Assembly: GCA_017464685.1 (NCBI GenBank)
Contig: JAFTYO010000003.1
Location: 8,137-72,136, forward strand
Direction of reading: 5' to 3'
Length of the DNA: 64,000 bases
Origin: Alphaproteobacteria bacterium
GTDB lineage: Bacteria > Pseudomonadota > Alphaproteobacteria > RF32 > CAG-239
Shown: positions 1-64,000 of the stretch, piece by piece
How the letters are laid out: the number at the start of each line of letters is the position of its first letter
Position numbering within the stretch: the stretch's first letter is position 1
Made by a program: the position numbers and the translations under genes
Notes under the pieces: generated by a model
Told to the model about the DNA's origin: nothing
What the model saw: only the letters and a program-made list of their open reading frames with translations
Database searches by the model: none

Positions 1-183
1 GTTTCGCTTTTCGGTAATGAATGGGTGGATTTTTTAAACGCGCATACTCAAAAAAAACTTAATCCCGATGCAGCCGAATTGCTTGTTTATGCACCATATG
101 TTAAAAAAGATAAAGTTTTTAAAAATCAGGATTATCAGATTTTAAGAGATTTTGCCAAATGGTGGATAGGAGAAAATTTATGA
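1..183 (+). CDS. 3' end of a gene entering from the left edge (product unknown)
   Basis: Frame 1 is open from base 1 to TGA at 181-183. The stop overlaps the ATG at 180 (ATGA) of the next gene, which is operon-style coupling. No motif recognised. Confidence 0.4.
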   Translation, partial: VSLFGNEWVDFLNAHTQKKLNPDAAELLVYAPYVKKDKVFKNQDYQILRDFAKWWIGENL

Positions 184-1181
184 TAACTTTTGAATATCCG
201 TATTTATTTTTATTAATTTGTATTCCGTTTTTGGTACGATATTTTTTGCCGCCAGTTAAGGGCTTATACGGAAGTGCATTAAAAGTTCCGTTTGTAACGG
301 ATTTTAAAAATATTGCAAAGATAAATTCGAAGGGCTTGGGTTTCTCGGTATCATCAAGCGGTTTAAGCAAAAAATGGTTAACCACATTGTTAATTTGGCT
401 GTTATTGGTGTTTGCTTTTATGCGTCCGGTAAAAATAGGCGAACCGATAAGGCTGGAGGGGAAATCAAGAGATGTACTGATGGTAACCGACATTTCAACT
501 TCAATGCTTGAAGATGATTTTTATTTTCAGGGCAAAAGAATTAGTCGAATCGGAGCCGTAAAAGCGGTTGTATCCGATTTTGTAAATCGCAGAACTTCTG
601 ACAGATTGGGTTTGATATTGTTCGGAACAAGGGCTTATTTGCAGGCACCGCTGACTTTTGACCGCAACAGTGTTCAAGAAATTTTGTGGTCAATGGAGGC
701 CGGAATGGCCGGCAATTCAACCGCCATCGGCGATGCTCTGGGCTTAGCTTTAAAAAGCTTAAAGGACAGTGGTGAAAGTTTAAACAATAAGGTGATAATA
801 CTTCTTACCGACGGTGAAAATAATGATGGCAGTATCAGTTTGCCTGAGGCAATTATGATGGCTAAAAACGAAGGAGTAAAAGTTTATACGATAGGTGTCG
901 GAAACTCGGGCTTTTCATCAATTGCAAATGCATTTTTCGGTAATATGGTATCAAATTTAGATGAAACCGGTTTAAAAGCCTTGGCCGAAGAAACCAAAGG
1001 GCACTATTTTAGAGCTGATGATTTAAAATCTTTGCTTGAAGTGTACCAGGCAATTGATGTATTAGAACCGGTTGATACAAAGCAAAATTATATTTATCCT
1101 CGCCAAGAGCTCTATTATATACCTCTTTTGGCGGCAGTGTTGCTGGCTTCGGTTTTGATTTTTATATTCAGGAGGCAATAA
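180..1181 (+). CDS. batA: BatA-like von Willebrand factor A domain membrane protein
   Basis: N-terminal TM segment (MITFEYPYLFLLICIPFLV). vWA MIDAS-like DxSxS (VTDISTSM) and LLTDGENN motifs. C-terminal TM. The track ORF starts at 159, but the ATG at 180 overlaps the upstream stop. Confidence 0.7.
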   Translation: MITFEYPYLFLLICIPFLVRYFLPPVKGLYGSALKVPFVTDFKNIAKINSKGLGFSVSSSGLSKKWLTTLLIWLLLVFAFMRPVKIGEPIRLEGKSRDVLMVTDISTSMLEDDFYFQGKRISRIGAVKAVVSDFVNRRTSDRLGLILFGTRAYLQAPLTFDRNSVQEILWSMEAGMAGNSTAIGDALGLALKSLKDSGESLNNKVIILLTDGENNDGSISLPEAIMMAKNEGVKVYTIGVGNSGFSSIANAFFGNMVSNLDETGLKALAEETKGHYFRADDLKSLLEVYQAIDVLEPVDTKQNYIYPRQELYYIPLLAAVLLASVLIFIFRRQ

Positions 1182-2897
1182 ATGTTTATTGAGTTTATAA
1201 CAAATTTTCATTTTTTGCGTCTATGGGTTTTGTTGTTTTTAGTTATTCCCTTTATGTTTTATTTTTATATTTTTAAAAATAACGAAAATGTAAGCTCTTG
1301 GGAAAAGGTTTGTGATAAAAATTTGTTGGATTATCTGCTGATTAAGAAAAAAAACTCTAAACGCAAATTGGGAGTGGCTTTGCTGTATTTTGGGTTGATT
1401 TGTTCCATATTTTCCGCTGCCGGTCCGACATGGAAAAAAACAGACCTACCGGCTCTTGATAACAACGTGCCGGTAATGATTGTGCTTAATATGTCATCTG
1501 ATATGATGAAAACCGATGTAAAACCCGACAGGCTGAGCAAAGCAAAATTAAAAATCGGACAATTGTTAAAAGAGCTGGGATCAGTCCAAAGCGCTTTGAT
1601 AGTTTATACTAATGAGCCGTTTTTGGTCTCGCCGTTATCATCAGACAGTCAGTTGATAATAAATTTATCAGATGCGCTTAATACGGATATTATGCCTGTA
1701 AACGGTGACAGACTTGACAGAGCCATAAAAATGGCTGATGAAAAAATTAAATCGGCAGGTTATGAAAATGGAGATATAGTTGTTTTTACGGCACAGTCTC
1801 CGATGAGCTTTTCTTTAGCGGTTGATGCGGCAAAATCGGCGGTAAAAAACTTCAACAAGGTACATATTGTAAATGTGAGCTCGGAAAAAAATGATAAATT
1901 AAAACAAATTGCAAATGACGGTAACGGAATATATTTGCAAGACGGAGAAAATATAAAAGTACTTATTGATGATATACAAAAGCAAAAAGAAAATTATCAA
2001 AAAAGCAAAAATAACACTGCCGACTGGCTCGATTTTGGTTGGTATATGTTAATTATTCCGGCGCTTTGTTGTTTGGGCTTTTTCAGAAAAGGGGTGTTGA
2101 TGGTTTTATTGTTTTTAAGCATATCTTTTAATGCCTATGCCGGTTTTTGGTCGGGGGATAATTTTTCGGCAATGAGAAGTTTTAAAAATAAGGATTATGA
2201 AAAAGCCGCTTTAATGTTTAAAAATCAAAAATGGAAAGGAGCAGCACATTACAAGGCCGGAAATTATGCAGATGCCGTTAAGCTTTTTGAAGGCAAAACA
2301 GATGTCGAATCGATGTATAATTACGGCAATGCACTGGCTAAAAGCGGAAAAATTGATGAAGCTATCAAAGTTTATGAAAATATTTTGCAACAAGATAAAT
2401 CTCACGAAGATGCAAAGTATAATTGGGAGTATTTAAAAAAACAACAGCAAAATAAATCAAAAAATCAAAAGCAAGATAACAAGCAAAACAATGAGCAAAA
2501 ACAAAAATCCGATAACAATGAAAATCGGGATAATAATCAGCAAAATCAGCAGAACCAAAGTGCAAAACAAGATGATAATCAGGAAGAAAATAAGGACAAT
2601 CAAGAGGCAAAAGCACAAAATGTGATGTCATCGGCGCAAGCAGATGAAGAAAATAACGATAAAAAAGGTGATGACAATTCAAAAGAAAATCAATCAAAAC
2701 AAAATCAGAAAACCGAGCAGAGTGCTGAAGAACAAAAAGCTCCGAAGATGGGAGCAAAGCAAGGTTCCAATGATGAAAAATATGATGAAGAAGTTCATGC
2801 AAAAATTCAAAAATTCAGAGAAGTTCCCGAAGATAAGGGTGGACTGATACGAGCATTTATCCAAAAAGAATATTTAAAAAACAGGTATGGAGATTGA
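1182..2897 (+). CDS. batB: BatB-like vWA protein fused to a TPR (BatC-like) region, with a long N/Q/K/D/E low-complexity tail
   Basis: N-terminal TM segments and a vWA-like core. A second TM pair is followed by TPR-like YEKAALMF..GNYADAVKLFEG..YNYGNALAKSGKIDEAIKVYE. A ~130-aa charged low-complexity region follows. Confidence 0.6.
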   Translation: MFIEFITNFHFLRLWVLLFLVIPFMFYFYIFKNNENVSSWEKVCDKNLLDYLLIKKKNSKRKLGVALLYFGLICSIFSAAGPTWKKTDLPALDNNVPVMIVLNMSSDMMKTDVKPDRLSKAKLKIGQLLKELGSVQSALIVYTNEPFLVSPLSSDSQLIINLSDALNTDIMPVNGDRLDRAIKMADEKIKSAGYENGDIVVFTAQSPMSFSLAVDAAKSAVKNFNKVHIVNVSSEKNDKLKQIANDGNGIYLQDGENIKVLIDDIQKQKENYQKSKNNTADWLDFGWYMLIIPALCCLGFFRKGVLMVLLFLSISFNAYAGFWSGDNFSAMRSFKNKDYEKAALMFKNQKWKGAAHYKAGNYADAVKLFEGKTDVESMYNYGNALAKSGKIDEAIKVYENILQQDKSHEDAKYNWEYLKKQQQNKSKNQKQDNKQNNEQKQKSDNNENRDNNQQNQQNQSAKQDDNQEENKDNQEAKAQNVMSSAQADEENNDKKGDDNSKENQSKQNQKTEQSAEEQKAPKMGAKQGSNDEKYDEEVHAKIQKFREVPEDKGGLIRAFIQKEYLKNRYGD

Positions 2898-4590
2898 TAT
2901 GAAATATGTTGCATTTTTGTTTGGTATGTTGTTTGGTTTTGGTTGCGAAGCTGCCAATATAACCGCGTCAGTAAACAGAAATATCGTGCCGGTTGATGAG
3001 GTTTTTGTGTTAACGATAAGTGCTGATGAAAACACCAATGAGAAGCCGGATTTAAGTGTTTTAGATGATGATTATACTGTGTATTCTACATCTTCTTCTA
3101 AAAGCACTTATGTTGTAAATTCAAGGGTTACAAGTACTACCAAATGGCAAATAGGAATTTCGGCCAACAAGACCGGAAAACAAAAAATTCCGGCAATTAA
3201 GGTTGGAAATGATATTTCAAATGAAATTGAAATTGAAATATTATCTGAAGGAGCGGTTGTTGATGAACAACTTGGAGAACAAAAATATAAAATTAAAACC
3301 GAATTTGATGCTAAAAAAAGCTATTATGTGCAAGAGCAAATACCGGTAAATGTTGTTGTTACCGATATTGGCGGTTTGCAAGGAGGAGAGCCTGTTTTTG
3401 ATAATAGCGATGAATGGATAATTAAGAGTTTGGGACAACCTGACGTGGTTTCAAGATATGAAAATGGAAACAGTGTCAGAGATATAATTTTTAAATATGT
3501 TTTATTTGCGCAAAAAAGCGGAAGACTTTTCATTCCGACCGTTCGTTTCAACGGTTATACGGTTTCCAACTCGGGAGGAGGAATTTTTTCGGGCAATATA
3601 TTAAATCTTAATGTTGGTTTTCCGTCCGGATTTGGTTTTGAAGTTCCGATCAATTTGGTGGCGCCAAAAAAACAAATTGATATAAAATCGGTGCCGACTG
3701 ATTATGGAAGAAATTGGTGGTTGCCTGCAAAAGATGTTATGGTTAGCGCCGATTTCATTGATAAACCCGAATTTGTGGAAGGTGAGGCTTTCAGCAGAGA
3801 AATTGTTTTAAAAGCCGTCGGAGTTATAGATACGCAACTTCCCGAGTTTGATTTTCAAGATACCGAGAGTCTAAAGCAATACCCACAAAGAAGTACAAAC
3901 TCTACTGAACTTATTGACGGTGAACCTGTGGCAATCAAAAAAACGGTAAATGTTTATATTCCGGAAAAGTCGGGAGAAGTTATGTTACCGGCAATTGAAG
4001 TTGAGTGGTTTAATATAAAAACTTTAAAACCGGAAACCGCACAAGTGCCGGAAGTTACAATTTTTGTAAAAAAGAATCCGAATATTACAACAATTGGAAA
4101 AGAACCTGAGCTTCAAACGACGGAAAATACAGAAAATGAGAATGTAAAAGATGATAAACAAATGCTCACATTGACACAACTGGTATCGTTGCTTATAGCA
4201 GTTTTGTTGTTAGGAATGTTATTGGGATATCAAGTTTTCAAGTGTCGAAAATTTAAAGGTGAAAAACCACATTGTGAAACAAGAGCATATCCTGATTTTA
4301 TTGTTAAAAAAGCATATGAAAATGATTTTAGAGGTTTAAGAGATGCCCTAATATCTTGGGCGACGGGTTTTTATCCTCAAAAAAATATCACTACATTAAA
4401 AGATGTAGCAACTGCCGTCGAAGATGAAAAATTTTCCGAGCAGATTGATATCATTATTGATAAATTGTACAATCCGAAAGATGAGAAAAGTTTTAATGCA
4501 AAAATTTTTGCTGATTTGTACAACAAAATAGTAAAAAAAGCGAAAAAAACAGATAAAAGGAAAATACCTTTACCCAAGCTGTATCAATAA
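2887..4590 (+). CDS. batD: BatD-like (oxygen-tolerance family) secreted/membrane protein
   Basis: Signal peptide, a long beta-rich ectodomain, a single C-terminal TM (LVSLLIAVLLLGMLLGY) and a basic tail. It overlaps the batB stop. The gene order batA-batB-batD supports the call. Confidence 0.55.
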   Translation: MEIDMKYVAFLFGMLFGFGCEAANITASVNRNIVPVDEVFVLTISADENTNEKPDLSVLDDDYTVYSTSSSKSTYVVNSRVTSTTKWQIGISANKTGKQKIPAIKVGNDISNEIEIEILSEGAVVDEQLGEQKYKIKTEFDAKKSYYVQEQIPVNVVVTDIGGLQGGEPVFDNSDEWIIKSLGQPDVVSRYENGNSVRDIIFKYVLFAQKSGRLFIPTVRFNGYTVSNSGGGIFSGNILNLNVGFPSGFGFEVPINLVAPKKQIDIKSVPTDYGRNWWLPAKDVMVSADFIDKPEFVEGEAFSREIVLKAVGVIDTQLPEFDFQDTESLKQYPQRSTNSTELIDGEPVAIKKTVNVYIPEKSGEVMLPAIEVEWFNIKTLKPETAQVPEVTIFVKKNPNITTIGKEPELQTTENTENENVKDDKQMLTLTQLVSLLIAVLLLGMLLGYQVFKCRKFKGEKPHCETRAYPDFIVKKAYENDFRGLRDALISWATGFYPQKNITTLKDVATAVEDEKFSEQIDIIIDKLYNPKDEKSFNAKIFADLYNKIVKKAKKTDKRKIPLPKLYQ

Positions 4591-4653
4591 AATATTGCAA
4601 TATACTTTTTTATGTGTTCTAATAACTACAGTTTTATTATATAAGGATGGGCT

Positions 4654-5730
4654 ATGTTTTTTATGAAAAAATTGTTTTTAGGTTTGGGCTTTTTGTTTTT
4701 GATTTCTTTAGGTGGAGCCGGAACTCAAAGCAATAGTCTTCTTATGCAAGGTCTGGGTTTTTTCGGTATTATAATCGGTTTGGTGATTTTATATGTTTTC
4801 GGTAAGATGGTTTGGCGAGTGGTCGGTTGTTTTCCGTCATTTTTGATAATATCGGTTATTGTGTTGTTTATGATGTATTCTTTTGGAATGTTTAACAATG
4901 GTTTATCTGGTGTCGGAGATGCAATTTTAAAATTTATCGGTAGAGAAACAACATCACAAGCATCACAAAACAATGTTGCACCAATGCCTTCGGTAGAAAA
5001 CAATCAACCACCAGCACAAGATACGTTTAAGCCGGAATTTGAAGATAATAAACTTAAAGATGATACTCAAAGTGGTTATGTTGACGCAACATTGTTTGAA
5101 AATATGCAATCTGCTTCCGATGATGTTAAGCAACAAACGGCACCTGTTCAACAGCAACAAGGACAAGTAACCTCAGCAGGTTTTATTGATAATGTGTTGT
5201 CGGCAATTTCGGGTAAGCAAGCTCCTGCGCAGCAACCAAAACAGTTTAATCCTAATGATTATCCGGTTGTTTATGGCTCAGTAAGAGTAGTAAATGCCGA
5301 TACTTTAATTATGTATGGAAAATATTTTAAGCTGTTTGGAATTGATGCGCCCGAATCAAACCAAACCTGTGCAAATAAAAACGGAAGATCGTATAATTGC
5401 GGTAGAGAGGCTGCAATGTGGCTTAAAAATTGGATTGGTGAAAACGAGCTTGAGTGTCATGTAATCAGGCAAAACACCAAAGGTGATATGGAAGGAACTT
5501 GTTCTTACGGTCCATATGATTTGGGTGCCGCACTTGTCAATGCCGGTTGGGCGGTGGCTAATGTGAAAATAACAGACATTTATTATCCTTATGAGGTACA
5601 AGCTAAAGAAAATAGAAGGGGATTATGGCAAGGACAGTTTTATATGCCATGGGATTGGCGCAAAATGCAAAATCGTAAGGCAAAAATAAAAGTGGTTGCC
5701 CCAAAAAAGAAAAATATGTTTGGAATATGA
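4654..5730 (+). CDS. membrane-anchored staphylococcal-nuclease (SNase/thermonuclease)-like protein
   Basis: Three N-terminal TM segments and a Q/P-rich linker. The C-terminal part carries SNase-like motifs (VVNADTLIM..FKLFGIDAPE, GREAAMWLKNWI, ENRRGLWQG). Confidence 0.65.
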   Translation: MFFMKKLFLGLGFLFLISLGGAGTQSNSLLMQGLGFFGIIIGLVILYVFGKMVWRVVGCFPSFLIISVIVLFMMYSFGMFNNGLSGVGDAILKFIGRETTSQASQNNVAPMPSVENNQPPAQDTFKPEFEDNKLKDDTQSGYVDATLFENMQSASDDVKQQTAPVQQQQGQVTSAGFIDNVLSAISGKQAPAQQPKQFNPNDYPVVYGSVRVVNADTLIMYGKYFKLFGIDAPESNQTCANKNGRSYNCGREAAMWLKNWIGENELECHVIRQNTKGDMEGTCSYGPYDLGAALVNAGWAVANVKITDIYYPYEVQAKENRRGLWQGQFYMPWDWRKMQNRKAKIKVVAPKKKNMFGI

Positions 5731-6209
5731 TGTATATTTATAATTGCAATACACAAGAAGAAACTCAAAATTTAGCAAGAGCGCTTTCCGAAATCAGCAC
5801 TTCGCAAGATATTTGGGCTCTTTTTGGCACGCTCGGTGTGGGAAAAAGTGTGTTCAGTCGTGCTTTTATAAAAAATCTTACATCAATTGAGGAAGTGCCA
5901 AGCCCTACATTTACTCTTGTGCAAGTATATGAAGCTCCGAGTTTTGATATTTATCATTATGATTTGTACAGGTTAAAATCGGCTGAAGAAATTTGGGAGC
6001 TTAACATTGAGGAAGCTTTTGCTCAAGCGGTAAGTTTGGTTGAGTGGCCGGAAAAAATGGGACCGTATTTGCCACGAGATTGTTTTAAGGTAAACATTGT
6101 TTCGTTATCTCAAGACAGAAGGCGTATTGAAATTGAAGTTAAATCGGAAAAAAAGAAAAATCGTTTGCTTAAGGCTAAAATTAAACCGGATATAATTGAT
6201 GATAAATAA
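5727..6209 (+). CDS. tsaE: tRNA threonylcarbamoyladenosine biosynthesis ATPase TsaE
   Basis: P-loop GTLGVGKS, SPTFTL and YHYDLYRL motifs. ATGA overlap with the previous stop. Confidence 0.85.
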   Translation: MMYIYNCNTQEETQNLARALSEISTSQDIWALFGTLGVGKSVFSRAFIKNLTSIEEVPSPTFTLVQVYEAPSFDIYHYDLYRLKSAEEIWELNIEEAFAQAVSLVEWPEKMGPYLPRDCFKVNIVSLSQDRRRIEIEVKSEKKKNRLLKAKIKPDIIDDK

Positions 6210-6627
6210 CATTTATGCAACTTGCGTGGCAATAAACGGAAACGGCATTTTAATTTTGGGTAAATCGGGTGTCGGTAAGTCTGATTTAGCTTTAAGGCTT
6301 ATCGAAAATAAAAATGCGGTTTTGGTATCAGATGACAGGGTTGATGTTTGTGCTCGAGATAATCAGGTTTTTGCCAGTGCTCCGGAAAACATTAAGGGAA
6401 TGTTGGAAGTTCGGGGAATCGGGATAATAAAACAAAAATATATGCAAACTGCACCTGTGCGTTTGGTGATAAATTTGGCAGATGATATAAAAAAAATTGG
6501 ACGAATGCCGGAAGAAAAATTTTATGAAATCAGGGGTGTGAAAATACCGTTGGCAGATTTATATCCTTTTGAAGTTTCTGTCGTTGATAAGATTGTTATA
6601 AAATTAAAAGGTATCCTTGAAAATTAG
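6196..6627 (+). CDS. hprK: HPr kinase/phosphorylase C-terminal-domain-only homologue
   Basis: P-loop GKSGVGKSDLAL and the EVRGIGI signature. The short 143-aa form is typical of alphaproteobacteria. Confidence 0.7.
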   Translation: MMINNIYATCVAINGNGILILGKSGVGKSDLALRLIENKNAVLVSDDRVDVCARDNQVFASAPENIKGMLEVRGIGIIKQKYMQTAPVRLVINLADDIKKIGRMPEEKFYEIRGVKIPLADLYPFEVSVVDKIVIKLKGILEN

Positions 6628-6678
6628 GCAAAAAGAACATACAATGCGCATATTGATTGATGTAAAAAGGATAAGAAT

Positions 6679-7488
6679 ATGCCACCTAAAACCATTAATA
6701 GACGCAAACAATTCGAACTTTTTTTAAGAACTTTGGGTAAACCCCTGGTTAAGTTTATTATCAGATTGGGCGAGTTGACTCAATTTGTATTAAAAGCTTT
6801 ATATCATTGTTTTGTTCCGCCGTTTTATTTGAAAAATTTTGTTCGTCAGCTTTTGGATATGGGTTTTTATTCATTGCCGGTGGTTGGACTTACCACCATT
6901 TTTGCCGGTATGGTGATAGCTTTGCAAAGTTATTCGGGGTTTGCTCGTTTTGGAGCCGAAAGTGCGATAGCTTCGGTGGTTTTGATTTCGGTTACAAGAG
7001 AGCTTGCACCAGTATTGTCTGCTTTGATGGTAGCAGGAAGAATCGGAGCGGCGATGGCGGCTGAGATTGGTACAATGCGTGTAACCGAGCAAATTGACGC
7101 ATTGGTAACATTATCTACAAATCCGTTTAAATATTTGGTTGCACCTCGTTTATGGGCCGGTGTGATTGTGTTGCCGATTTTGGTTTTAATCGGTGATGTT
7201 ATCGGAATTTTCGGCGGCTATGTTGTAGGTGTGTTTAAGCTCGGGTTTAATCCGGCAAATTATATAAACTCAACTTTTGAAAATATGGAAGCAATAGATA
7301 TAATCTCAGGACTTACCAAAGCGGCAGTGTTTGGCTTTATTATTTCTTTGATGGGTTGTTACAACGGCTATAAATCAAAAGGCGGAGCGCAGGGAGTGGG
7401 TGAGGCAACAACCAATGCGGTTGTTTCAGCTTCTATCTTGATTTTGATTTTCAACTATATCTTAACCGAAGTTTTCTTCTCAAAATAG
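6679..7488 (+). CDS. mlaE: MlaE-family ABC transporter permease
   Basis: Multi-TM protein with a MlaE-like conserved core (RELAPVLSALMVAGRIGAAMAAEIGTMRVTEQIDAL). Confidence 0.85.
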   Translation: MPPKTINRRKQFELFLRTLGKPLVKFIIRLGELTQFVLKALYHCFVPPFYLKNFVRQLLDMGFYSLPVVGLTTIFAGMVIALQSYSGFARFGAESAIASVVLISVTRELAPVLSALMVAGRIGAAMAAEIGTMRVTEQIDALVTLSTNPFKYLVAPRLWAGVIVLPILVLIGDVIGIFGGYVVGVFKLGFNPANYINSTFENMEAIDIISGLTKAAVFGFIISLMGCYNGYKSKGGAQGVGEATTNAVVSASILILIFNYILTEVFFSK

Positions 7489-7499
7489 GCGAGGTTTAA

Positions 7500-8267
7500 A
7501 TGGCAAAAGAAGTAAAAATTTCAATTCGTAATTTACACAAAGCTTTTGGCAAGAAAAAAGTTTTAAATGGGGTTGATTTAGATGTCGAGGCCGGAAAATC
7601 TCTGGTGGTAATCGGCGGTTCGGGTACGGGAAAATCGGTGTTGATAAAATGTATTCAAGGACTGTTGATACCGGATATGGGGTCGATAAAAATTGATGAT
7701 GCGGAAACTGTCGGAGCCAAAGGCAATAAATTGAAAGATTTTCATTCTAAAATGGGTATGCTTTTTCAGGGCGGAGCATTGTTTGACAGTTTGAGTGTGT
7801 GGGAAAATGTGGCATTTTCGCTTTTGGAAAATAAAAAAGTGGCCAGAGAAAAAGCAAAAGTTGAAGCTATCAGGGTTTTAAGACAAGTAGGCCTTGCTCC
7901 CGATGTGGCTGATTTGTCACCATCTGAATTATCGGGTGGAATGCAAAAAAGAGTAGGCTTGGCACGAGCTATTATCACAAAACCTGAAATAATCTTTTTT
8001 GATGAGCCTACCACCGGACTTGACCCGATTATGGCCGATGTGATTAATGATTTGATTGTCGAATCGGCTAAAGGATTGGGGGCAACAACACTTACCATCA
8101 CCCATGATATGGCATCGGTCAGGAAAATTGCCGATAAGGTGGCAATGTTATATAAGGGAAAAATTATATGGCAGGGTACGGTTAAAGAAATGGATAAAAC
8201 CGACAATCCGTATGTGCAACAGTTTATAAACGGGTGTTCGCAAGGACCGATTAAGGTGGAAGTATAA
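7500..8267 (+). CDS. mlaF: MlaF-family ABC transporter ATP-binding protein
   Basis: Walker A GGSGTGKS, ABC signature LSGGMQKRVGLARA and Walker B IIFFDEPT. Confidence 0.85.
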   Translation: MAKEVKISIRNLHKAFGKKKVLNGVDLDVEAGKSLVVIGGSGTGKSVLIKCIQGLLIPDMGSIKIDDAETVGAKGNKLKDFHSKMGMLFQGGALFDSLSVWENVAFSLLENKKVAREKAKVEAIRVLRQVGLAPDVADLSPSELSGGMQKRVGLARAIITKPEIIFFDEPTTGLDPIMADVINDLIVESAKGLGATTLTITHDMASVRKIADKVAMLYKGKIIWQGTVKEMDKTDNPYVQQFINGCSQGPIKVEV

Positions 8268-8270
8268 GAT

Positions 8271-9638
8271 ATGGCAAAAAAGTCAATTGTGGAATATGTT
8301 TGTAATCAGTGCGGCGCGGTTTATCCTAAATGGCAGGGAAAATGTGACTCTTGCGAACAGTGGAATACTATTGAAGAAGAAAAACTTCAGGGCGGCGGGT
8401 TTTCTATTTTGCCCAATAAGAAAAAAGGTGAAATGATAGAATTTGTACCATTAAGCGGTAATGCTCAAACTTATGACCGTCTAAAAACCAATATTAAAGA
8501 AATTGACCGAGTTACAGGTGGCGGTTTAGTCCCCGGTTCGGCAATTTTGGTCGGTGGAGACCCTGGAATCGGAAAATCGACTTTGTTGTTGCAGGTATGT
8601 GCCGGAGTTGCCAATTTGAGCAAAGATTATGAATGCTTTTATATATCTGGTGAGGAAGCTATTGACCAAGTCAGAATTAGGGCGCAAAGGTTGGGGCTTG
8701 CAAATTCGCCGGTTAAACTTGCTAGTACAACCGAGGTGAAAGATATTGTGGCAACCGTTGAAAAAGCAAATCCGACTGTTGTGATAATAGATTCTATTCA
8801 GACGATGTATTTGGAAAATGTCGAATCGACTCCGGGGAGTGTTTCTCAAGTAAGAGCTTGTGCATATGAACTGATTAAACTTGCCAAGCGCAAGGGTTTT
8901 GTATTGTTTTTGGTGGGGCATGTTACCAAGCAGGGCGCAATTGCCGGTCCAAGAATTTTGGAACATATGGTTGATACGGTTTTATATTTTGAAGGTGAAA
9001 GAGGACACCATTTCCGCATTTTGCGTGCGGTTAAAAATCGCTATGGTGCAACTGATGAAATCGGTGTTTTTGAAATGCAAGATAAAGGACTTGTTGAGGT
9101 CGAAAATCCGTCGGCATTGTTCTTGGCAGAAAGGCAAGGAAATGTTTCCGGCTCGTGCGTTTTTGCCGGTATTGAGGGCTCAAGGCCGGTTTTGGTAGAA
9201 ATTCAGGCACTTGTCAGCCAAAGCGGATATTCGAGCCCCAAAAGAGCGGTTGTCGGGTGGGATTCAAACCGATTGGCAATGGTTTTGGCGGTTTTGGAAG
9301 CCAGATGCGGTATGAATTTCAGCTCGCAAGATGTATATTTAAATATTGCCGGCGGATTAAAAATTTCGGAACCGGCGGCTGATTTGGCGGTGGCAATGGC
9401 GGTTATATCTTCACTTACCAATAAGCCTTTGCCGGCAGATATGGTTGTATTTGGTGAAATCGGTTTATCGGGTGAAATCAGAGCCGTGACACAACCGTCA
9501 CTCAGGTTAAAAGAAGCTTGTAAGTTAGGTTTTTCAAATGCAATTGTGCCGACATCGTTCGGTAAAGAAAAGAAGTCCGATATAATGTCATATTATGAAA
9601 TCGGCAATGTCAATCGTTTGATAAATTGGTTTAATTAG
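8271..9638 (+). CDS. radA: DNA repair protein RadA
   Basis: N-terminal Zn finger CNQCGAVYPKWQGKCDSCEQWNT, Walker A GDPGIGKST, KNRYG motif and a Lon-like C-terminal domain. Confidence 0.9.
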   Translation: MAKKSIVEYVCNQCGAVYPKWQGKCDSCEQWNTIEEEKLQGGGFSILPNKKKGEMIEFVPLSGNAQTYDRLKTNIKEIDRVTGGGLVPGSAILVGGDPGIGKSTLLLQVCAGVANLSKDYECFYISGEEAIDQVRIRAQRLGLANSPVKLASTTEVKDIVATVEKANPTVVIIDSIQTMYLENVESTPGSVSQVRACAYELIKLAKRKGFVLFLVGHVTKQGAIAGPRILEHMVDTVLYFEGERGHHFRILRAVKNRYGATDEIGVFEMQDKGLVEVENPSALFLAERQGNVSGSCVFAGIEGSRPVLVEIQALVSQSGYSSPKRAVVGWDSNRLAMVLAVLEARCGMNFSSQDVYLNIAGGLKISEPAADLAVAMAVISSLTNKPLPADMVVFGEIGLSGEIRAVTQPSLRLKEACKLGFSNAIVPTSFGKEKKSDIMSYYEIGNVNRLINWFN

Positions 9639-9650
9639 GAGATAAAATTA

Positions 9651-10355
9651 ATGCAACCATTGAACAATTTAGATGTTGTTATCTTGATTATTACGGCTGT
9701 TTCGGCCCTAATTGCATTGTTTAGAGGTTTGGTAAAAGAAGTGTTGTCAATTGTGGGGTGGACTTTGGCAGCGGTTGTTGTATTTTATATGTTGCCGATT
9801 TTAACCCCGATTGCCAAGAATTATATTGCAAGTTCGATGATGGCCTCAATTGTGACCGCTTTGGCGGTGCTGATTGTGTTTTATGTTGTGTGGCTGCTGA
9901 CTACCGACAAGCTTATCGGCAAAATTCGCTCGAGTAAATTAAGCGCATTAGATAGAGTTTTAGGCTTGCTTTTTGGTGTCGTAAGAGCTTGTTTGATTGT
10001 GATATTGTTTAATATTTTGCTTTCGTGGGTGTTGCCCGAGGAAAGCAAGGAAGGAATGTTTAAAGAGTCGAGATATTTTCAACTTGCCGGCGAATTTGCC
10101 AAACCGATTGAGGGGTTGATTCCCGAAGAAACCAAAAATCTGATTAAGATAAAAAAAGATGAAACCGAACAAAAAGCTGAAGAAATAAAAAAAGATGCCG
10201 AACAAAAAGCCATAGATGAACTGTTTGAAAAATTGGCACAACCGCAAATTGAAAAAGTGGTAACAAAATCGGAAGAAGAAACCGAAAACTTTGAGGGCTA
10301 TAAAGAAAACCAAACCGATAATTTGGACAGACTCATCGAGGCAACAGTGGAGTGA
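9651..10355 (+). CDS. cvpA: CvpA-family membrane protein with a K/E-rich C-terminal tail
   Basis: Four TM segments with a CvpA-like layout, followed by a charged tail. Confidence 0.6.
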   Translation: MQPLNNLDVVILIITAVSALIALFRGLVKEVLSIVGWTLAAVVVFYMLPILTPIAKNYIASSMMASIVTALAVLIVFYVVWLLTTDKLIGKIRSSKLSALDRVLGLLFGVVRACLIVILFNILLSWVLPEESKEGMFKESRYFQLAGEFAKPIEGLIPEETKNLIKIKKDETEQKAEEIKKDAEQKAIDELFEKLAQPQIEKVVTKSEEETENFEGYKENQTDNLDRLIEATVE

Positions 10356-10357
10356 AA

Positions 10358-10387
10358 ACAAAGACCTGATTTTATCAGGTCTTTGTT
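10358..10387 (+). terminator. intrinsic terminator hairpin after cvpA
   Basis: Perfect inverted repeat ACAAAGACCTGAT-TTT-ATCAGGTCTTTGT followed by T-rich sequence. Confidence 0.6.
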
Positions 10388-10398
10388 GTAGATAAAAT

Positions 10399-10605
10399 TT
10401 AGTGGGTGCGTGTGATAGTAACTGAATCTGTGTATTCACCTGCTTTAACATTGGCAGGGATATTTAAGGTAGTATCTAAAATAAGGAATATCAAATGCGA
10501 GTCATAAACATTACCGGTAATGTGAAAAATCCCCACATTGGCAAAGCTTATTTTTTTATCACCGATATTGTTTTCGGTTTTAGCCTGTGTGTAAATATAA
10601 ATGAG
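10399..10605 (-). pseudogene. promoterless, signal-peptide-less C-terminal fragment of the MRKYFLL/YTGSF secreted-protein family
   Basis: The minus-strand frame reads ..KKISFANVGIFHITGNV...LNIPANVKAGEYTDSVTITRTH*. This keeps the family's FG and G-x-Y-T-x-S-alternating C-terminal motifs. There is no ATG, no signal peptide and no promoter cassette. Confidence 0.45.
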
Positions 10606-10614
10606 GTTAGATAA

Positions 10615-11160
10615 ATGACGAAAAGTGCATCAAAAGATATATTGATTAAATTGCGACCGATAACATATTTAATCTGGTGTTTATTAATAATATTTGCAAG
10701 CATAAATATTTTTCAGATGGGGCTTGATACCAATACGCAAGGTTCAAGATGTGATTATTATTTATGGCAGGAAGGGCAGATTTATCAATGGATTATAGAC
10801 AATGAACCTTGCCGATTTACTTTAGAGTTTTTGGTCGGATATATTTTTTATTTTGTTTTATATACTTTGTTTGACTATGTTCGCAGACTGATAGTCGGTT
10901 TTAATCCGAAAACTGTTTGGCGAATTTGTGAAATCGGAGTATTATTCGGATTAATGTGGGGATATCTGCTTTGGCTTAGCGCAAACGCTTTTAACATGGT
11001 AAATTGGCAAGTGTATCTAAATTCATTTTTTGGAGTTTTATTATTTTTTATACCGATTATTTTTATTGCGATCTTGTTTCGTTTGTTTAATAATCGTACA
11101 GAATTATGCTTACTGTCATTAATTTTACTGCTCAGTTTAGGTTTTGTTATTGCAAATTAA
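10615..11160 (+). CDS. hypothetical multi-pass membrane protein
   Basis: Long ORF with 5-6 hydrophobic segments. No recognisable motif. Confidence 0.5.
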   Translation: MTKSASKDILIKLRPITYLIWCLLIIFASINIFQMGLDTNTQGSRCDYYLWQEGQIYQWIIDNEPCRFTLEFLVGYIFYFVLYTLFDYVRRLIVGFNPKTVWRICEIGVLFGLMWGYLLWLSANAFNMVNWQVYLNSFFGVLLFFIPIIFIAILFRLFNNRTELCLLSLILLLSLGFVIAN

Positions 11161-11163
11161 AAA

Positions 11164-11190
11164 CCGCTCCTTGAAAAACTCAAAGAGCGG
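11164..11190. terminator. hairpin between convergent genes (likely bidirectional terminator)
   Basis: CCGCTC(C)TT...AA(A)GAGCGG stem. The run of T on the minus strand fits the family gene ending at 11206. Confidence 0.45.
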
Positions 11191-11205
11191 TTGGAATATT
11201 AAAAA

Positions 11206-11697
11206 TTAGTAAGTTACAGTTAAAGTAAATGAACCGGTGTACTCACCTGCTAAGCTTTCCATTTCTGTATCTGCTGAACCGGGAATATAAAGAGTTGCTC
11301 CAATACGATATACATCGCCTGTATACTCGTCATAATATGCTTGGAAATCGCCTACGGTTAAATCGCCATTAGGTCCAGTAATTTTTGCATCATTTGGAAA
11401 GGTAATAGTAGAGCTATTACTAATATCACAAATTGCAGCAGACGAACCATTAACTGCTACAATCCTTTTACCACCTCCGTTATCTGTTATTTCAAAGTCA
11501 TCAAAAAGTATTTTAATATTACCCTCATTACCATCGTTTTTGTTGTCAAGAACAATATGACCGAAATTTAAAGGTGAACAAGTAATACTATCAGCCTCCG
11601 TAATTTTTGCAGTCATTTCAATTTCAGCATAATTGTCAGCGTTTGCGGTGCTTGTTGCCAAGAGTGCAATTGCGCTCAAAAGAAAATATTTTCTCAT
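11206..11697 (-). CDS. family copy 1: small secreted two-Cys beta-rich protein (SCPU/Csu-pilin-like layout)
   Basis: MRKYFLLSAIALLATSTANA signal peptide, C..NFGHI motif, a second Cys, and C-terminal AGEYTGSFTLTVTY. Preceded by the conserved cassette. Confidence 0.8.
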   Translation of the reverse strand: MRKYFLLSAIALLATSTANADNYAEIEMTAKITEADSITCSPLNFGHIVLDNKNDGNEGNIKILFDDFEITDNGGGKRIVAVNGSSAAICDISNSSTITFPNDAKITGPNGDLTVGDFQAYYDEYTGDVYRIGATLYIPGSADTEMESLAGEYTGSFTLTVTY

Positions 11698-11837
11698 AAT
11701 TTATATCCTTTCTATAAAAATTAAGTTTAAGTACATTTGAAAAGCTAAAAATTAGCCTCTCAGGTCGCATCTTAAACCGTTTTTTTTTTTTGCAAGTAAA
11801 AAGAGTCTTAATGTGAATTTAAATCAAAAATGGTGTA
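11698..11837 (-). promoter_or_regulatory. family promoter/5'UTR cassette, copy 1 (T12 tract 11780-11791)
   Basis: The reverse complement reads ..TTTGATTTAAAT..GACTCTTTTTACTTGC-A12-CGGTTTAAGATGCGACCTGAGAGGCTAATTTTTAGCTTTTCA..AGGA..ATG. It is nearly identical to the cassette at 29194-29331. Confidence 0.6.
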
Positions 11838-11976
11838 GAGGTGTTGCCTCCTTTACTGTCATACCGGTGCCCAAGCTTTAGCTTGGAATAGACACCGGTA
11901 TCCAGGGAATAATTTAGCTATATTACCACCTGGACTCCGGCATCAAGTGCCGGAGTGACAGTTAGGAGGTGGTTGC
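11838..11976 (+). repeat. structured repeat element A (long hairpin with two internal stem-loops)
   Basis: Arms GCCTCCTTTACTGTCA (11846-11861) and TGACAGTTAGGAGG (11956-11969). Inner hairpins CCAAGC-TTTA-GCTTGG (11871-11886) and CTCCGGCA-TCAA-GTGCCGGAG. Related copies lie at 57393-57505 and 37515-37650. Confidence 0.55.
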
Positions 11977-12206
11977 AAAGTATGAGAATAAAAAACAAAT
12001 ATTTTCCGATTAGTATTAATTCGAAGGCCCCAAGACATTTTTGCTAACTACAAAAATCAGTGGTGACTTTGTTTTTTACTTTTGAAATATATTAATGTAA
12101 ATGCCGAAAATATTGTTTTTAATATATTTTTATTGATATTTTGGATTTTTCGTGTTATAACAAATTTTGTAATGAAAATAACAATAATTTTTGAAAGGAA
12201 AAAAAT

Positions 12207-13094
12207 ATGTATAATTATCCAAAATATCAATCTTATGAACAAACTTACGACACAGGATATTCGAATAAGAATTTTCTTAATAAGCTTAAAGAATATGCCA
12301 ATCGGCAAAGATACTATGATACTATGTATGGAGGTTGGCATGGTATTGGTTGGAAAAATAATATAATGAGAACATTAACCCCAGATTATGATAATTTTTT
12401 AAAACCAAATAATATGACAGAACAGGGTATTAAGTATGCTCAAAATAACTATTCCGGTGTTGTAGCCGATACTAGTTATTATGACACTTATGATAGAAAT
12501 GTTGATTACTATTTTAATCGTGATAAAAATGATTTGTGTGAAAATGAAGGTGGATTTATACCATATGCCTATTTAGATACAGCTAAGCCACCAAAAACTA
12601 CCATAGGTTGCGGTATAAACATTGAAGATATTCCAAATGTACAATTATATCATGCTCAAACCGGAAACATTTTAAGTGATGAAGAATTACAATCAGAAAT
12701 GGAAAAATTAAAAGAATCGTATTTACATAATGGTAAACCGTCTTTTTATGAGAACAAATCAAATATTCGCATTGCGCAAGAAGAAAATGACCGTATAATG
12801 AAAATGTTATATACGCAAGGATATAATCATATGTTATCAAAATATCCTGATTATCATAGTTATACTCAAGGCAGGCAGAAATATTTAATGGATATGATAT
12901 ATAATTTAGGCCAACCTAAGTTTGATAAATATGTTAATATGCGTGATGCTATTTTACAAAATAATTGGAAACAAGCGGCTAATGAGGCATGGCGTTGTGG
13001 AGTTGATTTTGGTAGGAACAAAAGAACACTTGATAATATGTATCCGGGATTAAATGTTTATGAAATAAGTAAGGAGCATTGTAATTATGATTGA
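12207..13094 (+). CDS. GH24 (phage/T4-type) lysozyme-like protein with a Tyr/Asn-rich N-terminal extension and no signal peptide
   Basis: CENEGGFIPYAYLDTAKPPKTTIGCGIN matches the lysozyme E...D...T-I-G-x-G catalytic core. C-terminal W..AANEAWRCG..GRNKR. The N-terminus MYNYPKYQSYEQ is not hydrophobic. Confidence 0.6.
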   Translation: MYNYPKYQSYEQTYDTGYSNKNFLNKLKEYANRQRYYDTMYGGWHGIGWKNNIMRTLTPDYDNFLKPNNMTEQGIKYAQNNYSGVVADTSYYDTYDRNVDYYFNRDKNDLCENEGGFIPYAYLDTAKPPKTTIGCGINIEDIPNVQLYHAQTGNILSDEELQSEMEKLKESYLHNGKPSFYENKSNIRIAQEENDRIMKMLYTQGYNHMLSKYPDYHSYTQGRQKYLMDMIYNLGQPKFDKYVNMRDAILQNNWKQAANEAWRCGVDFGRNKRTLDNMYPGLNVYEISKEHCNYD

Positions 13095-13803
13095 TATAAA
13101 AAATATGTTTAAAACAGTGATTCTTGTTTTTATTTGTATGGGATATTTTGAAACTCAAGCAAAATATCCTGAAAATTGTGTTTTTTTAATTTCGGGAGAA
13201 TGTTTTGATTGTAACTCCGCTTATACTTTACAGATGGGACATGAGCAAAACTGTGTCACACATTGCCCGAACAGATTTTATCGTAAGGGTAAATATTACA
13301 AAACCTGTCAATTAACAGATGATAATACACTTAATTTTCCAAAATTGTTTTTTGATTCGGAAAATACTTCAAGGGAAAATTGCAAAAAAGACGGATATTT
13401 TTACGGCATTCATAATGATGATTGCTATTCATGTGACACAACAGCTCCGGTTTTTATATCGCCATCTTGTGCCCAAGATAAAAATTGCATACAACAATGT
13501 CCTAATCGCACAATTTTATATGTTTCGCAAACCGAAGTGGTAAGTGTGACAAAGTGTCCGACAGAGCGTCCCTTAATGGATAAATTTTTATTATGTTGGA
13601 GTTGCGATGAAACCACGCCTATTGATATGAGTTTTAATCAGGATAAAATTTGGGATACTGCGCAAAATCCTTGCTTAGGATTGCGATATATAGATAAAAT
13701 AAGCAATCCGTTCAGTATGCTTTGTCCGGAAGATAAAAAGAATTTATCTGAAGAAGCTTGTCATCAATGTCTGGGAATATGGAAAGACAATCAATGTAAA
13801 TAA
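13087..13803 (+). CDS. secreted cysteine-rich protein with furin-like/growth-factor-receptor-like C-x2-C...C-x3-CP repeats
   Basis: Signal peptide (VILVFICMGYFETQA) and about 28 Cys. Repeated CFDCNS..NCVTHCPNRFY / CYSCDT..NCIQQCPNRTILY / CWSCDE units. The start overlaps the lysozyme-like gene by 8 nt. Confidence 0.65.
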   Translation: MIDIKNMFKTVILVFICMGYFETQAKYPENCVFLISGECFDCNSAYTLQMGHEQNCVTHCPNRFYRKGKYYKTCQLTDDNTLNFPKLFFDSENTSRENCKKDGYFYGIHNDDCYSCDTTAPVFISPSCAQDKNCIQQCPNRTILYVSQTEVVSVTKCPTERPLMDKFLLCWSCDETTPIDMSFNQDKIWDTAQNPCLGLRYIDKISNPFSMLCPEDKKNLSEEACHQCLGIWKDNQCK

Positions 13804-13814
13804 AAAAACATATT

Positions 13815-13849
13815 AAAAAACCGCCTCGAGGTTATTAAGCCCGAGGCGG
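13815..13849 (-). terminator. intrinsic terminator of family copy 2 (possibly bidirectional)
   Basis: CCGCCTCG...CGAGGCGG 8-bp stem, with a T6 run on the minus strand (A6 at 13815-13820). Confidence 0.65.
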
Positions 13850-13856
13850 CAAATTA

Positions 13857-14312
13857 CTATGCAGAAAGAAATGTTACCTCAAATGATCCGGTATAACTTG
13901 TAGGAGTTACACCCGCAGGAATGGATAAAGTTCCATTAATTGAGTTATACTCCCATTGTTCAGGCTTAAATGTTAAAACTTTTGATTCGCCCTCTGCACT
14001 TAGGGTTACAGTTTCAGATGAAAAATACATGACAGATGCTGCATCTAATTGACAATAAGCAGCCTCTGGGGCATCAGCACTTACAAAATCAGGACTGTCA
14101 CTTTCCGTAGTTACATCATTAATTAGTCTAACATTTACATCGCCATGACCGGCTTTTAAATAAAGAGTGCCAAAATTCACATCAGAACAATTAACTTCAT
14201 TTGCGTGTGCAATAGTAACATTAACCGCTAATTCTGAATATGCATTACTTTCAGCATCAACATTTGTTGCCATCATCAAAGCCGCAGCAGTAAGAAGAAA
14301 ATATTTTCTCAT
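13857..14312 (-). CDS. family copy 2: small secreted two-Cys beta-rich protein
   Basis: MRKYFLLTAAALMMATNVDA signal peptide, C..NFGTLY motif, a second Cys, and C-terminal SYTGSFEVTFLSA. Confidence 0.8.
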   Translation of the reverse strand: MRKYFLLTAAALMMATNVDAESNAYSELAVNVTIAHANEVNCSDVNFGTLYLKAGHGDVNVRLINDVTTESDSPDFVSADAPEAAYCQLDAASVMYFSSETVTLSAEGESKVLTFKPEQWEYNSINGTLSIPAGVTPTSYTGSFEVTFLSA

Positions 14313-14449
14313 AATTTGTATCCTTTACAAAAATTAAGTTTAAATGTACTTGAAAGGAATCAAAATTAACCTTTCAAGATGCATCATAAACCGTTTTTTT
14401 TTTGCAAGTAAAAAGAGTCTTTGTGAATATTTAAATCAATTTTGAGGTA
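14313..14449 (-). promoter_or_regulatory. family promoter/5'UTR cassette, copy 2 (T10 tract 14394-14403; type-B UTR hairpin)
   Basis: The reverse complement reads ACCTCAAAATTGATTTAAAT..GACTCTTTTTACTTGC-A10-CGGTTTATGATGCATCTTGAAAGG..CCTTTCAAG..AGGA..ATG. Confidence 0.6.
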
Positions 14450-14959
14450 TTAAATTATTCCGCAAGCAATTCTTTTACCACCACCGCCAAGAGGTAAAGG
14501 ATTATCTTTATAATTATCTCCACCGGAATGTATCATAATTGAACGATTTTTAAAATCTTTTACTTTTACGTTTTTGATATAAAACTTTCGTTTTACCGAA
14601 CCGTCAGAATCAACCATTAAATATGGCAAATCTCCTAAGTGTCCACCGCCGTTAGGTCCGAGATGTTTACCGGTTTTATATGGATCGTAATGCCCTCCGG
14701 CTTTGTGTGCAAACTCTATTTGACCATTTTTATTTGTAACTGCTGCACAGTCCGGATATTCATGGACATGAAAACCATGTTTTCCCTGTGGTAAATTTGT
14801 TAGACTTACTTCAACTAAAAGCCCGTTAAATGTATCTTTAAACCAAACAGTACCTATTTTTCTATTATTTGCTTCGGTTAAATATATATCAGATTTTATA
14901 CGCTGTTGATGGTTTGCACAGCTTATAACTAGCATACATACAAACAATATATATCTCAT
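14450..14959 (-). CDS. sodC: periplasmic Cu/Zn superoxide dismutase (probable lipoprotein)
   Basis: GFHVHE, GGHYDP and GGGGKRIACGII motifs. Lipobox-like LVISC in the signal peptide. Confidence 0.9.
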   Translation of the reverse strand: MRYILFVCMLVISCANHQQRIKSDIYLTEANNRKIGTVWFKDTFNGLLVEVSLTNLPQGKHGFHVHEYPDCAAVTNKNGQIEFAHKAGGHYDPYKTGKHLGPNGGGHLGDLPYLMVDSDGSVKRKFYIKNVKVKDFKNRSIMIHSGGDNYKDNPLPLGGGGKRIACGII

Positions 14960-15120
14960 ATTTTTTCTCCTCTTGAGGATATAATCAAAAATATAAAAAA
15001 AACAATCTATAACTTAGCAAAATTTGTGTATGTTATGCACTTAGCTTCAAAAAACACTTATCAAAAAAAACTTTGTAGTGTATAGTCTTTACAAAATAAT
15101 TTTTTAAAGGACTACTTATC

Positions 15121-15789
15121 ATGAAAAAAGTTTTTTTATCACCATTTTTCGCACCTGTTATTTTTATACTGTGTTGGTTTGTTTTGCTTGCCATTGTATT
15201 GATTTATTTTCCGGATCAAAAATATCAACTCACTTTTGACGGTCAAATAATAGACGTTTTAACCAATATAGGTTATATGTTTATGCTTGCGGCATTGTTA
15301 TATTTCAGTAAAGATTATACTGATAAAATTACATCTTGGGGAATATATTTATTTTTAGGTATGACCGCATATTTGCGTGAGGCCGGCATCCAACATCATC
15401 TTTCAAAAACAGATACGACACCTTTTAAATCGCGTTTTTTCTTAAAACCAGAAAATCCGATAGGTGAAAAAATTGTTTTTGGTATACTATTGCTGATTAT
15501 TTTTGGGGCGGTTTTATATCTGCTGATTAAATATGCCAAGCATCTTATAATATCTTTTTTTAAGTTTAATACCGTAACTTGGACCATTGCAGTATTTTGT
15601 TCAGTATTGGTATTTTCAAAATTTGCCGATAGATTTCCCGGAAATTGGCGAGATGCTCATAATGATGTTTCGTTACCGCAATCGCAAATTGAAATATGGT
15701 CGCTTTTAGAAGAAAGTATTGAAATTTTTATTCCGTATTTGGTAGTTTTAGCTTTAGCTCAATATCACTTATTAAAGAAAAAAAATTAA
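15121..15789 (+). CDS. hypothetical multi-pass membrane protein
   Basis: Six hydrophobic segments. No recognised motif. Confidence 0.5.
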   Translation: MKKVFLSPFFAPVIFILCWFVLLAIVLIYFPDQKYQLTFDGQIIDVLTNIGYMFMLAALLYFSKDYTDKITSWGIYLFLGMTAYLREAGIQHHLSKTDTTPFKSRFFLKPENPIGEKIVFGILLLIIFGAVLYLLIKYAKHLIISFFKFNTVTWTIAVFCSVLVFSKFADRFPGNWRDAHNDVSLPQSQIEIWSLLEESIEIFIPYLVVLALAQYHLLKKKN

Positions 15790-15807
15790 ATTATATTATA
15801 TTTCAAG

Positions 15808-15835
15808 CCTCTCATTAAGAGAGGTTTGTTTTTAC
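15808..15835 (+). terminator. intrinsic terminator
   Basis: CCTCTC-ATTAA-GAGAGG hairpin followed by TTTGTTTTT. Confidence 0.55.
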
Positions 15836-15968
15836 CTCAAATTTGATTTAAATATTCACAAAGACTCTTTTTACTTGCAAAAAAAAACGGTTTATGATGC
15901 GACCTGAGAGGCTAATTTTTAGCTTTTCAAATGTACTTAAACTTAATTTTTGTAAAGGATTTAAAATT
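15834..15968 (+). promoter_or_regulatory. family promoter/5'UTR cassette, copy 3 (A9 tract 15879-15887)
   Basis: ACCTCAAATTTGATTTAAAT, then TTTACT (15870-15875), a 17-nt spacer and TATGAT (15893-15898). A UTR hairpin TGAGAGGCTA/TAGCTTTTCA and AAGGA precede the ATG at 15969. Confidence 0.6.
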
Positions 15969-16430
15969 ATGAGAAAATATTTTCTTTTATCTGCCGTAGC
16001 CATCATGGCTGCAACAAATGTAAATGCAACAACCGATTACGCAGAAATAACAGCTGAAGCAACCGTTAGTGTAGCAAAAGTATTACAATGTGCCAGCTAT
16101 ACCTTAAATATGGGAACTTTTACGATAAAAGAAGGCAATAATCCTATTGATATAATGGCTATGGATACTAGTAGCCCTTATTATGATTCTTCAGACATAA
16201 TCAATTTTGATATTCCTGAGACTAGTTATATATCCTGCTACGATGTAGATTTTTCAAGCGACTATGCCACATTTCCTAATAGAATTGATTTAACAGGAAC
16301 AACTCATAAACAAACTATACAAGCTTATTTATATGCTAGTGGAAGTGAAGTGCGTGGAATGCCCATTTTCCCTGCCGATGTTAAAGCTGATACTTACACC
16401 GGCTCATTCACCATAACATATACATATTAA
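15969..16430 (+). CDS. family copy 3: small secreted two-Cys beta-rich protein
   Basis: MRKYFLLSAVAIMAATNVNA signal peptide, two Cys, and C-terminal DTYTGSFTITYTY. The track ORF (15894) reads through the UTR, so the conserved ATG at 15969 is used. Confidence 0.8.
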   Translation: MRKYFLLSAVAIMAATNVNATTDYAEITAEATVSVAKVLQCASYTLNMGTFTIKEGNNPIDIMAMDTSSPYYDSSDIINFDIPETSYISCYDVDFSSDYATFPNRIDLTGTTHKQTIQAYLYASGSEVRGMPIFPADVKADTYTGSFTITYTY

Positions 16431-16440
16431 TCAAAACTTA

Positions 16441-16464
16441 CCGCCTCACAAGAGGCGGTTTTTT
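16441..16464 (+). terminator. intrinsic terminator of family copy 3
   Basis: CCGCCTC-ACAA-GAGGCGG followed by T6. Confidence 0.7.
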
Positions 16465-16528
16465 ATTGACATTTTTTATCATCTCTCATAAAACCGATTT
16501 AGCAAAAAAATTTAAGGACTTATACGAT

Positions 16529-16927
16529 ATGAACAAATATGAAGAACTGGTAAAAGAGTGTCACAAAGCAATGGAGCTTAGCATAGACGATGCTTATTCG
16601 GTTAATTTATTAACTTTAAGGCAAAAACTTATCAATGAAGAAACCGACGAGCTCAATGTTGAAATAAACACACTTATTGATGAGCTAAAAATTACAGGCA
16701 CAATTTTAAAAGAGACTAAGTTGAAGATGTTTAAAGAACTTGCTGATTTACAATATGTTTTAAGCGGTATGGTAGTAAGCCTCGGTATCCCAATGGAAGA
16801 AGTTTTTCAAAGAGTTCACAACAGCAATATGTCAAAACTTGTTGACGGCAAACCTCTAAAAAGAGCCGACGGTAAGTTTTTAAAAGGACCGAATTATAAA
16901 AAACCTGATTTATCCGATTTAGGATAG
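16529..16927 (+). CDS. MazG-like nucleoside triphosphate pyrophosphohydrolase domain protein
   Basis: All-alpha protein with EETDEL...ELADLQYVLSGM motifs typical of small MazG/dUTPase-like NTP-PPases. The ATG at 16529 is preferred over the TTG at 16466, which lies inside the upstream terminator. Confidence 0.55.
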   Translation: MNKYEELVKECHKAMELSIDDAYSVNLLTLRQKLINEETDELNVEINTLIDELKITGTILKETKLKMFKELADLQYVLSGMVVSLGIPMEEVFQRVHNSNMSKLVDGKPLKRADGKFLKGPNYKKPDLSDLG

Positions 16928-16958
16928 TTTTAAGGGGCAGTTTATACCGCCCCTTTTG

Positions 16959-19247
16959 TTATACGTTTTTCAAGCAAAGCACTCTGTATGTTCCGTCTTC
17001 TGAGACTTCCACACCATGTGTATCGTGCGTAAATCCTGCAAACTTTTTATCAAAAGCTTCCAAGGCTTTAAGATATTTTAACAATTTACCATCAATTGCT
17101 CCGGCATTTTCACCGGGCATTAATAAAGGAATTCCGGGCGGATAAGGAACAACAGATGTGGCAACCGTTTTGTTGGCCATTTCATCTAAGGTTAAGGCCT
17201 CAACATGATTTTTTACCAATTCTTCATATGTTTCAACCGGTGATAAATCAGGATGCGGTAATACCGAAAAAGCCTCTGCCATAGATTTTGTGGTTTGTAA
17301 CTCTTTCATCGCCGCAAACATTTCATTTGCCAAATCTTTTAAGCCCATATCTTTATAGTGTTTTTCATCGGCATGGTAAATCTTTGGCATAATACGGCTA
17401 ATACGGGTGTTGTTGTCATAATCTTGTTTAAACTCAAACATTGCGTTTAACAAAGTTCCCCATTTTCCTTTGGTAACACCAAGTGAGAACAAGAACAAAC
17501 AAGTAAAGTCAGTGGTTTTTTCTACCACAATTCCTTTGTTATCAAGATAAGCAGTCAACAAAGCTGCCGGAATTCCCCAATCGGCAAGTGTGGAATCGGG
17601 CATAACACCTGGGGTCGTTACCGAAACTTTTATCGGGTCTAACATACAATAGCCGTCTTCAATGTCGCCAAAGCCGTGCCATATATCATTCGGATGTAAA
17701 ACCCAACAATCCGGATTTGTAATCAAAAGTTCGTCATCAGCTTCAAAAAATAACACTTTTTCACCGTTTGGTGTTCTTATCATCGGTGGTTGCCATATAT
17801 TAAAGAACCAATCGTTGTTTGATGTTTTTTCATTGTGGATACGAGCAACTGTTTTTCTGAAACTTACAGCTTCTCTTATGGACATTTCGGTTAAAGTTAA
17901 ACCTCCTTTATTGTCCATCATGGCTGCACTTATATCATTTGAAGCAATAATGGCATAAAATGGTGATGTTGATGAGTGCATCATCAAAGATTCATTAAAT
18001 CTTTCATGACTGATGGAGTTTTTACCATCTAAGATATGTATCATTGAAGCTTGTGAAAAGGCAGCCAAAAGCTTATGCGTTGATTGTGTTGCAAAAATTG
18101 TCGGCTCATTTTTAGAATATGTTTTTGGGTTATAACACATTGCATATCTGTTTTCATACATCGGGTTAAACCTTGCATAACCATACCATGCCTCATCAAA
18201 ATGAAGCCTGTCAACACTTTGTTTTAATAAGTTTTTGACTGTGGTAACATTGTAACACAATCCGTCATAAGTTGAGTTTGTAATAATTGCATGACGAGGA
18301 GTGTGATTTATCCCTTCTTTAACAAGCGGATTTTCTTGTATGCTTTTATCTATGGCTTCTTTGGTCAACCGATTGGACAAAATTGGGCCGATAATTCCAT
18401 ATTGGTTGCGTGACGGCACCATATAGGTCGGAATTGCCCCCGATAATGTCATTGCATGTTCAACCGATTTATGGCAGTTTCGGTCACACAAACAAATGTC
18501 GTTTCTGGTTACACTTGCCATTAAGATAATGCGATTTGAAGTTGAAGAACCATTGGTTACATGGTAACTTCTGGTGGAGTTAAAAACCTCGGCCATATAT
18601 TTTTCACTTTCTCCGATTGGCCCCGAATGGTCAAGCATTGAGCCCAATTCGCCAACCGAAATTGACAAGTCGGAACGAAAAATTTGTTCGCCGAAAAAGT
18701 TAAAAAAGTCTCTTCCAGCAGCCGATTTTAAAAAGGCCGTTCCGCCGGTATGACCTGGAGTGTGCCAAGAATATTCGTGTACTTTGGCAAATTTTGCTAA
18801 GGCTTTAAACATCGGCGGTAAAATAAATTTACGATATCTTTCAATGGAAGCCTGAATGCGTCCGCTGATAAATTCCAGTGTGTCTTCCAAAAGCCATATA
18901 AAATCGCTGACTTTATCTAATATGTTTGCCGGAATTTGTGATGCCATATTACGGCTTGACATTATGTATATCGGAACCCCTGAATTATGTTCTCTGATAT
19001 ATTCAAGTGTGGAAAATGTATTGGCACATTTGTTGCATTCAACCCCAATTAAAACACATTGAATGCTCGGGTCAGAATAAAATATGGCTCTGGCATCTTC
19101 CAAATTATCGGCAATTATGATGTTTGAGCCCTCTGTTTCCAAATCTTCTTTTAGTTTTCTTACCGCCCTTGAAGCTGCATTCTCGGCTCCTAAATTGTCA
19201 TAGACGAGCAAGATTTTAACTTCAAACGGATTTTTTACATCTATCAT
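16959..19247 (-). CDS. adiA: large PLP-dependent Orn/Lys/Arg decarboxylase, most similar to biodegradative arginine decarboxylase AdiA
   Basis: 762 aa with an N-terminal wing domain. Motifs are HTPGHTGG, SLGSML-type DHSGPIGESEKY, DRNCHKSVEH and YMVPSRNQYGIIGPI, which match what I recall of AdiA better than CadA or SpeF. The PLP lysine lies in STHKLL. Confidence 0.7.
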   Translation of the reverse strand: MIDVKNPFEVKILLVYDNLGAENAASRAVRKLKEDLETEGSNIIIADNLEDARAIFYSDPSIQCVLIGVECNKCANTFSTLEYIREHNSGVPIYIMSSRNMASQIPANILDKVSDFIWLLEDTLEFISGRIQASIERYRKFILPPMFKALAKFAKVHEYSWHTPGHTGGTAFLKSAAGRDFFNFFGEQIFRSDLSISVGELGSMLDHSGPIGESEKYMAEVFNSTRSYHVTNGSSTSNRIILMASVTRNDICLCDRNCHKSVEHAMTLSGAIPTYMVPSRNQYGIIGPILSNRLTKEAIDKSIQENPLVKEGINHTPRHAIITNSTYDGLCYNVTTVKNLLKQSVDRLHFDEAWYGYARFNPMYENRYAMCYNPKTYSKNEPTIFATQSTHKLLAAFSQASMIHILDGKNSISHERFNESLMMHSSTSPFYAIIASNDISAAMMDNKGGLTLTEMSIREAVSFRKTVARIHNEKTSNNDWFFNIWQPPMIRTPNGEKVLFFEADDELLITNPDCWVLHPNDIWHGFGDIEDGYCMLDPIKVSVTTPGVMPDSTLADWGIPAALLTAYLDNKGIVVEKTTDFTCLFLFSLGVTKGKWGTLLNAMFEFKQDYDNNTRISRIMPKIYHADEKHYKDMGLKDLANEMFAAMKELQTTKSMAEAFSVLPHPDLSPVETYEELVKNHVEALTLDEMANKTVATSVVPYPPGIPLLMPGENAGAIDGKLLKYLKALEAFDKKFAGFTHDTHGVEVSEDGTYRVLCLKNV

Positions 19248-19268
19248 TTGTTTCTCCTATTGTTATCA

Positions 19269-20744
19269 TTAACCTAAAGTATCCGAGTGTTCTACAGTCG
19301 GGAAGTGGCTCTTAAATCTTTGAACCAAATCGTGGTCATCGGCAAATGAAATCCAGAACATAATAACCATTGCCGCAACCGTAATTATTAATACCATATA
19401 TCTTACCCAAGCCGGTACAACACAGTGTATGCGTTTGTCGTGGTCTTTTAACTCCCATATTCGGTTATCGGCCAGTTCGTAGAAAATAACCGTTGAAATA
19501 ACAAACATCAAAGCCCATCTGGTTTGTTCGGGGTCCGAGCCTATCATTGCCGCCATCGAATAAAACGCTGCCACCAAGCCGACAAGCATATAAAATATAC
19601 CCTGATTTGCGCTCATTCGTTCACGGCCTAAAATTTTGATAGCGACCGATGAATATATGTAAGGCAACAATGTCATAATGACGGCAATTGAAGCAATTTT
19701 ACCAAATTGTTCCGATGCGGTCGGAGACATGGTAGCCAAAACCTGAACTGTCATAATACCGGCCACAATTGCCAAACCTGCTGCGGGTACATCTTTTTTG
19801 TTGGTACAAGCAAACACTTTACCGAATAAGCCGTCTTCAGCCGCAGCTTTTGCGGTTTGTCCGACAAGAAGTGTCCAACCGCCAAGTGAACCCAAACAAC
19901 CGATGGCGGCACATAATGCCACAATATCTCCGGCCTTTTGCCCAAGCGCTATACTGACAGCTTGCGAAAATGGAGCCGAAGATGAAATCAGTTCTTTACT
20001 TGGTATAATACCCATAATGGCAGAAGAACTTAAAACATAGCAAAGGGCAGCCAAAATTACACCGCAAACTGTGGCTATAGGCACATTTTTTGCCGGATTT
20101 TTTACAACGGCGGTGGAAACGGAAGCACTTTCAACTCCGATAAAGGCCCATAAGGTAAAATTTAAGGTCATACCGATTGCACTCATATCACTTTTTCCGG
20201 TAACATTCCACCCTTCCATATATGTTTCGGCATTAAACCAAAACCACCCGAAAATCGCCATTCCGACAATAGGTACAAGTGCCAAAGATGTGGTTGCACT
20301 TTGAATACGACCGACAACTTTTGGACCCAAAATATTGGCATAAGTAAAAAACCAAATTACGGCTATTTGAGCAAATGCCATAATTAAAGGGTCGTTTAAT
20401 GAGGGGAAAAAAGTTGTTAAATAGCCAAGTCCTGCAACGGCTAAACCAACATTTCCCACTACATTTGCCAGCCAATATACAAGGTTTGTCTGGTATCCCA
20501 TATAATTTCCGAAAGCCCCTTTTGCATAAGCATAAGGTCCGCCGTCAGCAGTGTAAATCTGCGTCAGCTTTGAAAACACAAGCGCCAAAGCAATGGCTCC
20601 GACAATGGTAATCAGCCACCCGAAAATGGCAATTGAGCCGATGGCCGCCAAATTTGCCGGCAACATAAAAACACCGGAGCCCATCATATTTCCGGCTACA
20701 AGCATTGTTGCCGGAATAAGTCCGATTTTATTACTTTCATCCAT
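19269..20744 (-). CDS. adiC: APA-family basic amino acid/amine antiporter (AdiC-like) with a ~50-aa C-terminal extension
   Basis: IGLIPATMLVAGNMMGSGVFMLPANLA, GVESASV, KNPAKNVPIAT and CLGSLGGWTLLVGQTAKAAAEDGLF closely resemble AdiC/PotE/CadB. GGAG lies 8 nt before the ATG at 20744. Confidence 0.7.
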   Translation of the reverse strand: MDESNKIGLIPATMLVAGNMMGSGVFMLPANLAAIGSIAIFGWLITIVGAIALALVFSKLTQIYTADGGPYAYAKGAFGNYMGYQTNLVYWLANVVGNVGLAVAGLGYLTTFFPSLNDPLIMAFAQIAVIWFFTYANILGPKVVGRIQSATTSLALVPIVGMAIFGWFWFNAETYMEGWNVTGKSDMSAIGMTLNFTLWAFIGVESASVSTAVVKNPAKNVPIATVCGVILAALCYVLSSSAIMGIIPSKELISSSAPFSQAVSIALGQKAGDIVALCAAIGCLGSLGGWTLLVGQTAKAAAEDGLFGKVFACTNKKDVPAAGLAIVAGIMTVQVLATMSPTASEQFGKIASIAVIMTLLPYIYSSVAIKILGRERMSANQGIFYMLVGLVAAFYSMAAMIGSDPEQTRWALMFVISTVIFYELADNRIWELKDHDKRIHCVVPAWVRYMVLIITVAAMVIMFWISFADDHDLVQRFKSHFPTVEHSDTLG

Positions 20745-20843
20745 AATTTTTCTCCGAAATATCAATTAATGGTAATTTATCTAATCGGTAAAACTGAATT
20801 TACAATATTGCCTTAATGGTTTTTTTGCGCTAGAGTGTGGCTT

Positions 20844-21604
20844 ATGAAAAAAATATGTATGTTGTGTTTTGTTTGGTTTGGTTTGGTTTAATGTTTCTTG
20901 TGGGCATAATATTATGCCACCGGACGGTTTTATGTATAAGAAAATTATAACCGATACTTTTACACTATACTCCTATCAAAAAATAACCAATACGCAAAGC
21001 CTTGTTAAACTTTATATTGAGGGTGACGGTCATGCTTTTAATTTTCATGGGCAACCTTCTGCCGACCCGACTCCTAAATCGGATTTTTTAAAAAATATTG
21101 CATTTAAGGATACAAATCCGAATGTAGTATATTTAGCAAGGCCTTGCCAATATATTTTAGATAAAAATCCCATATGCTCAAAAGGCATTGGACAAGTGCT
21201 CGTTTTGCCCCTGAAATAATTCGTTCCACTGCTGAGGCCATTAAACAAATTGCCAATCGCAATGAGGTGATTTTAATCGGCTTTTCGGGTGGGGCACAGG
21301 TTGCAGGTTTAGTCCGGATATTAATATTGAAAAAATCATTACCGTTGCCGGAAATCTTGACCATATGGCTTGGACACAATATCATAATTTGCCGGCTTTA
21401 TCAGAGTCTTTAAACTTAGAAAATTATCGTCAGATTTTTGCACAAATACCTCAATTACATTATGTTGGTAAAAAAGATAAAAATATTACACCCGAATTGA
21501 TGAAAAATTTTGTAAAAAATAAAAGCCTCATTATTGAGATTAATGAGGCTTCACATAACTACGGTTGGGGAAAAATTATCCCCGATATTGTGGCTGAAAA
21601 CTAA
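20844..21604 (+). pseudogene. frameshifted alpha/beta-hydrolase (probable lipoprotein) pseudogene
   Basis: The ATG at 20844 opens MKKICMLCFVWFGLV*. The body continues in three different frames (20869-21219, 21174-21413, 21365-21604). Together they read one protein with ILIGFSGGAQVAG (GxSxG) and a C-terminal SHNYGW. Confidence 0.7.
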
Positions 21605-22365
21605 ATTTCATCATCAAAATCGTCATCAAAAACATCATCTTGAGAGGTTTCTTCCAAAAGTAGTGTTTCATCTTCAATCGTTTCTGATTTTCTACGTCGG
21701 CCTCGTTGTTTTTTTTGCGGAGTTATCCGATTGACCACATCTAATATATAGTTACCGGATACTTTATATAAATCAACTAAATGATTGTTATACATATGGT
21801 CACCTTCTTCAATCAAGGCATAGTCTACATCAACATGTCGTTGCATATTAAGTCTTTTTGCCAAAGATGTAACCATTGCCGGATTGCCAATTTCATCAGC
21901 TCCGCCTTGAATAATCAGCCCTGAAGCGGGACAAGGCGCCAAAAAGCTAAAATCTTTCTCGTTAGCCGGTGGTGAAACAGCAATAAAATTATTAATATCC
22001 GGTCTGCGCATTAAAAGTTGCAGAGCAATCCAAGAACCAAAAGAATAACCGGCAATCCAACATTGGCGAGCATCAGGATTGTGATGTTGCAACCAATCAA
22101 GAGCAGCGCTTGCATCAGAAAGTTCGCCGGGGCCGTCTTCAAATGTACCTTGTGAACGACCGACACTTCTGAAATTAAAACGCAACACTGAAAAGCCCAA
22201 GTCACGAAAACAACTGAACAATGTGTAAACAACTTTGTTGTTCATTGTGCCGCCATATTGCGGGTGCGGATGCAAAATTAAAGCAACCGGAGCATCAGGG
22301 CGCTCCCCCTTATGATAACGACCTTCCAAACGACCGGCATGACCGTTAAATAAAACTTCTACCAT
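21601..22365 (-). CDS. alpha/beta hydrolase with a basic-then-acidic C-terminal tail
   Basis: HPHPQYGGTM, nucleophile elbow GYSFGS and catalytic-type EGDHMY. The tail is QKKQRGRRRKSE...DDVFDDDFDDEI. Confidence 0.7.
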   Translation of the reverse strand: MVEVLFNGHAGRLEGRYHKGERPDAPVALILHPHPQYGGTMNNKVVYTLFSCFRDLGFSVLRFNFRSVGRSQGTFEDGPGELSDASAALDWLQHHNPDARQCWIAGYSFGSWIALQLLMRRPDINNFIAVSPPANEKDFSFLAPCPASGLIIQGGADEIGNPAMVTSLAKRLNMQRHVDVDYALIEEGDHMYNNHLVDLYKVSGNYILDVVNRITPQKKQRGRRRKSETIEDETLLLEETSQDDVFDDDFDDEI

Positions 22366-22465
22366 TTTATGTTCTCTTCTTTTTTATTATTCATTTACCA
22401 TTTTTAAGTATTATATCATTATCTTAGATAATAAATTATTAATTTTAAGGGGAATATAGCATAAA

Positions 22466-23146
22466 ATGAAAACAAAAAACAAGTCTTTAATTTTTGATGA
22501 TTTGCAAGCAGTAGTTTTGCGTGATCCTGCAACTGCCTCAAAGTTTCAGGCAGTTGTTTTTTCAAGCGGATTTCATGCTGTTTGTTTGCATCGTATGAAT
22601 CATTGGTTATGGAACAAAGGGTTTAAATTTGTAGCAAAATTATCAGCTCTGATTGCTCGATTTTTTACAGGTGTAGAAATTCATCCGAATGCAAAAATCG
22701 GCAAAGGTTTTTTCATTGATCACGGTATGGGAGTTGTTATTGGTGAAACTGCCGAAATCGGAGATAATGTAACATTGTATCACGATGTAACTTTGGGCGG
22801 CACAACGGTTTTTAGTAAAGATGGCAAAGTTATGAGCAAACGCCATCCAACCATCGGTAATAATGTAATTATCGGTTCGGGAGCACAAGTTTTGGGACCG
22901 ATTAAGATAGGTAACAATGTTAAAATAGGTTCAAACGCTGTTGTGGTAAAAGATGTTGCAGCTAATTTGACTGTTGTTGGTGTGCCGGCGCATTCTACCG
23001 AATCGAAAATAAACAAACAAAAAACATTTTGCGCTTATGGTATGGATAAAAACTTATCCGACCCCGTTGACGAAGATATAAAAAAGCTGCAAATACAGAT
23101 TAAACATCTGCAAGAAGAACTTGAACACTTAAAAAATAAGTTATAA
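22466..23146 (+). CDS. cysE: serine O-acetyltransferase
   Basis: Hexapeptide-repeat core ([44 protein letters not shown]). C-terminal coiled-coil extension. Confidence 0.8.
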
Positions 23147-23223
23147 AATGAAACAATATTGTAACTATTATTTTTTGAAAATATGTGCTATAATATAAAA
23201 TATAATAAGTTAGGAGACCGGTT

Positions 23224-23841
23224 ATGATTAAGAATTATTCCTTATGTGCTGCTTTGAGCGTTATGTTTTATGCGAGTTTTTCGTTTGCTCAATTGCCGGC
23301 TAATCCTTGGGTGCCACAAGCTCCGTCTCCTAATGACGGATATTTCGGAGAAGATATCGGTAATTCCACTCAAGGTTCAGATGTGGTCAATGCACCTGTT
23401 TACAATCAGGGACCTACAGGAGGGGATATATTACCGGTTGACCCGTGGGCCAGAGCCAGAGACAGAAGTGGTGTCAGAACTTGGCGCGGGAGCGGGCAAC
23501 ATGGAAAGTTAAATTATATCGGTGAAGCCACAACTTATACCACTGCATCAGGTCAAGAGATGATAGCTCCTGAAGTAAATCGTCATAATATGATTGTAAT
23601 GTTAGACCACTTAAGAAATATGGGCTATATAATTCCGGAAAGTTACAATGATAAAATTAAGGCCATGCCGAGCGAATATAAAGAAACATTAACTCAAGCA
23701 ATGTCAGATGTTACCGATAATAGCGGCGATGACCCATTAAGTTTGATGTTCACGAATGTTTATAATATCTTTCAAGATTACAGCGGACTTGATTTTAATA
23801 ATATCTTGATGAACACAATGGATATTTTAAGCACTGACTAA
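23224..23841 (+). CDS. hypothetical secreted protein
   Basis: Signal peptide (ALSVMFYASFSFA). No recognised domain. Ends 4 nt before the next gene. Confidence 0.5.
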   Translation: MIKNYSLCAALSVMFYASFSFAQLPANPWVPQAPSPNDGYFGEDIGNSTQGSDVVNAPVYNQGPTGGDILPVDPWARARDRSGVRTWRGSGQHGKLNYIGEATTYTTASGQEMIAPEVNRHNMIVMLDHLRNMGYIIPESYNDKIKAMPSEYKETLTQAMSDVTDNSGDDPLSLMFTNVYNIFQDYSGLDFNNILMNTMDILSTD

Positions 23842-23845
23842 ATTT

Positions 23846-24583
23846 ATGAGTACTGTTTATATCAATCAACCGGTGATTATATTGGTAAAACCGCAAATGG
23901 CTGAGAACGTGGGTATGACTGCACGTGCAATGATGAATTGCGGATTGTATAATTTGCGTCTTGTTTGTCCCAGAGAAAACCATTTATCACAAATTGCCGT
24001 GAGAGCTTCCTCAGGCGCTGAAAAAATTTTACAAAATGCCAAAGTTTATAATTCTACCATTGAAGCGATTGCCGATTTAACAGACGTTTATGCCACAACG
24101 GCTCGGCGCAGAAACCAAATCAAAACAATATTTACAGCAGAAAAAGCTGCATCAAATATGTTCAAAAACATCAAAAACGGAGCAAATTGTGGAATTTTGT
24201 TTGGTCCTGAAAGAACAGGCCTTGAAAATGATGATATATCACTTGCTAAAGCTATTGTGGAAATTCCGCTAAATCCGGAACACACTTCACTTAATTTGTC
24301 GCAGGCAGTGTTGCTTGTAGGATATGAGTGGTTTAAAACTCAAATAGATGTATCGGGTGAAGAATTTGTAACCAATGCAACCCACTTAGCCACTAATGAA
24401 CAACTGATGAAGTTTTTTGACTTTTGGGAAAATAAATTAATTGATTATAAAAATCTTGCTGATGAGCAAAAAAAAACCATATTGTTACGCAACTTACATA
24501 ACATTTTTACTCGCAACCGAATGACTGAACAAGAACTAAACAGCTTGTATGGAATCATTAATTATTTAGTAAAAAATAAATAA
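23846..24583 (+). CDS. trmJ: SpoU/TrmH-family RNA 2'-O-methyltransferase (TrmJ-like)
   Basis: ILVKPQMAENVGMTARAMMNCG, ILFGPERTGL and SLNLSQAV motifs of SPOUT methyltransferases. Confidence 0.7.
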   Translation: MSTVYINQPVIILVKPQMAENVGMTARAMMNCGLYNLRLVCPRENHLSQIAVRASSGAEKILQNAKVYNSTIEAIADLTDVYATTARRRNQIKTIFTAEKAASNMFKNIKNGANCGILFGPERTGLENDDISLAKAIVEIPLNPEHTSLNLSQAVLLVGYEWFKTQIDVSGEEFVTNATHLATNEQLMKFFDFWENKLIDYKNLADEQKKTILLRNLHNIFTRNRMTEQELNSLYGIINYLVKNK

Positions 24584-24605
24584 TTGGTTATATCTCATTT
24601 TTATA

Positions 24606-25985
24606 TTATGCTTTTTTCCAAGTAGTACCGGTTGGAGTATCTTCTAAGATGATATTTTGTTCTTTTAACTCATTTCTGATTTTATCCGCTGTTGCCCAAT
24701 CTTTGTTCTTTTTGGCTTCCAAACGAGCTTCAATCAGTTTTTCAATTTGTAAATCATCAGTGTCGGAAGTGTTTCCTTTAAACCACATTGAGGGTTCTTG
24801 ATACAACAAACCTAACAGTTCGGCACTGGCCAGCAACTCATTTTTTAAGGCCGATTTTTCTTGAGTGTTTTTTGCTTTATTAAGATTACCTACAATTTCA
24901 TGCAACACTGATATTGCAAGCGGTGTGTTCAAATCATCTTGCAAAGCATTGACGATTTTTTCATTAGCATCAACTTTTTTAACTTCAATGTCGGCATTTT
25001 TAAGCAGTGCATTATAAAACTTATCAAGTGTTGCTTTAGCTTGTTCAAGACCAGTAAATGTAAAATTAAACGGTTGATGATAGTGTGTGGTTAAAAACAA
25101 CAAACGCAATGCTTCGGCCGGATATTTTGAAATTATCTCATCAACATTATGAAAATTGCCTAACGATTTTGACATCTTAACACCATCAACCATCAGCATT
25201 CCGGCATGTACCCAGTAATGTGCATAGGACGAACCTTTGAATGCACATGTAGATTGTGCACATTCATTTTCATGGTGCGGAAAGATTAAATCAGAACCGC
25301 CACCATGAATATCAAAATCATTGCCCAAAAGTTTTGAGCTCATGGCCGAACATTCAAGATGCCACCCCGGTCTACCAAATCCCCAAGGACTATCCCAACC
25401 TAGTTGATTTTCATCTGATGGTTTCCACAAAATGAAATCTGCCGGATTTTTCTTATAATCTGCTACCTCAATGCGAGCACCGGCCAACATCTCTTTTAAT
25501 GAGCGCCCCGAAAGATAGCCGTAATTTTTCATTGAATCGACATCAAACAATACATGACCATGTGATTCATAAGCATGACCGTTTTCAAGCAATAGTTTTA
25601 CAATTTCTATCATCTCGGAAATATATTCGGTAGCTCTCGGACGATGATTAGGGGATAGGACATTTAGTTTTGCCATATCTTCAATGTACCACTTATATGT
25701 TTCTTCGGTAATTTCTCGTATGGATTTTCCTGTTTGTTGATGTTTGTTTAAAATTTTATCATCAACGTCTGTGATATTTGAAGCATAAGTTACATGTTCT
25801 TTACCATAGGCATTACACAACATACGATACATAACGTCAAAAACAACTGATGTTTTGGCGTTTCCTAAGTGAGCTCTGTCATAAACAGTGGGGCCGCATA
25901 CATACAAACGCACATTTTTTTCATCAATCGGGATAAATTTTTCTTTACGTTGTTTTAAGGTGTTATGTAAAAATATGTCAGTCAT
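24606..25985 (-). CDS. cysS: cysteine--tRNA ligase
   Basis: HLGN (HIGH-type) and KMSKS motifs, Zn-binding Cys residues, 459 aa. Confidence 0.9.
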   Translation of the reverse strand: MTDIFLHNTLKQRKEKFIPIDEKNVRLYVCGPTVYDRAHLGNAKTSVVFDVMYRMLCNAYGKEHVTYASNITDVDDKILNKHQQTGKSIREITEETYKWYIEDMAKLNVLSPNHRPRATEYISEMIEIVKLLLENGHAYESHGHVLFDVDSMKNYGYLSGRSLKEMLAGARIEVADYKKNPADFILWKPSDENQLGWDSPWGFGRPGWHLECSAMSSKLLGNDFDIHGGGSDLIFPHHENECAQSTCAFKGSSYAHYWVHAGMLMVDGVKMSKSLGNFHNVDEIISKYPAEALRLLFLTTHYHQPFNFTFTGLEQAKATLDKFYNALLKNADIEVKKVDANEKIVNALQDDLNTPLAISVLHEIVGNLNKAKNTQEKSALKNELLASAELLGLLYQEPSMWFKGNTSDTDDLQIEKLIEARLEAKKNKDWATADKIRNELKEQNIILEDTPTGTTWKKA

Positions 25986-25996
25986 AATATGTCCTT

Positions 25997-27319
25997 TTAT
26001 GCCTTTATTCCATTTAAGCGTTTAAATGCTTTTTCATATCCGATAAGCAGTAACAAAACTTTAAGTTCGGGGCCGTTTTCTTGTCCGGTTAAAGCCATAC
26101 GAATCGGGTGAAAAAGCTCTTTTCCTTTTTTGCCGGTTGCGGTTTTAACTTCATTTATCCAAACCGAAAATGTATCACAATTCCAATTGTCTTGCGGTAA
26201 CAATTTTGCCGCTTGAGAAGTAAAGTTTGTATCTTCGACAACAGGCTCAATTTGGTCATTGCAAATATTGTTCCAAACTTTGTAATCTTCCACTTTTTCC
26301 AAATTTGCCTTAATTTTTTCCCAAAAATCTTCATCAACGAACACTCTGTCTTTTACGGTTTCATAGGGCAAAGTATGAATATATTTTAAGTTGAAATGTT
26401 TTAATTCTTCTTCATCAAACTTTGGTTGCGAACGACCTATTTTGCTAAAGTCTAACGATTGAGCCAAATCTTCCAAACTATAAAACGGCTCAATGGCTTC
26501 AGATGTGCCGAGTTTGGCTAAAAATGAACAAATGGTCATGTTTTCGACACCGTTATCTTTAAGGTCTTTAACACCCAAACTTCCCAAACGCTTTGAAAGC
26601 TTGCCTTCTTTCCCGGTCAATAAAGGCAAATGAGCAAAAGTCGGAACTTTGCCGCCGATAGCTTCAAACATCTGAATTTGTGATGCAGTGTTAGTCACAT
26701 GGTCTTCACCACGAACAATGTGAGTAATACCAAAATCACAGTCGTCAATTACTGACGGTAAATGATATAAATATGATCCGTCTTCACGAATGATAATCGT
26801 GTCACTAAGATTTTGAGCTTCATATTTTACCCAGCCTCTAACCACATCATTCCAAGCAATTTCGCCTTGAATAAGCTTGAAACGATAGTGCGGTTTTCGG
26901 CCTTCGGCTTCAAATTTTGCAATATCTTCTTGTGTATAGTTTAAGGCCTGTCTGTCATAAATCGGGGGTAAGCCTTTCGCAAAAGCTCGCTTGCGTTTAA
27001 ACTCAAGCTCCTCGGCGGTTTCATAACAAGGATAAATGCGCCCCTGTTGGATAAGTTTTTGCGTTACTTCATTATAGTGTTCGAAACGAGCCGATTGGCG
27101 AGCTTCTTCTTCCCAAGTTAAACCGAGCCAAACAAGACTTTCACGCAAATAATCTTCATATTCTTTTTTTGAACGAACAGAATCGGTATCATCAATGCGG
27201 AGCATAAATTTTCCGCCCATTTTTTTTGCCCAAAGCCAGTTAAACAAGGCTGTTCTGATATTACCGATGTGCATATATCCGGTCGGACTTGGTGCAAATC
27301 TTACTTTAATGTTTGTCAT
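25997..27319 (-). CDS. gltX: glutamate--tRNA ligase
   Basis: RFAPSPTGYMHIGN and KLSKR motifs, 440 aa. Confidence 0.9.
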   Translation of the reverse strand: MTNIKVRFAPSPTGYMHIGNIRTALFNWLWAKKMGGKFMLRIDDTDSVRSKKEYEDYLRESLVWLGLTWEEEARQSARFEHYNEVTQKLIQQGRIYPCYETAEELEFKRKRAFAKGLPPIYDRQALNYTQEDIAKFEAEGRKPHYRFKLIQGEIAWNDVVRGWVKYEAQNLSDTIIIREDGSYLYHLPSVIDDCDFGITHIVRGEDHVTNTASQIQMFEAIGGKVPTFAHLPLLTGKEGKLSKRLGSLGVKDLKDNGVENMTICSFLAKLGTSEAIEPFYSLEDLAQSLDFSKIGRSQPKFDEEELKHFNLKYIHTLPYETVKDRVFVDEDFWEKIKANLEKVEDYKVWNNICNDQIEPVVEDTNFTSQAAKLLPQDNWNCDTFSVWINEVKTATGKKGKELFHPIRMALTGQENGPELKVLLLLIGYEKAFKRLNGIKA

Positions 27320-27399
27320 TTTCTACATTCTTCCTTTTTAAAAACTAGGAGCATAATATAGACTTTAACTTACAAATTCAACTTTAAAATGTGGATAAA

Positions 27400-28062
27400 T
27401 CAGTAATTATCAGCTTTTTCTTGTGCTGTTTTTTCCGCCGATACGACCAAATCGGCAAAATCTTCCAAAAACCAACTCATTTCTTCATCTAAATCGGTTA
27501 TCATAGTGTAAAAACGAGTTCGATAAGTGCTCAGTAAACTGCTTTGTTCAAAAATCAAATCAACAATTTTAATTTTTTGATTGTTTTGTGTGAGTTTAAA
27601 TTTGACGTTTATACTTTTTAAATTTTCACTTTCAAATTGTTCAGGTAATTGAACAGAGCAAGTAACATCGGTAAATTTCTGATTTTGTTTTACCGATAAT
27701 ATTTCAAAATCAAGTCCTTTTGTATCGAAGTTAATAGGATAATTTTTGTAGACACTTAAAGCGTAGCGAGAAAATAAATCAACATATTGTTTTTGTTGAA
27801 AACTATCCATAGCTTTCCAATATTTACCGATAACAAAACGAGCCATATATTGTGTATCAACATCTTCTTTGAACATTTTATCAAGAGTTTCATATTTACT
27901 TAAAATGTCAGAAGATGATAAAGCATCAATCAATTTATGACCGGTAGCATTTATCCAAGAAACGGCATCATTTTTATTTACAGAATCTGCATAAGCTAAA
28001 GAGACGGATAATAAAAAGCAAAAAATGCTGATAAATATTTTTAATAAAGACTTACTATTCAT
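27400..28062 (-). CDS. mlaC: MlaC/Ttg2D-like periplasmic phospholipid-binding protein
   Basis: Signal peptide, then MARFVIGKYWK...F..Y....Y, characteristic of the toluene-tolerance Ttg2D/MlaC family. The ATG at 28062 (MNSKSLL) is preferred. Confidence 0.6.
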   Translation of the reverse strand: MNSKSLLKIFISIFCFLLSVSLAYADSVNKNDAVSWINATGHKLIDALSSSDILSKYETLDKMFKEDVDTQYMARFVIGKYWKAMDSFQQKQYVDLFSRYALSVYKNYPINFDTKGLDFEILSVKQNQKFTDVTCSVQLPEQFESENLKSINVKFKLTQNNQKIKIVDLIFEQSSLLSTYRTRFYTMITDLDEEMSWFLEDFADLVVSAEKTAQEKADNY

Positions 28063-28110
28063 TAAGAATTCCTGACATATAATGAAACACACAAATTAAG
28101 TATAACAAAA

Positions 28111-29121
28111 ATGGTTAAAAAAATGAAGTTAAAATTTAGTTTTGCAATACTTTTAGCTTGTATGTTGCCTCTTAAGGTGCATTCAGCAACAGATGCAGAG
28201 GTTTTTCGTTGCGGTACAAATTTAAGTACTCGAACCTTTGCATATAGAGTTAATGGCCTGTGGAAAGGTTTTGATGCAGATATATGTCGTGCGTTTGCTT
28301 GGGCAGTTTATGGTGACGGAAATAATTTTAAATTAGTTGATGTCAAAGATTATGAAATTGAACAAGCTTTATATTCTGGAAAAATTGATATTATGCTTAG
28401 TAATAATTCTTCGCCAGCCACTATGGAAATTAAACAAAGAGCAAATTCTGTCGGAGTTTTATACTATGATAGGCAAATGTTTGCTGTCTCTGACGTGCCG
28501 GAAAAAGGTTCTTCCATATCTGATTATAAAGGCAAAAAAGTTTGTGTTTATGCAGGTTCGGATTATCTTGAAAATTTGAAAGATTATAATATTGATAATG
28601 GATTAGATTTTCACATTTTAGCATATAAAACGTTAAAAAATGCTCATAAAGGTTTTGAGCTTAATAAATGTGATGTATTTTCTATGCAAGGTTTAGTGTT
28701 ACAAAATATCGCTTTGAATAAAAAAGAAAAAAAGATGGTGATATTACCGGAAGAATTTGCCTATAAACCGGTATATGCCTATGTTAGTCCTAAAAATAAT
28801 GATATGAGAATTCTGGCAAAGTGGATATTAAATTCTTTATATGCTGCCGAAAAAATGGGATTAAGAAAAGATAATGCTAATGAATTTGATTATGATTTTG
28901 ATCAAAGCATTGAAAATATGAATTTGTTTGGAGACAACAATTTGTTGTGGAAATTTATGAAGGTTCGTCCGAATTGGCTTCGCTTAGCAGTTGGTGATGT
29001 CGGTAATATGGGCGAAATTTTTGAAAACAATTTAGGTGCAAAATCTGACTACAAACTTAAACGAGGTAGAGCGGCTCTCGTTAAGGATGGTGGAGAAACA
29101 AAAGTTGAACCTCTTAAATGA
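28111..29121 (+). CDS. periplasmic amino-acid ABC transporter substrate-binding protein (family 3 SBP-like)
   Basis: Signal peptide and FDADICRAFAWAV, typical of general L-amino-acid binding proteins. No adjacent permease or ATPase. Confidence 0.55.
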   Translation: MVKKMKLKFSFAILLACMLPLKVHSATDAEVFRCGTNLSTRTFAYRVNGLWKGFDADICRAFAWAVYGDGNNFKLVDVKDYEIEQALYSGKIDIMLSNNSSPATMEIKQRANSVGVLYYDRQMFAVSDVPEKGSSISDYKGKKVCVYAGSDYLENLKDYNIDNGLDFHILAYKTLKNAHKGFELNKCDVFSMQGLVLQNIALNKKEKKMVILPEEFAYKPVYAYVSPKNNDMRILAKWILNSLYAAEKMGLRKDNANEFDYDFDQSIENMNLFGDNNLLWKFMKVRPNWLRLAVGDVGNMGEIFENNLGAKSDYKLKRGRAALVKDGGETKVEPLK

Positions 29122-29193
29122 TTTTCAAACAATTTATAAGGGAAGGTAAAAACCTTCCCTTAATGTTTTCTAAAAATTTTTCAAATATAAAAG

Positions 29194-29331
29194 CACCTCA
29201 AATTTGATTTAAATTCTTTAAACGACTCTTTTTACTTGCAAAAAAAAAAACGGTTTAAGATGCGACCTGAGAGGCTAATTTTTAGCTTTTCAAATGTACT
29301 TAAACTTAATTTTTATAGAAAGGATTAAATT
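29194..29331 (+). promoter_or_regulatory. family promoter/5'UTR cassette, copy 4 (A11 tract 29240-29250)
   Basis: CACCTCAAATTTGATTTAAAT..GACTCTTTTTACTTGC-A11-CGGTTTAAGATGCGACCTGAGAGGCTAATTTTTAGCTTTTCA..AGGA..ATG. Confidence 0.6.
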
Positions 29332-29799
29332 ATGAGAAAATATTTTCTTCTTGGTGCTGTGGCAATGCTTGCCGCAAGCAATGCAAGTGCTGAGAATACA
29401 ACATATACATTAGAGGCGCAAGCCAAAGTTGCTTTATCATCTAAAGTAAATTGCACAACTTGGGATTGGGGTACAATTTATCTTAACGACCTTGAGATTG
29501 ACAATATTGAATTACAAGCATATGGTGCAGAAATCACTCCAAGCGGTACTGATGTTGATAAGTTTTCGGATATTATAGGATATAAATCAGCCGTTTGTGA
29601 AGGGATTTCATATGAGGGAAGTGTTTATTTACCCGATTTTTTCGTAATTAATGATGGTGGTATAGGAATGAGAATAGAAAACATTACAATAGATGAGGAA
29701 TATGTATTAAGCGGAACACTTGTTTTAGACAGTGGTGGTGTACCTTATGATACATCCAGAACTTACACAGGTTCAGTTACTTTTACTGTTATAAATTAA
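29332..29799 (+). CDS. family copy 4: small secreted two-Cys beta-rich protein
   Basis: MRKYFLLGAVAMLAASNASA signal peptide, C..WDWGTIY motif, a second Cys, and C-terminal RTYTGSVTFTVIN. Confidence 0.8.
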   Translation: MRKYFLLGAVAMLAASNASAENTTYTLEAQAKVALSSKVNCTTWDWGTIYLNDLEIDNIELQAYGAEITPSGTDVDKFSDIIGYKSAVCEGISYEGSVYLPDFFVINDGGIGMRIENITIDEEYVLSGTLVLDSGGVPYDTSRTYTGSVTFTVIN

Positions 29800-29803
29800 C
29801 ATT

Positions 29804-29837
29804 AAACCCCGAGAAATATATTTATTTCTCGGGGTTT
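29804..29837. terminator. bidirectional terminator hairpin between family copy 4 and rnj
   Basis: AAACCCCGAGAAATA...TATTTCTCGGGGTTT, a 15-bp inverted repeat. Confidence 0.65.
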
Positions 29838-29841
29838 AATT

Positions 29842-31635
29842 TTACCTTCTTTTGCCTTTTTTTGCTTTTATGATATCTGCCATATCTGTTGATTTTCTTT
29901 TAGATTTTTTGGCTTTCATCTTTTCTCGTTTAGGCATATCTTCGGCCTTTTCCAAAAATTTATGCGAGTTAGAATAGTTTTCATCACGAGGGGAGAATCT
30001 TCTCACATTGGCAACTTCACAAATTTTGCGAATCGACTCATAATCTTCAGTTACTTCCCAAAACTCTCTTAAACCTTCCAATGGAACATCTCTGTCCGAA
30101 AACGGGTTCGGGCTGATTGAACGAACGGCATACCAAGTAAGAGGAGTTACCTTTGGCTCAATATTTGAAATTTTACCCTCTGTAATATGCACACCTTCTT
30201 TATTTTCAACCAAGTGTGATTTTACACCAATCTCGTGCATGGCTTTGGCTGTATCTGCACACTGGTTTGGGTTTCCGTGAATTGGAATTACTACAACATC
30301 TTTTATATTGTTTTTTACATCTTTCATTAAAGTTTTAATGGCAGTTGCGTTGACATGCCCCGAATCCTGCATTTGTACTTCTTCAAAATTGCCTACTTTT
30401 TGTGCTGACGGACTCATAACAACGGTTGCTCCTTGAGCGGCTAACATCTGCAACATCTTAGGTCCGGTTTTACCGTTGATTTCATCGATTATGCGTTGAC
30501 GAGCAAGCACCAAAACTTTTTGGTCAACTCTGATCACAGGATGTAAATCAAGTGCCATCTTGGTAGCTGAAGACATCGGAATCGGCGAAATTTCATCAAC
30601 ACCTACATTATATTCATAATTTTCCAGACCTTGCGCAAAAGCCCCTGTGCAAACAACATATTTTTTCTTGATTTTATCATCAGCCAAATATGCCTTTAAA
30701 TTACCTTTATATAAGACATCTTCAAAGTCATTAAATCCGCTTAAAAACATTGCATCTTTAACAAGTGTCAACCATTTGCCGTCTAAACAAACTTTGGTAC
30801 CAAGTTTTCTTGCTACTTCCATATCTATGGCAATATTTTGCACACTTCTTGAAATTACCGGTGAAATAATAACCGATTTTTGGTTGTTTTTCACTACGGC
30901 ATTATAAGTATTTTCAACTGCTTGTTCAAAACCGATACGCTCTTTGCCAAAGGGTGAGGTTGAAGTAGAATCCAAGCACATCAAGACAGGAGATTTTGCT
31001 GATTTTAGAGTGTTTATGTAGCTGTCTTTATTAAAAGATTTTCCGACCGGCATTTCTTCTTCGGTTAAAAAGTCACCATTGTTCATAATGGCAGCACAAG
31101 GTTTGCCCTCATCATAAGTTTTGGTAAAAAAGCCGAGCGAATCGATAATACTATGACTTACATCTACAGCTTTAACTTCCATATTGTCGCTGATTTTGAT
31201 GGTCTCACCACCTTTAATTCTTTCAATGTCGGGCTCAGAAACACCTTCTTCTCTAAAGGCAAGGCGAATAAAATTGCGTGAAAAACCGCTGGTTTTAATC
31301 GGGGGTAACTTATAACCCATTTTGGCATAATTAATAAGTGCGCCGATATGGTCTTCGTGTGCATGGGTAATAAACAAAGCTTTTACGGGCTTTAAGGCTT
31401 TGGTTTCAACTTTTGTGTCAGGGTCAATGCGGTCAAAATATTCATCAACATTGGGGAATGCTGCTACAAAACCCGTTTCATAAGGTGTGAAAATTGAGCC
31501 CAAATCAAACATAACAACATCAGTGTTGCCTTGTTTGTCTGTATGTTCAATTACTGAGCAGTTACCACCGATACGGTCTTTGTTGATACCACCGATAAAT
31601 TTTAAAGTTGTCTGTGCTTTGTTTGTTTTTGCCAT
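29842..31635 (-). CDS. rnj: ribonuclease J with a Lys/Arg-rich C-terminal tail
   Basis: Metallo-beta-lactamase HAHEDHIG motif and a beta-CASP layout. GGGGA lies 7 nt before the ATG at 31635 (MAKTNKAQ). Confidence 0.8.
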   Translation of the reverse strand: MAKTNKAQTTLKFIGGINKDRIGGNCSVIEHTDKQGNTDVVMFDLGSIFTPYETGFVAAFPNVDEYFDRIDPDTKVETKALKPVKALFITHAHEDHIGALINYAKMGYKLPPIKTSGFSRNFIRLAFREEGVSEPDIERIKGGETIKISDNMEVKAVDVSHSIIDSLGFFTKTYDEGKPCAAIMNNGDFLTEEEMPVGKSFNKDSYINTLKSAKSPVLMCLDSTSTSPFGKERIGFEQAVENTYNAVVKNNQKSVIISPVISRSVQNIAIDMEVARKLGTKVCLDGKWLTLVKDAMFLSGFNDFEDVLYKGNLKAYLADDKIKKKYVVCTGAFAQGLENYEYNVGVDEISPIPMSSATKMALDLHPVIRVDQKVLVLARQRIIDEINGKTGPKMLQMLAAQGATVVMSPSAQKVGNFEEVQMQDSGHVNATAIKTLMKDVKNNIKDVVVIPIHGNPNQCADTAKAMHEIGVKSHLVENKEGVHITEGKISNIEPKVTPLTWYAVRSISPNPFSDRDVPLEGLREFWEVTEDYESIRKICEVANVRRFSPRDENYSNSHKFLEKAEDMPKREKMKAKKSKRKSTDMADIIKAKKGKRR

Positions 31636-31766
31636 TTCATATCCCCGATTTTGATATAAACTCTGGTGAATATAATACACTTTTTTTGACAAAATACAAC
31701 TATTTTTTTACAGATATCTTGAATTTTTTTATTTAAAGAATATCTGCATTTCAAAGGAGAAAAACA

Positions 31767-32240
31767 ATGAATAAAGTCTTAAAATTTACATACAGTTTTG
31801 CAACAGTCGGGGTTACAGCTTTTGTTGCTGCCATATTTTCGTCACGTGCAATGCAGACATTTTATCCAAGCTTGAATATGCCGTTGTTTTCTCCACCTGA
31901 TTATGTGTTTGCACCGGTTTGGTCAATTTTATATACCTTAATGATTATTTCATATTATATGGTCTTAAATTCAGCCGATACAATGAGAGTTCAAAGTGCA
32001 AATTTATTGTTTTTAGGGCAATTGTTTTTACAAATGCTTTGGTCTTATCTGTTTTTCGGTATGGGATTTTACGGTTCGGCAATGGTAGTGATTTCCTTAA
32101 TGATATGGACGGTTTATAAGATGATTGAACGCTTTAAGACCATCAATGAAACTGCCGGAAATTTGCAATATCCGTATCTGTTGTGGCTTATTTATGCCGC
32201 ATATTTAAACTTGGGAATTGCTTATTTGAATGTAAATTAA
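31767..32240 (+). CDS. tspO: TspO/MBR tryptophan-rich sensory protein
   Basis: Five TM segments with FSPPDYVFAPVWSILY and YPYLLW motifs. Confidence 0.8.
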   Translation: MNKVLKFTYSFATVGVTAFVAAIFSSRAMQTFYPSLNMPLFSPPDYVFAPVWSILYTLMIISYYMVLNSADTMRVQSANLLFLGQLFLQMLWSYLFFGMGFYGSAMVVISLMIWTVYKMIERFKTINETAGNLQYPYLLWLIYAAYLNLGIAYLNVN

Positions 32241-32300
32241 GGGTGAAATAATATTTGAAAACGGTTGTTGTCATTTTCATTACAAACCTTGGAAACAACA

Positions 32301-32843
32301 TCAATCGGTATTGGTAAAGAATTTTCTCTTGTTAGTGTTATGTTGTTTTTTTTTTGCATATTCCTTAGAATATACTGAAGTAGGAGTACCATAACCAAAC
32401 CTAATTTCACTTACTCCTGATGTTGCAGTTATCCAATCCACAGTAGCAAGGGCTGTGCAAATATTTTGAGGTATACCATAATATTCTATATACATATATG
32501 TAGAGGAAAAAGAAATATCCATCTTACCTCCAAACGGACTTATAAGGTTGTTTGTTTCTCCATCCCACATATATTCGGGTACGAGATTTAAATTTTTTAG
32601 TAAAGAACAACCGGTTTTAACTGATCCGGAAAAGCAAGGATATTCATTGCACTTATTAGCTCCATCTAAGCATAAAGTTCTAATGCCTTGAGATATGGTA
32701 GTGATATCTTGAATGGTTTTATTTATCTTATGCTTAAACATCGCCTTAGAATAACCGGCAATACCACCGACAGAGAGTACACCGATAATGGCTAATACAC
32801 CAAGCATTTCAACCATACTTCTACCCGATTGTAAATTCTTCAT
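32301..32843 (-). CDS. type IV pilin / pseudopilin-like protein 1 (prepilin-type N-terminus)
   Basis: MKNLQSGRSMVEMLGVLAIIGVLSVGGIAGYSKAM has Gly then Glu at +5 and a hydrophobic helix. The C-terminal domain is Cys-containing and variable. AGGAG lies before the ATG at 32843. Confidence 0.7.
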   Translation of the reverse strand: MKNLQSGRSMVEMLGVLAIIGVLSVGGIAGYSKAMFKHKINKTIQDITTISQGIRTLCLDGANKCNEYPCFSGSVKTGCSLLKNLNLVPEYMWDGETNNLISPFGGKMDISFSSTYMYIEYYGIPQNICTALATVDWITATSGVSEIRFGYGTPTSVYSKEYAKKKQHNTNKRKFFTNTD

Positions 32844-32867
32844 ATATATCTCCTTTAAAATAATCAC

Positions 32868-33060
32868 AAAAAAACCCACTTTAAAAAGCGGGCGGATGTT
32901 CGAAAACCGTATAACTTCAAACGGCTCGGTTTATTTGACATTGAGCCTTATTCAACCGACATCCGCCTAACGACAGAGGTCGGCATATTATTTATGGTCG
33001 CTTATGCGTTGCGACTGAAGTTATAAAGGGTTTCGATGCCCTAAATGCGAAAACTTCGCA
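32868..33060. ncRNA. highly structured intergenic element (candidate 5' leader of the pilin-like gene or an independent RNA)
   Basis: Perfect 9-bp helix 32891-32899/32959-32967. Long-range helix 32901-32919/33016-33035, which cannot nest with the first. Hairpins GGCTC..GAGCC, GTCGC..GCGAC and ATGCGAA-AAC-TTCGCAT. On the minus strand, CCCGC-loop-GUGGG plus U7 sits just before the SD. Confidence 0.35.
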
Positions 33061-33188
33061 TCTGTATTGATGTTAAAATAAAACTTAGATAATGTAAAGG
33101 TGTTTTTGAAAATTTTGCTAGACTTTAACGAAAGATTGCTTTATCTTGAAACGGCTTAAAAGATAATGATAATTTTTGGGAAGAAAAA

Positions 33189-35822
33189 ATGACTACCAGT
33201 GTAAAACAAATCAGAAAAACTTTTTTGGATTATTTTGCTAAAAATAATCATAAAATTATTCCGTCATCTTCATTAGTGCCGGATAATGATCCGACATTGA
33301 TGTTTACCAATTCCGGAATGGTTCAATTTAAGAATATCTTTACCGGCAATGAAACCCGTGACTATAAACGAGCGGCATCTTCCCAAAAATCTGTTCGTGC
33401 CGGCGGTAAACATAATGACCTTGACAGTGTGGGATATGATGTTCGTCACCATACATTTTTTGAAATGCTCGGTAACTTCTCTTTTGGAGATTATTTTAAA
33501 GAAGAAGCTATTAAATATGCTTGGGAATTGGTTACCAAAGAGTTTTGCCTGCCTAAAGACAGATTGGCAGTAACGGTTTTTCATACCGATGATGTGGCTC
33601 GTAATTTATGGAAGAAAATTTCAGGCCTTCCTGATGATAAGATTATCGGTATTGCTACAAAAGATAACTTCTGGCAAATGGGGGATACGGGTCCCTGTGG
33701 TTATTGTTCCGAAATTTTTTATGACCATGGTCCTGAGGTTTGGGGAGGACTTCCCGGAACACCTGAAGAAAATGGCGACAGATGGATTGAAATTTGGAAC
33801 TTGGTATTTGATGAATTTGAAGATTTGCCCGATGGCTCAAGAGTTGAATTAAAACAAAAATGTATTGATACCGGTATGGGATTAGAAAGAATTTCAGCCA
33901 TTTTGCAAGGTGTTCATTCAAACTATGATATAGATTTGTTTAAAAATTTAATTGCTGATATCTGCAAATTTGCCGGAACAGATATAGAAAATAAAAAATT
34001 TGAATCTTCATATAATGTAATTGCCGACCACTTGCGTTCATCTTCTTTCTTGATTGCTGATGGTGTGTTACCGTCTAATGAGGGCAGGGGCTATGTGTTG
34101 CGCCGTATTATGCGCCGAGCAATGCGTCATATTTATATGCTTGGTGTACATGAGCCGATGATGTATAAGTTGTTGCCGTCTTTACAAAGAGAAATGGGTG
34201 AGGCTTATCCCGAATTGTATCGTCATGAAGCTTTAATCAGAGAAACAATCAAGGCAGAAGAAACTCGTTTCGGTCGCACACTTTCTAAGGGTTTGAAACT
34301 TCTTGAAGATGAAACAGTCGATTTAAATGAGGGAGATGAATTAAACGGACAAACAGCATTTAAATTGTATGACACATACGGTTTTCCGCTTGATTTAACT
34401 GAAGATGCCTTGAAGCTTAAAAATATTAAGGTTGATACAAAAGGTTTTAATGAGGCTATGGAAAAACAAAAAGCCGAAGCTCGCAAAAGTTGGGCGGGTT
34501 CAGGTGATGCCGGTGTTGAGAAAATTTGGTTTGAATTGCAAGAAAAACTCGGTGTAACTGAATTTTTAGGATATAATACCTTAAAAACCGATGCTCAAAT
34601 TTTGGCTTTGGTGCAAAACAGTCAGGAAGTTGAAAAAGTGACTGAAGGTGAGTTTTATTTGGTTGCAAATCAATCTTCGTTCTATGGTGAATGCGGAGGT
34701 CAGGTAGGTGATATCGGAAAAATATCAAATGCTGATTTTGAGGTTGAAGTTACAGATACCAAGAAAAAACTTGATGGTCTTATAGTTCATATCTGTAAGC
34801 TTGTGAAAGGTTCGGTAAAAGTTGGAACAAATGCAACTTTTGAAGTTGATGAAAAAGTAAGAAATCAGACCAGAGCCAATCACTCGGTTACGCACTTGGT
34901 ACACAAAGCATTGCGTGTGGTATTGGGTGAACATATTGCGCAAAAAGGCTCGTTAGTCGGACCTGATAGAATGCGTTTTGATGTTTCACATCACAAGCAA
35001 ATTACGGCTGATGAGCTTTTACAAGTAGAAAATATGGTAAATGCTGCAATTCGCAAGAATATGAAAGTGAACACCGTTATAATGAGCAAAGATGATGCAG
35101 TAGAATCGGGGGCTATGGCTTTGTTCGGCGAAAAATATGCCGATGAAGTTCGTGTTGTTCAAATGCAAAACGGTGACGAACTTTATTCTTCCGAGCTTTG
35201 TGGTGGTACACATGTTACCAATACCGGAAATATCGGATATTTCAACATAGTATCCGAATCGGCTGTGGGGGCAGGTATCAGACGAATTGAATGTGTGACC
35301 GGATTTGGGGCCGAAAAGTTTGTTCAGAGTATGGAGGACAAACTTCACGATATTTGTTCGCTTCTTAAAACCAATATTAATGATTTGGAAGCCAGAATCG
35401 GCAATTTGTTGGAAGAAAAGAAAAAACTTGAAGTTGATATATTTAACTTAAAGAAATCTTTTGTAAGCCATAAGAGCGCTGACAATCAGGATAAAATCGG
35501 TACGGTAAACGGCATTAAATTTGTAAGCAAAATTGTTTCAGGTGTTCATCCTAAAGAGTTGAAAGCTTTTATTGATGAAATCAACCAAACAATGGGTTCG
35601 GGGATTGTGGTTTTGGCTTCTGACAAAGATGACAAGGCTTCAATTGTGGTTGGTGTGACCCCCGATTTAACCGATAAATATTCTGCAGTTGATTTGGTAA
35701 GAGCTGCTTCTGAAGTTGTCGGCGGAAAAGGTGGCGGCGGAAGACCGGATATGGCTCAAGCCGGTGGACCTGATGTTTCTAAATTGCAAGAGGCATTAGA
35801 TGTAGTTAAAAATATGATATAA
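33189..35822 (+). CDS. alaS: alanine--tRNA ligase
   Basis: 877 aa with FTNSGMVQFK, an editing-domain HxxxH (HSVTHL) and a C-terminal DHHA1-like GGKGGGRPDMAQAGG. Confidence 0.95.
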   Translation: MTTSVKQIRKTFLDYFAKNNHKIIPSSSLVPDNDPTLMFTNSGMVQFKNIFTGNETRDYKRAASSQKSVRAGGKHNDLDSVGYDVRHHTFFEMLGNFSFGDYFKEEAIKYAWELVTKEFCLPKDRLAVTVFHTDDVARNLWKKISGLPDDKIIGIATKDNFWQMGDTGPCGYCSEIFYDHGPEVWGGLPGTPEENGDRWIEIWNLVFDEFEDLPDGSRVELKQKCIDTGMGLERISAILQGVHSNYDIDLFKNLIADICKFAGTDIENKKFESSYNVIADHLRSSSFLIADGVLPSNEGRGYVLRRIMRRAMRHIYMLGVHEPMMYKLLPSLQREMGEAYPELYRHEALIRETIKAEETRFGRTLSKGLKLLEDETVDLNEGDELNGQTAFKLYDTYGFPLDLTEDALKLKNIKVDTKGFNEAMEKQKAEARKSWAGSGDAGVEKIWFELQEKLGVTEFLGYNTLKTDAQILALVQNSQEVEKVTEGEFYLVANQSSFYGECGGQVGDIGKISNADFEVEVTDTKKKLDGLIVHICKLVKGSVKVGTNATFEVDEKVRNQTRANHSVTHLVHKALRVVLGEHIAQKGSLVGPDRMRFDVSHHKQITADELLQVENMVNAAIRKNMKVNTVIMSKDDAVESGAMALFGEKYADEVRVVQMQNGDELYSSELCGGTHVTNTGNIGYFNIVSESAVGAGIRRIECVTGFGAEKFVQSMEDKLHDICSLLKTNINDLEARIGNLLEEKKKLEVDIFNLKKSFVSHKSADNQDKIGTVNGIKFVSKIVSGVHPKELKAFIDEINQTMGSGIVVLASDKDDKASIVVGVTPDLTDKYSAVDLVRAASEVVGGKGGGGRPDMAQAGGPDVSKLQEALDVVKNMI

Positions 35823-35827
35823 AAAAA

Positions 35828-35850
35828 GGGGAGTGAAAAACTCCCCTTTT
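35828..35850. terminator. bidirectional intrinsic terminator after alaS
   Basis: A7-GGGGAG-TGAAAAA-CTCCCC-TTTT. Confidence 0.7.
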
Positions 35851-35856
35851 GATGAT

Positions 35857-36141
35857 TTACCTTTTGATTTCATCGTAAACCACAAAATCATAAATTTCAT
35901 CAGCAGATTGGATATCTACCTCATCATTTATCTGATGATTTTTTGATGTTTTTACAATCACAAAAAATGTTTCGTCCTCGATAACAAATTTTGCGAGCCA
36001 TTTGTCTTTATCATCTTGAGTTTCAAGGCAATAAACCAGTTCCGCTCGGACATCTTCCTGCCAAGTGGAATCTTTTCTTGACCTCAGGGATAAAATTAAT
36101 CCGGAAGCGCAAGCGATTAAAAGAATAATGAACCAGATCAT
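35857..36141 (-). CDS. small hypothetical membrane-anchored protein
   Basis: N-terminal TM (IWFIILLIACASGLILSL) followed by an acidic soluble part. No known motif. Confidence 0.45.
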   Translation of the reverse strand: MIWFIILLIACASGLILSLRSRKDSTWQEDVRAELVYCLETQDDKDKWLAKFVIEDETFFVIVKTSKNHQINDEVDIQSADEIYDFVVYDEIKR

Positions 36142-36237
36142 AATGATAGAAATTTGTCTGCAACTTACATCATTTATTGTTTGAGGTCAAGAACAAAACT
36201 CTTGCATTGATGTAAAAAATAAAATAATAAAAGATTT

Positions 36238-36981
36238 ATGACAAGATACAAAATTTTGGTAGAATATGATGGAACAAATTTAATCGGTTGGCAAAAACAA
36301 CTTGAGGGTTTGAGTGTGCAAGAATGTTTGGAAAAATCCTTAAATGCTTTCACACATCAGAATATAGAAGTTTTGGCTGCCGGTAGAACAGATGCCGGTG
36401 TACACGCAACCGCCCAAGTTGCTCATTTTGATTTAGACACAAAGATGGAGTTGTTTCGCTTAAGAGAGGCTTTTAATGCTCATTTAAGAGATATGAAAGC
36501 TCCGGTTTCTGTGCTTGATATTGAACCAGTAAGCAATGATTTTCACGCTCGTTTCAGTGCCAAAGGCAGAGGTTATGTTTATAAAATTTTAAATCGGCGA
36601 GCAAGACCAGTGCTACTCGAAAATAGGGTTTGGTGGGTGCCGTTTCCTTTAGATGTTGACTTAATGCGTGAGGGCACAAAATATCTTCTCGGCCATCATG
36701 ATTTTAGCGCTTTCAGAGGTGCCGGCTGTCAAGCTTTATCACCGGTTAAAACTCTTGACAGACTTGATATAATTCAAAACGGAGATGAAATAGATTTTAT
36801 TGTTGAGGCAAAATCTTTTATATATCATCAGGTCAGAAATATGGTCGGAACATTAAAAATGGTAGGAGATAAACACTTTGCGCCCGAAGATGTTAAAAGA
36901 ATTTTAGAAAGTAAAAAAAGAAGCGAGGCCGGAGTTACGGCACCGGCCTCAGGATTATACTTAAATAAGGTGGTTTATTAG
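36238..36981 (+). CDS. truA: tRNA pseudouridine(38-40) synthase
   Basis: YDGTNLIGWQ and the catalytic GRTDAGVHA motif. Confidence 0.9.
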   Translation: MTRYKILVEYDGTNLIGWQKQLEGLSVQECLEKSLNAFTHQNIEVLAAGRTDAGVHATAQVAHFDLDTKMELFRLREAFNAHLRDMKAPVSVLDIEPVSNDFHARFSAKGRGYVYKILNRRARPVLLENRVWWVPFPLDVDLMREGTKYLLGHHDFSAFRGAGCQALSPVKTLDRLDIIQNGDEIDFIVEAKSFIYHQVRNMVGTLKMVGDKHFAPEDVKRILESKKRSEAGVTAPASGLYLNKVVY

Positions 36982-37060
36982 CACCTCATTTTTGATTTAA
37001 AATCCTTTCTTCCGCACTTTAAACTTGCAAAATTTTTAGAAAACATTTAATACGCGACCC
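36982..37060 (+). promoter_or_regulatory. HTH-type variant of the family promoter module
   Basis: CACCTCATTTTTGATTTAAA..ACTTGCAAAATTTTTAGAAAACATTTAATACGCGACC aligns with the family cassette. TTGCAA (37025-37030), a 17-nt spacer, then TAATAC (37048-37053). Confidence 0.5.
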
Positions 37061-37190
37061 TGTCGCCAAACGGTGATGGTGTTCGAAAAACATCTTCTAT
37101 AAGTAACTTCTTGCAAAGGGGAGTGAGGGATATAAGGCTTTGTGCTCGAATAACCTTGACTGACTTATAGCAGTTTTTCGGCTCCCCGCT

Positions 37191-37490
37191 TTGATTTTCT
37201 CAAGGCGGTTTTTTATAAAACTGAAACAGGAGCTGAAACTATGTCAAACACCACAAAACACATTTCAAGTAGCCGTAAAATATCAACTGCAAAACAGGCT
37301 CAAAGAATATGTAAAAGAAAATAATATTTCTTATGAATATCTGGAACAAAAAACCGGTATCGAAAAATCTTATTTTACAAGATTTAATACTGAACACCGA
37401 ATTTGTTTTGCAAATTTTTTTAACATCCTTACGGTTTTAGACTTATGGTTTGAAATTAGGCTTAAAAAAGCAAAAAAATTGCAAAAATAA
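37191..37490 (+). CDS. XRE-family helix-turn-helix protein (start uncertain; possibly frameshifted)
   Basis: LKEYVKENNISYEYLEQKTGIEKSYFTRF is an XRE-type HTH. The frame contains no ATG at all. The only good SD-ATG (AGGAG 37228-37232, ATG 37241) opens a different 28-codon frame. Confidence 0.45.
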   Translation: MIFSRRFFIKLKQELKLCQTPQNTFQVAVKYQLQNRLKEYVKENNISYEYLEQKTGIEKSYFTRFNTEHRICFANFFNILTVLDLWFEIRLKKAKKLQK

Positions 37491-37514
37491 GTTTAATCCG
37501 TTATCCAAACTTAC

Positions 37515-37697
37515 AGCCGCCTCCTAACTGTTACTCCGGTACGCAGATATCGGTGACAATTGCTCATCGGCTTTGCCGACCGGCGTACTCTCATTTGCCT
37601 TTCGCTTGTGGTCGGACCCACTTCCTCGTGGCTCCAAATCCCTATTTCCGCTAACCTTTAAAACAAAAAAACTCCCATAAAGGGAGCCTTTTTGTTT
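37515..37697 (+). ncRNA. structured repeat element C plus intrinsic terminator (candidate 3'UTR-derived or independent sRNA)
   Basis: CCGCCTCCTAACTGTTACTCCGGTAC... aligns with the left arms of elements A and B. It ends at the CTCCC-ATAAA-GGGAG hairpin with T-rich flanks (37672-37697). Confidence 0.3.
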
Positions 37698-37766
37698 TAA
37701 TTGGAGCGGGCAATGGGATTCGGACCCACGACATCAACCTTGGCAAGGTTGCGCTCTACCCCTGAG
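37692..37766 (-). tRNA. tRNA-Gly (anticodon GCC), CCA encoded
   Basis: The reverse complement GCGGGTATAGCTCAGGGGTAGAGCGCAACCTTGCCAAGGTTGATGTCGTGGGTCCGAATCCCATTGCCCGCTCCA folds into a cloverleaf. It has a 7-bp acceptor stem, anticodon loop TTGCCAA, and T arm GTGGG/CCCAT. Confidence 0.9.
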
Positions 37767-37953
37767 CTATACCCGCATCATTTCGATGGAGTATTTAATA
37801 TCATATTAAAAATAAAATGCAAGTATTTTTTTTATATTTTTTTATTTTGTTGCATCGTATTGTTTTTTCTAAATATTTTAAGCTCTTGTGAATGAAACGA
37901 TATAAAAGTTTGAATGTTTTTCAAAATAAGTTATGCTCGAAAAAGTTTAAATT

Positions 37954-38112
37954 ATGCAAAAAAGAGCTCTAAATATGAATAAAACAAAAAAAGCACAAGA
38001 TATTCGTTTTGAAAAAGAAGCAAAAGCTTTACAAAAAAACTTATTAAAACGTAAAGAACAGCAAGAAGAACGAGAAAAACTTAAAAAATTAAAGGAACAA
38101 AACAATGGATAA
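37954..38112 (+). CDS. small Lys/Glu-rich hypothetical protein (52 aa; alternative ATG at 37975)
   Basis: Open frame MQKRALNMNKTKKAQDIRFEKEAKALQKNLLKRKEQQEEREKLKKLKEQNNG*. The stop overlaps the murA start (ATGGATAA). It is below the ORF-track size cut-off. Confidence 0.3.
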   Translation: MQKRALNMNKTKKAQDIRFEKEAKALQKNLLKRKEQQEEREKLKKLKEQNNG

Positions 38113-39397
38113 AATCAAAATCAGGGGCGGCAATCAGCTTAACGGCAAAATTTACATCAGCGGTGCGAAAAATGCGGCTTTACCTTTAATTTGTGCATCA
38201 TTATTGACCAAAGAATCGATTAGGCTTACTAATATGCCGATTTTATCTGATATAAAATCATTAAATTCTCTTTTGGAAGTTTTAGGAACAAAAATTGAGG
38301 AAAAAACAGAATTAAAGAGCGGGTTCGAATCTAAAACTTATACTTATACTACCGATAAATTTGACAGTTTGGTTGCTCCTTATGATTATGTTCGTAAAAT
38401 GCGAGCGTCTTATTATGTATTAGGACCTTTGCTTGCAAGAGAAGGCTATGTTGAACTTTCACTTCCCGGCGGTTGTGCAATTGGTGCAAGACCTATGGAT
38501 ATTCATCTTAATTCATTAGAGCTTATGGGTGCTAAAATTGAAATTAAGAACGGATATGTTGTTGCTGATGCTAAAAACGGTTTAACAGCTGCCCATATTA
38601 TTTTTCCCAAGGCTTCAGTAGGTGCAACTTGCAACGTTTTAATGGCTGCAACTTTAGCCAAAGGTACAACCAAAATTGAAAATGCGGCCAAAGAACCGGA
38701 AATTGCCGATTTGATAGATTTACTTACCAAAATGGGAGCAAAAATTGAGGGTAGAAATACTTCTATATTGACCATTGAGGGAGTTAAAGAACTTAAAAGT
38801 GCTGAGCATGAAGTGGTAGCTGACAGAATCGAAGCTGGTTCATATGCCATTGCTGCCGCAATCACAAAGGGTCGAATTGAACTTGTCAACGCAAAATCCG
38901 AACATTTACAAACTCCGCTTAATATTTTGCGCAATATGGACATTAAAATCATAGAAAAACCGCAAAGTGTTGTGGTTGATGCCCGAAATGCTTTGATGCA
39001 AGGTCAAGATATTATGACAGATTATTATCCGGGGTTCCCGACCGATTTACAAGCTCAGTTTATGGCTCTGATGACTGTTGTTCCAGGTGCTTCAATGGTG
39101 ACCGAAAACATTTGGGAAAATCGCTTTATGCATGTGCCCGAGTTGATGCGTATGGGTGCAAACATTAATATTCACGGATATGCATCCGCCATTGTCAGAG
39201 GTGTTAAAAAACTCTCAGGAGCTCCCGTGATGGCAACTGATTTGAGAGCTTCGTTTGCGCTTGTTCTGGCCGGTCTTGTCGCCGAAGGGGAAACTGTGGT
39301 AAACAGAGTATATCATCTTGACAGAGGATATGAGCGCTTGGAAGAAAAATTAAAAGCCGTCGGCGCTGATATTGAAAGAGTTAAAGAGGAAGATTAA
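38105..39397 (+). CDS. murA: UDP-N-acetylglucosamine 1-carboxyvinyltransferase
   Basis: ISGAKNAALP, active-site LPGGCAIGARP and GFPTDLQAQ motifs. Confidence 0.95.
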   Translation: MDKIKIRGGNQLNGKIYISGAKNAALPLICASLLTKESIRLTNMPILSDIKSLNSLLEVLGTKIEEKTELKSGFESKTYTYTTDKFDSLVAPYDYVRKMRASYYVLGPLLAREGYVELSLPGGCAIGARPMDIHLNSLELMGAKIEIKNGYVVADAKNGLTAAHIIFPKASVGATCNVLMAATLAKGTTKIENAAKEPEIADLIDLLTKMGAKIEGRNTSILTIEGVKELKSAEHEVVADRIEAGSYAIAAAITKGRIELVNAKSEHLQTPLNILRNMDIKIIEKPQSVVVDARNALMQGQDIMTDYYPGFPTDLQAQFMALMTVVPGASMVTENIWENRFMHVPELMRMGANINIHGYASAIVRGVKKLSGAPVMATDLRASFALVLAGLVAEGETVVNRVYHLDRGYERLEEKLKAVGADIERVKEED

Positions 39398-39421
39398 TTG
39401 TTTATAAAAAGGAAAAATAAA

Positions 39422-39790
39422 ATGAAAAAAATTTTAAATATTGTTTGTGCAATGTTTTTGTTTGGCTGTAATCAAGCAGATGTTAAACTTTCGGGAGATT
39501 ATAAAATGATAAATGCGCCTGAAAACTCTGAAATTACATTAAGCTTTGAGGAAAATAATTTTTCCGGTCTTGCCGCGGTAAACAGATATTTCGGAACTTT
39601 TGAACAAAATAAAAATGTTGTCAAATTTAATGTTGCGGGTTTAACAATGATGATGGGACCCGAAAACTTAATGCAAGCAGAACAAGAATATATTAAGAAA
39701 TTAAATCAAGTTGATGCTTTCGTATTGAAAAATGATTCGCTTATTTTAAAAACAAAAGATGGAGCAGAAATTAAATTCAAACATATATAG
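39422..39790 (+). CDS. META/HslJ-domain lipoprotein
   Basis: Lipobox MFLFGC. META-like NNFSGLAAVNRYFGTF...GLTMMMGP. Confidence 0.65.
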   Translation: MKKILNIVCAMFLFGCNQADVKLSGDYKMINAPENSEITLSFEENNFSGLAAVNRYFGTFEQNKNVVKFNVAGLTMMMGPENLMQAEQEYIKKLNQVDAFVLKNDSLILKTKDGAEIKFKHI

Positions 39791-39865
39791 AATATGTTAT
39801 CTAAATATTAACCATTAATACGATAAAAATAGCTAAAACTTTTAATTAATATTGAGGTATTAGCT

Positions 39866-42800
39866 ATGTCTTTAAATCGCAAATTTCGTGCAATTGTTGC
39901 TCTTATAACAGTCGTATGTTTTAGTTATAATTCATATGCAGCATCTTCCCAAGTGGTTGATTCGCTGTATAATTATGCCCACAATAAACAAGTTAGTAAA
40001 ATTAAGTATATGCTTAATACTATGGGGTATGATATTGATGTTGAAGATGAAGACGGAGTTACTGCTTGGTGCTTAGCTAAAGAAAGCAACGATACTTGTG
40101 CGATGGGCGTATTGGAGCAAATGGGTGCCGATACGGAACAAAGATGTGGTTTACCTTGGGGTTACATTGGTGCAGCTGCCGGTGTGGTAGCGGTAGGTGG
40201 TGCAATTGCAGCCGCTGCCGGTGGCGGCGGTGGCGGATCGGATCCGTGTTCGGGTGTGGTTTGCGGAGATAATGAGCATTGTTTGAAAGGACAATGTGTA
40301 TGTAATGCCGGTTTCTTAGAATTTGATGATGTTTGTTATCCGGATTTAAATTGTTCAGCACAAAAAAATTCTGATGGAAAACAATATAAAGATGCATGTA
40401 ATTGTATAAACGGATTTTCAGGAAATTTATGTACCGAATGTACCGGAGTTTTAGGAAATGATGGTATCTGTTATGAAAAATTGGATTGTGGTCAAGAACA
40501 TCAAGGTTATCAGCAAAATGGGGCCTGCATATGTATAAATGATTATAGTGGAACGGATTGCCAAACATGTAATGGACATGATGAAAGTCAAACTTGTTGG
40601 GAAAAACTTGATTGCGGTGATAACGGATATCAGAAAAACAATGAATGTCATTGTGAAAACGGTTATACAGGGGAAAATTGTCGTACGTGTGACGGACAGA
40701 TTGGTATTGATGGTAAATGTTATCCGACAGCTACATGTTTAAATGGAGGATATCAGATAAACGATGGTTGTAAGTGTATCAATGGTTACACCGGAGTGTT
40801 GTGTGAAACATGTAATGGTTATGAAGAAAATGGTACATGTTGGGAAAAACTCGAATGTGGTGATCATGGAACTCAAAAAAATGATATGTGTGTTTGTAAA
40901 GACGGTTATTCGGGAAGCGATTGTACTACATGTACGGGTTATGTTGGAGCTGATGATGGTATTTGTTATTCGGATGTAAGATGCGCAAATGGTGGAACAC
41001 AAGTTGGAGGAGTTTGTGATTGTACAAATGCCAACGGTTATAGCGGAACATACTGTGATGTTTGTGAAGGCGTTGTTCAAAATGGTATTTGTTACGAAAA
41101 GAAAGAATGTCAAAATGGCGATCAGGTAGCAAATGAGTGTGTATGTGATAAAAATTGGGACGGTGAGTTGTGTGATGTTTGTCCTACATATCTGCAAGAT
41201 GGTATATGTTATGATAAAGTAGAGTGTCAAAATGGCGGAACTCAAGATAAATACGGTTGTGATTGTACAAATGCCAACGGTTATAGCGGTGAGTTATGTG
41301 ATGTTTGTGCAGGAACGAAACAAGGCAGTGTATGTTATCCTACATTAACCTGTAATAACGGGACGCAAGTTGAGAACAGATGTGAATGTTATGAAGGCTA
41401 TGATGGTGCGGATTGTACGGAGTGTGCTACAGGATACGATCATTATGGTGATGAAACTCAGTGCTATAAAACTTTAGAAAGCGAAGATTGTGTACATGGT
41501 TCTCAACAGGGCAACAATTGTGTGTGTGAAGGTTATTGGAGCGGTACTAAATGTGACACCTGTACAGGTGTTGAGCAAGATGGTGCTTGTTATCAAACTC
41601 TTGAGTGTGGAGAACATGGCACACAAGTAGGAAATACTTGTGAATGTGAAGAAAATTATTATCGTGATGGAACAGGTAAATGTGTATCATCAAGTGATGC
41701 GGTAACGATGAATACCTTTGACGGTAACAATAACTATATGTTTAATGAATCCGTTTCAAAAACCCAACAAAATTATGGTGATGTATATGGTTTGGTATAT
41801 GATGCAGATCCGGCAAATCCGACTAACCATATTACGGGTGATCAATATGATATGTATATTAATTATCTCGATAATGAGGAAGAATCGGACGAAGTTAAAA
41901 ACACCAGAACTTTAACTCTTAATAACTTGGGTGATGGAAATGTTTACGGTGTGTATTCCAAGAATGCCGAAAATATGTATTTGACATATCTTGATTTACA
42001 GGCAGCAGTTACTCAAGGAACACAGACAACAAATCTTACCATTAATAACGGTGGTGAAATAGTAGGTACTCAAGGTCTTGTAAGTGGTGGAAATGGTGAG
42101 GTGTATGGTATTTGGAGTACCGGTTCCACAGATGTTTATAATATGGCACAGGATTTGGGTACGGATATTGACAATACGGTAAATATGTCATCTGAAATAA
42201 ATATTAGCGGTATCGGAACGGGCGATCTCTATGGTATGTATAATAATGAATACGGAAATTTAAACAATGGGTTATACGATGTTGTAGAGGATAAAAACAT
42301 AATAACCGATAATGCTGTTATAAATGTGGAAAGTAAGGGCTCAGGTACAGTATATGGAATGAGGAGCTATGGTGGTAATATTATTAATTCCGGTGTTGTT
42401 GATGTTTCAAGTGCATCAGGTGATGCACATGGTATATATGTCGATGATTTAGGGGATGTTCTTAATTTACACAAGGTTATTGTTGAAGGTAATAAGTCTG
42501 ATGCTACCGGTATTGACAATCGTGGTTATGGTGATGTGACAAATTCAGGTACTGTTGATGTTTCCGGAAACACGAGCAGTATGTGGGGTATTTTTTCATC
42601 ATCGGGCTTAGTATCAAATCAAGGAACGGTAACTGTTACAAATAATTCAGGTTCTGTTTCCGGTATTCATGCTTCAGATAGCAGTGTGGAAAATTCCGGA
42701 GCCATAACGGTTTCCAATACAGGAGATAATCCTGCTTATGGTATTTATACTACAAATAATAGTGTGGAAAATTCCGGTGATATAACGGTTTCCAATACAG

Positions 42801-51624: not shown

Positions 51625-52393
51625 TAGTATTTTTATTAATACACTTGTTGCTTCGTGTATTGCCGGAATTTTTACGGGGTTTGGCGGGCTGGCAATTTTT
51701 TTAAAAAAGAAATATTCAAAAAATGATATCAATATGATGTTAAATATTGCTGCCGGTGTGATGTTGGCGGCGGCAATATTTTCGCTTTTGGTGCCGGCGA
51801 TGGAAAAAATTATATCGGTAAACACCAATCAATATATAGGAGCGATTCATTATTGCGGAGCGGTTTTTTTGGGAGTTGCTTTGGTTTGGCTGTTAAATGA
51901 TTTATTGCCACATGAACATAATCATATGGGACATCACGGGCCGGTATTTGATATAAAAAAAGCTTGGTTGTTTATTATTGCCATTTCGCTTCATAAATTG
52001 CCTGAAGGTTTGGCTGTGGGAGTAGCATATGGAGCGCATGATATGTTAAATCCCTTAAGCTTGGTGTTAGGAATTGCCATTCATAATATACCGGAAGGCT
52101 TAATTATGGCAATAGCGCTGTATGGTGCCGGAAAATCTAAAGCAAGGGCTGTTTTTATTGCATTAATGATGGGAATGTTACAGCCGATTGGCGCATTGTT
52201 GGGGCTTTTAATAACCGGTATCGACACATATATTATTCCTGTGGCAATGGCACTTGCCGGCGGTACTTTGATGTTTGTGGTGATAAACGAAATTTTGCCC
52301 GAAACATACGGAACTAAAAAAACCGACAAGTCGGCTGCAGCCGTGTTTGGCGGTTTTATATTGATGACTTTTATCTTTATGGTTTTGCATTAA
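51608..52393 (+). CDS. zupT: ZIP-family zinc transporter
   Basis: Eight TM segments with HKLPEGLAVG and HNIPEGL motifs. Confidence 0.8.
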   Translation: MWYLSDSIFINTLVASCIAGIFTGFGGLAIFLKKKYSKNDINMMLNIAAGVMLAAAIFSLLVPAMEKIISVNTNQYIGAIHYCGAVFLGVALVWLLNDLLPHEHNHMGHHGPVFDIKKAWLFIIAISLHKLPEGLAVGVAYGAHDMLNPLSLVLGIAIHNIPEGLIMAIALYGAGKSKARAVFIALMMGMLQPIGALLGLLITGIDTYIIPVAMALAGGTLMFVVINEILPETYGTKKTDKSAAAVFGGFILMTFIFMVLH

Positions 52394-52402
52394 GAGGTAA
52401 AA

Positions 52403-54208
52403 ATGGCTGACATTAAACACGGACTTGAAGTTTTGCAAAATAATGTAAAAATTGCACCTTCAAAAGCAGGTGTTTATCGAATGATAAGCAAATCAGGTGA
52501 AGTGTTGTATGTCGGAAAAGCCAAGAACATCAAAAACAGAATTGTTGCCTATACGCATTTTGATAAACTTCCGACAAGGCTCAAAAGAATGGTCGCTCAA
52601 GTTGATACAATGGAGTTTATCATTGTTGAAAATGAGGCTAAGGCGCTTTTGATGGAAAATGAGCTGATAAAACAATTTTCGCCTCGATTTAATATATTGC
52701 TGAAAGATGATAAGTCGTTTCCACTATTAATGATAGATTTTAATGAAGATTATCCGGCTTTAAGAAAATTTCGAGGCAAAAAAAACGATAAGTGCAAATA
52801 TTTCGGGCCGTTTGCAAATGTAACTGACGTCAACCAAACCTTAGATTTTGTGCAAAAAGCTTTTATGCTTCGAACTTGTCGAAACAGTGTGTTTTATAAT
52901 CGGCAACGACCTTGTTTATTGTATCAGATAAAAAGATGTTCTGCTCCTTGTGTGGGAAAAGTATCCAGAGAGGATTATCAAAAAGCAGTTGAGGATACAA
53001 TCTGTTTTTTGGAAGGAAAAAGTACCGGTATTATTGAAGAACTAACTCAAAAAATGCAACAGGCAAGCGAAAATACCGATTATGAACAAGCCATAATTTT
53101 GCGGGATAGAATAAAAGCAATCAGTTCGGTTTTAGGTGGTTTAAATGTTGAATATGCTGATATAAAATCAGCCGATATTTTAGGGGTGGCGGAAAAAAAT
53201 GATATGTTTTGTATTGAGCTGTTCATTGTTCGAAACGGGCAAAATTGCGGAAATACGACATATTTTCCCAAACATACTCAAGATGCATTAAAAGAAGAAA
53301 TTTTGGAAGCATTTATCAGTGAGTTTTATGCCGATAATATTGTGCCTAAAGAAATTTATGTGCCGTTTATAACAGATGATATGAGTTTTTTGGAAATAGC
53401 TCTTAATACCAAAATTTTGACATTTTCAAGAGGCAATAAGGCAAAACTGATTAAAAGAGCTCAAGATAATGCGTTGGCGGCATTGGAAAGAAAAATTGCT
53501 CTAAATTCCTCAATTAAGAGCAATCTTATAGAATTACAACAGGTTTTCGGGCTGCCTGACATACCCAAACGAATCGAAATTTATGATAATTCTCACATTC
53601 AGGGCGCTTATGCAATTGGGGCAATGGTGGTGGCAAATCAGGAAGGATTTGATAAAAAATCGTATAGAACTTTTAATATTAAAAACACTGAAATTACAGG
53701 TGATGATTTTGCCATGATGAAAGAAGTTCTAAAGCGTCGTTTCGATAAGCTTAATGAACAAAATAAACCTGATGTAATTTTGCTTGACGGCGGGTTGGGG
53801 CAACTTAATGCCGTGTATGAGAGCTTAAAAGATTATGATTTGGAAGGCATTAATATCATTGCCATTTCAAAAGGTGTTGATAGAAATGCCGGAAGAGAAT
53901 TTTATCATATGAAATCAAAAGAAAGTTTTTCTCTTGAATATCGTTCGGGACTTGCCTTTTATATGCAAACTTTAAGAGATGAGGCACATCGTTTTGCCAT
54001 TGGCACGCATAGGAAAAAACGGGCAAAATCGGTTTTCAAATCAAGACTTGATGAAATTGATGGAATTGGCGCAAAAAGAAAACGAGATTTGCTCACTTAT
54101 TTCGGTTCTGCCGATGATGTTGCCGGTGCCGGAGTGGAAGATTTGCAAAAAGTGAAGGGAATAAGCAAAAAAACGGCTGAAAAAATTTATAATTACTTCC
54201 ATAAATAA
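52403..54208 (+). CDS. uvrC: excinuclease ABC subunit C
   Basis: GIY-YIG domain (GVYRMISKSGEVLYVGKAKN), UVR domain, endonuclease domain (YDNSHIQG) and C-terminal (HhH)2. Confidence 0.95.
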   Translation: MADIKHGLEVLQNNVKIAPSKAGVYRMISKSGEVLYVGKAKNIKNRIVAYTHFDKLPTRLKRMVAQVDTMEFIIVENEAKALLMENELIKQFSPRFNILLKDDKSFPLLMIDFNEDYPALRKFRGKKNDKCKYFGPFANVTDVNQTLDFVQKAFMLRTCRNSVFYNRQRPCLLYQIKRCSAPCVGKVSREDYQKAVEDTICFLEGKSTGIIEELTQKMQQASENTDYEQAIILRDRIKAISSVLGGLNVEYADIKSADILGVAEKNDMFCIELFIVRNGQNCGNTTYFPKHTQDALKEEILEAFISEFYADNIVPKEIYVPFITDDMSFLEIALNTKILTFSRGNKAKLIKRAQDNALAALERKIALNSSIKSNLIELQQVFGLPDIPKRIEIYDNSHIQGAYAIGAMVVANQEGFDKKSYRTFNIKNTEITGDDFAMMKEVLKRRFDKLNEQNKPDVILLDGGLGQLNAVYESLKDYDLEGINIIAISKGVDRNAGREFYHMKSKESFSLEYRSGLAFYMQTLRDEAHRFAIGTHRKKRAKSVFKSRLDEIDGIGAKRKRDLLTYFGSADDVAGAGVEDLQKVKGISKKTAEKIYNYFHK

Positions 54209-54267
54209 AATTTTTGTTTTAAGATAAGACCAGTTGTAAAAAATAATTAGTTTTAAGGGGATAATCA

Positions 54268-54966
54268 GTGTATAATTTGCCTAATATATTAACAATTTCC
54301 AGAATTTTAGTAATTCCGGTTATTTTTCTGTCTTTGTATATAAATTCTTTTGCGTGGACAATGTTTATCGGTGTGCTGTTCGTAACGGCTTCAATTACCG
54401 ACTATTTTGACGGCTACTTGGCAAGATGTCGCAACCAGACGTCTGCTTTCGGTCGTTTGTTAGACCCTATTGCCGACAAGCTTTTGGTTGCTTCGGCTTT
54501 GGTGGTGATTTTGGTAAAACCCGATATGGTTTTTTCAAAACTCAGCTATATTCCGGTGTTTGTAATTTTGTGTCGTGAAATTTTGGTTTCAGGCTTGAGA
54601 GAATTTTTGCGTGAAGTTAATGTCGGTTTGCCGGTTACTCGTTTGGCAAAATGGAAAACAGGTTTTCAGATGACAGCGCTTGCCATGATGCTTTTTCACG
54701 GTTTGTGGATATGGCATTATATCGGTGAATTGTTGTTGTGGGTTGCCGGTGTTTTAACCTTTATTACCGGATATCAATATTTTCAAAAGAGTGTTGATTA
54801 TGTAAAATCTTTGGAAAAAGCCAAAACGGTTGAGGCAAAAATTGTTGTAAAAAAAACTGCGACCAAAAAAGTTGCTCAAAAGAAAACAACCGCTAAAAAA
54901 ACCGTTGCAAAAAAAACTACGACAACAACAAAAAAAGCAACCAAAAAATCGGCTAAAAAGCAATAA
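54268..54966 (+). CDS. pgsA: CDP-diacylglycerol--glycerol-3-phosphate 3-phosphatidyltransferase with a Lys/Thr/Ala-rich C-terminal tail
   Basis: CDP-alcohol phosphatidyltransferase motif DYFDGYLARCRNQTSAFGRLLDPIADK. The ~45-aa tail is KKTATKKVAQKKTTAKKTVAKKTTTTTKKATKKSAKKQ. Confidence 0.85.
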   Translation: MYNLPNILTISRILVIPVIFLSLYINSFAWTMFIGVLFVTASITDYFDGYLARCRNQTSAFGRLLDPIADKLLVASALVVILVKPDMVFSKLSYIPVFVILCREILVSGLREFLREVNVGLPVTRLAKWKTGFQMTALAMMLFHGLWIWHYIGELLLWVAGVLTFITGYQYFQKSVDYVKSLEKAKTVEAKIVVKKTATKKVAQKKTTAKKTVAKKTTTTTKKATKKSAKKQ

Positions 54967-55655
54967 TGGAAAAAGAAACTCAACATATTTTGGTCGTTGA
55001 TGATGATACCAGACTGCGAAGCCTGTTGAAACGCTTTTTGCGAGAACAGGGATTTGCGGTTTCTGATGCTCAAGATGCTAATCAGGCTTTGGAGTTTTTA
55101 AATCAGTATAAGTTTGATTTGTTGATTGTTGATGTTATGATGCCCAAAATCAGCGGAATTGAGTTTTTGAAAGAATTGCGTTTAGAAAATAATGTGCCGG
55201 TAATTATGCTAACTGCCATGGGTGAAACAGCTGACCGAATCGTGGGTTTAGAATCGGGGGCTGATGATTATATTGCCAAGCCGTTTGAGCCTTTGGAACT
55301 GGTTTTAAGAATAAAAAACATTCTAAAGCGAGCACCAATAGAAAAAAATGACAATCAGGCACCGCTTAATTTGGGTTTGTGTCTTTATGATGTCATAAAA
55401 AAAGAGCTTACCACCAAGCAAGGGGTGATTATACACATTACACCGGTTGAGCAAATGCTCTTAAATATTTTAAGTCAGAAAGTGGGGCAGATTTTTACTC
55501 GTGAAAAATTAGCCGATATTTTAGGCTCGGGACAAAGTCCTCGTTCGATAGATGTGCAAATTACACGACTTAGAAAAAAAATTGAGAAAGATTCAAAAAA
55601 TCCGAGATATTTACAAACAATTCGAGGCAAAGGCTATATGCTTTTGCCCGAATAA
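54966..55655 (+). CDS. ompR: OmpR-family response regulator
   Basis: ILVVDDDTRLRSLLKRFLREQGF is close to E. coli OmpR. Contains DVMMP, GADDYIAKPF and a winged-helix C-terminus (IRGKGYML). TAATG overlap with pgsA. Confidence 0.8.
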   Translation: MEKETQHILVVDDDTRLRSLLKRFLREQGFAVSDAQDANQALEFLNQYKFDLLIVDVMMPKISGIEFLKELRLENNVPVIMLTAMGETADRIVGLESGADDYIAKPFEPLELVLRIKNILKRAPIEKNDNQAPLNLGLCLYDVIKKELTTKQGVIIHITPVEQMLLNILSQKVGQIFTREKLADILGSGQSPRSIDVQITRLRKKIEKDSKNPRYLQTIRGKGYMLLPE

Positions 55656-55672
55656 AAACTTAGGAGAAAAAT

Positions 55673-57028
55673 ATGCATATTAAATTTCCCAAAAAAATGG
55701 AAGGAACAATGCGCTATTTGAAGCTCAAACTTCTTCCGAAAACACTTTTTTTCAGAACAATGCTCTTGATTATCATTCCCTTAATTGTGGTACAAATTGT
55801 TTCTGTAGTGGCATATTTTAGCGGCAGTTGGGGTAAAGTCGGTAAAAGATTGTCTGATAACTTGAGTGCAAATATGGCTTTTGTGGTTAATCTATCAGAA
55901 CAAAATTTTGATGAGTTTGAAAACATTAAGGCCTTAACCAAAAAACTTTATAATTTAGATGTTGAGTTTTATGATAACGATATTAAATATTCGGAGATGT
56001 ATAAAACATCACAGAATAATGATATGGTTACCGGATTTTTTGAAGAAGCATTGAAAAGTGATTTTCCGAATGCAAAAACAAACCTTTATTTAACCGAAAA
56101 ATCGTCAACTTTGATAGCACTTATTGATACAAAAGACGGGTTGTTTAAGTTTACAACATCGACTAAAAACATTTTCTCATCATCATTGTTCGGTTTTATT
56201 GCGTGGATGGTCGGAACTTCTTTGTTGTTGTTTATTGTTTCATCACTGTTTTTAAGAACTCAAGCTCGCTCAATTAAAGAATTGGCAGAAGCTGCGGAAG
56301 ATTTCGGTAAGGGAATCGACACTCCGTTTAAGCCGTACGGCTCATCGGAAGTCAGAAAAGCCGGAATTGCTTTTACAAAGATGAAAGAAAGAATTAATCG
56401 TCAAATTTCGGAACGCACACAAATGCTTGCCGGTGTTTCGCACGATTTGAGAACACCTTTAACTCGTATGAAGTTACAGTTGGCAATGTTGCCTAAAAAT
56501 GAAGATAATCAGGAGTTTGTTGAAGATATTACCGAAATGGAAAAAATGCTTGACGGCTATCTGGCATTTGTCAGCGGTGAGGGTGGTGAAACTAACACTT
56601 TTGTTGATATGAACGAAATGATACTCAGCATATTAAACAAATTCCGCAATTCCAAAACCATGATAAGATACACCACCAATGACCAAGTAAGTGCAATTCA
56701 GGGTCGTGAACAGGCCTTAAAAAGGGCGGTTACCAATATTATATCCAATGCATTTTATTACGGGAAAACCGTTGCAGTGGGTTTGGAAAGTAATAACAGC
56801 AAAATGGAAATCAGGGTTGATGATGATGGGCCGGGAATTCCTGAAGATAAAAGAGAAGAAGTGTTTAAGGCTTTTTACCGCATTGAAGGCTCTCGTAACA
56901 AAGAAACCGGCGGTGTCGGTTTGGGGTTGTCAATTGCCAGAGATATCATTGTTTCACACGGCGGAACAATTGAGCTTGGCATCAGCGATATGGGAGGCTT
57001 GAGGGTACTCATTCATATTCCCTTATAA
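55673..57028 (+). CDS. envZ: EnvZ-like sensor histidine kinase
   Basis: Two TM segments and a HAMP region. H-box LAGVSHDLRTPLTRMKLQL, N-box NAFYYG, and G-boxes DDDGPGIP and GGVGLGLSI. Confidence 0.8.
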   Translation: MHIKFPKKMEGTMRYLKLKLLPKTLFFRTMLLIIIPLIVVQIVSVVAYFSGSWGKVGKRLSDNLSANMAFVVNLSEQNFDEFENIKALTKKLYNLDVEFYDNDIKYSEMYKTSQNNDMVTGFFEEALKSDFPNAKTNLYLTEKSSTLIALIDTKDGLFKFTTSTKNIFSSSLFGFIAWMVGTSLLLFIVSSLFLRTQARSIKELAEAAEDFGKGIDTPFKPYGSSEVRKAGIAFTKMKERINRQISERTQMLAGVSHDLRTPLTRMKLQLAMLPKNEDNQEFVEDITEMEKMLDGYLAFVSGEGGETNTFVDMNEMILSILNKFRNSKTMIRYTTNDQVSAIQGREQALKRAVTNIISNAFYYGKTVAVGLESNNSKMEIRVDDDGPGIPEDKREEVFKAFYRIEGSRNKETGGVGLGLSIARDIIVSHGGTIELGISDMGGLRVLIHIPL

Positions 57029-57056
57029 ATCGCATATCAGAAAATATGTGTTCAAA

Positions 57057-57081
57057 TAAGGCGGCCTTTAGCCGCCTTATT
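57057..57081. terminator. hairpin between convergent envZ-like gene and truncated family copy
   Basis: TAAGGCGGC-CTTTA-GCCGCCTTA, a perfect 9-bp stem. Confidence 0.6.
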
Positions 57082-57091
57082 GGGTAATTAT

Positions 57092-57253
57092 TTAATAAGT
57101 TGTATATACGCTACCGGTATAACTGCCTGTAGGTATATTTTGGTATGTTGCAGGAATAACTAAATCGCCACCAATATTAATTTTATTTTCTTCACTATAT
57201 GTTTTTAAATTGTTAATATGAAGTTCAACAGTAAGAAGAAAATATTTTCTCAT
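57092..57253 (-). pseudogene. family copy 5: internally deleted remnant (53 codons)
   Basis: MRKYFLLT is joined directly to VELHINNLKTY...PTGSYTGSVYTTY*. The signal-peptide core and most of the mature domain are missing. The promoter cassette is intact. Confidence 0.6.
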
Positions 57254-57392
57254 AATTTTATCCTTTATATAAAAATTAAGTTTAAGTACCTTTGAAAGGT
57301 GCAAAAATCCACCTTTCAAGACGCATCATAAACCGTTTTTTTTTTTTGCAAGTAAAAAGAGTCTGTTTGTAGATTTAAATCAAAAATGATGT
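57254..57392 (-). promoter_or_regulatory. family promoter/5'UTR cassette, copy 5 (T12 tract 57336-57347; type-B UTR hairpin)
   Basis: The reverse complement reads CATTTTTGATTTAAAT..GACTCTTTTTACTTGC-A12-CGGTTTATGATGCGTCTTGAAAGGTG..CACCTTTCAA..AGGA..ATG. Confidence 0.6.
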
Positions 57393-57505
57393 GGCGGTGT
57401 GGCCTCCAACACCATCATACCGGTGCCCGAACTTTAGTTCGGAATAGATACCGGCGTCTAATCTTCGCTAGCGCTCAGGCGCAGAAATGACGATATTGAG
57501 AGAAA
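57393..57505 (+). repeat. structured repeat element B
   Basis: GGCCTCC..CATACCGGTGCCCGAACTTTAGTTCGGAATAGATACCGG aligns with element A. The inner hairpin CCGAAC-TTTA-GTTCGG (57427-57442) differs from A by two compensatory pairs. Confidence 0.55.
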
Positions 57506-57606
57506 CACCTCAAAGATGACTAAATATCCACAAAGAAGACTCGCATAAATTGCAAAAAAAAAAACGGTTTATGATGAGCTCAAAATATATTATAGGAGTT
57601 AGTTTG
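57506..57606 (+). promoter_or_regulatory. diverged family-type promoter module driving pilin-like gene 2 (A11 tract 57554-57564)
   Basis: CACCTCAAAGATGACTAAAT..AAGACTCGCATAAATTGC-A11-CGGTTTATGATG parallels the family cassette. AGGAG precedes the ATG at 57607. Confidence 0.5.
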
Positions 57607-58239
57607 ATGAGAAAAATTTGTGAACTTGGCAGAAGTATGGTGGAGATGTTAGGTGTTCTTGCAATTATTGGTGTTCTTTCCGTCGGTGGTATCACAGGTT
57701 ACTCAAAAGCGATGATGAAATATAAACTCAACAAGCATGCTCAGCAATTAAGTCAATTATTAAACACTTTATACAGATATAAAAACAGTTGGGGTGAAAA
57801 TCCTCCCCCAATGGAACTTGGGGGATATTTTATTACAATGGGAGAAATTCCTGAAGAAATGATTATAGATGGCTCAAACGTTCTTCAAGATTCATTTGAT
57901 AACCGAATACATATGCAAACAAATGGATGTTCCAATAATGGATGTACTGATGTAATCTTAAGATATACTGTTGGTGAAAATAATGATATAGAACTCTGCC
58001 AAAACATATTTACAGTAGCAAAAAGTTTTCATCAAAATTTGTATGTTGCCGGAGCTTATAAAACAACACAAGATAATTCAATAGAACAATATGATAATGA
58101 CAGATTTTATGGTGATAAATATTGTGATGGAAAAAATTGTCTTAGAAATCTAACTCTGGACGATATATACAATAAATGTCAATACTTGGCAGATAGAGTC
58201 TCAGGAAGCTACTATTTCCTATTTAATCTAAACGACTAA
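57607..58239 (+). CDS. type IV pilin / pseudopilin-like protein 2
   Basis: MRKICELGRSMVEMLGVLAIIGVLSVGGITGYSKAM is nearly identical at protein level to the N-terminus of the gene at 32301-32843. The C-terminal domain is unrelated and Cys-containing. Confidence 0.7.
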   Translation: MRKICELGRSMVEMLGVLAIIGVLSVGGITGYSKAMMKYKLNKHAQQLSQLLNTLYRYKNSWGENPPPMELGGYFITMGEIPEEMIIDGSNVLQDSFDNRIHMQTNGCSNNGCTDVILRYTVGENNDIELCQNIFTVAKSFHQNLYVAGAYKTTQDNSIEQYDNDRFYGDKYCDGKNCLRNLTLDDIYNKCQYLADRVSGSYYFLFNLND

Positions 58240-58269
58240 GGACAAATATTATTTTTTTGTAAAATTGAC

Positions 58270-58758
58270 TTACTGCAATATCCCGCTTATCGGAAACAGA
58301 GCTTGTTGAGGTGTAATATGTTGTGTTATCACCGCATTAAACACCGGATACATATGCTCACATTCATTGACGGCAATTTCAATTATCTGATTGAGCTTTT
58401 CTTCAAAGCTTTCTTCTTGTGCTTGCAAGATGATTGAGTGTTTGAAAATCGGCATTTTGTGTTCGCTCCAATATGAAAAATGTCCGAGCCACAAATTTTC
58501 ATTCACCATTGCCAACAACTCAAACACTTTACTTAAATCCGAAATGTCAACATTAATATTCATCAAACAGGAAAAATGCAAACATTTAAGGTGTTCTTCC
58601 CAAGCAAAAAACAACAACATATTATTCCATTTGCCTTCAATTTCAACTACAACTTCATTGATGTTTCTGCGTTCAAATTCGGCCGATTTTTTGGCAAAAA
58701 TCAACTCAAGCGAATCTATCGGATTATAATATGTCTCAAAATTTGAGGCCGGTAACAT
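58270..58758 (-). CDS. YbjN-domain (putative sensory transduction/chaperone-like) protein
   Basis: 162-aa acidic protein. The F..W.......F layout (NMLLFFAWEEHLKCLHFSC...) is as remembered for alphaproteobacterial YbjN-family proteins. Tentative. Confidence 0.4.
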   Translation of the reverse strand: MLPASNFETYYNPIDSLELIFAKKSAEFERRNINEVVVEIEGKWNNMLLFFAWEEHLKCLHFSCLMNINVDISDLSKVFELLAMVNENLWLGHFSYWSEHKMPIFKHSIILQAQEESFEEKLNQIIEIAVNECEHMYPVFNAVITQHITPQQALFPISGILQ

Positions 58759-58997
58759 TTTTTTAGCACCTTAAATAAAAAACAACTGTTGTTACAATAG
58801 CCTTGTCGAGTCATTTTTAACAACAAAGTTTAAAAAGTTTTCCACTAAATATATTTTTTCACAAAAATATATTTAAAAAAATAAACAAAATCAACACACT
58901 AGTAAACAACAAAAAAAAGTTTTAATTTTATGTGTGGATTATCTGATTTTTTTAATATAGTTTTAAGTAATTGTTCAATCTTAAAAAGGTAAAGAAA

Positions 58998-59795
58998 ATG
59001 ACAGGATTATCATATCCGGATATTTCACCGATTATATTTTCTATTGGTCCTCTTGCCATCAGATGGTATTCCATGGCCTACTTATTGGGTATTATCGCTG
59101 CTTGGTTTTTAATATCAAAAGATATAAAAAAATATGATATCTGTCTAAGCAAAGCAAATTTAGAAGACATTGTTTTTTATGTAACTTTAGGCATTGTGTT
59201 GGGTGGACGTATCGGATATGTGTTGTTTTACGGTTTTGACACTTTTTATAACAATCCTCTCGAAATTTTTGCTATTTGGCATGGTGGTATGTCGTTTCAT
59301 GGGGGCATAATCGGGGTTATAATCGCCATTTATTTGGTTTCAAAAAAAATTAAATATCCTTTTTTGGGTATAACAGATTTGGCTGCACTTTATACTCCTA
59401 TCGGCATTTTTTGCGGCCGGTTAGCCAATTTTGCCAATGATGAATTATGGGGACGTATAACCGATGTTCCTTGGGCTGTAAAATTTCCCTCAGGCGGATA
59501 CTTACCGAGACATCCATCACAAATTTATGAGGCTTTGACCGAAGGTTTATTGTTGTTAATAATTTTAAACCTTCTATGGCAAAATTTATGGATTCGCAAA
59601 CATACCGGATTTGTTTCGGGAATGTTCTTAATTTTATACGGCATATTCAGAATGTTTATAGAACAATTCAGACAACCGGACAATCATTTGGGCTTTGTGT
59701 TTTTAAATTTCACTATGGGACAAATGCTTTCTGTTCCGTTTATAGTTATCGGAATTTTGGTTATCTGTGTCTCGCTAAAAAAATTTAAGCCTTAG
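58998..59795 (+). CDS. lgt: prolipoprotein diacylglyceryl transferase
   Basis: IRWYSMAYLLG, GGRIGYVLFY, GGMSFHGG and HPSQIYEA motifs. Confidence 0.9.
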   Translation: MTGLSYPDISPIIFSIGPLAIRWYSMAYLLGIIAAWFLISKDIKKYDICLSKANLEDIVFYVTLGIVLGGRIGYVLFYGFDTFYNNPLEIFAIWHGGMSFHGGIIGVIIAIYLVSKKIKYPFLGITDLAALYTPIGIFCGRLANFANDELWGRITDVPWAVKFPSGGYLPRHPSQIYEALTEGLLLLIILNLLWQNLWIRKHTGFVSGMFLILYGIFRMFIEQFRQPDNHLGFVFLNFTMGQMLSVPFIVIGILVICVSLKKFKP

Positions 59796-60930
59796 AAGTC
59801 ATATTCTGTGTAAATTTATAAGTTCGTTGAACCGCCTCACGTGTACGCATCAAAACCGTATCTGCATCGGCATCACTACGTTTTTTTTCTGACACACCTG
59901 CAGAAACCGTAATTTTTACTATCCTTTTTGAATTGAGTACAAATTCTGATCCGGCAATTGAGCGCCTGATTTCTTCTAAATATTCAAAACATTGTTTCTT
60001 GTCTTCATTTTTAAAAATTAAAATAAATTCATCTTCACTATATCTATAAATTTCGGCTCCGTACGATGTGCTTAAAATTATCTTCATTATCAATTTCACT
60101 AATATATTTACTTGATTCTCACCAAAAATTTTCAATAACTTTTCATAATCATCAATGCATATAATCCCTAAACTATATTTTAGCGGAAAATTTTTTGAGT
60201 GTCTCAAATACGATTTTGAACTATATACCCCTGTCAATAAATCTCTAAAATACCGATAAATATCAAGATAAACCATCGACACAAATAAAATTAAAACAGC
60301 AAACGAAAAATATAAGCTCAAGCCAAATGCCGATTCGCTATTAAAAAAGCCCAATCCTGCGCATAAAAAAGAAAAAAACGTACCATAATTTTTTATATTC
60401 GGATATATACTGACATAAACAATATATACCAAAATACTAACCATCCAACACAATATAACTCCGATATCAAAACCTGTTCCAAAATTTTCAACAAAAAATA
60501 CATTTGCATTTTCTACTAAACAAGCTTGAAACAACAAAAAACATAAAAAATAAAAATCATATTGTTTTGATACTTTAAAAAAGTCCATAACAACATAGAC
60601 TAACCAGTTACACAATATTGTAACACCTATAAGTTGATATTGAACGGTTTTATCAAAAGCTATTGCATATTTTTGCTTTAAAACATTAAGTCCGATATAA
60701 CAAAAAACTAAAAACAATGATAAAATTCCATCTCTGCTTCTTTTACAAAAAAATATATAAAACATCCAAATAACAAACAAAATATAAAACAGTGTATGAA
60801 AAAAAGCCGATTGCATATCAGCAGAAATTGCCTTATCACAATAAAAAAATGTGCAAAATGCAAATAAACATGCCGGCAAAAAAATATCAACCGTTGTAGA
60901 AAACACTTTTTTTGCCAACTTTAAAATCAA
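59785..60930 (-). CDS. multi-pass membrane protein with a degenerate C-terminal GGDEF domain
   Basis: About 8 TM segments followed by a GGDEF-fold region. The signature reads RYSEDEF instead of RYGGDEF, and the GH..GD metal/substrate motif reads GENQVN. Confidence 0.6.
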   Translation of the reverse strand: MILKLAKKVFSTTVDIFLPACLFAFCTFFYCDKAISADMQSAFFHTLFYILFVIWMFYIFFCKRSRDGILSLFLVFCYIGLNVLKQKYAIAFDKTVQYQLIGVTILCNWLVYVVMDFFKVSKQYDFYFLCFLLFQACLVENANVFFVENFGTGFDIGVILCWMVSILVYIVYVSIYPNIKNYGTFFSFLCAGLGFFNSESAFGLSLYFSFAVLILFVSMVYLDIYRYFRDLLTGVYSSKSYLRHSKNFPLKYSLGIICIDDYEKLLKIFGENQVNILVKLIMKIILSTSYGAEIYRYSEDEFILIFKNEDKKQCFEYLEEIRRSIAGSEFVLNSKRIVKITVSAGVSEKKRSDADADTVLMRTREAVQRTYKFTQNMTSKA

Positions 60931-60981
60931 TTTTATTCTCCGTTCAATTTTTTATCAAACATAATATTAAAGTATGATAGT

Positions 60982-64000: not shown

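Follow-up and report, generated by a model that had tools for sequence, protein, structure and literature searches.

A dispersed DUF4402 family with a common promoter and signal-peptide cassette as candidate alternative subunits of a divergent chaperone-usher pilus

The genome of an uncultured gut alphaproteobacterium contains a dispersed family of small DUF4402 (Pfam PF14352) proteins whose genes all begin with the same promoter, leader and signal-peptide block. These genes probably encode alternative major (single-domain) pilins of a divergent DUF4402-type chaperone-usher pilus, and the machine that serves them is most likely a single one, of a type previously undescribed.

The gene family and its 5′ cassette

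The 18-nt start block ATGAGAAAATATTTTCTT occurs exactly five times in the window (the whole stretch of 64 kb that was analysed), where 0.03 occurrences are expected by chance: at 11680-11697(-), 14295-14312(-), 15969-15986(+), 29332-29349(+) and 57236-57253(-). The family is represented by four intact loci, one internally deleted locus and one promoterless relic. These and the accompanying elements are as follows.

10399..10605 (-): relic of the C-terminal part of a family gene, lacking a promoter and retaining the motif GEYTDSVTIT
11162..11192 (-): intrinsic terminator of copy 1
11206..11697 (-): copy 1, intact, 163 aa; start block, ORF and DUF4402 match
11698..11842 (-): cassette of copy 1, conserved block TTGATTTAAAT..CTTTTTACTTGC
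11855..11972 (-): repeat of ~118 nt with two hairpins, next to cassette 1 on its upstream side
13815..13850 (-): intrinsic terminator of copy 2, GCCGCCTCG..CGAGGCGG then T6, read directly from the sequence
13857..14312 (-): copy 2, intact, 151 aa; start block and ORF
14313..14455 (-): cassette of copy 2; A10 tract 14394-14403, hairpin CUUGAAAGG/CCUUUCAAG
15827..15968 (+): cassette of copy 3; A9 tract 15879-15887
15969..16430 (+): copy 3, intact, 153 aa; start block and ORF
16440..16459 (+): intrinsic terminator of copy 3
29190..29331 (+): cassette of copy 4; A11 tract 29240-29250
29332..29799 (+): copy 4, intact, 155 aa; start block and ORF
29801..29840 (+): intrinsic terminator of copy 4
57092..57253 (-): copy 5, internally deleted, 53 aa; start block and ORF
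57254..57400 (-): cassette of copy 5; A12 tract 57336-57347
57505..57606 (+): sixth promoter-core copy, CACCTCAAAGATGACTAAAT..AATTGC-A11-CGGTTTATGATG, with a short leader lacking the hairpin
57607..58239 (+): type-IV-pilin-like gene under the sixth promoter

The original prediction had described five loci with a common start block, one of them truncated, a promoterless C-terminal fragment, and a promoter and terminator for every copy, and all of this was borne out: the cassette precedes all five copies, and an intrinsic terminator lies 3′ of the four intact copies and of copy 5, in which the signal-peptide start is joined to the C-terminal strand region. Copy 3 is given 178 aa by gene callers, from an ATG at 15894 within the 5′UTR. 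The relic adjoins cvpA, and the same position is occupied by an intact copy (P0115) in the sister species, the MAG SIG55 (~91% amino-acid identity). All copies are monocistronic, and nearly all lie apart from the chaperone-usher operon described below. The SIG55 DNA examined holds at least 117 cassette copies, 108 of them with intact ORFs of ~140-185 aa; family members in this sister genome number over 100.

The ~145 nt 5′ of the ATG are common to all five window copies, and the cassette is near-identical at synonymous sites. Cassette 1 comprises an A12 tract (11780-11791), the sequence CGGTT-TAAGAT with the -10-like element at 11769-11774, a 5′UTR hairpin (11738-11762) and the Shine-Dalgarno sequence AAGGA. 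An A-tract is found in every promoter, 5 nt upstream of a -10-like TATGAT, and measures 12, 10, 9, 11 and 12 nt in copies 1-5 and 11 nt in the sixth promoter; the SIG55 copies carry A12 (97 copies), A11 (13), A13 (3), A9 (2) and A8 (2). The size of the family, the A9-A12 tract in each window promoter, the conserved RNA hairpin of the 5′UTR and the sixth promoter had all been overlooked. The core proper of the latter (57505-57575(+)) precedes a different gene, whose product begins MRKICELG/RSMVEMLGVLAIIGVLS, a prepilin motif read from the sequence; a Pfam search with this product gave no match. A partial copy of the two-hairpin repeat is located at 57373-57454. This 118-nt repeat often lies beside the cassette, an IS110-family transposase does so once, and assemblies break at the cassette.

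Protein conservation and the chaperone-usher operon

DUF4402 is matched by 102 of 113 relatives (best E 4.5e-10). Among the window copies only copy 1 passes alone (29 bits against a gathering cut-off of 25.2), copies 3 and 4 giving no match by themselves. The conserved framework proposed earlier holds in the 113 relatives, which display a signal peptide MRKYFLL..A, a strand Y-A-E-x-x-A-x-A, Cys40 with xxFG after it, another Cys at about position 90 and a C-terminal Y-x-G-x-F-T. Entropy amounts to 0.55 bits in the signal peptide, 0.76 in the N-terminal strand, 1.39 in both the Cys1-FGT strand and the C-terminal strand, and 2.96 in the hypervariable middle, a sequence profile that fits putative assembly interfaces. 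The AlphaFold model of copy 1 (pLDDT 83) predicts a beta sandwich from about residue 47, with a low-confidence N-terminal strand outside the core. When this model was compared with the PDB by Foldseek, a check suggested by the original prediction, the best matches were chaperone-usher pilins, namely the ETEC class 5 pilins CfaB (of CFA/I) and CS17 and the subunit PapK, Ig-like proteins assembled by donor-strand exchange; all were weak and none significant (best E 0.056, range 0.06-0.45; TM 0.31-0.37; 10-13% identity).

Operons that combine DUF4402 genes with those for a PapD-like chaperone and a protein of usher fold occur in three lineages. The SIG55 operon (L110) encodes a 315-aa protein in which DUF4402 occurs twice (E 1.5e-30) and proteins of 256 and 1074 aa; that of a distant lineage (L111/L112) codes for DUF4402 proteins of 179 aa (E 2.8e-24) and, with two such domains, 304 aa, besides proteins of 256 and 851 aa. 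The 256-aa protein of L110, named "molecular chaperone" by NCBI, matches PapD_N (E 2.1e-7; 31.4 bits, cut-off 23); its assignment as chaperone comes from this one Pfam match and from a best PDB match with an E of 0.049. In its predicted structure (pLDDT 82.8), the large operon protein has the FimD/PapC usher fold, with full-length Foldseek matches to FimD (3rfz_B, E 9.4e-29) and PapC (7lhg_C, E 6.8e-23). A profile search did not recognise it as PF00577 (Usher), a family precomputed in three of the 120 homologues listed for it, and it contains a CarboxypepD_reg-like domain.

The window organism has the operon as well. Positions 9345-14844 of the contig that carries its usher (P0225 on L114) equal window positions 57505-63003 at 99.98%, and directly left of the point matching 57505 lies an operon in which genes for a PapD-like chaperone and an usher-fold protein accompany that of a two-domain DUF4402 protein, with LptF/G directly upstream of the two-domain gene. 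The P0225 protein is also present in sample ERZ28654512, which holds the window's own loci. The earlier statement that there is no chaperone or usher therefore stands for the 64 kb, where none of the scanned ORFs matches either family, but not for the organism. Since the operon in this genus is devoid of a single-domain subunit gene, the dispersed family would be the sole source of single-domain subunits. The C terminus of the two-domain operon protein, NMNFGTI...GNYTGSFTVNLTY, shows the strands of the family consensus. Family membership and the missing in-operon subunit suggest that the dispersed products work with the operon, from which nearly all copies are unlinked.

It is unlikely, though of the alternatives it survives best, that the copies encode stand-alone secreted, periplasmic or surface beta-sandwich proteins that do not polymerise and need no usher; they could, for example, bind ligands, act as decoys against phage or host factors, or form part of the envelope. 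Such proteins would suit monocistronic genes unlinked to the operon and the want of a significant match among solved pilins. Moreover, both conserved Cys are absent from the distant lineage's in-operon 179-aa subunit, which implies that the family has moved away from the canonical subunit. However, the best-conserved parts of the family are those used in pilin assembly (the N-terminal, post-Cys1 and C-terminal strands), its C-terminal motif recurs in the two-domain protein, and the operon of this genus lacks a single-domain subunit of its own.

Tract length and stability of the repertoire

Compatible with the pilin reading, yet itself improbable, is the idea of phase-variable surface antigens, in which slippage in the promoter A-tract switches single copies, in the manner of poly(A) at the vlp promoters of Mycoplasma hyorhinis or of poly(C) at Bordetella fim2/fim3. 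Every promoter has such a tract, unequal in length between loci in the window and in SIG55 and between syntenic loci of the two species. If TTTACT is taken as the -35 box, as the promoter scan did in cassette 3 (TTTACT-17-TATGAT), just the A9 and A10 copies fall within its 16-18-nt spacer range. This -35 box is uncertain, however; the sixth promoter and the L092 hybrid promoter keep only TTGC and the A-tract. Furthermore, tract length is locus-specific and stays the same across independent assemblies, as many as 10 for one locus (P0104 locus, A11 in 10; P0115 locus, A9 in five; window loci, A10 in three, A9 in two and A11 in two), these being consensus sequences in which minority variants could escape notice. 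Two apparent exceptions are contig ends within the repeat: L105 is chimeric with the cassette of another copy, and in L083 the cut lies 10 nt from the end. Since tract length is identical per locus across assemblies, slippage switching is not supported, and the comparison of locus sequences and tract lengths across assemblies yielded no evidence of it. The copy 2 protein is identical on nine contigs and that of copy 4 on 11; the repertoire is identical within the species and almost wholly replaced in the sister species (best matches 36-46%). The variable-antigen proposal is partly supported, by the hypervariability of the bodies between paralogues and between sister species; each locus is identical across many samples.

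Relation to known systems and proposed assembly

Csu pili, like the machine proposed here, use a chaperone, an usher and a tip subunit of two domains (CsuE). The family and the Acinetobacter Csu/SCPU (PF05229) pilins alike comprise small proteins with a single pair of Cys and an alternating N-terminal strand, in the family a putative donor, and the layout of CsuA/B (7zl4_A), read by eye, resembles the family consensus: alternating strand, Cys, xNFG, second Cys and a C-terminal G-x-Y-x-x-x-x-x-V-T-x-x-(F/Y) strand. Nevertheless, there is little chance that these are ordinary archaic (sigma) pilins, as had been suggested. Although hhalign pairs the C-terminal motifs, it aligns the C-terminal 13 residues alone (E 0.28); PF05229 is not among the families listed for the 113 relatives; and a PDB profile search with the family, covering CsuA/B and the SCPU protein 8cio, was empty at E up to 10. 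SCPU/Csu membership is thus unsupported, a significant HMM, profile or fold match being absent, whereas the pilin kind is supported by another route, through DUF4402 genes in chaperone-usher-like operons. The usher, missed by PF00577 and bearing its CarboxypepD_reg-like domain, differs too, and Csu subunit genes sit inside the operon instead of being dispersed. Finally, that the 5′ block is a selfish or mobile repeat whose downstream ORFs form no functional family is very improbable: the near-identical synonymous sites, the assembly breaks and the neighbouring repeat and transposase would agree with it, but in 108 intact ORFs, all much alike in length, two Cys, the FG motif and the C-terminal strand are retained at a median identity of about 38%, identical proteins persist in many samples and each copy has its own terminator.

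Among known systems with alternative subunits, those of the Bordetella serotype fimbriae belong to the Pfam family Fimbrial-type, in contrast to DUF4402 here. The Bordetella genes fim2, fim3, fimX and fimN are monocistronic major-subunit genes, unlinked to each other and to a single chaperone-usher-adhesin operon (PMC4447244), and a single C deletion in the fim3 promoter is reported to alter expression (PMC10172299). One machine (fimBCD) with alternative subunits, as proposed here, and a homopolymeric tract in each subunit promoter are shared features. Bordetella has four or five subunit genes, whereas the sister genome has at least 117 and 64 kb of the window five; its tract is poly(C) and varies between isolates, while the poly(A) tract is stable across assemblies; and only here is the promoter, leader and signal-peptide block near-identical in every copy.

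In the multigene family of the Vlps (variable lipoproteins) of Mycoplasma hyorhinis, a conserved promoter/5′UTR/signal-peptide block precedes divergent bodies and every promoter carries a poly(A) tract, all of which recurs here. Vlps, however, are lipoproteins whose bodies consist of tandem repeats; their genes cluster in a single locus, and their tract length switches at high frequency, whereas the present genes are dispersed, with stable tracts, and encode beta-sandwich bodies without a lipobox Cys. The large dispersed reservoir of variant, putatively pilin sequence in a small genome is reminiscent of Neisseria pilE/pilS. There, the silent, promoterless pilS copies enter one expression site of a type IV pilus by gene conversion; here, each copy has its promoter, ribosome-binding site, signal peptide and terminator.

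If the dispersed genes do encode pilins, the machine would be encoded once, outside the window, by the three-gene operon, with a tip-subunit-like two-domain protein, a PapD-like periplasmic chaperone and an usher-fold protein in the outer membrane; this operon would have lost the single-domain gene still kept by the distant lineage. Each subunit gene would form its own transcription unit under the common promoter, with the A-tract just upstream of the -10 box. The stem-loop near the mRNA 5′ end may stabilise the transcript, and the Shine-Dalgarno site is followed by the invariant Sec signal peptide MRKYFLLSAVALLA..ANA for export. The conserved N-terminal strand, with the motif (T)DYAEVTAKATIEVA and a small or hydrophobic residue at every second position, would serve as donor strand, while the post-Cys1 strand (xDFGTIVV) and, at the C terminus, the strand GEYTGSFTVTVTY would form the acceptor groove, which the chaperone would fill until the next subunit takes its place. 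The exposed surface would be made up of the hypervariable middle. We infer polymerisation and donor-strand exchange, and likewise which copies are expressed and what the hairpin does. To our knowledge, no usher is known to serve more than 100 unlinked subunit genes; if the proposal is true, one machine would build fibres from more than 100 antigenically different subunits.

The dispersed gene family and its scale

The dispersed family in the window is real and larger than originally reported. An 18-nt start block, ATGAGAAAATATTTTCTT, occurs exactly five times, once at each predicted copy, against a chance expectation of 0.03, and the open reading frames were confirmed along with a relic.

11206-11697(-): copy 1, intact, 163 aa
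13857-14312(-): copy 2, intact, 151 aa
15969-16430(+): copy 3, intact, 153 aa
29332-29799(+): copy 4, intact, 155 aa
57092-57253(-): copy 5, internally deleted, 53 aa
10399-10605(-): C-terminal relic without promoter, retaining the motif GEYTDSVTIT

The view that every copy has its own promoter and terminator also held: intrinsic terminators lie downstream of every intact copy and also of truncated copy 5, and alignment of the upstream regions shows identity reaching ~145 nt before the ATG in five of five copies. With its own cassette and its own terminator, each copy thus constitutes a self-contained transcription unit. The cassette misleads gene callers into 25-residue N-terminal extensions; copy 3, for example, is called from an ATG within the 5′UTR (15894-16430(+)) as a 178-aa protein with a spurious MMRPERLIFSFSNVLKLNF.. 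extension, and in copies 1 and 5 the same frame is also open through the leader. Between copies 1 and 2 lie two overlapping genes (12207-13803(+)), the first encoding 295 aa with a weak phage-lysozyme-like match, the second a Cys-rich protein of 238 aa with an apparent signal peptide and no Pfam match. A 1526-aa autotransporter is encoded at 39866-44446(+), its passenger domain bearing Cys-rich, EGF/teneurin-like repeats.

When one genome per species was scanned for the exact pattern, at least 95 stretches matched, and all matches listed belong to a single metagenome-assembled genome (MAG), SIG55 ('Alphaproteobacteria bacterium isolate SIG55', GCA_015062345.1), a sister species of the window organism; 18 proteins common to the two have a mean identity of 91%. 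The 674 kb of SIG55 examined hold 117 strict-pattern cassettes plus three variants, 108 of them heading intact open reading frames that start with MRKYFL and encode ~140-185 aa; cassettes and genes together occupy ~80 kb of this DNA. Protein searches yielded 177 and 516 clusters, and the named matches of the first all came from MAGs of uncultured Alphaproteobacteria. The same signal peptide heads every family sequence inspected, and a search of a representative library listed close relatives only, all with MRKYFLL, and no bridge to other families. As a practical warning, the cassette is a repeat that fragments and mis-joins metagenome assemblies: contigs of this organism often stop within the cassette or at a point 10-60 nt upstream of a gene of the family (ends of L002, L003, L101, and L105-L107), and contig L105 bears the cassette of another copy.

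Putative pilin subunits and a divergent chaperone-usher-like operon

The proteins had been likened to SCPU/Csu-type pilins. The SCPU assignment is not supported by Pfam, PF05229 being absent from the 25 families most often matched by 113 relatives. The HMM of DUF4402 (PF14352) matched 102 of these 113 at E ≤ 1 (best 4.5e-10). Against its gathering cut-off of 25.2, copy 1 passes (29.0 bits, E 1.8e-6), copy 2 falls short at 19.9 bits, as does the truncated copy at 15.2 bits, and copies 3 and 4 gave no match when searched singly. An hhalign comparison of the family profile with CsuA/B—the CsuA/B sequence used being 155/155 identical to 7zl4_A—covered only the last 13 residues (13 columns) at a non-significant E of 0.28; the profile had no match among PDB sequences, and full-text literature yielded no paper naming DUF4402 or PF14352.

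Export is predicted, from a reading of the sequence, to proceed by a Sec-type signal peptide—MRK, a hydrophobic core, and (A/S/V)-x-A—that is nearly invariant in the 113 relatives. It ends in A-N-A followed by T, E, or D, the first Cys lying ~20 residues into the mature protein; a lipobox Cys at mature position +1 is not present, which distinguishes the family from the Vlp lipoproteins. An AlphaFold model of copy 1, built from 113 sequences (pLDDT 83), predicts a beta sandwich from about residue 47, preceded by 25 unstructured, low-confidence residues at the mature N-terminus. Foldseek found no match for this model in the PDB at E ≤ 0.001; its weak best matches are the chaperone-usher pilins CfaB, CS17, and PapK (E 0.056-0.45, TM 0.31-0.37). 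Conservation is unevenly distributed along the protein.

Entropy per segment in the 113-sequence family alignment, in bits
Signal peptide: 0.55
First 16 mature residues: 0.76
Cys1-xDFGTIVV strand: 1.39
Middle, ~70 residues: 2.96
C-terminal GEYTGSFTVTVTY: 1.39

Mature residues 1-16, whose consensus is TDYAEVTAKATIEVA, place A, V, A, A, I, and V at alternate positions, so that a putative donor-strand pattern is found outside the predicted core fold in the manner of chaperone-usher pilins. It is established for Fim, Pap, and Csu pilins that the N-terminus provides the donor strand and that the first and last strands of the core bound the acceptor groove; conservation in the family falls on precisely these regions.

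The original prediction also stated that no chaperone or usher exists in the window. Within the window this stands, the scanned open reading frames giving no match to either family, but the organism does possess such an operon. The lead came from SIG55 during a search for large outer-membrane proteins, in the form of a truncated open reading frame adjoining a family member, whose full form, P0224, has 1074 aa; the other large SIG55 open reading frames proved to be unrelated proteins. P0224 is the third gene of an operon whose first gene product, of 315 aa, contains a pair of DUF4402 domains (E 1.5e-30) and whose second gene encodes a 256-aa protein with a PapD_N match above the cut-off (E 2.1e-7), named 'molecular chaperone' by NCBI. 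Only one of the SIG55 copies adjoins the operon. The same operon occurs in a distant lineage (L111/L112), where it is preceded by a single-domain DUF4402 gene (179 aa, E 2.8e-24) whose product reproduces the family layout—an N-terminal alternating strand, MNFGKV, and a C-terminal GTYNGTYTVTVNY—without Cys.

The large operon protein is, by its predicted fold, an usher. The model of an 851-aa homologue, P0338 (pLDDT 82.8), matched complete FimD/PapC ushers in Foldseek over ~750-890 aligned columns with E-values from 9.4e-29 (FimD) to 7.6e-20, and translocation pores alone at ~1e-16. The Pfam Usher HMM (PF00577) does not match P0224 or P0338, which hit CarboxypepD_reg only, and a precomputed PF00577 match accompanies 3 of the 120 usher homologues listed. 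Usher-fold homologues in Elusimicrobia (P0295, P0296, P0303, and P0310), which carry an extra OmpA-like domain (PF00691), indicate that the DUF4402-type system reaches beyond Alphaproteobacteria. The weakest link of the operon reading is the candidate chaperone: phmmer found no match for it in the PDB, and a 15-sequence profile had as its top PDB match the pilus chaperone 4ncd at an E of only 0.049.

In the window organism, the usher P0225 is 91% identical to that of SIG55 and was found in five samples, among them ERZ28654512, which holds the window's own contigs. The operon lies on contigs L113 and L114; on L114 the order is a 317-aa two-domain DUF4402 protein, a 266-aa chaperone, a 947-aa usher, and a 123-aa open reading frame, and the sequence that follows equals window 57505-63003 at 99.98%. 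This overlap, together with the common sample, assigns the usher operon to the window organism. In this genus the neighbour immediately upstream of the two-domain gene is LptF/G, and the operon therefore lacks a gene for a single-domain subunit. The two-domain protein ends with NFGTI and GNYTGSFTVNLTY strands, as in the family. Window and L114 match at 99.98% to the right of 57505 and are unrelated to its left (window 57400-57505 versus L114:8845-9345, and L113), where a histidine kinase and the truncated copy occupy the window, and the usher operon occupies L114. The breakpoint coincides with the start of a sixth promoter and reflects either a real rearrangement between strains at a repeated sequence or an erroneous join in one of the assemblies.

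The expression cassette and its A tract

Seven elements make up the cassette, listed here from the one farthest from the gene.

Element 1: conserved block (T)ACCTCAxxTTTGATTTAAAT..GACTCTTTTTACTTGC
Element 2: homopolymeric A tract
Element 3: invariant CGGTT-TA(T/A)GAT-G, including a -10-like hexamer
Element 4: stem-loop, starting ~5-7 nt past element 3
Element 5: A/T-rich spacer
Element 6: AAGGA Shine-Dalgarno site
Element 7: ATG

The 5′ block is near-identical between copies, synonymous sites included, as would follow if the cassette were subject either to gene conversion or to selection at the nucleotide level. The stem-loop has the core UGAAAGG/CCUUUCA. Across 116 cassettes, all variants at core positions 2-7 are A-to-G in the 5′ arm or C-to-U in the 3′ arm, 43 variant cells retaining a G:U pair and 1 disrupting pairing, while position 8 alternates between U:A, U:G, and C:G. 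This one-sided asymmetry fits selection on the sense-strand RNA, unlike a DNA palindrome. A hairpin of 9-11 bp is predicted in all five window leaders, with modest energies and z-scores of -1.1 to -2.7; lying near the likely 5′ end, it may, by analogy with the ompA leader, protect the mRNA. Rfam returned no match for the 5′UTR and none for a ~118-nt repeat upstream.

This two-hairpin repeat (11855-11972(-), in part at 57373-57454, and, e.g., L078:7031-7768 in SIG55) stands just upstream of many cassettes and in the same orientation, with at least 50 copies in the SIG55 DNA examined and tandem runs of up to four. The RNAalifold prediction has 23 base pairs, of which 6 show compensatory changes; where only one side has changed, G:U is mostly preserved on the gene-sense strand. 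Two JGI contigs from the SIG55 species (L129:1-1320, L127:185-1117) carry an IS110-family (DEDD) transposase immediately upstream of a family member, and partial copies of this transposase occur at the ends of several SIG55 contigs or blocks. Upstream of the transposase on L129 lies a copy of the ~118-nt repeat, which 82-nt perfect inverted repeats flank. The repeat may be a target of an IS110-family element, or the L129 palindrome may be an assembly artefact.

In each of the six window promoters, a tract of A9-A12 separates TTGC from CGGTT-TATGAT (12, 10, 9, 11, and 12 nt in copies 1-5). Slippage phase variation was initially the leading regulatory idea, an A tract beside the -10 box inviting comparison with Bordetella fim2/fim3 and with the vlp genes of Mycoplasma hyorhinis. 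In the Bordetella fim3 promoter, deletion of a single C alters the phenotype (PMC10172299). The idea was downgraded when tracts proved identical across assemblies. SIG55 cassettes carry A12 (97), A11 (13), A13 (3), A9 (2), or A8 (2), and each locus compared has a constant length.

Tract length per locus and number of assemblies compared
P0104 locus, SIG55 species: A11, 10 assemblies
P0115 locus, SIG55 species: A9, 5 assemblies
Window copy 2: A10, 3 assemblies
Window copy 3: A9, 2 assemblies
Window copy 4: A11, 2 assemblies

No tract-length difference between populations was found at these five loci apart from two exceptions at contig ends within the repeat, which are assembly artefacts; one of the two, on L105, where copy 4 seemed to have an A12 allele, proved to be a chimera with the cassette of copy 1. 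JGI metagenome contig scans with a sodC pattern and with the cassette pattern gave no match, although JGI-sourced contigs carry the family. A promoter scan called TTTACT-17/18-TATGAT for the A9 and A10 copies only. The candidate -35 box TTTACT, with a 17-nt spacer at A9, was weakened as it is not conserved in the sixth promoter (57505-57575) or in the L092 hybrid, where only ..TTGC-A(n)-CGGTTTATGATG is kept. Given the constant tract per locus and the uncertain -35 element, tract length is treated as a fixed, locus-specific promoter feature, which may set differing expression levels. Since the comparison was made by exact-protein look-ups in consensus assemblies, which hide minority alleles, rare tract switching could still occur.

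The sixth promoter core, ..AATTGC-A11-CGGTTTATGATG, and the unrelated gene that it drives together span 57505-58239(+); the gene is without a Pfam match, and its product has an apparently type IV prepilin-like N-terminus, MRKICELG/RSMVEMLGVLAIIGVLS, and SIG55 paralogues ~55% identical to it. The promoter module would thus be common to two surface-fibre gene families.

The repertoire and its possible meaning

SIG55 paralogues have a median pairwise identity of 38%, or 52% to the nearest paralogue. The four window proteins find best identities of 36-46% among the 108 SIG55 copies, against ~91% for housekeeping proteins; at a syntenic site, copy 4 and its counterpart on L073 are 42% identical, and the flanking genes 83-96%. 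The relic at 10399-10605 adjoins cvpA, where SIG55 has an intact copy. Window loci, on the other hand, are found again in ENA and Logan assemblies (with sample labels like XIEF21-1), the proteins being unchanged on as many as 11 contigs. Across samples of one species, the repertoire thus stays constant, and between sister species it is almost entirely exchanged. The proposal of variable surface antigens survives in so far as the bodies diverge between paralogues and sister species; each locus compared is identical across samples, and no sign of switching was found.

Although a subunit gene is usually found in or next to its chaperone-usher operon, which is not so for the window copies, the Bordetella fim2 and fim3 subunit genes are unlinked to fimBCD (PMC4447244), so that operon linkage is usual but not obligatory. 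The system predicted here resembles that of Bordetella as a chaperone-usher pilus with unlinked major-subunit genes. Its putative subunits, however, belong to the uncharacterised DUF4402 family, its usher has diverged in sequence, and its dispersed subunit genes, more than 100 in number, have a common expression and export cassette.

On balance, the evidence moderately favours the view that the family proteins are usher-dependent pilus subunits. The dispersed genes would supply single-domain (major) subunits to one chaperone-usher machine, whose two-domain operon protein, judging by the common strands, could accept the family's donor strand. A more far-reaching scenario is offered tentatively, and as a whole we regard it as rather doubtful. 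It holds that an unrecognised DUF4402 pilus clade with an HMM-invisible usher has seen its major-subunit gene leave the operon and become more than 100 dispersed, individually promoted genes in one gut alphaproteobacterial genus; that fixed tract differences or rare slippage pick the few copies made; and that the result is a combinatorial fibre library, almost completely replaced between sister species.

If the pilus-subunit reading holds, DUF4402, a domain of unknown function, would gain a role as a pilus subunit, and a class of chaperone-usher systems would have been overlooked by HMM-based censuses. No larger case would be known in which numerous unlinked subunit genes supply a single assembly machine. 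That species with ~91% amino-acid identity have exchanged nearly the whole repertoire suggests that the surface of this uncultured gut bacterium is under strong pressure to diversify, from phage, host immunity, or competitors, for example. The far-reaching scenario, for its part, would give a commensal of small genome size a novel way of varying its surface.

Follow-up and report, generated by a model that had tools for sequence, protein, structure and literature searches.

Two overlapping genes on the forward strand, at 12207-13094 and 13087-13803, very probably form a toxin-immunity module for bacterial competition that belongs to a family of polymorphic toxins. We put the probability of this reading at about 0.8, a figure that stands apart from any delivery route. 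An earlier note on this DNA had proposed an effector and its immunity protein, and comparative evidence supports that proposal: the genes are linked in 9 of 9 contexts, the toxin shares an N-terminal module (module A) with other toxins, a further partner gene persists as an orphan, and natural strains carry deletions of the toxin only. From these comparisons and from structural models we infer the enzymatic activity, the toxicity, the inhibition by the partner and the export route of the pair.

The two open reading frames encode proteins of 295 and 238 amino acids and are real genes, because their homologues reach E = 1e-83 and 3e-95, respectively. They overlap by 8 nt, as had been described: the toxin gene ends ...AAT TAT GAT TGA, with its stop at 13092-13094, and the partner ATG lies at 13087. 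The Shine-Dalgarno sequence of the partner (AAGGAG, 13071-13076, forward strand) falls within the Lys-Glu codons of the conserved ...KEHC tail of the toxin, of which EHC is kept in most homologues. The pair indeed lies between two copies of one gene family, both on the reverse strand. The DUF4402 (pilin-like) gene at 11206-11697 (Pfam DUF4402, E = 1.8e-6) is upstream of and divergent from the toxin gene, and the DUF4402 family gene at 13857-14312 is downstream of and convergent with the pair; sodC, cvpA and radA are also neighbours. The position downstream of a structured element was likewise borne out, with strong folding at approximately 11838-11976, and an Rfam scan of 11650-12250 for a known RNA gave nothing real. 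The source genome is 85% complete, and none of the RNA runs contained the lysozyme gene.

The first protein consists of module A (residues 1-43), a Tyr/Asn-rich linker predicted to be disordered (44-97) and a putative GH24/T4-gp5-type muramidase domain (98-295). The T4/lambda-type lysozyme core noticed earlier is present as the motif ENEGGFIPYAYLDTAKPPKTTIGCG, and the codons of the candidate catalytic residues lie at 12546-12602 on the forward strand (Glu114, 12546-12548; Asp124, 12576-12578; Thr132, 12600-12602). In the family alignment Glu114 is kept in at least 90% of 11 homologues, Asp124 and Thr132 are invariant, and the pattern E114-x9-D124-x7-T132-IGCG is kept across the 11-sequence family. 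We take this layout to be that of E11/D20/T26 in T4 lysozyme. In the model, Glu114 follows a helix (99-112), and Asp124 and Thr132 lie on strands (121-123 and 131-133). The Pfam profile PF00959 (Phage_lysozyme) scored 17.5 bits, below its cut-off of 22.3 bits, and matched the C-terminal lobe only, so that the lysozyme assignment rests on the motif and the predicted fold; two homologues (P0008 and L011:3956-5017) are likewise near this threshold. An hhalign comparison with T4 lysozyme also aligned the C-terminal lobe only, so that the proposed correspondence of the catalytic residues is based on the motif together with the secondary structure of the model.

The AF2 model of the core (residues 96-295) has a pLDDT of about 75. 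When it was searched with Foldseek, T4 lysozymes were the top matches in the PDB (probability 1.0, E = 1.7e-4), with a TM score of 0.61 over their whole 162-164 residues, normalised to the 164-residue target, in an alignment of about 190 columns. The pesticin-T4L hybrid 4epi also ranks with the top fold matches, by virtue of its T4L part. The best PDB sequence-profile matches are gp5 tail-lysozyme domains, including 6xc0 and 7cn7, which we take to be gp5-Spackle complexes. The C-terminal domain is thus predicted to have a T4/gp5-type lysozyme fold. The N-terminal extension is Tyr/Asn-rich as claimed (16 Tyr, 12 Asn) but is about 97 rather than 110 residues long; residues 1-95, which are predicted to be disordered, have a high content of Tyr, Asn and Gly. 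We confirmed that the protein has no signal peptide: it has no hydrophobic segment, its highest 19-residue Kyte-Doolittle mean being 0.27, and a search for secretion signals of known types found none.

The candidate immunity protein starts at 13087 on the forward strand and carries the signal peptide assigned to it, a Sec-type peptide of approximately residues 1-25 ending in ...FETQA and followed by KYPENC. The earlier count of about 28 Cys has to be lowered to 21, of which 20 lie in the mature domain; these 20 Cys are conserved. Searches of Pfam, NCBIfam (E <= 0.1) and PHROG gave no family match, and the model had no fold match in the PDB or BFVD at E <= 0.001; a furin/EGF-like nature was rejected for want of both a Pfam match and a fold match. 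Neither in sequence nor in fold (Pfam, NCBIfam, PDB, BFVD) does the protein resemble Ivy, MliC/PliC, PliG, PliI, Tsi3, Pim or Spackle. Large multi-repeat proteins also contain its repeat unit. Because the protein has no likeness to known lysozyme inhibitors or immunity proteins and its repeat unit is found elsewhere, it is linkage alone that suggests inhibition of the toxin.

This linkage is strict. A Cys-rich homologue directly follows the lysozyme gene in every context, while the flanking genes otherwise differ, and the same holds on metagenome contigs with unrelated flanking genes. Of 201 related genomes, 7 carry the lysozyme subfamily, each time with one to three adjacent Cys-rich genes, and Cys-rich homologues are present without the lysozyme in genomes G139, G183, G120, G141, G072 and G086. 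The pairwise identities of the toxins rise and fall with those of their partners (r = 0.90). None of eight toxins examined has a hydrophobic segment, and their partners all have a signal peptide, a lipobox or transmembrane (TM) helices.

The start of the toxin gene is part of a portable 5' cassette. This cassette (12080-12335, forward strand) comprises a conserved promoter region, a leader of about 45 nt with the Shine-Dalgarno sequence AAAGGA, and codons 1-43, which encode module A (MYNYPKYQSYEQTYDTGYSNKNFLNKLKEYANRQRYYDTMYGG). A candidate sigma-70 promoter within it, TTGATA-17 nt-TATAAC (12133-12161, forward strand), was read directly from the DNA; a promoter scan passed over it because of the C at the end of the -10 hexamer. 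Three loci of this genome are near-identical over approximately 150 bp upstream and 130 bp of coding sequence and then diverge, and DUF4402 genes bracket all three. At the other two loci, module A is fused to a Tlde1-type domain (contig C1; Pfam, 39.6 bits), whose partner has TM segments, and to a short remnant. At the same chromosomal site in a sister species (L004), the cassette is 93% identical to positions 5874-6129, the head of a gene in which module A is fused to an SLT domain, again with a TM partner. In other strains the sequence differs after position 12335, with at least two further continuations. A constant N-terminal region is thus joined to alternative C-terminal domains (GH24, Tlde1, SLT and a remnant), the organisation that defines polymorphic toxins.

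Module A has only three homologues among 5.8 billion proteins and is present in 2 of 7 genomes of the genus, and N-terminal modules differ between species of one genus. A module B in this genome (C51) is fused to another GH24-like domain and to one domain of unknown kind, and a third module is common to three toxins of L008. None of the N-terminal modules matches a family in Pfam, NCBIfam or PHROG, that is, none has a recognisable trafficking domain. Homology of module A to the 'Type 2' module of other genera, which has about 110 residues and a look-alike start (M.xY.KY.S), was rejected (hhalign probability 0.3%).

Traces of toxin loss are found both at this site and in natural populations. 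The gene at 10615-11160 (forward strand) encodes an immunity-like membrane protein of 181 amino acids with about four to five TM segments, which is a homologue of the partner of the SLT toxin in the sister species (88% amino-acid and 91.5% nucleotide identity to L004 6719-7264). It is intact, with a dN/dS of 0.43, and it has been kept alone: the SLT toxin itself is absent from the window, the whole 64,000-nucleotide stretch analysed. Beside it, at 10399-10605 on the reverse strand, is the 3' remnant of a DUF4402 gene (...LNIPANVKAGEYTDSVTITRTH*) that, on comparison with the intact L004 arrangement, shows where the deletion responsible for the loss of the SLT toxin has one of its ends. In public gut metagenomes X5, X7, X8 and X9, no reads cover 12414-12615 and almost none the stretch from there to 12700. 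The catalytic half of the lysozyme gene is missing from these strains, which retain 12700/12741-13853, including the Cys-rich gene, and the deletion joint (11462 to 12741) is present in two studies. Adjacent immunity genes, orphan partners and truncated toxins, the further marks of polymorphic toxin systems, are thus all found here. Variants that lose the toxin and retain immunity point to active toxin-mediated selection in the gut.

We propose that the toxin is made in the cytoplasm, where its substrate is absent, and that its T4/gp5-type muramidase would cut peptidoglycan glycan strands once in the periplasm of a neighbouring cell. Module A and its promoter would act as a portable 5' cassette, a shared carrier or delivery part onto which the periplasm-acting GH24, Tlde1 and SLT domains are swapped. 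The immunity protein would be made from the same mRNA by translational coupling, given the Shine-Dalgarno sequence inside the last codons of the toxin, exported by Sec and folded with about ten disulfides; in the periplasm it would block the muramidase and so protect the producer and its kin. New toxin-immunity cassettes may displace old ones at module A, with displaced toxins losing their 5' half and their immunity genes persisting as orphans.

The delivery route is less certain than the nature of the pair. Of the secretion systems that the earlier note had named (T6SS, T4SS and T1SS), a T4SS is present and a T6SS is not, and the C39-exporter marker was not found. Neither this genome nor any of 201 relatives, 197 of them with a completeness of at least 90%, contains TssC/VipB (PF05943), and T6SS is excluded as the delivery route. 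VirD4 (PF02534) was detected on contig C25 (136 bits) and in 199 of 201 relatives; a T4SS of the VirD4 type belongs to the core of the clade. Delivery by this chromosomal VirB/VirD4 system, the only dedicated protein-translocating machine found, is our leading guess, but a tentative one, with pesticin/colicin-like release and uptake about equally likely. Against the T4SS route, the T4SS signals known so far are C-terminal whereas module A is N-terminal, module A occurs in so few genomes of the genus, and the toxin genes show no linkage to those of the T4SS. Several other routes were considered and rejected. FlhA was not found in the genome, which speaks against flagellar or T3SS export, and neither was a sheath gene, as an eCIS or tailocin carrying cargo with an N-terminal packaging tag would need. 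C39-peptidase ABC export was considered because module A ends in ...YGG, but no C39 peptidase was found in the genome and the other modules have no GG. A positively charged C-terminal tail (...GKKKK) that could serve as a T4SS signal is present in several homologues but absent from the window protein and the sister toxins. A VirD4-linked HNH/SUKH toxin pair was also discarded, as the virD4 neighbours in six genomes of the family are membrane proteins, and nothing connects it with module A.

The same pair could instead be a diffusible bacteriocin of the colicin/pesticin type, released by leakage or lysis, whose disordered N-terminal part would bind a receptor and mediate translocation across the outer membrane of relatives; we regard this as possible but doubtful. 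Its layout of a variable N-terminal part, a C-terminal killing domain, an adjacent immunity gene and no signal peptide is that of pesticin and the colicins (PMC3390615). Pesticin of Yersinia pestis is itself a signal-less toxin whose C-terminal T4-lysozyme fold degrades peptidoglycan in the target periplasm, with a non-catalytic N-terminal delivery part and an adjacent gene for the periplasmic immunity protein Pim (PMC3390615). Residues 1-95 of the toxin are predicted to be disordered, and the N-terminal modules differ within one genus as receptor-binding parts do. E-colicins and S-pyocins likewise have a promoter and N-terminal part common to different killing domains. With the domain at C51:27062-28063 set aside, all identified killing domains (GH24, SLT and Tlde1) act on periplasmic peptidoglycan, so that only the outer membrane would have to be crossed, and the convergent immunity-like lipoprotein genes of distant relatives are an arrangement known from pore-forming colicins.

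However, module A, with 43 residues, and the extension, with about 97, are short for receptor binding plus translocation. Pesticin has a folded receptor-binding and translocation part of 167 residues that contains a TonB box, and it uses the TonB-dependent receptor FyuA for entry, whereas the extension here is predicted to be disordered and a TonB-dependent receptor was not detected in the genome (best score, 17.8 bits against a cut-off of 27), which makes a pesticin-like TonB route unlikely in kin cells. A lysis gene is lacking, and no TonB-box or TolB-box motif is evident by eye. The immunity protein, with its 20 Cys and no known fold, is unrelated to Pim, and the pair is chromosomal, is flanked by pilin-like genes and has a swappable 5' cassette.

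Two explanations other than a toxin-immunity module were weighed. A phage-derived pair, either a virion-associated or lysis lysozyme with a Spackle-like superinfection-exclusion factor or the cargo of a phage-like particle with the N-terminal module as packaging tag, is improbable. It draws on the similarity to T4 gp5, whose GH24 tail-lysozyme domain is the closest solved sequence relative; gp5 lysozyme is neutralised in the periplasm by the small secreted protein Spackle. At one locus (L016) the pair is directly upstream of genes for a major head protein (phrog_9953, E = 3e-104) and a tail protein, and a ...CRCWAEPY motif, typical of MuF phage-head toxins, precedes some related GH24 domains in the same protein. 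However, L016 is the only one of nine contexts that adjoins phage genes, the other eight being among housekeeping genes, and neither the open reading frame list nor Pfam revealed phage, holin or spanin genes in the window, in keeping with the earlier view that a prophage endolysin is not favoured. Homologues of the L016 head and tail proteins are absent from the genome even at E < 10, no podophage-like structural genes were found in it, and it has no sheath gene. The Tlde1-type domain to which module A is also attached is no lysis enzyme. Spackle is small and helical, whereas the partner here has 213 residues in a disulfide-rich domain whose model matches no viral protein structure.

The other explanation is very improbable: the enzyme would not be a weapon but would remodel peptidoglycan as a housekeeping function under a periplasmic regulator, for instance to clear space for a T4SS or pili. 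Lytic transglycosylases and lysozyme-like enzymes do aid the assembly of envelope-spanning machines, VirB1 being one example, and the flanking genes are pilin-like. However, the distribution of the close subfamily is patchy (7 of 201 genomes), natural strains have deleted the enzyme and kept the partner, and at the same site the enzyme is swapped for unrelated toxin domains. Having no signal peptide, the enzyme also cannot reach its own periplasm by Sec. Such features do not suit a housekeeping function.

The module can be compared with several known systems. T6SS effectors such as Tge/Tgi, the VgrG-pesticin TssI2/TsiI2 and Tlde1/Tldi1 are bicistronic pairs with orphan immunity genes, and are cell-wall toxins that act in the periplasm and have no signal peptide (PMC9638812; PMC9620997; PMC12247911). 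Here, by contrast, there is no T6SS, and Pfam searches of the N-terminal parts found no MIX, PAAR, Rhs, VgrG or Hcp-type carrier domains. The sister toxin on C1 has H-x6-S-A-G-C where Tlde1a has H-x6-S-H-G-C. As for the X-Tfe/X-Tfi pairs of the Xanthomonadales T4SS, the VirB/VirD4 system is chromosomal and the effector genes lie scattered over the genome. Among the X-Tfes are many peptidoglycan hydrolases, which periplasmic immunity proteins neutralise; X-Tfes are defined by a C-terminal XVIPCD of about 120 residues that binds VirD4, and their immunity genes usually encode lipoproteins and lie upstream (PMC6536674). Here the shared module is N-terminal, the lysozyme domain reaches approximately residue 291 of 295 and so leaves no room for an XVIPCD, and the immunity gene is downstream and does not encode a lipoprotein. 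The review of X-Tfes has no mention of Alphaproteobacteria (PMC6536674).

The CDI (cdiA-CT/cdiI), Rhs and MuF toxins also combine a constant N-terminal part with a variable C-terminal toxin and an immunity gene directly downstream. A further likeness is that displaced toxins persist as 5'-truncated remnants and their immunity genes as orphans. In the present case, however, the constant part is tiny (43 residues), has no known domain and includes the promoter, and the cassettes are bracketed by the DUF4402 pilin-like family, which has about 40 genes.

The clade consists of small-genome Alphaproteobacteria that are widespread in animal and human guts; to our knowledge none has been cultured and nothing is known of how its members compete. 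It carries an interchangeable arsenal of cell-wall toxins though it has no T6SS, including a Tlde1-type domain so far tied to T6SS. Module A is a defined candidate delivery tag of 43 residues, and the Cys-rich partner, a disulfide-rich protein of no known fold, is a new candidate lysozyme inhibitor. A bolder and rather speculative extension is that promoter-linked N-terminal cassettes (A, B and Types 1-3 across genera) define a new, T6SS-independent delivery of periplasm-acting toxins throughout the clade, that the locus serves as an expression site, and that the Cys-rich protein is a new structural class of lysozyme inhibitor. Delivery might then be by a T4SS that reads N-terminal signals, or by a route tied to the hypervariable DUF4402 genes that bracket the module-A loci. 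At an expression site, incoming cassettes would take the place of the resident toxin, and orphan immunity genes would accumulate in an expanding array.

A co-directional downstream partner is not a general rule among 36 more distant GH24 relatives, only six of which fit it. At five of their loci viewed by eye, a partner-like gene for a lipoprotein or secreted protein is convergent with the GH24 gene.

We read the two genes as a toxin-immunity module that belongs to a familiar class, the polymorphic peptidoglycan-targeting toxins, and give this reading a probability of about 0.8. They lie on the forward strand of the window (contig C3, 8137-72136) in a 1.38-Mb, 85%-complete, low-GC genome. The toxin gene spans 12207-13094 (295 aa, TGA stop at 13092-13094), and the gene for its Cys-rich partner spans 13087-13803 (238 aa), with an ATG at 13087 inside the end of the toxin gene and a strong AAGGAG 10 nt 5' of it, within toxin Lys-Glu codons; this is the overlapping arrangement that the earlier note had described. 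Both genes have clear homologues (best E-values 1e-83 for the toxin gene and 3e-95 for the partner gene), so neither is a chance ORF.

The pairing recurs beyond the window. Wherever a lysozyme of the close subfamily is encoded, the gene for a Cys-rich homologue lies directly 3' of it or overlaps it: in the window, on contigs L008 (genome G115), L011 (G199), L012 and L016, in genomes G198 and G187, and, with extra Cys-rich copies, on L014 (G080, two in tandem) and in G044 (three). The surroundings of the pair change from one context to the next (ATP synthase/dnaJ, pfk/enolase/thioredoxin, mlaA/mlaC/hflX, metG/mscS or phage head genes), which indicates that the two genes travel together. In pairwise comparisons, toxin identity tracks partner identity (r = 0.90), with faster divergence in the partner. 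Cys-rich homologues also occur in genomes that lack the lysozyme (G139, G183, G120, G141, G072 and G086), some of them as fused double-domain proteins of ~500 aa. A toxin always found with its partner, and a partner at times found alone, is a toxin-immunity signature. Contigs L025 (G139), L026 (G183), L027 (G120) and L028 (G141) carry such tandem doubles, with 47-48 Cys and no adjoining lysozyme gene, and these may serve as orphan immunity proteins of broad spectrum. All eight toxins examined lack a hydrophobic segment, in agreement with the proposed absence of a signal peptide, and every partner carries either a signal peptide, a lipobox or TM helices.

The lysozyme domain is only weakly recognised by sequence profiles: the Pfam match is under the cut-off (17.5 bits), a PHROG endolysin family matches at E = 0.006, hhalign aligns the C-terminal lobe alone with T4 lysozyme, and gp5 tail-lysozyme domains are the nearest solved sequences in a profile search. 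In an alignment of 11 family members the core is conserved from residue 98 onwards; Asp124 and Thr132-Ile-Gly-Cys-Gly do not vary, and Glu114 hardly does. The N-terminal extension, put at ~110 aa in the earlier note, counts ~97 aa, with 16 Tyr and 12 Asn. In the AlphaFold model residues 1-95 are disordered (pLDDT below 50) except for a helix at 17-40, and the core has a pLDDT of ~75. With Foldseek the top PDB matches are structures of T4 lysozyme (probability 1.0, TM 0.61 across the full T4 lysozyme length). In the model a helix precedes Glu114, and the hairpin that comes next bears Asp124 and Thr132, as in T4 lysozyme. From model and alignment we assign to the C-terminal part a predicted GH24-type muramidase fold in which the catalytic motif is intact, and regard it as a putative muramidase, as the initial recognition of a T4-type Glu...Asp...Thr core had proposed.

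The partner begins with a hydrophobic helix ending ...FETQA|KY, as expected of the signal peptide first assigned to it, and continues with three loosely repeated C...CxxC...NC..HCPNR units. It has 21 Cys, fewer than the ~28 originally counted; 20 of these are mature and nearly all invariant. Pfam, NCBIfam and PHROG hold no matching family, and the moderately confident structure model (pLDDT 69) finds no fold match with Foldseek in the PDB or BFVD; a furin-like repeat reading is likewise unsupported. When 1.84 billion representatives were searched exhaustively with a profile, only 103 matched; full-length relatives account for four of these, and long multi-repeat proteins for many. The Cys-rich unit is thus a clade-restricted extracytoplasmic building block. 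The partner is a candidate for a new disulfide-rich lysozyme inhibitor, one of three unusual features of the module.

Different toxin domains share the start of the toxin gene. Module A, its promoter and first 43 codons (12080-12335), encodes 43 residues that occur two further times in the genome; DNA identity among these loci covers ~150 bp of promoter and leader and ~130 bp of coding sequence and then ends. At C1:51941-52573 module A precedes a Tlde1 domain (Pfam, 39.6 bits) with the motif H-x6-S-A-G-C, followed by a 123-aa TM protein; the motif of Tlde1a is H-x6-S-H-G-C (PMC9638812). The third gene, C32:921-1262 on the reverse strand, is a remnant: it encodes 113 aa that end in a hydrophobic tail, it has no partner gene, and it is probably either a toxin in decay or an 'expression site' left empty. 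A search of 5.8 billion proteins found module A only in these proteins and in P0012, an SLT-domain protein of a sister species (contig L004), which is followed by a 181-aa multi-TM partner. P0012 occupies exactly the window's locus (mlaE-mlaF-radA-cvpA synteny, ~91% nucleotide identity). The window has lost the SLT toxin, together with the 5' portion of the adjoining gene of the pilin-like DUF4402 family; it retains the 3' remnant of the latter (10399-10605) and an orphan SLT-toxin partner (10615-11160; 88% amino-acid identity, intact ORF, dN/dS 0.43). An unusual feature of the locus is that it is expression-site-like and sheds orphan immunity genes. Also unusual is the N-terminal carrier, which is tiny, is linked to its promoter and has no known secretion system to serve it in a clade free of T6SS.

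Natural variants of the locus occur in public gut metagenomes, on contigs at ≥95% identity; there are four such metagenomes (X5, X7, X8 and X9), drawn from three studies. These contigs cover module A and 12700/12741-13853 (the lysozyme 3' end and the Cys-rich gene), with zero depth over 12414-12615 and near zero to 12700, catalytic codons included. An explicit joint 11462->12741 is present in X5 and X7, and 13853 is joined to 11201 in X5, X8 and X9, giving the array [DUF4402 remnant - truncated lysozyme - Cys-rich gene] - DUF4402, which matches the layout around the window's SLT-partner orphan. Past 12335 module A continues into other sequences in these runs, which points to further toxins on the module A cassette. 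The toxin-loss variants are credible as assembler contigs of mixed, not strain-resolved, samples. Linkage, orphan partners, swapped domains and toxin-loss variants together bear out the effector/immunity reading first proposed.

How the toxin would be delivered is less clear, and our confidence in any particular route is low. TssC is found in 0 of 201 genomes of the clade, 197 of them at least 90% complete, and T6SS is excluded for the whole clade. FlhA (T3SS/flagellum), a contractile sheath and a C39-peptidase exporter were not found in the window's genome, nor was a TonB-dependent receptor above cut-off; VirD4 is present there and in 199 of 201 relatives. With other machines eliminated, a T4SS is the leading, if tentative, candidate, and the X-T4SS of Xanthomonadales sets a precedent: it has effectors that target peptidoglycan and whose immunity proteins are periplasmic (PMC6536674). 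However, the toxin lacks the defining C-terminal XVIPCD, the common module is N-terminal, module A occurs in only two of the seven genomes of the genus, and nothing links toxin genes to T4SS genes. The virD4 gene (740 aa), in the region C25:65295-73327, lies apart from the T4SS channel genes; Trp-rich membrane proteins (162 and 497 aa) precede it and a 242-aa membrane protein comes after it, an order that the genus conserves (L034, L039).

Nearly as probable as the T4SS is a diffusible bacteriocin of the pesticin type (PMC3390615). An N-terminus that is disordered and variable would suit such a protein, as would targets that are all periplasmic, but no receptor, Ton or Tol motif or release mechanism is evident. 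Delivery by a phage particle is suggested by MuF fusions in relatives and by L016:2597-6764, where the pair lies immediately upstream of a podophage-like block (300-aa protein, major head protein phrog_9953, tail protein phrog_6013) and is either phage cargo or includes a lysozyme that is a virion protein; no structural genes were found in the window's genome, however. The probability left by the T4SS and bacteriocin-like routes falls to other or unknown ones.

The pair's position between two DUF4402 copies, remarked on in the earlier note, is shared by the other module A loci. The genome holds ~40 dispersed copies, and all three loci lie between DUF4402 genes in the same orientation (upstream divergent, downstream convergent), the C32 remnant included. 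By a rough estimate, with ~3% of genes in the family, chance bracketing of all three is very unlikely; relatives in other genera show no such bracketing. The link may be mechanistic, with the copies as a recombination substrate, or functional. Between the DUF4402 promoter and module A, a GC-rich multi-hairpin element (11838-11976) folds at -69.5 kcal/mol (z = -6.2 versus shuffles) and matches no Rfam family. On L004 it follows a DUF4402 gene with no adjoining toxin and it is missing from the C1 toxin locus, so it travels with the pilin-like gene cassette and not with the toxin.

Other N-terminal modules are shared in the same way. At C51:24469-28952 the genome holds a second polymorphic toxin set, in which two genes share a ~100-aa module (MPYETYMG...; MPYETYMGTFKNEND...): 25259-26263 adds another GH24-like domain and precedes a lipoprotein gene (26302-26934), and 27062-28063 adds an unknown domain that has a homologue at the C-terminus of L008:3577-4674. 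Their upstream regions are conserved, with a G(G/A)ACATTT(T/G)A motif repeated thrice, and the gene just before them (24469-25140) is type IV pilin-like. A third module is common to three toxins on L008, and 40 further loci keep at least three N-terminal module types across genera, plus MuF-like fusions. In some relatives (L043:1192-2094, L065:1471-2295 and L071:53-922), GH24 domains of this clade are fused behind a ...(H)P(N)C / CRCWAEPY motif, presumably the end of the phage MuF head-protein domain, so the same toxin domain seems to spread as a phage toxin of MuF type as well. The motif TGACTTTGTTTTT (window 12062-12078; upstream of C32 1262 and of L008 3577 and 6001) precedes toxin genes with unrelated N-terminal modules in different genera, and may be a shared regulatory or promoter element or, in these AT-rich genomes, a chance recurrence. 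Genes for lipoproteins or secreted proteins adjoin distant GH24 toxins in convergent orientation. In several genera those converging on the toxin 3' end belong to a Cys-containing family (...QNKEEKFVNPVFYEKM...; L049:1446-2234, L057:599-1381, L064:661-1449, L079:2180-2629 and L016:9-440), a second candidate immunity family whose layout resembles that of the convergent immunity genes of pore-forming colicins.

Follow-up and report, generated by a model that had tools for sequence, protein, structure and literature searches.

What is the function of a poly-A tract whose length differs from promoter to promoter when nearly everything around it stays the same? This question is raised by the stretch of 64,000 nucleotides analysed here (64 kb, hereafter the window), in which six such tracts can be read. 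Five of them belong to one family of genes: copy 1 (A12 at 11780-11791, reverse strand; gene 11206-11697), copy 2 (A10 at 14394-14403, reverse strand; gene 13857-14312), copy 3 (A9 at 15879-15887, forward strand; gene 15969-16430), copy 4 (A11 at 29240-29250, forward strand; gene 29332-29799) and the truncated copy 5 (A12 at 57336-57347, reverse strand; gene 57092-57253). The sixth, A11 at 57554-57564 on the forward strand, belongs to a pilin-like gene (57607-58239) and lies in the same TTGC-A(n)-CGGTTTATGATG core. A preliminary description of this DNA had listed the six tracts as a candidate phase-variation switch, and all of its tract coordinates and lengths are exact on re-reading of the sequence. 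In the orientation of the genes, the family tracts are flanked as GACTCTTTTTAC-TTGC-A(n)-CGGTTTA(T/A)GATG, and the pilin-like module has GACTCGCATAAA in place of GACTCTTTTTAC. The motif TTACTTGC-A(n) occurs in the window at five exact sites and one site with two mismatches, against an expectation of 0.93, and none of 100 shuffled sequences reaches six. In addition, no homopolymer of at least 11 bases occurs in the window outside these promoter tracts, and only two of the five family copies in this genome carry A12. Non-promoter homopolymers of the window include A9 at 24468-24476, T10 at 32346-32355 and A9 at 62655-62663.

The genes themselves encode secreted and pilin-like proteins, with signal peptides and a prepilin-type N-terminus that can be read directly from the sequence. 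Copies 1 to 4 specify proteins of 151-163 aa whose signal peptides (MRKYFLL...) are almost the same, whose mature parts diverge and which have a YTGSFT-T-TY motif at the carboxy terminus; the copy 3 product is 153 aa long, and in copy 5 an internal deletion leaves a remnant of only 53 aa. Against Pfam DUF4402 (PF14352; gathering cut-off 25.2 bits), copy 1 scores 29.0 bits, copy 2 falls below the cut-off with 19.9 bits, and copies 3 and 4 have no match to this Pfam family; many homologues carry a precomputed PF14352 match or the NCBI name DUF4402. The AlphaFold model of copy 3 is all-beta (pLDDT 85.5), and a Foldseek search with it returned weak matches only (E about 0.04, TM 0.32), the top ones all being chaperone-usher pilins (Caf1, SafA and Csu). 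The proteins are like DUF4402 and chaperone-usher pilin subunits (Caf1, SafA, CsuA/B) in their length of about 150 aa, their signal peptide, their all-beta fold and the carboxy-terminal motif G-x-Y-T-G-x-F-T-x-T-x-T-Y; kinship of the copy 3 family with these pilins may be taken as a weak, model-based lead rather than a classification. There is no chaperone or usher gene among the annotated genes of the window, a profile search of PDB sequences gave no match, a full-text literature search for DUF4402 gave no result, and an Rfam scan matched only tRNA. The pilin-like gene encodes a prepilin leader (MRKICELG followed by RSMVEMLGVLAIIGVLSVGG) and a hydrophobic helix with E at +5, as in type IV pilins and pseudopilins, and an NCBIfam model of a prepilin-peptidase-dependent protein matches it weakly (E 4.5e-4), well short of the cut-off.

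The promoter module that carries the tract recurs outside the window. A scan for the core TTGC-A(6+)-CGGTTTAWGATG over one genome per species returned matches of which nearly all of those listed came from a single metagenome-assembled genome (MAG), 'Alphaproteobacteria bacterium SIG55'. This genome shares synteny with the window at a nucleotide identity of 85-90%, and in it the module precedes MRKYFLL... genes about 100 times. Further copies were found in a second ruminant MAG species (GCA_017408505) and at a goat-gut locus present in three JGI metagenome assemblies. JGI metagenome contigs, scanned twice, otherwise yielded nothing for the family pattern and, for the core pattern, only chance matches in coding sequence. 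Among the matches listed, the module therefore appears to be restricted to this gut alphaproteobacterial lineage. The core, in the form TTGC-A(n)-CGGTTTA(T/G)(G/A)AT, precedes not only the MRKYFLL... genes but also pilin-like genes, a third family of cysteine-rich secreted proteins (MIK(L/M)FLF...CVKDY) and a gene from another genus (L053, with A13). The pilin-like modules of SIG55 have TAGAAT where the family has TATGAT.

The anatomy of the module can be followed in copy 3, on the forward strand. It opens with an upstream box, ACCTCA(A/T)(A/T)TTTGATTTAAAT (15834-15853), which reads TACCTCA(T/A)(T/A)TTTGATTTAAAT across the family and is at least 90% conserved in 89 full-length modules. The 9-10 nt after it (15854-15862 in copy 3) are variable and occur in the family as a few discrete alleles. 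The segment GACTCTTTTTAC plus TTGC (15863-15878) is invariant within the family and contains one candidate -35 element, TTTACT (15870-15875); a second candidate, TTGCAA (15875-15880), overlaps TTGC and the start of the tract. The A tract is followed by CGGTT and TATGAT (15888-15898), invariant across families, and after about 7 nt by the hairpin TGAAAGG-loop-CCTTTCA (TGAGAGGCTAA / TTAGCTTTTCA, 15905-15929), with seven conserved pairs. Between the hairpin and the ATG lie an AT-rich stretch and then an AAGGA Shine-Dalgarno site.

The hairpin gives a clue to where transcription begins. All seven stem pairs are kept across 48 distinct sequences, and the hairpin is the centroid structure in three window copies. 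Among these sequences double compensatory changes are absent; each of the 24 one-sided changes leaves a G-U pair in the sense strand, and four cells are unpaired. Since a G-U pair in the sense strand is a C-A mismatch on the opposite strand, these changes suggest that the hairpin forms in the RNA, at the extreme 5' end of the transcript. TATGAT (15893-15898) is the probable -10 hexamer, because it is conserved and the hairpin starts about 7 nt downstream of it. The start site would then lie just upstream of the hairpin and the tract at roughly -18 to -29. The tract is upstream of the probable -10, so the claim that it sits inside the promoter spacer would hold for any sigma-70-like register.

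To ask which length is the usual one, 102 non-redundant promoters of the family, drawn from at least four species, can be compared: 83 have A12, 12 have A11, four have A9, two have A13 and one has A10. A12 is the commonest length in both SIG55 and the second ruminant species, and it is the length of the goat-gut locus. The 11 pilin-like promoters carry A7, A8 and A10 (one each), A11 (four) and A12 (four), and the third family has A12 (two). The near-identical flanks with tracts of differing length, noted at the outset in the window, are borne out at this scale, since tract length is off-modal in 19 of the 102 copies against at most 2% variation at neighbouring positions, making the tract by far the most variable element of the module. 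It is also the kind of uninterrupted homopolymer (about eight bases or more) that can slip: all 102 family promoters have a pure tract of A9 to A13, and none is interrupted, even when the search left the spacer sequence unrestricted. The A12 copies have full-length ORFs of 140-185 aa, barring a few that are truncated or cut, and their -10, hairpin and Shine-Dalgarno site are conserved. Because reading frames and expression signals are intact, this argues that A12 copies are expressed rather than silent, and the proposal that an A9 copy is the single gene with an optimal, active promoter does not sit with A12 as the canonical length. A9 (four copies, on four different module backgrounds) is more frequent than A10 (one copy), which is unlike a simple stepwise decay from A12.

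Does tract length bring the promoter into or out of register with RNA polymerase? The answer depends on the -35 element. With TTTACT as -35 the spacer is n+8, or 17 bp at A9 and 20 bp at A12; with TTGCAA, the alternative that the preliminary description had itself allowed for, the tract is still in the spacer, which becomes n+3, or 12 bp at A9 and 15 bp at A12. A spacing of 16-18 bp is thus reached by A9 (and A10) only in the TTTACT register, and by A13 or A14 only in the TTGCAA register. A consensus scan finds TTTACT-17-TATGAT at 15870-15898, that is, in copy 3, and calls no promoter in the A12 copy 1. The earlier statement that copy 3 alone has the optimal 17-bp spacer is correct in the TTTACT register only, and the match itself is at chance level (one found, 1.4 expected in the region). 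TTTACT as the -35 also finds no support when gene families are compared, since it is not conserved and TTGC is: upstream of the tract, the pilin-like and other core-sharing modules keep only GACTC and TTGC, and have ATAAAT, TAAAAT or TAAAGT at the position of TTTACT. In the one pilin-like module whose tract is interrupted (L075; AAAAAAAACCCCTC, a 14-nt spacer) the distance from TTGCAA to TATGAT is exactly 17 bp, and in the A13 module of the other genus it is 16 bp. A pilin-like module with A8 (L016) has the family TTTACT and would be spaced at 16 bp in that register. No single -35 register fits every module.

Ordinary promoters of these genomes provide a yardstick. Pairs of the form TTGAnn-N-TAnnnT upstream of non-family genes have a sharp peak at 17 bp (29 observed, 6.2 expected), which suggests a housekeeping polymerase with ordinary spacing needs, for which A12 would be off-optimal in both registers. 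The canonical 16-18 bp spacer of sigma-70 promoters is not found at A12 with either -35, and this makes a dedicated factor a candidate. It is also in line with the view that the tracts are slipped-strand switches, in which length changes toggle the promoters ON and OFF at high frequency and generate a combinatorial or one-at-a-time surface repertoire. Such a switch could take two forms. In the first, A9 (TTTACT-17-TATGAT) would be ON and A12 the resting OFF state; the occurrence of A9 on four different backgrounds, in excess of A10, would fit, but ON and OFF states three steps apart would make a poor switch. In the second, TTGCAA would be the -35, A13 or A14 (16-17 bp) would be ON, and A12 (15 bp) would lie one step below, in keeping with the conservation of TTGC across gene families and with the 17 bp and 16 bp of the 'locked' L075 and of L053.

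Other promoter types were considered by eye, against their consensus sequences. Sigma-54 promoters have the consensus TGGCAC-N5-TTGC; TTGC is present here without the -24 GG element. For sigma-28 (TAAA-N15-GCCGATAA), the pilin module has TAAA-N15 with only two to four of eight matches in the -10, and the family module has no TAAA. CGGTT resembles the CGTT of ECF/EcfG promoters (GGAAC-N16-17-CGTT), but the TTTAC or TAAAA found 16 nt upstream is unlike GGAAC, and the distance differs between gene families. CTTGCAA matches six of seven positions of the sigma-32 -35 element (CTTGAAA-N13-15-CCCCATNT), but the -10 and the spacing misfit. If GGTTTA were the -35 of a SigB/F-like promoter (GTTTAA-N12-14-GGGTAT), the would-be -10 would fall in the variable hairpin loop, and it is missing from the pilin modules. 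The A tract as the UP element of a promoter further downstream can likewise be set aside, as there is no conserved -10 downstream and the hairpin must be transcribed; so can the opposite-strand T12 as a terminator tail, the nearest hairpin being more than 12 nt off.

What bears most directly on a fast switch is whether the length of a given tract changes among close relatives, as the repeat number of contingency loci does. In assemblies at least 99.8% identical to the window, copies 1 to 4 (A12, A10, A9 and A11) were re-found in two to five other assemblies per locus, at a divergence of at most 0.2% and with no length change; the same length recurs for copy 2 in five, for copy 3 in three and for copy 4 in four other assemblies. 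The A11 of the pilin-like gene is the same in MAG RGIG3968. Four loci of the second ruminant species (A11, A12, A12 and A12) are unchanged in two to three assemblies each that are 0.3-1% diverged (for example, 39 SNPs in 6.4 kb and 8 mismatches in 881 bp). Off-modal loci of SIG55 are constant as well, one of them being A9 in four assemblies and three others A11, in three, five and four assemblies (SIG55 included; 0-0.1% diverged), and the goat-gut locus has A12 in three assemblies (0% diverged). Thus no length change is seen at about 13 promoters in about 45 observations, with two to six assemblies each, at the level of consensus sequences, which hide minority variants; the real power of the comparison comes only from the second ruminant species, most other same-species assemblies being 99.9-100% identical. 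Being repeats, the modules are a frequent end point of Logan and ENA contigs, and such contig ends are uninformative on tract heterogeneity.

The same data dispose of a technical explanation, that the length differences are sequencing or assembly errors. Homopolymers are error-prone, and the k-mer coverage of the SIG55 assembly is low (about 2.8x in the contig names), but two to six independent assemblies (ENA, JGI, NCBI and Logan) agree on each length, A9, A10 and A11 among them, and we regard this explanation as extremely improbable. The tract lengths are real, locus-specific and stable, the off-modal ones included.

For the slipped-strand switch, the constancy of about 13 promoters across assemblies, among them off-modal A9, A10 and A11 tracts and assemblies 0.3-1% diverged, is difficult to accommodate. 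The preliminary description had held that tracts monomorphic across related strains would speak against it, and this is what the consensus sequences of these promoters display. With A12 as the OFF state, three gene families would be silent in over 80% of their copies despite intact ORFs and signals, and frequent switching would therefore be needed, of which the stability data give no sign. A neutral OFF state also predicts a broad spread of lengths, as opposed to the spike of 81% at A12. The pure, long tracts (9-13) in the core promoter of secreted-protein genes, length as the most variable character of the module and the combination of a conserved promoter, 5'-UTR and signal peptide with a divergent mature part, as in the vlp genes of Mycoplasma hyorhinis, still speak for switching, as does the position of A12 outside the 16-18 bp range in a lineage whose ordinary promoters peak at 17; on balance we consider it unlikely. 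The comparative evidence available gives no support to its most specific form, with copy 3 (A9) as the sole ON gene.

Between species, lengths do change. Copy 1 has A12 in the window, against A9 in the SIG55 gene at the orthologous position (L019); copy 3 is A9 in the window and A12 in SIG55 (L086); and copy 4 is A11 in the window and A12 in both SIG55 candidate orthologues (L078 and L052). All three syntenic loci compared thus differ in length at 85-90% identity. Since syntenic lengths differ between species and not within them, slippage mutations occur and become fixed, slowly.

Our preferred reading, to which we give a probability of roughly 50%, is that the tract has been maintained as a component of a promoter class specific to this lineage, with A12 as the norm, and that A9, A10 and A11 are fixed slippage variants that tune individual copies. 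The core TTGC-A(~12)-CGGTT-TATGAT, with a hairpin at the 5' end of the mRNA and a Shine-Dalgarno site behind it, would drive at least three families of secreted proteins (DUF4402-like beta-sandwich proteins that are weakly like chaperone-usher pilins, type-IV-pilin-like proteins and cysteine-rich proteins) in uncultured ruminant-gut Alphaproteobacteria. The A tract would be selectively maintained as an integral part of the promoter, and the class would probably depend on an activator or an alternative sigma factor rather than on plain recognition by the housekeeping sigma; one candidate regulator in the window is the OmpR-type pair at 54966-57028. The A9, A10 and A11 tracts of the window may represent slipped-strand mutations that were fixed at single loci and altered promoter geometry heritably, and the off-modal lengths probably set copy-specific expression levels. 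Length would then change on an evolutionary time scale, between species, and not as a rapid reversible switch. Two points qualify this reading. The sharp A12 peak could result from concerted evolution by gene conversion instead of selection on length, and the excess of A9 over A10, together with TTTACT-17-TATGAT at A9, would fit a second, constitutively active state.

Perhaps length matters little. The tract could be a length-tolerant element (rigid or bent DNA, or a means of excluding a silencer protein), or the promoter could lack a -35 at a fixed distance, so that the differences are near-neutral. Whether the tract is A9, A10, A11, A12 or A13, most copies are full-length and have a conserved module, off-modal lengths persist across strains without reversion to A12, the pilin-like genes carry A7 to A12 and the mixed 14-nt spacer, and no convincing -35 stands at a constant distance. 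Against these observations has to be set the sharp A12 mode in several species and families, which near-neutral differences hardly explain unless gene conversion homogenises the modules, and the strictness of sigma-70-type spacing in this lineage (17 +/- 1), under which length should matter if there is a -35 contact. Length tolerance therefore strikes us as improbable.

A further alternative makes use of recombination. In contig L137, the A9 promoter comes from one locus and the coding region from another paralogue, with the junction inside the shared 5'-UTR. This junction hints at recombination between promoter and coding sequence, and hence at the swapping of cassettes behind an active promoter. 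The family of about 100 genes could then be a system of antigenic variation, in which A12 copies are silent, the few copies whose tract restores 17 bp (A9 in the TTTACT register) are expressed, and homologous recombination in the conserved 5' module exchanges cassettes; we judge this quite improbable.

How does the preferred reading, a maintained promoter class with fixed length variants, compare with known systems? Promoter-spacer homopolymers are a classic route by which pathogens vary surface antigens. In the poly(C) and poly(G) tracts of Neisseria opc and porA, and in the (TA)n repeats of Haemophilus hif, a repeat between -35 and -10 sets the spacer and thereby the promoter strength of surface proteins and pili. 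These repeats vary between isolates and colonies, and their functional lengths give spacers of 16-18 bp. Here, in contrast, no such variation is seen across assemblies, and the canonical A12 lies outside 16-18 bp. In the vlp genes of M. hyorhinis, the length of a poly(A) tract changes at high frequency and correlates with ON/OFF expression (PMC10502178). The likeness to vlp extends to a variable multigene family of surface or secreted proteins, to a conserved promoter, 5'-UTR and signal-peptide module that each gene has for itself, and to a pure poly(A) upstream of the -10. Unlike vlp, the family described here has a constant length at each locus across strains and samples, with A12 dominant; it has many more members (about 100 in one relative) and consists of single dispersed genes rather than a cluster; and it belongs to a Gram-negative alphaproteobacterium and encodes proteins that are not lipoproteins.

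The closest match to the preferred reading, a heritable rheostat and not a fast switch, is nspA of Neisseria meningitidis, in which the poly(A) upstream of the -10 gives low expression with 5A and high expression with 6A, is fixed by lineage, and was tested directly with no phase variation detected (PMC6389960). In the same study, 5 of 17 clones had changed from 11C to 12C or 14C in the tract of Neisseria opc (PMC6389960). The nspA tract differs in being 5-6 A long and in serving a single gene; the tracts described here have 9-13 A in more than 100 promoters, and at such lengths appreciable slippage is expected. The mechanism class, a spacer homopolymer that sets promoter geometry, is already known; what is new is the scale, the lineage and the gene families. 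We know of no description of promoter-spacer homopolymers in uncultured gut Alphaproteobacteria and, to our knowledge, there is no case on this scale, with over 100 promoters in one genome and three families of secreted proteins.

These comparisons carry a caution, in that phase variation does not follow from the mere fact that paralogues have long promoter homopolymers of different lengths. Also, the repeated modules break assemblies, and the copy number of the family is consequently undercounted in metagenome-assembled genomes. If tract length does control expression, the expression of the individual paralogues would be predictable from genome sequence alone.

The conserved core promoter TTGC-A(n)-CGGTT-TATGAT, with its probable -10 hexamer, precedes not only the genes of the DUF4402-like secreted proteins but also genes outside that family. 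A second multi-copy family, the type-IV-pilin-like genes, is found behind the core TTGC-A(n)-CGGTTTA(G/T)(A/G)AT in the window (57546-58239) and at ten loci of the related, syntenic metagenome-assembled genome (MAG) SIG55 (L004, L010, L016, L044, L055, L057, L065, L073, L075 and L084). The tracts of these pilin-like promoters span a broader range (A7-A12) than those of the DUF4402 family, and one spacer is interrupted (A8CCCCTC). The same core also lies upstream of a third, cysteine-containing secreted family, MIK(L/M)FLF..LVFPLVSEATTCVKDY, and of the gene for an unrelated secreted protein in BRZ_FB bin86, a different alphaproteobacterial MAG; the promoters of these two groups carry A12 or A13 (L025, +3615; L057, at the end of the locus on the - strand; and L053, -6832).

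Within the pooled DUF4402-family promoters, A9 occurs four times, on four distinct module backgrounds (window 15879-15887, L019, L032 and L045), versus a single occurrence of A10. This excess of A9 over A10 is at odds with stepwise decay from the canonical A12, which predicts otherwise. The A9 length results in the spacing TTTACT-17-TATGAT, where TTTACT is one of two candidate -35 hexamers. In addition, two family promoters (L002, +24; L007, +356) carry a TTGC to TTGA mutation that brings the A run to 13. Elsewhere in the window, a T10 run (32346-32355; A10 on the - strand) lies within an open reading frame on the - strand (32301-32879); slippage inside the coding region may occur there, and the run would be useful as a control homopolymer.

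The 5'-UTR part of the module also holds a conserved hairpin. In copy 3 of the window, a TGAAAGG-loop-CCTTTCA hairpin (15905-15929) begins about 7 nt past the -10, the equivalent hairpin of another module lies at 11739-11765 on the - strand, and the corresponding position is occupied in every module. Read on the sense strand, nearly all changes in this hairpin are G-U-compatible, and the structure probably stabilises the mRNA at its 5' terminus. Some modules are preceded, about 60 nt upstream, by a 38-nt imperfect palindrome, CCGGTGTCTATTCCAAGCTAAAGCTTGGGCACCGGTAT, which occurs on the - strand of the window (11861-11898 and 57417-57454) and 5' of the modules at L108, L109, L111 and L135. Its inner arms covary across copies and strains (CCAAGC..GCTTGG versus CCGAAC..GTTCGG), and it may act as a terminator or insulator, bind a protein, or be a small mobile repeat.

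Compared with L129 and L135, contig L137 (ENA ERZ27248351 k141_1112714) combines two paralogue loci: the upstream gene, A9 promoter and hairpin come from one, the coding region and the transketolase gene downstream of it from the other. The crossover falls within a 5'-UTR stretch of about 40 nt common to both paralogues, and L137 reflects either genuine recombination between paralogues, in which a promoter or a cassette was exchanged, or chimeric assembly. In the output of several assemblers, contigs stop at or within the promoter or 5'-UTR module (L087, L091, L092, L098, L100, L101, L119, L120 and many SIG55 contig ends); because module repeats fragment assemblies, MAGs give only minimum copy numbers.

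In the window, copy 1 is separated from the colicin-V-production gene by a 181-residue open reading frame (10615-11160) without a Pfam match. It is absent from SIG55 and L107, where the family gene directly adjoins the colicin-V gene. Copy 5 (57092-57253, - strand) has undergone an in-frame internal deletion that joins the signal-peptide start to the C-terminal third in a protein of 53 residues, and it retains the canonical A12 promoter, the hairpin and the Shine-Dalgarno sequence. An OmpR-type response regulator and its histidine kinase (54966-57028) sit immediately upstream of the divergently oriented promoters of copy 5 and the pilin-like gene; the pair is, speculatively, a candidate regulator.
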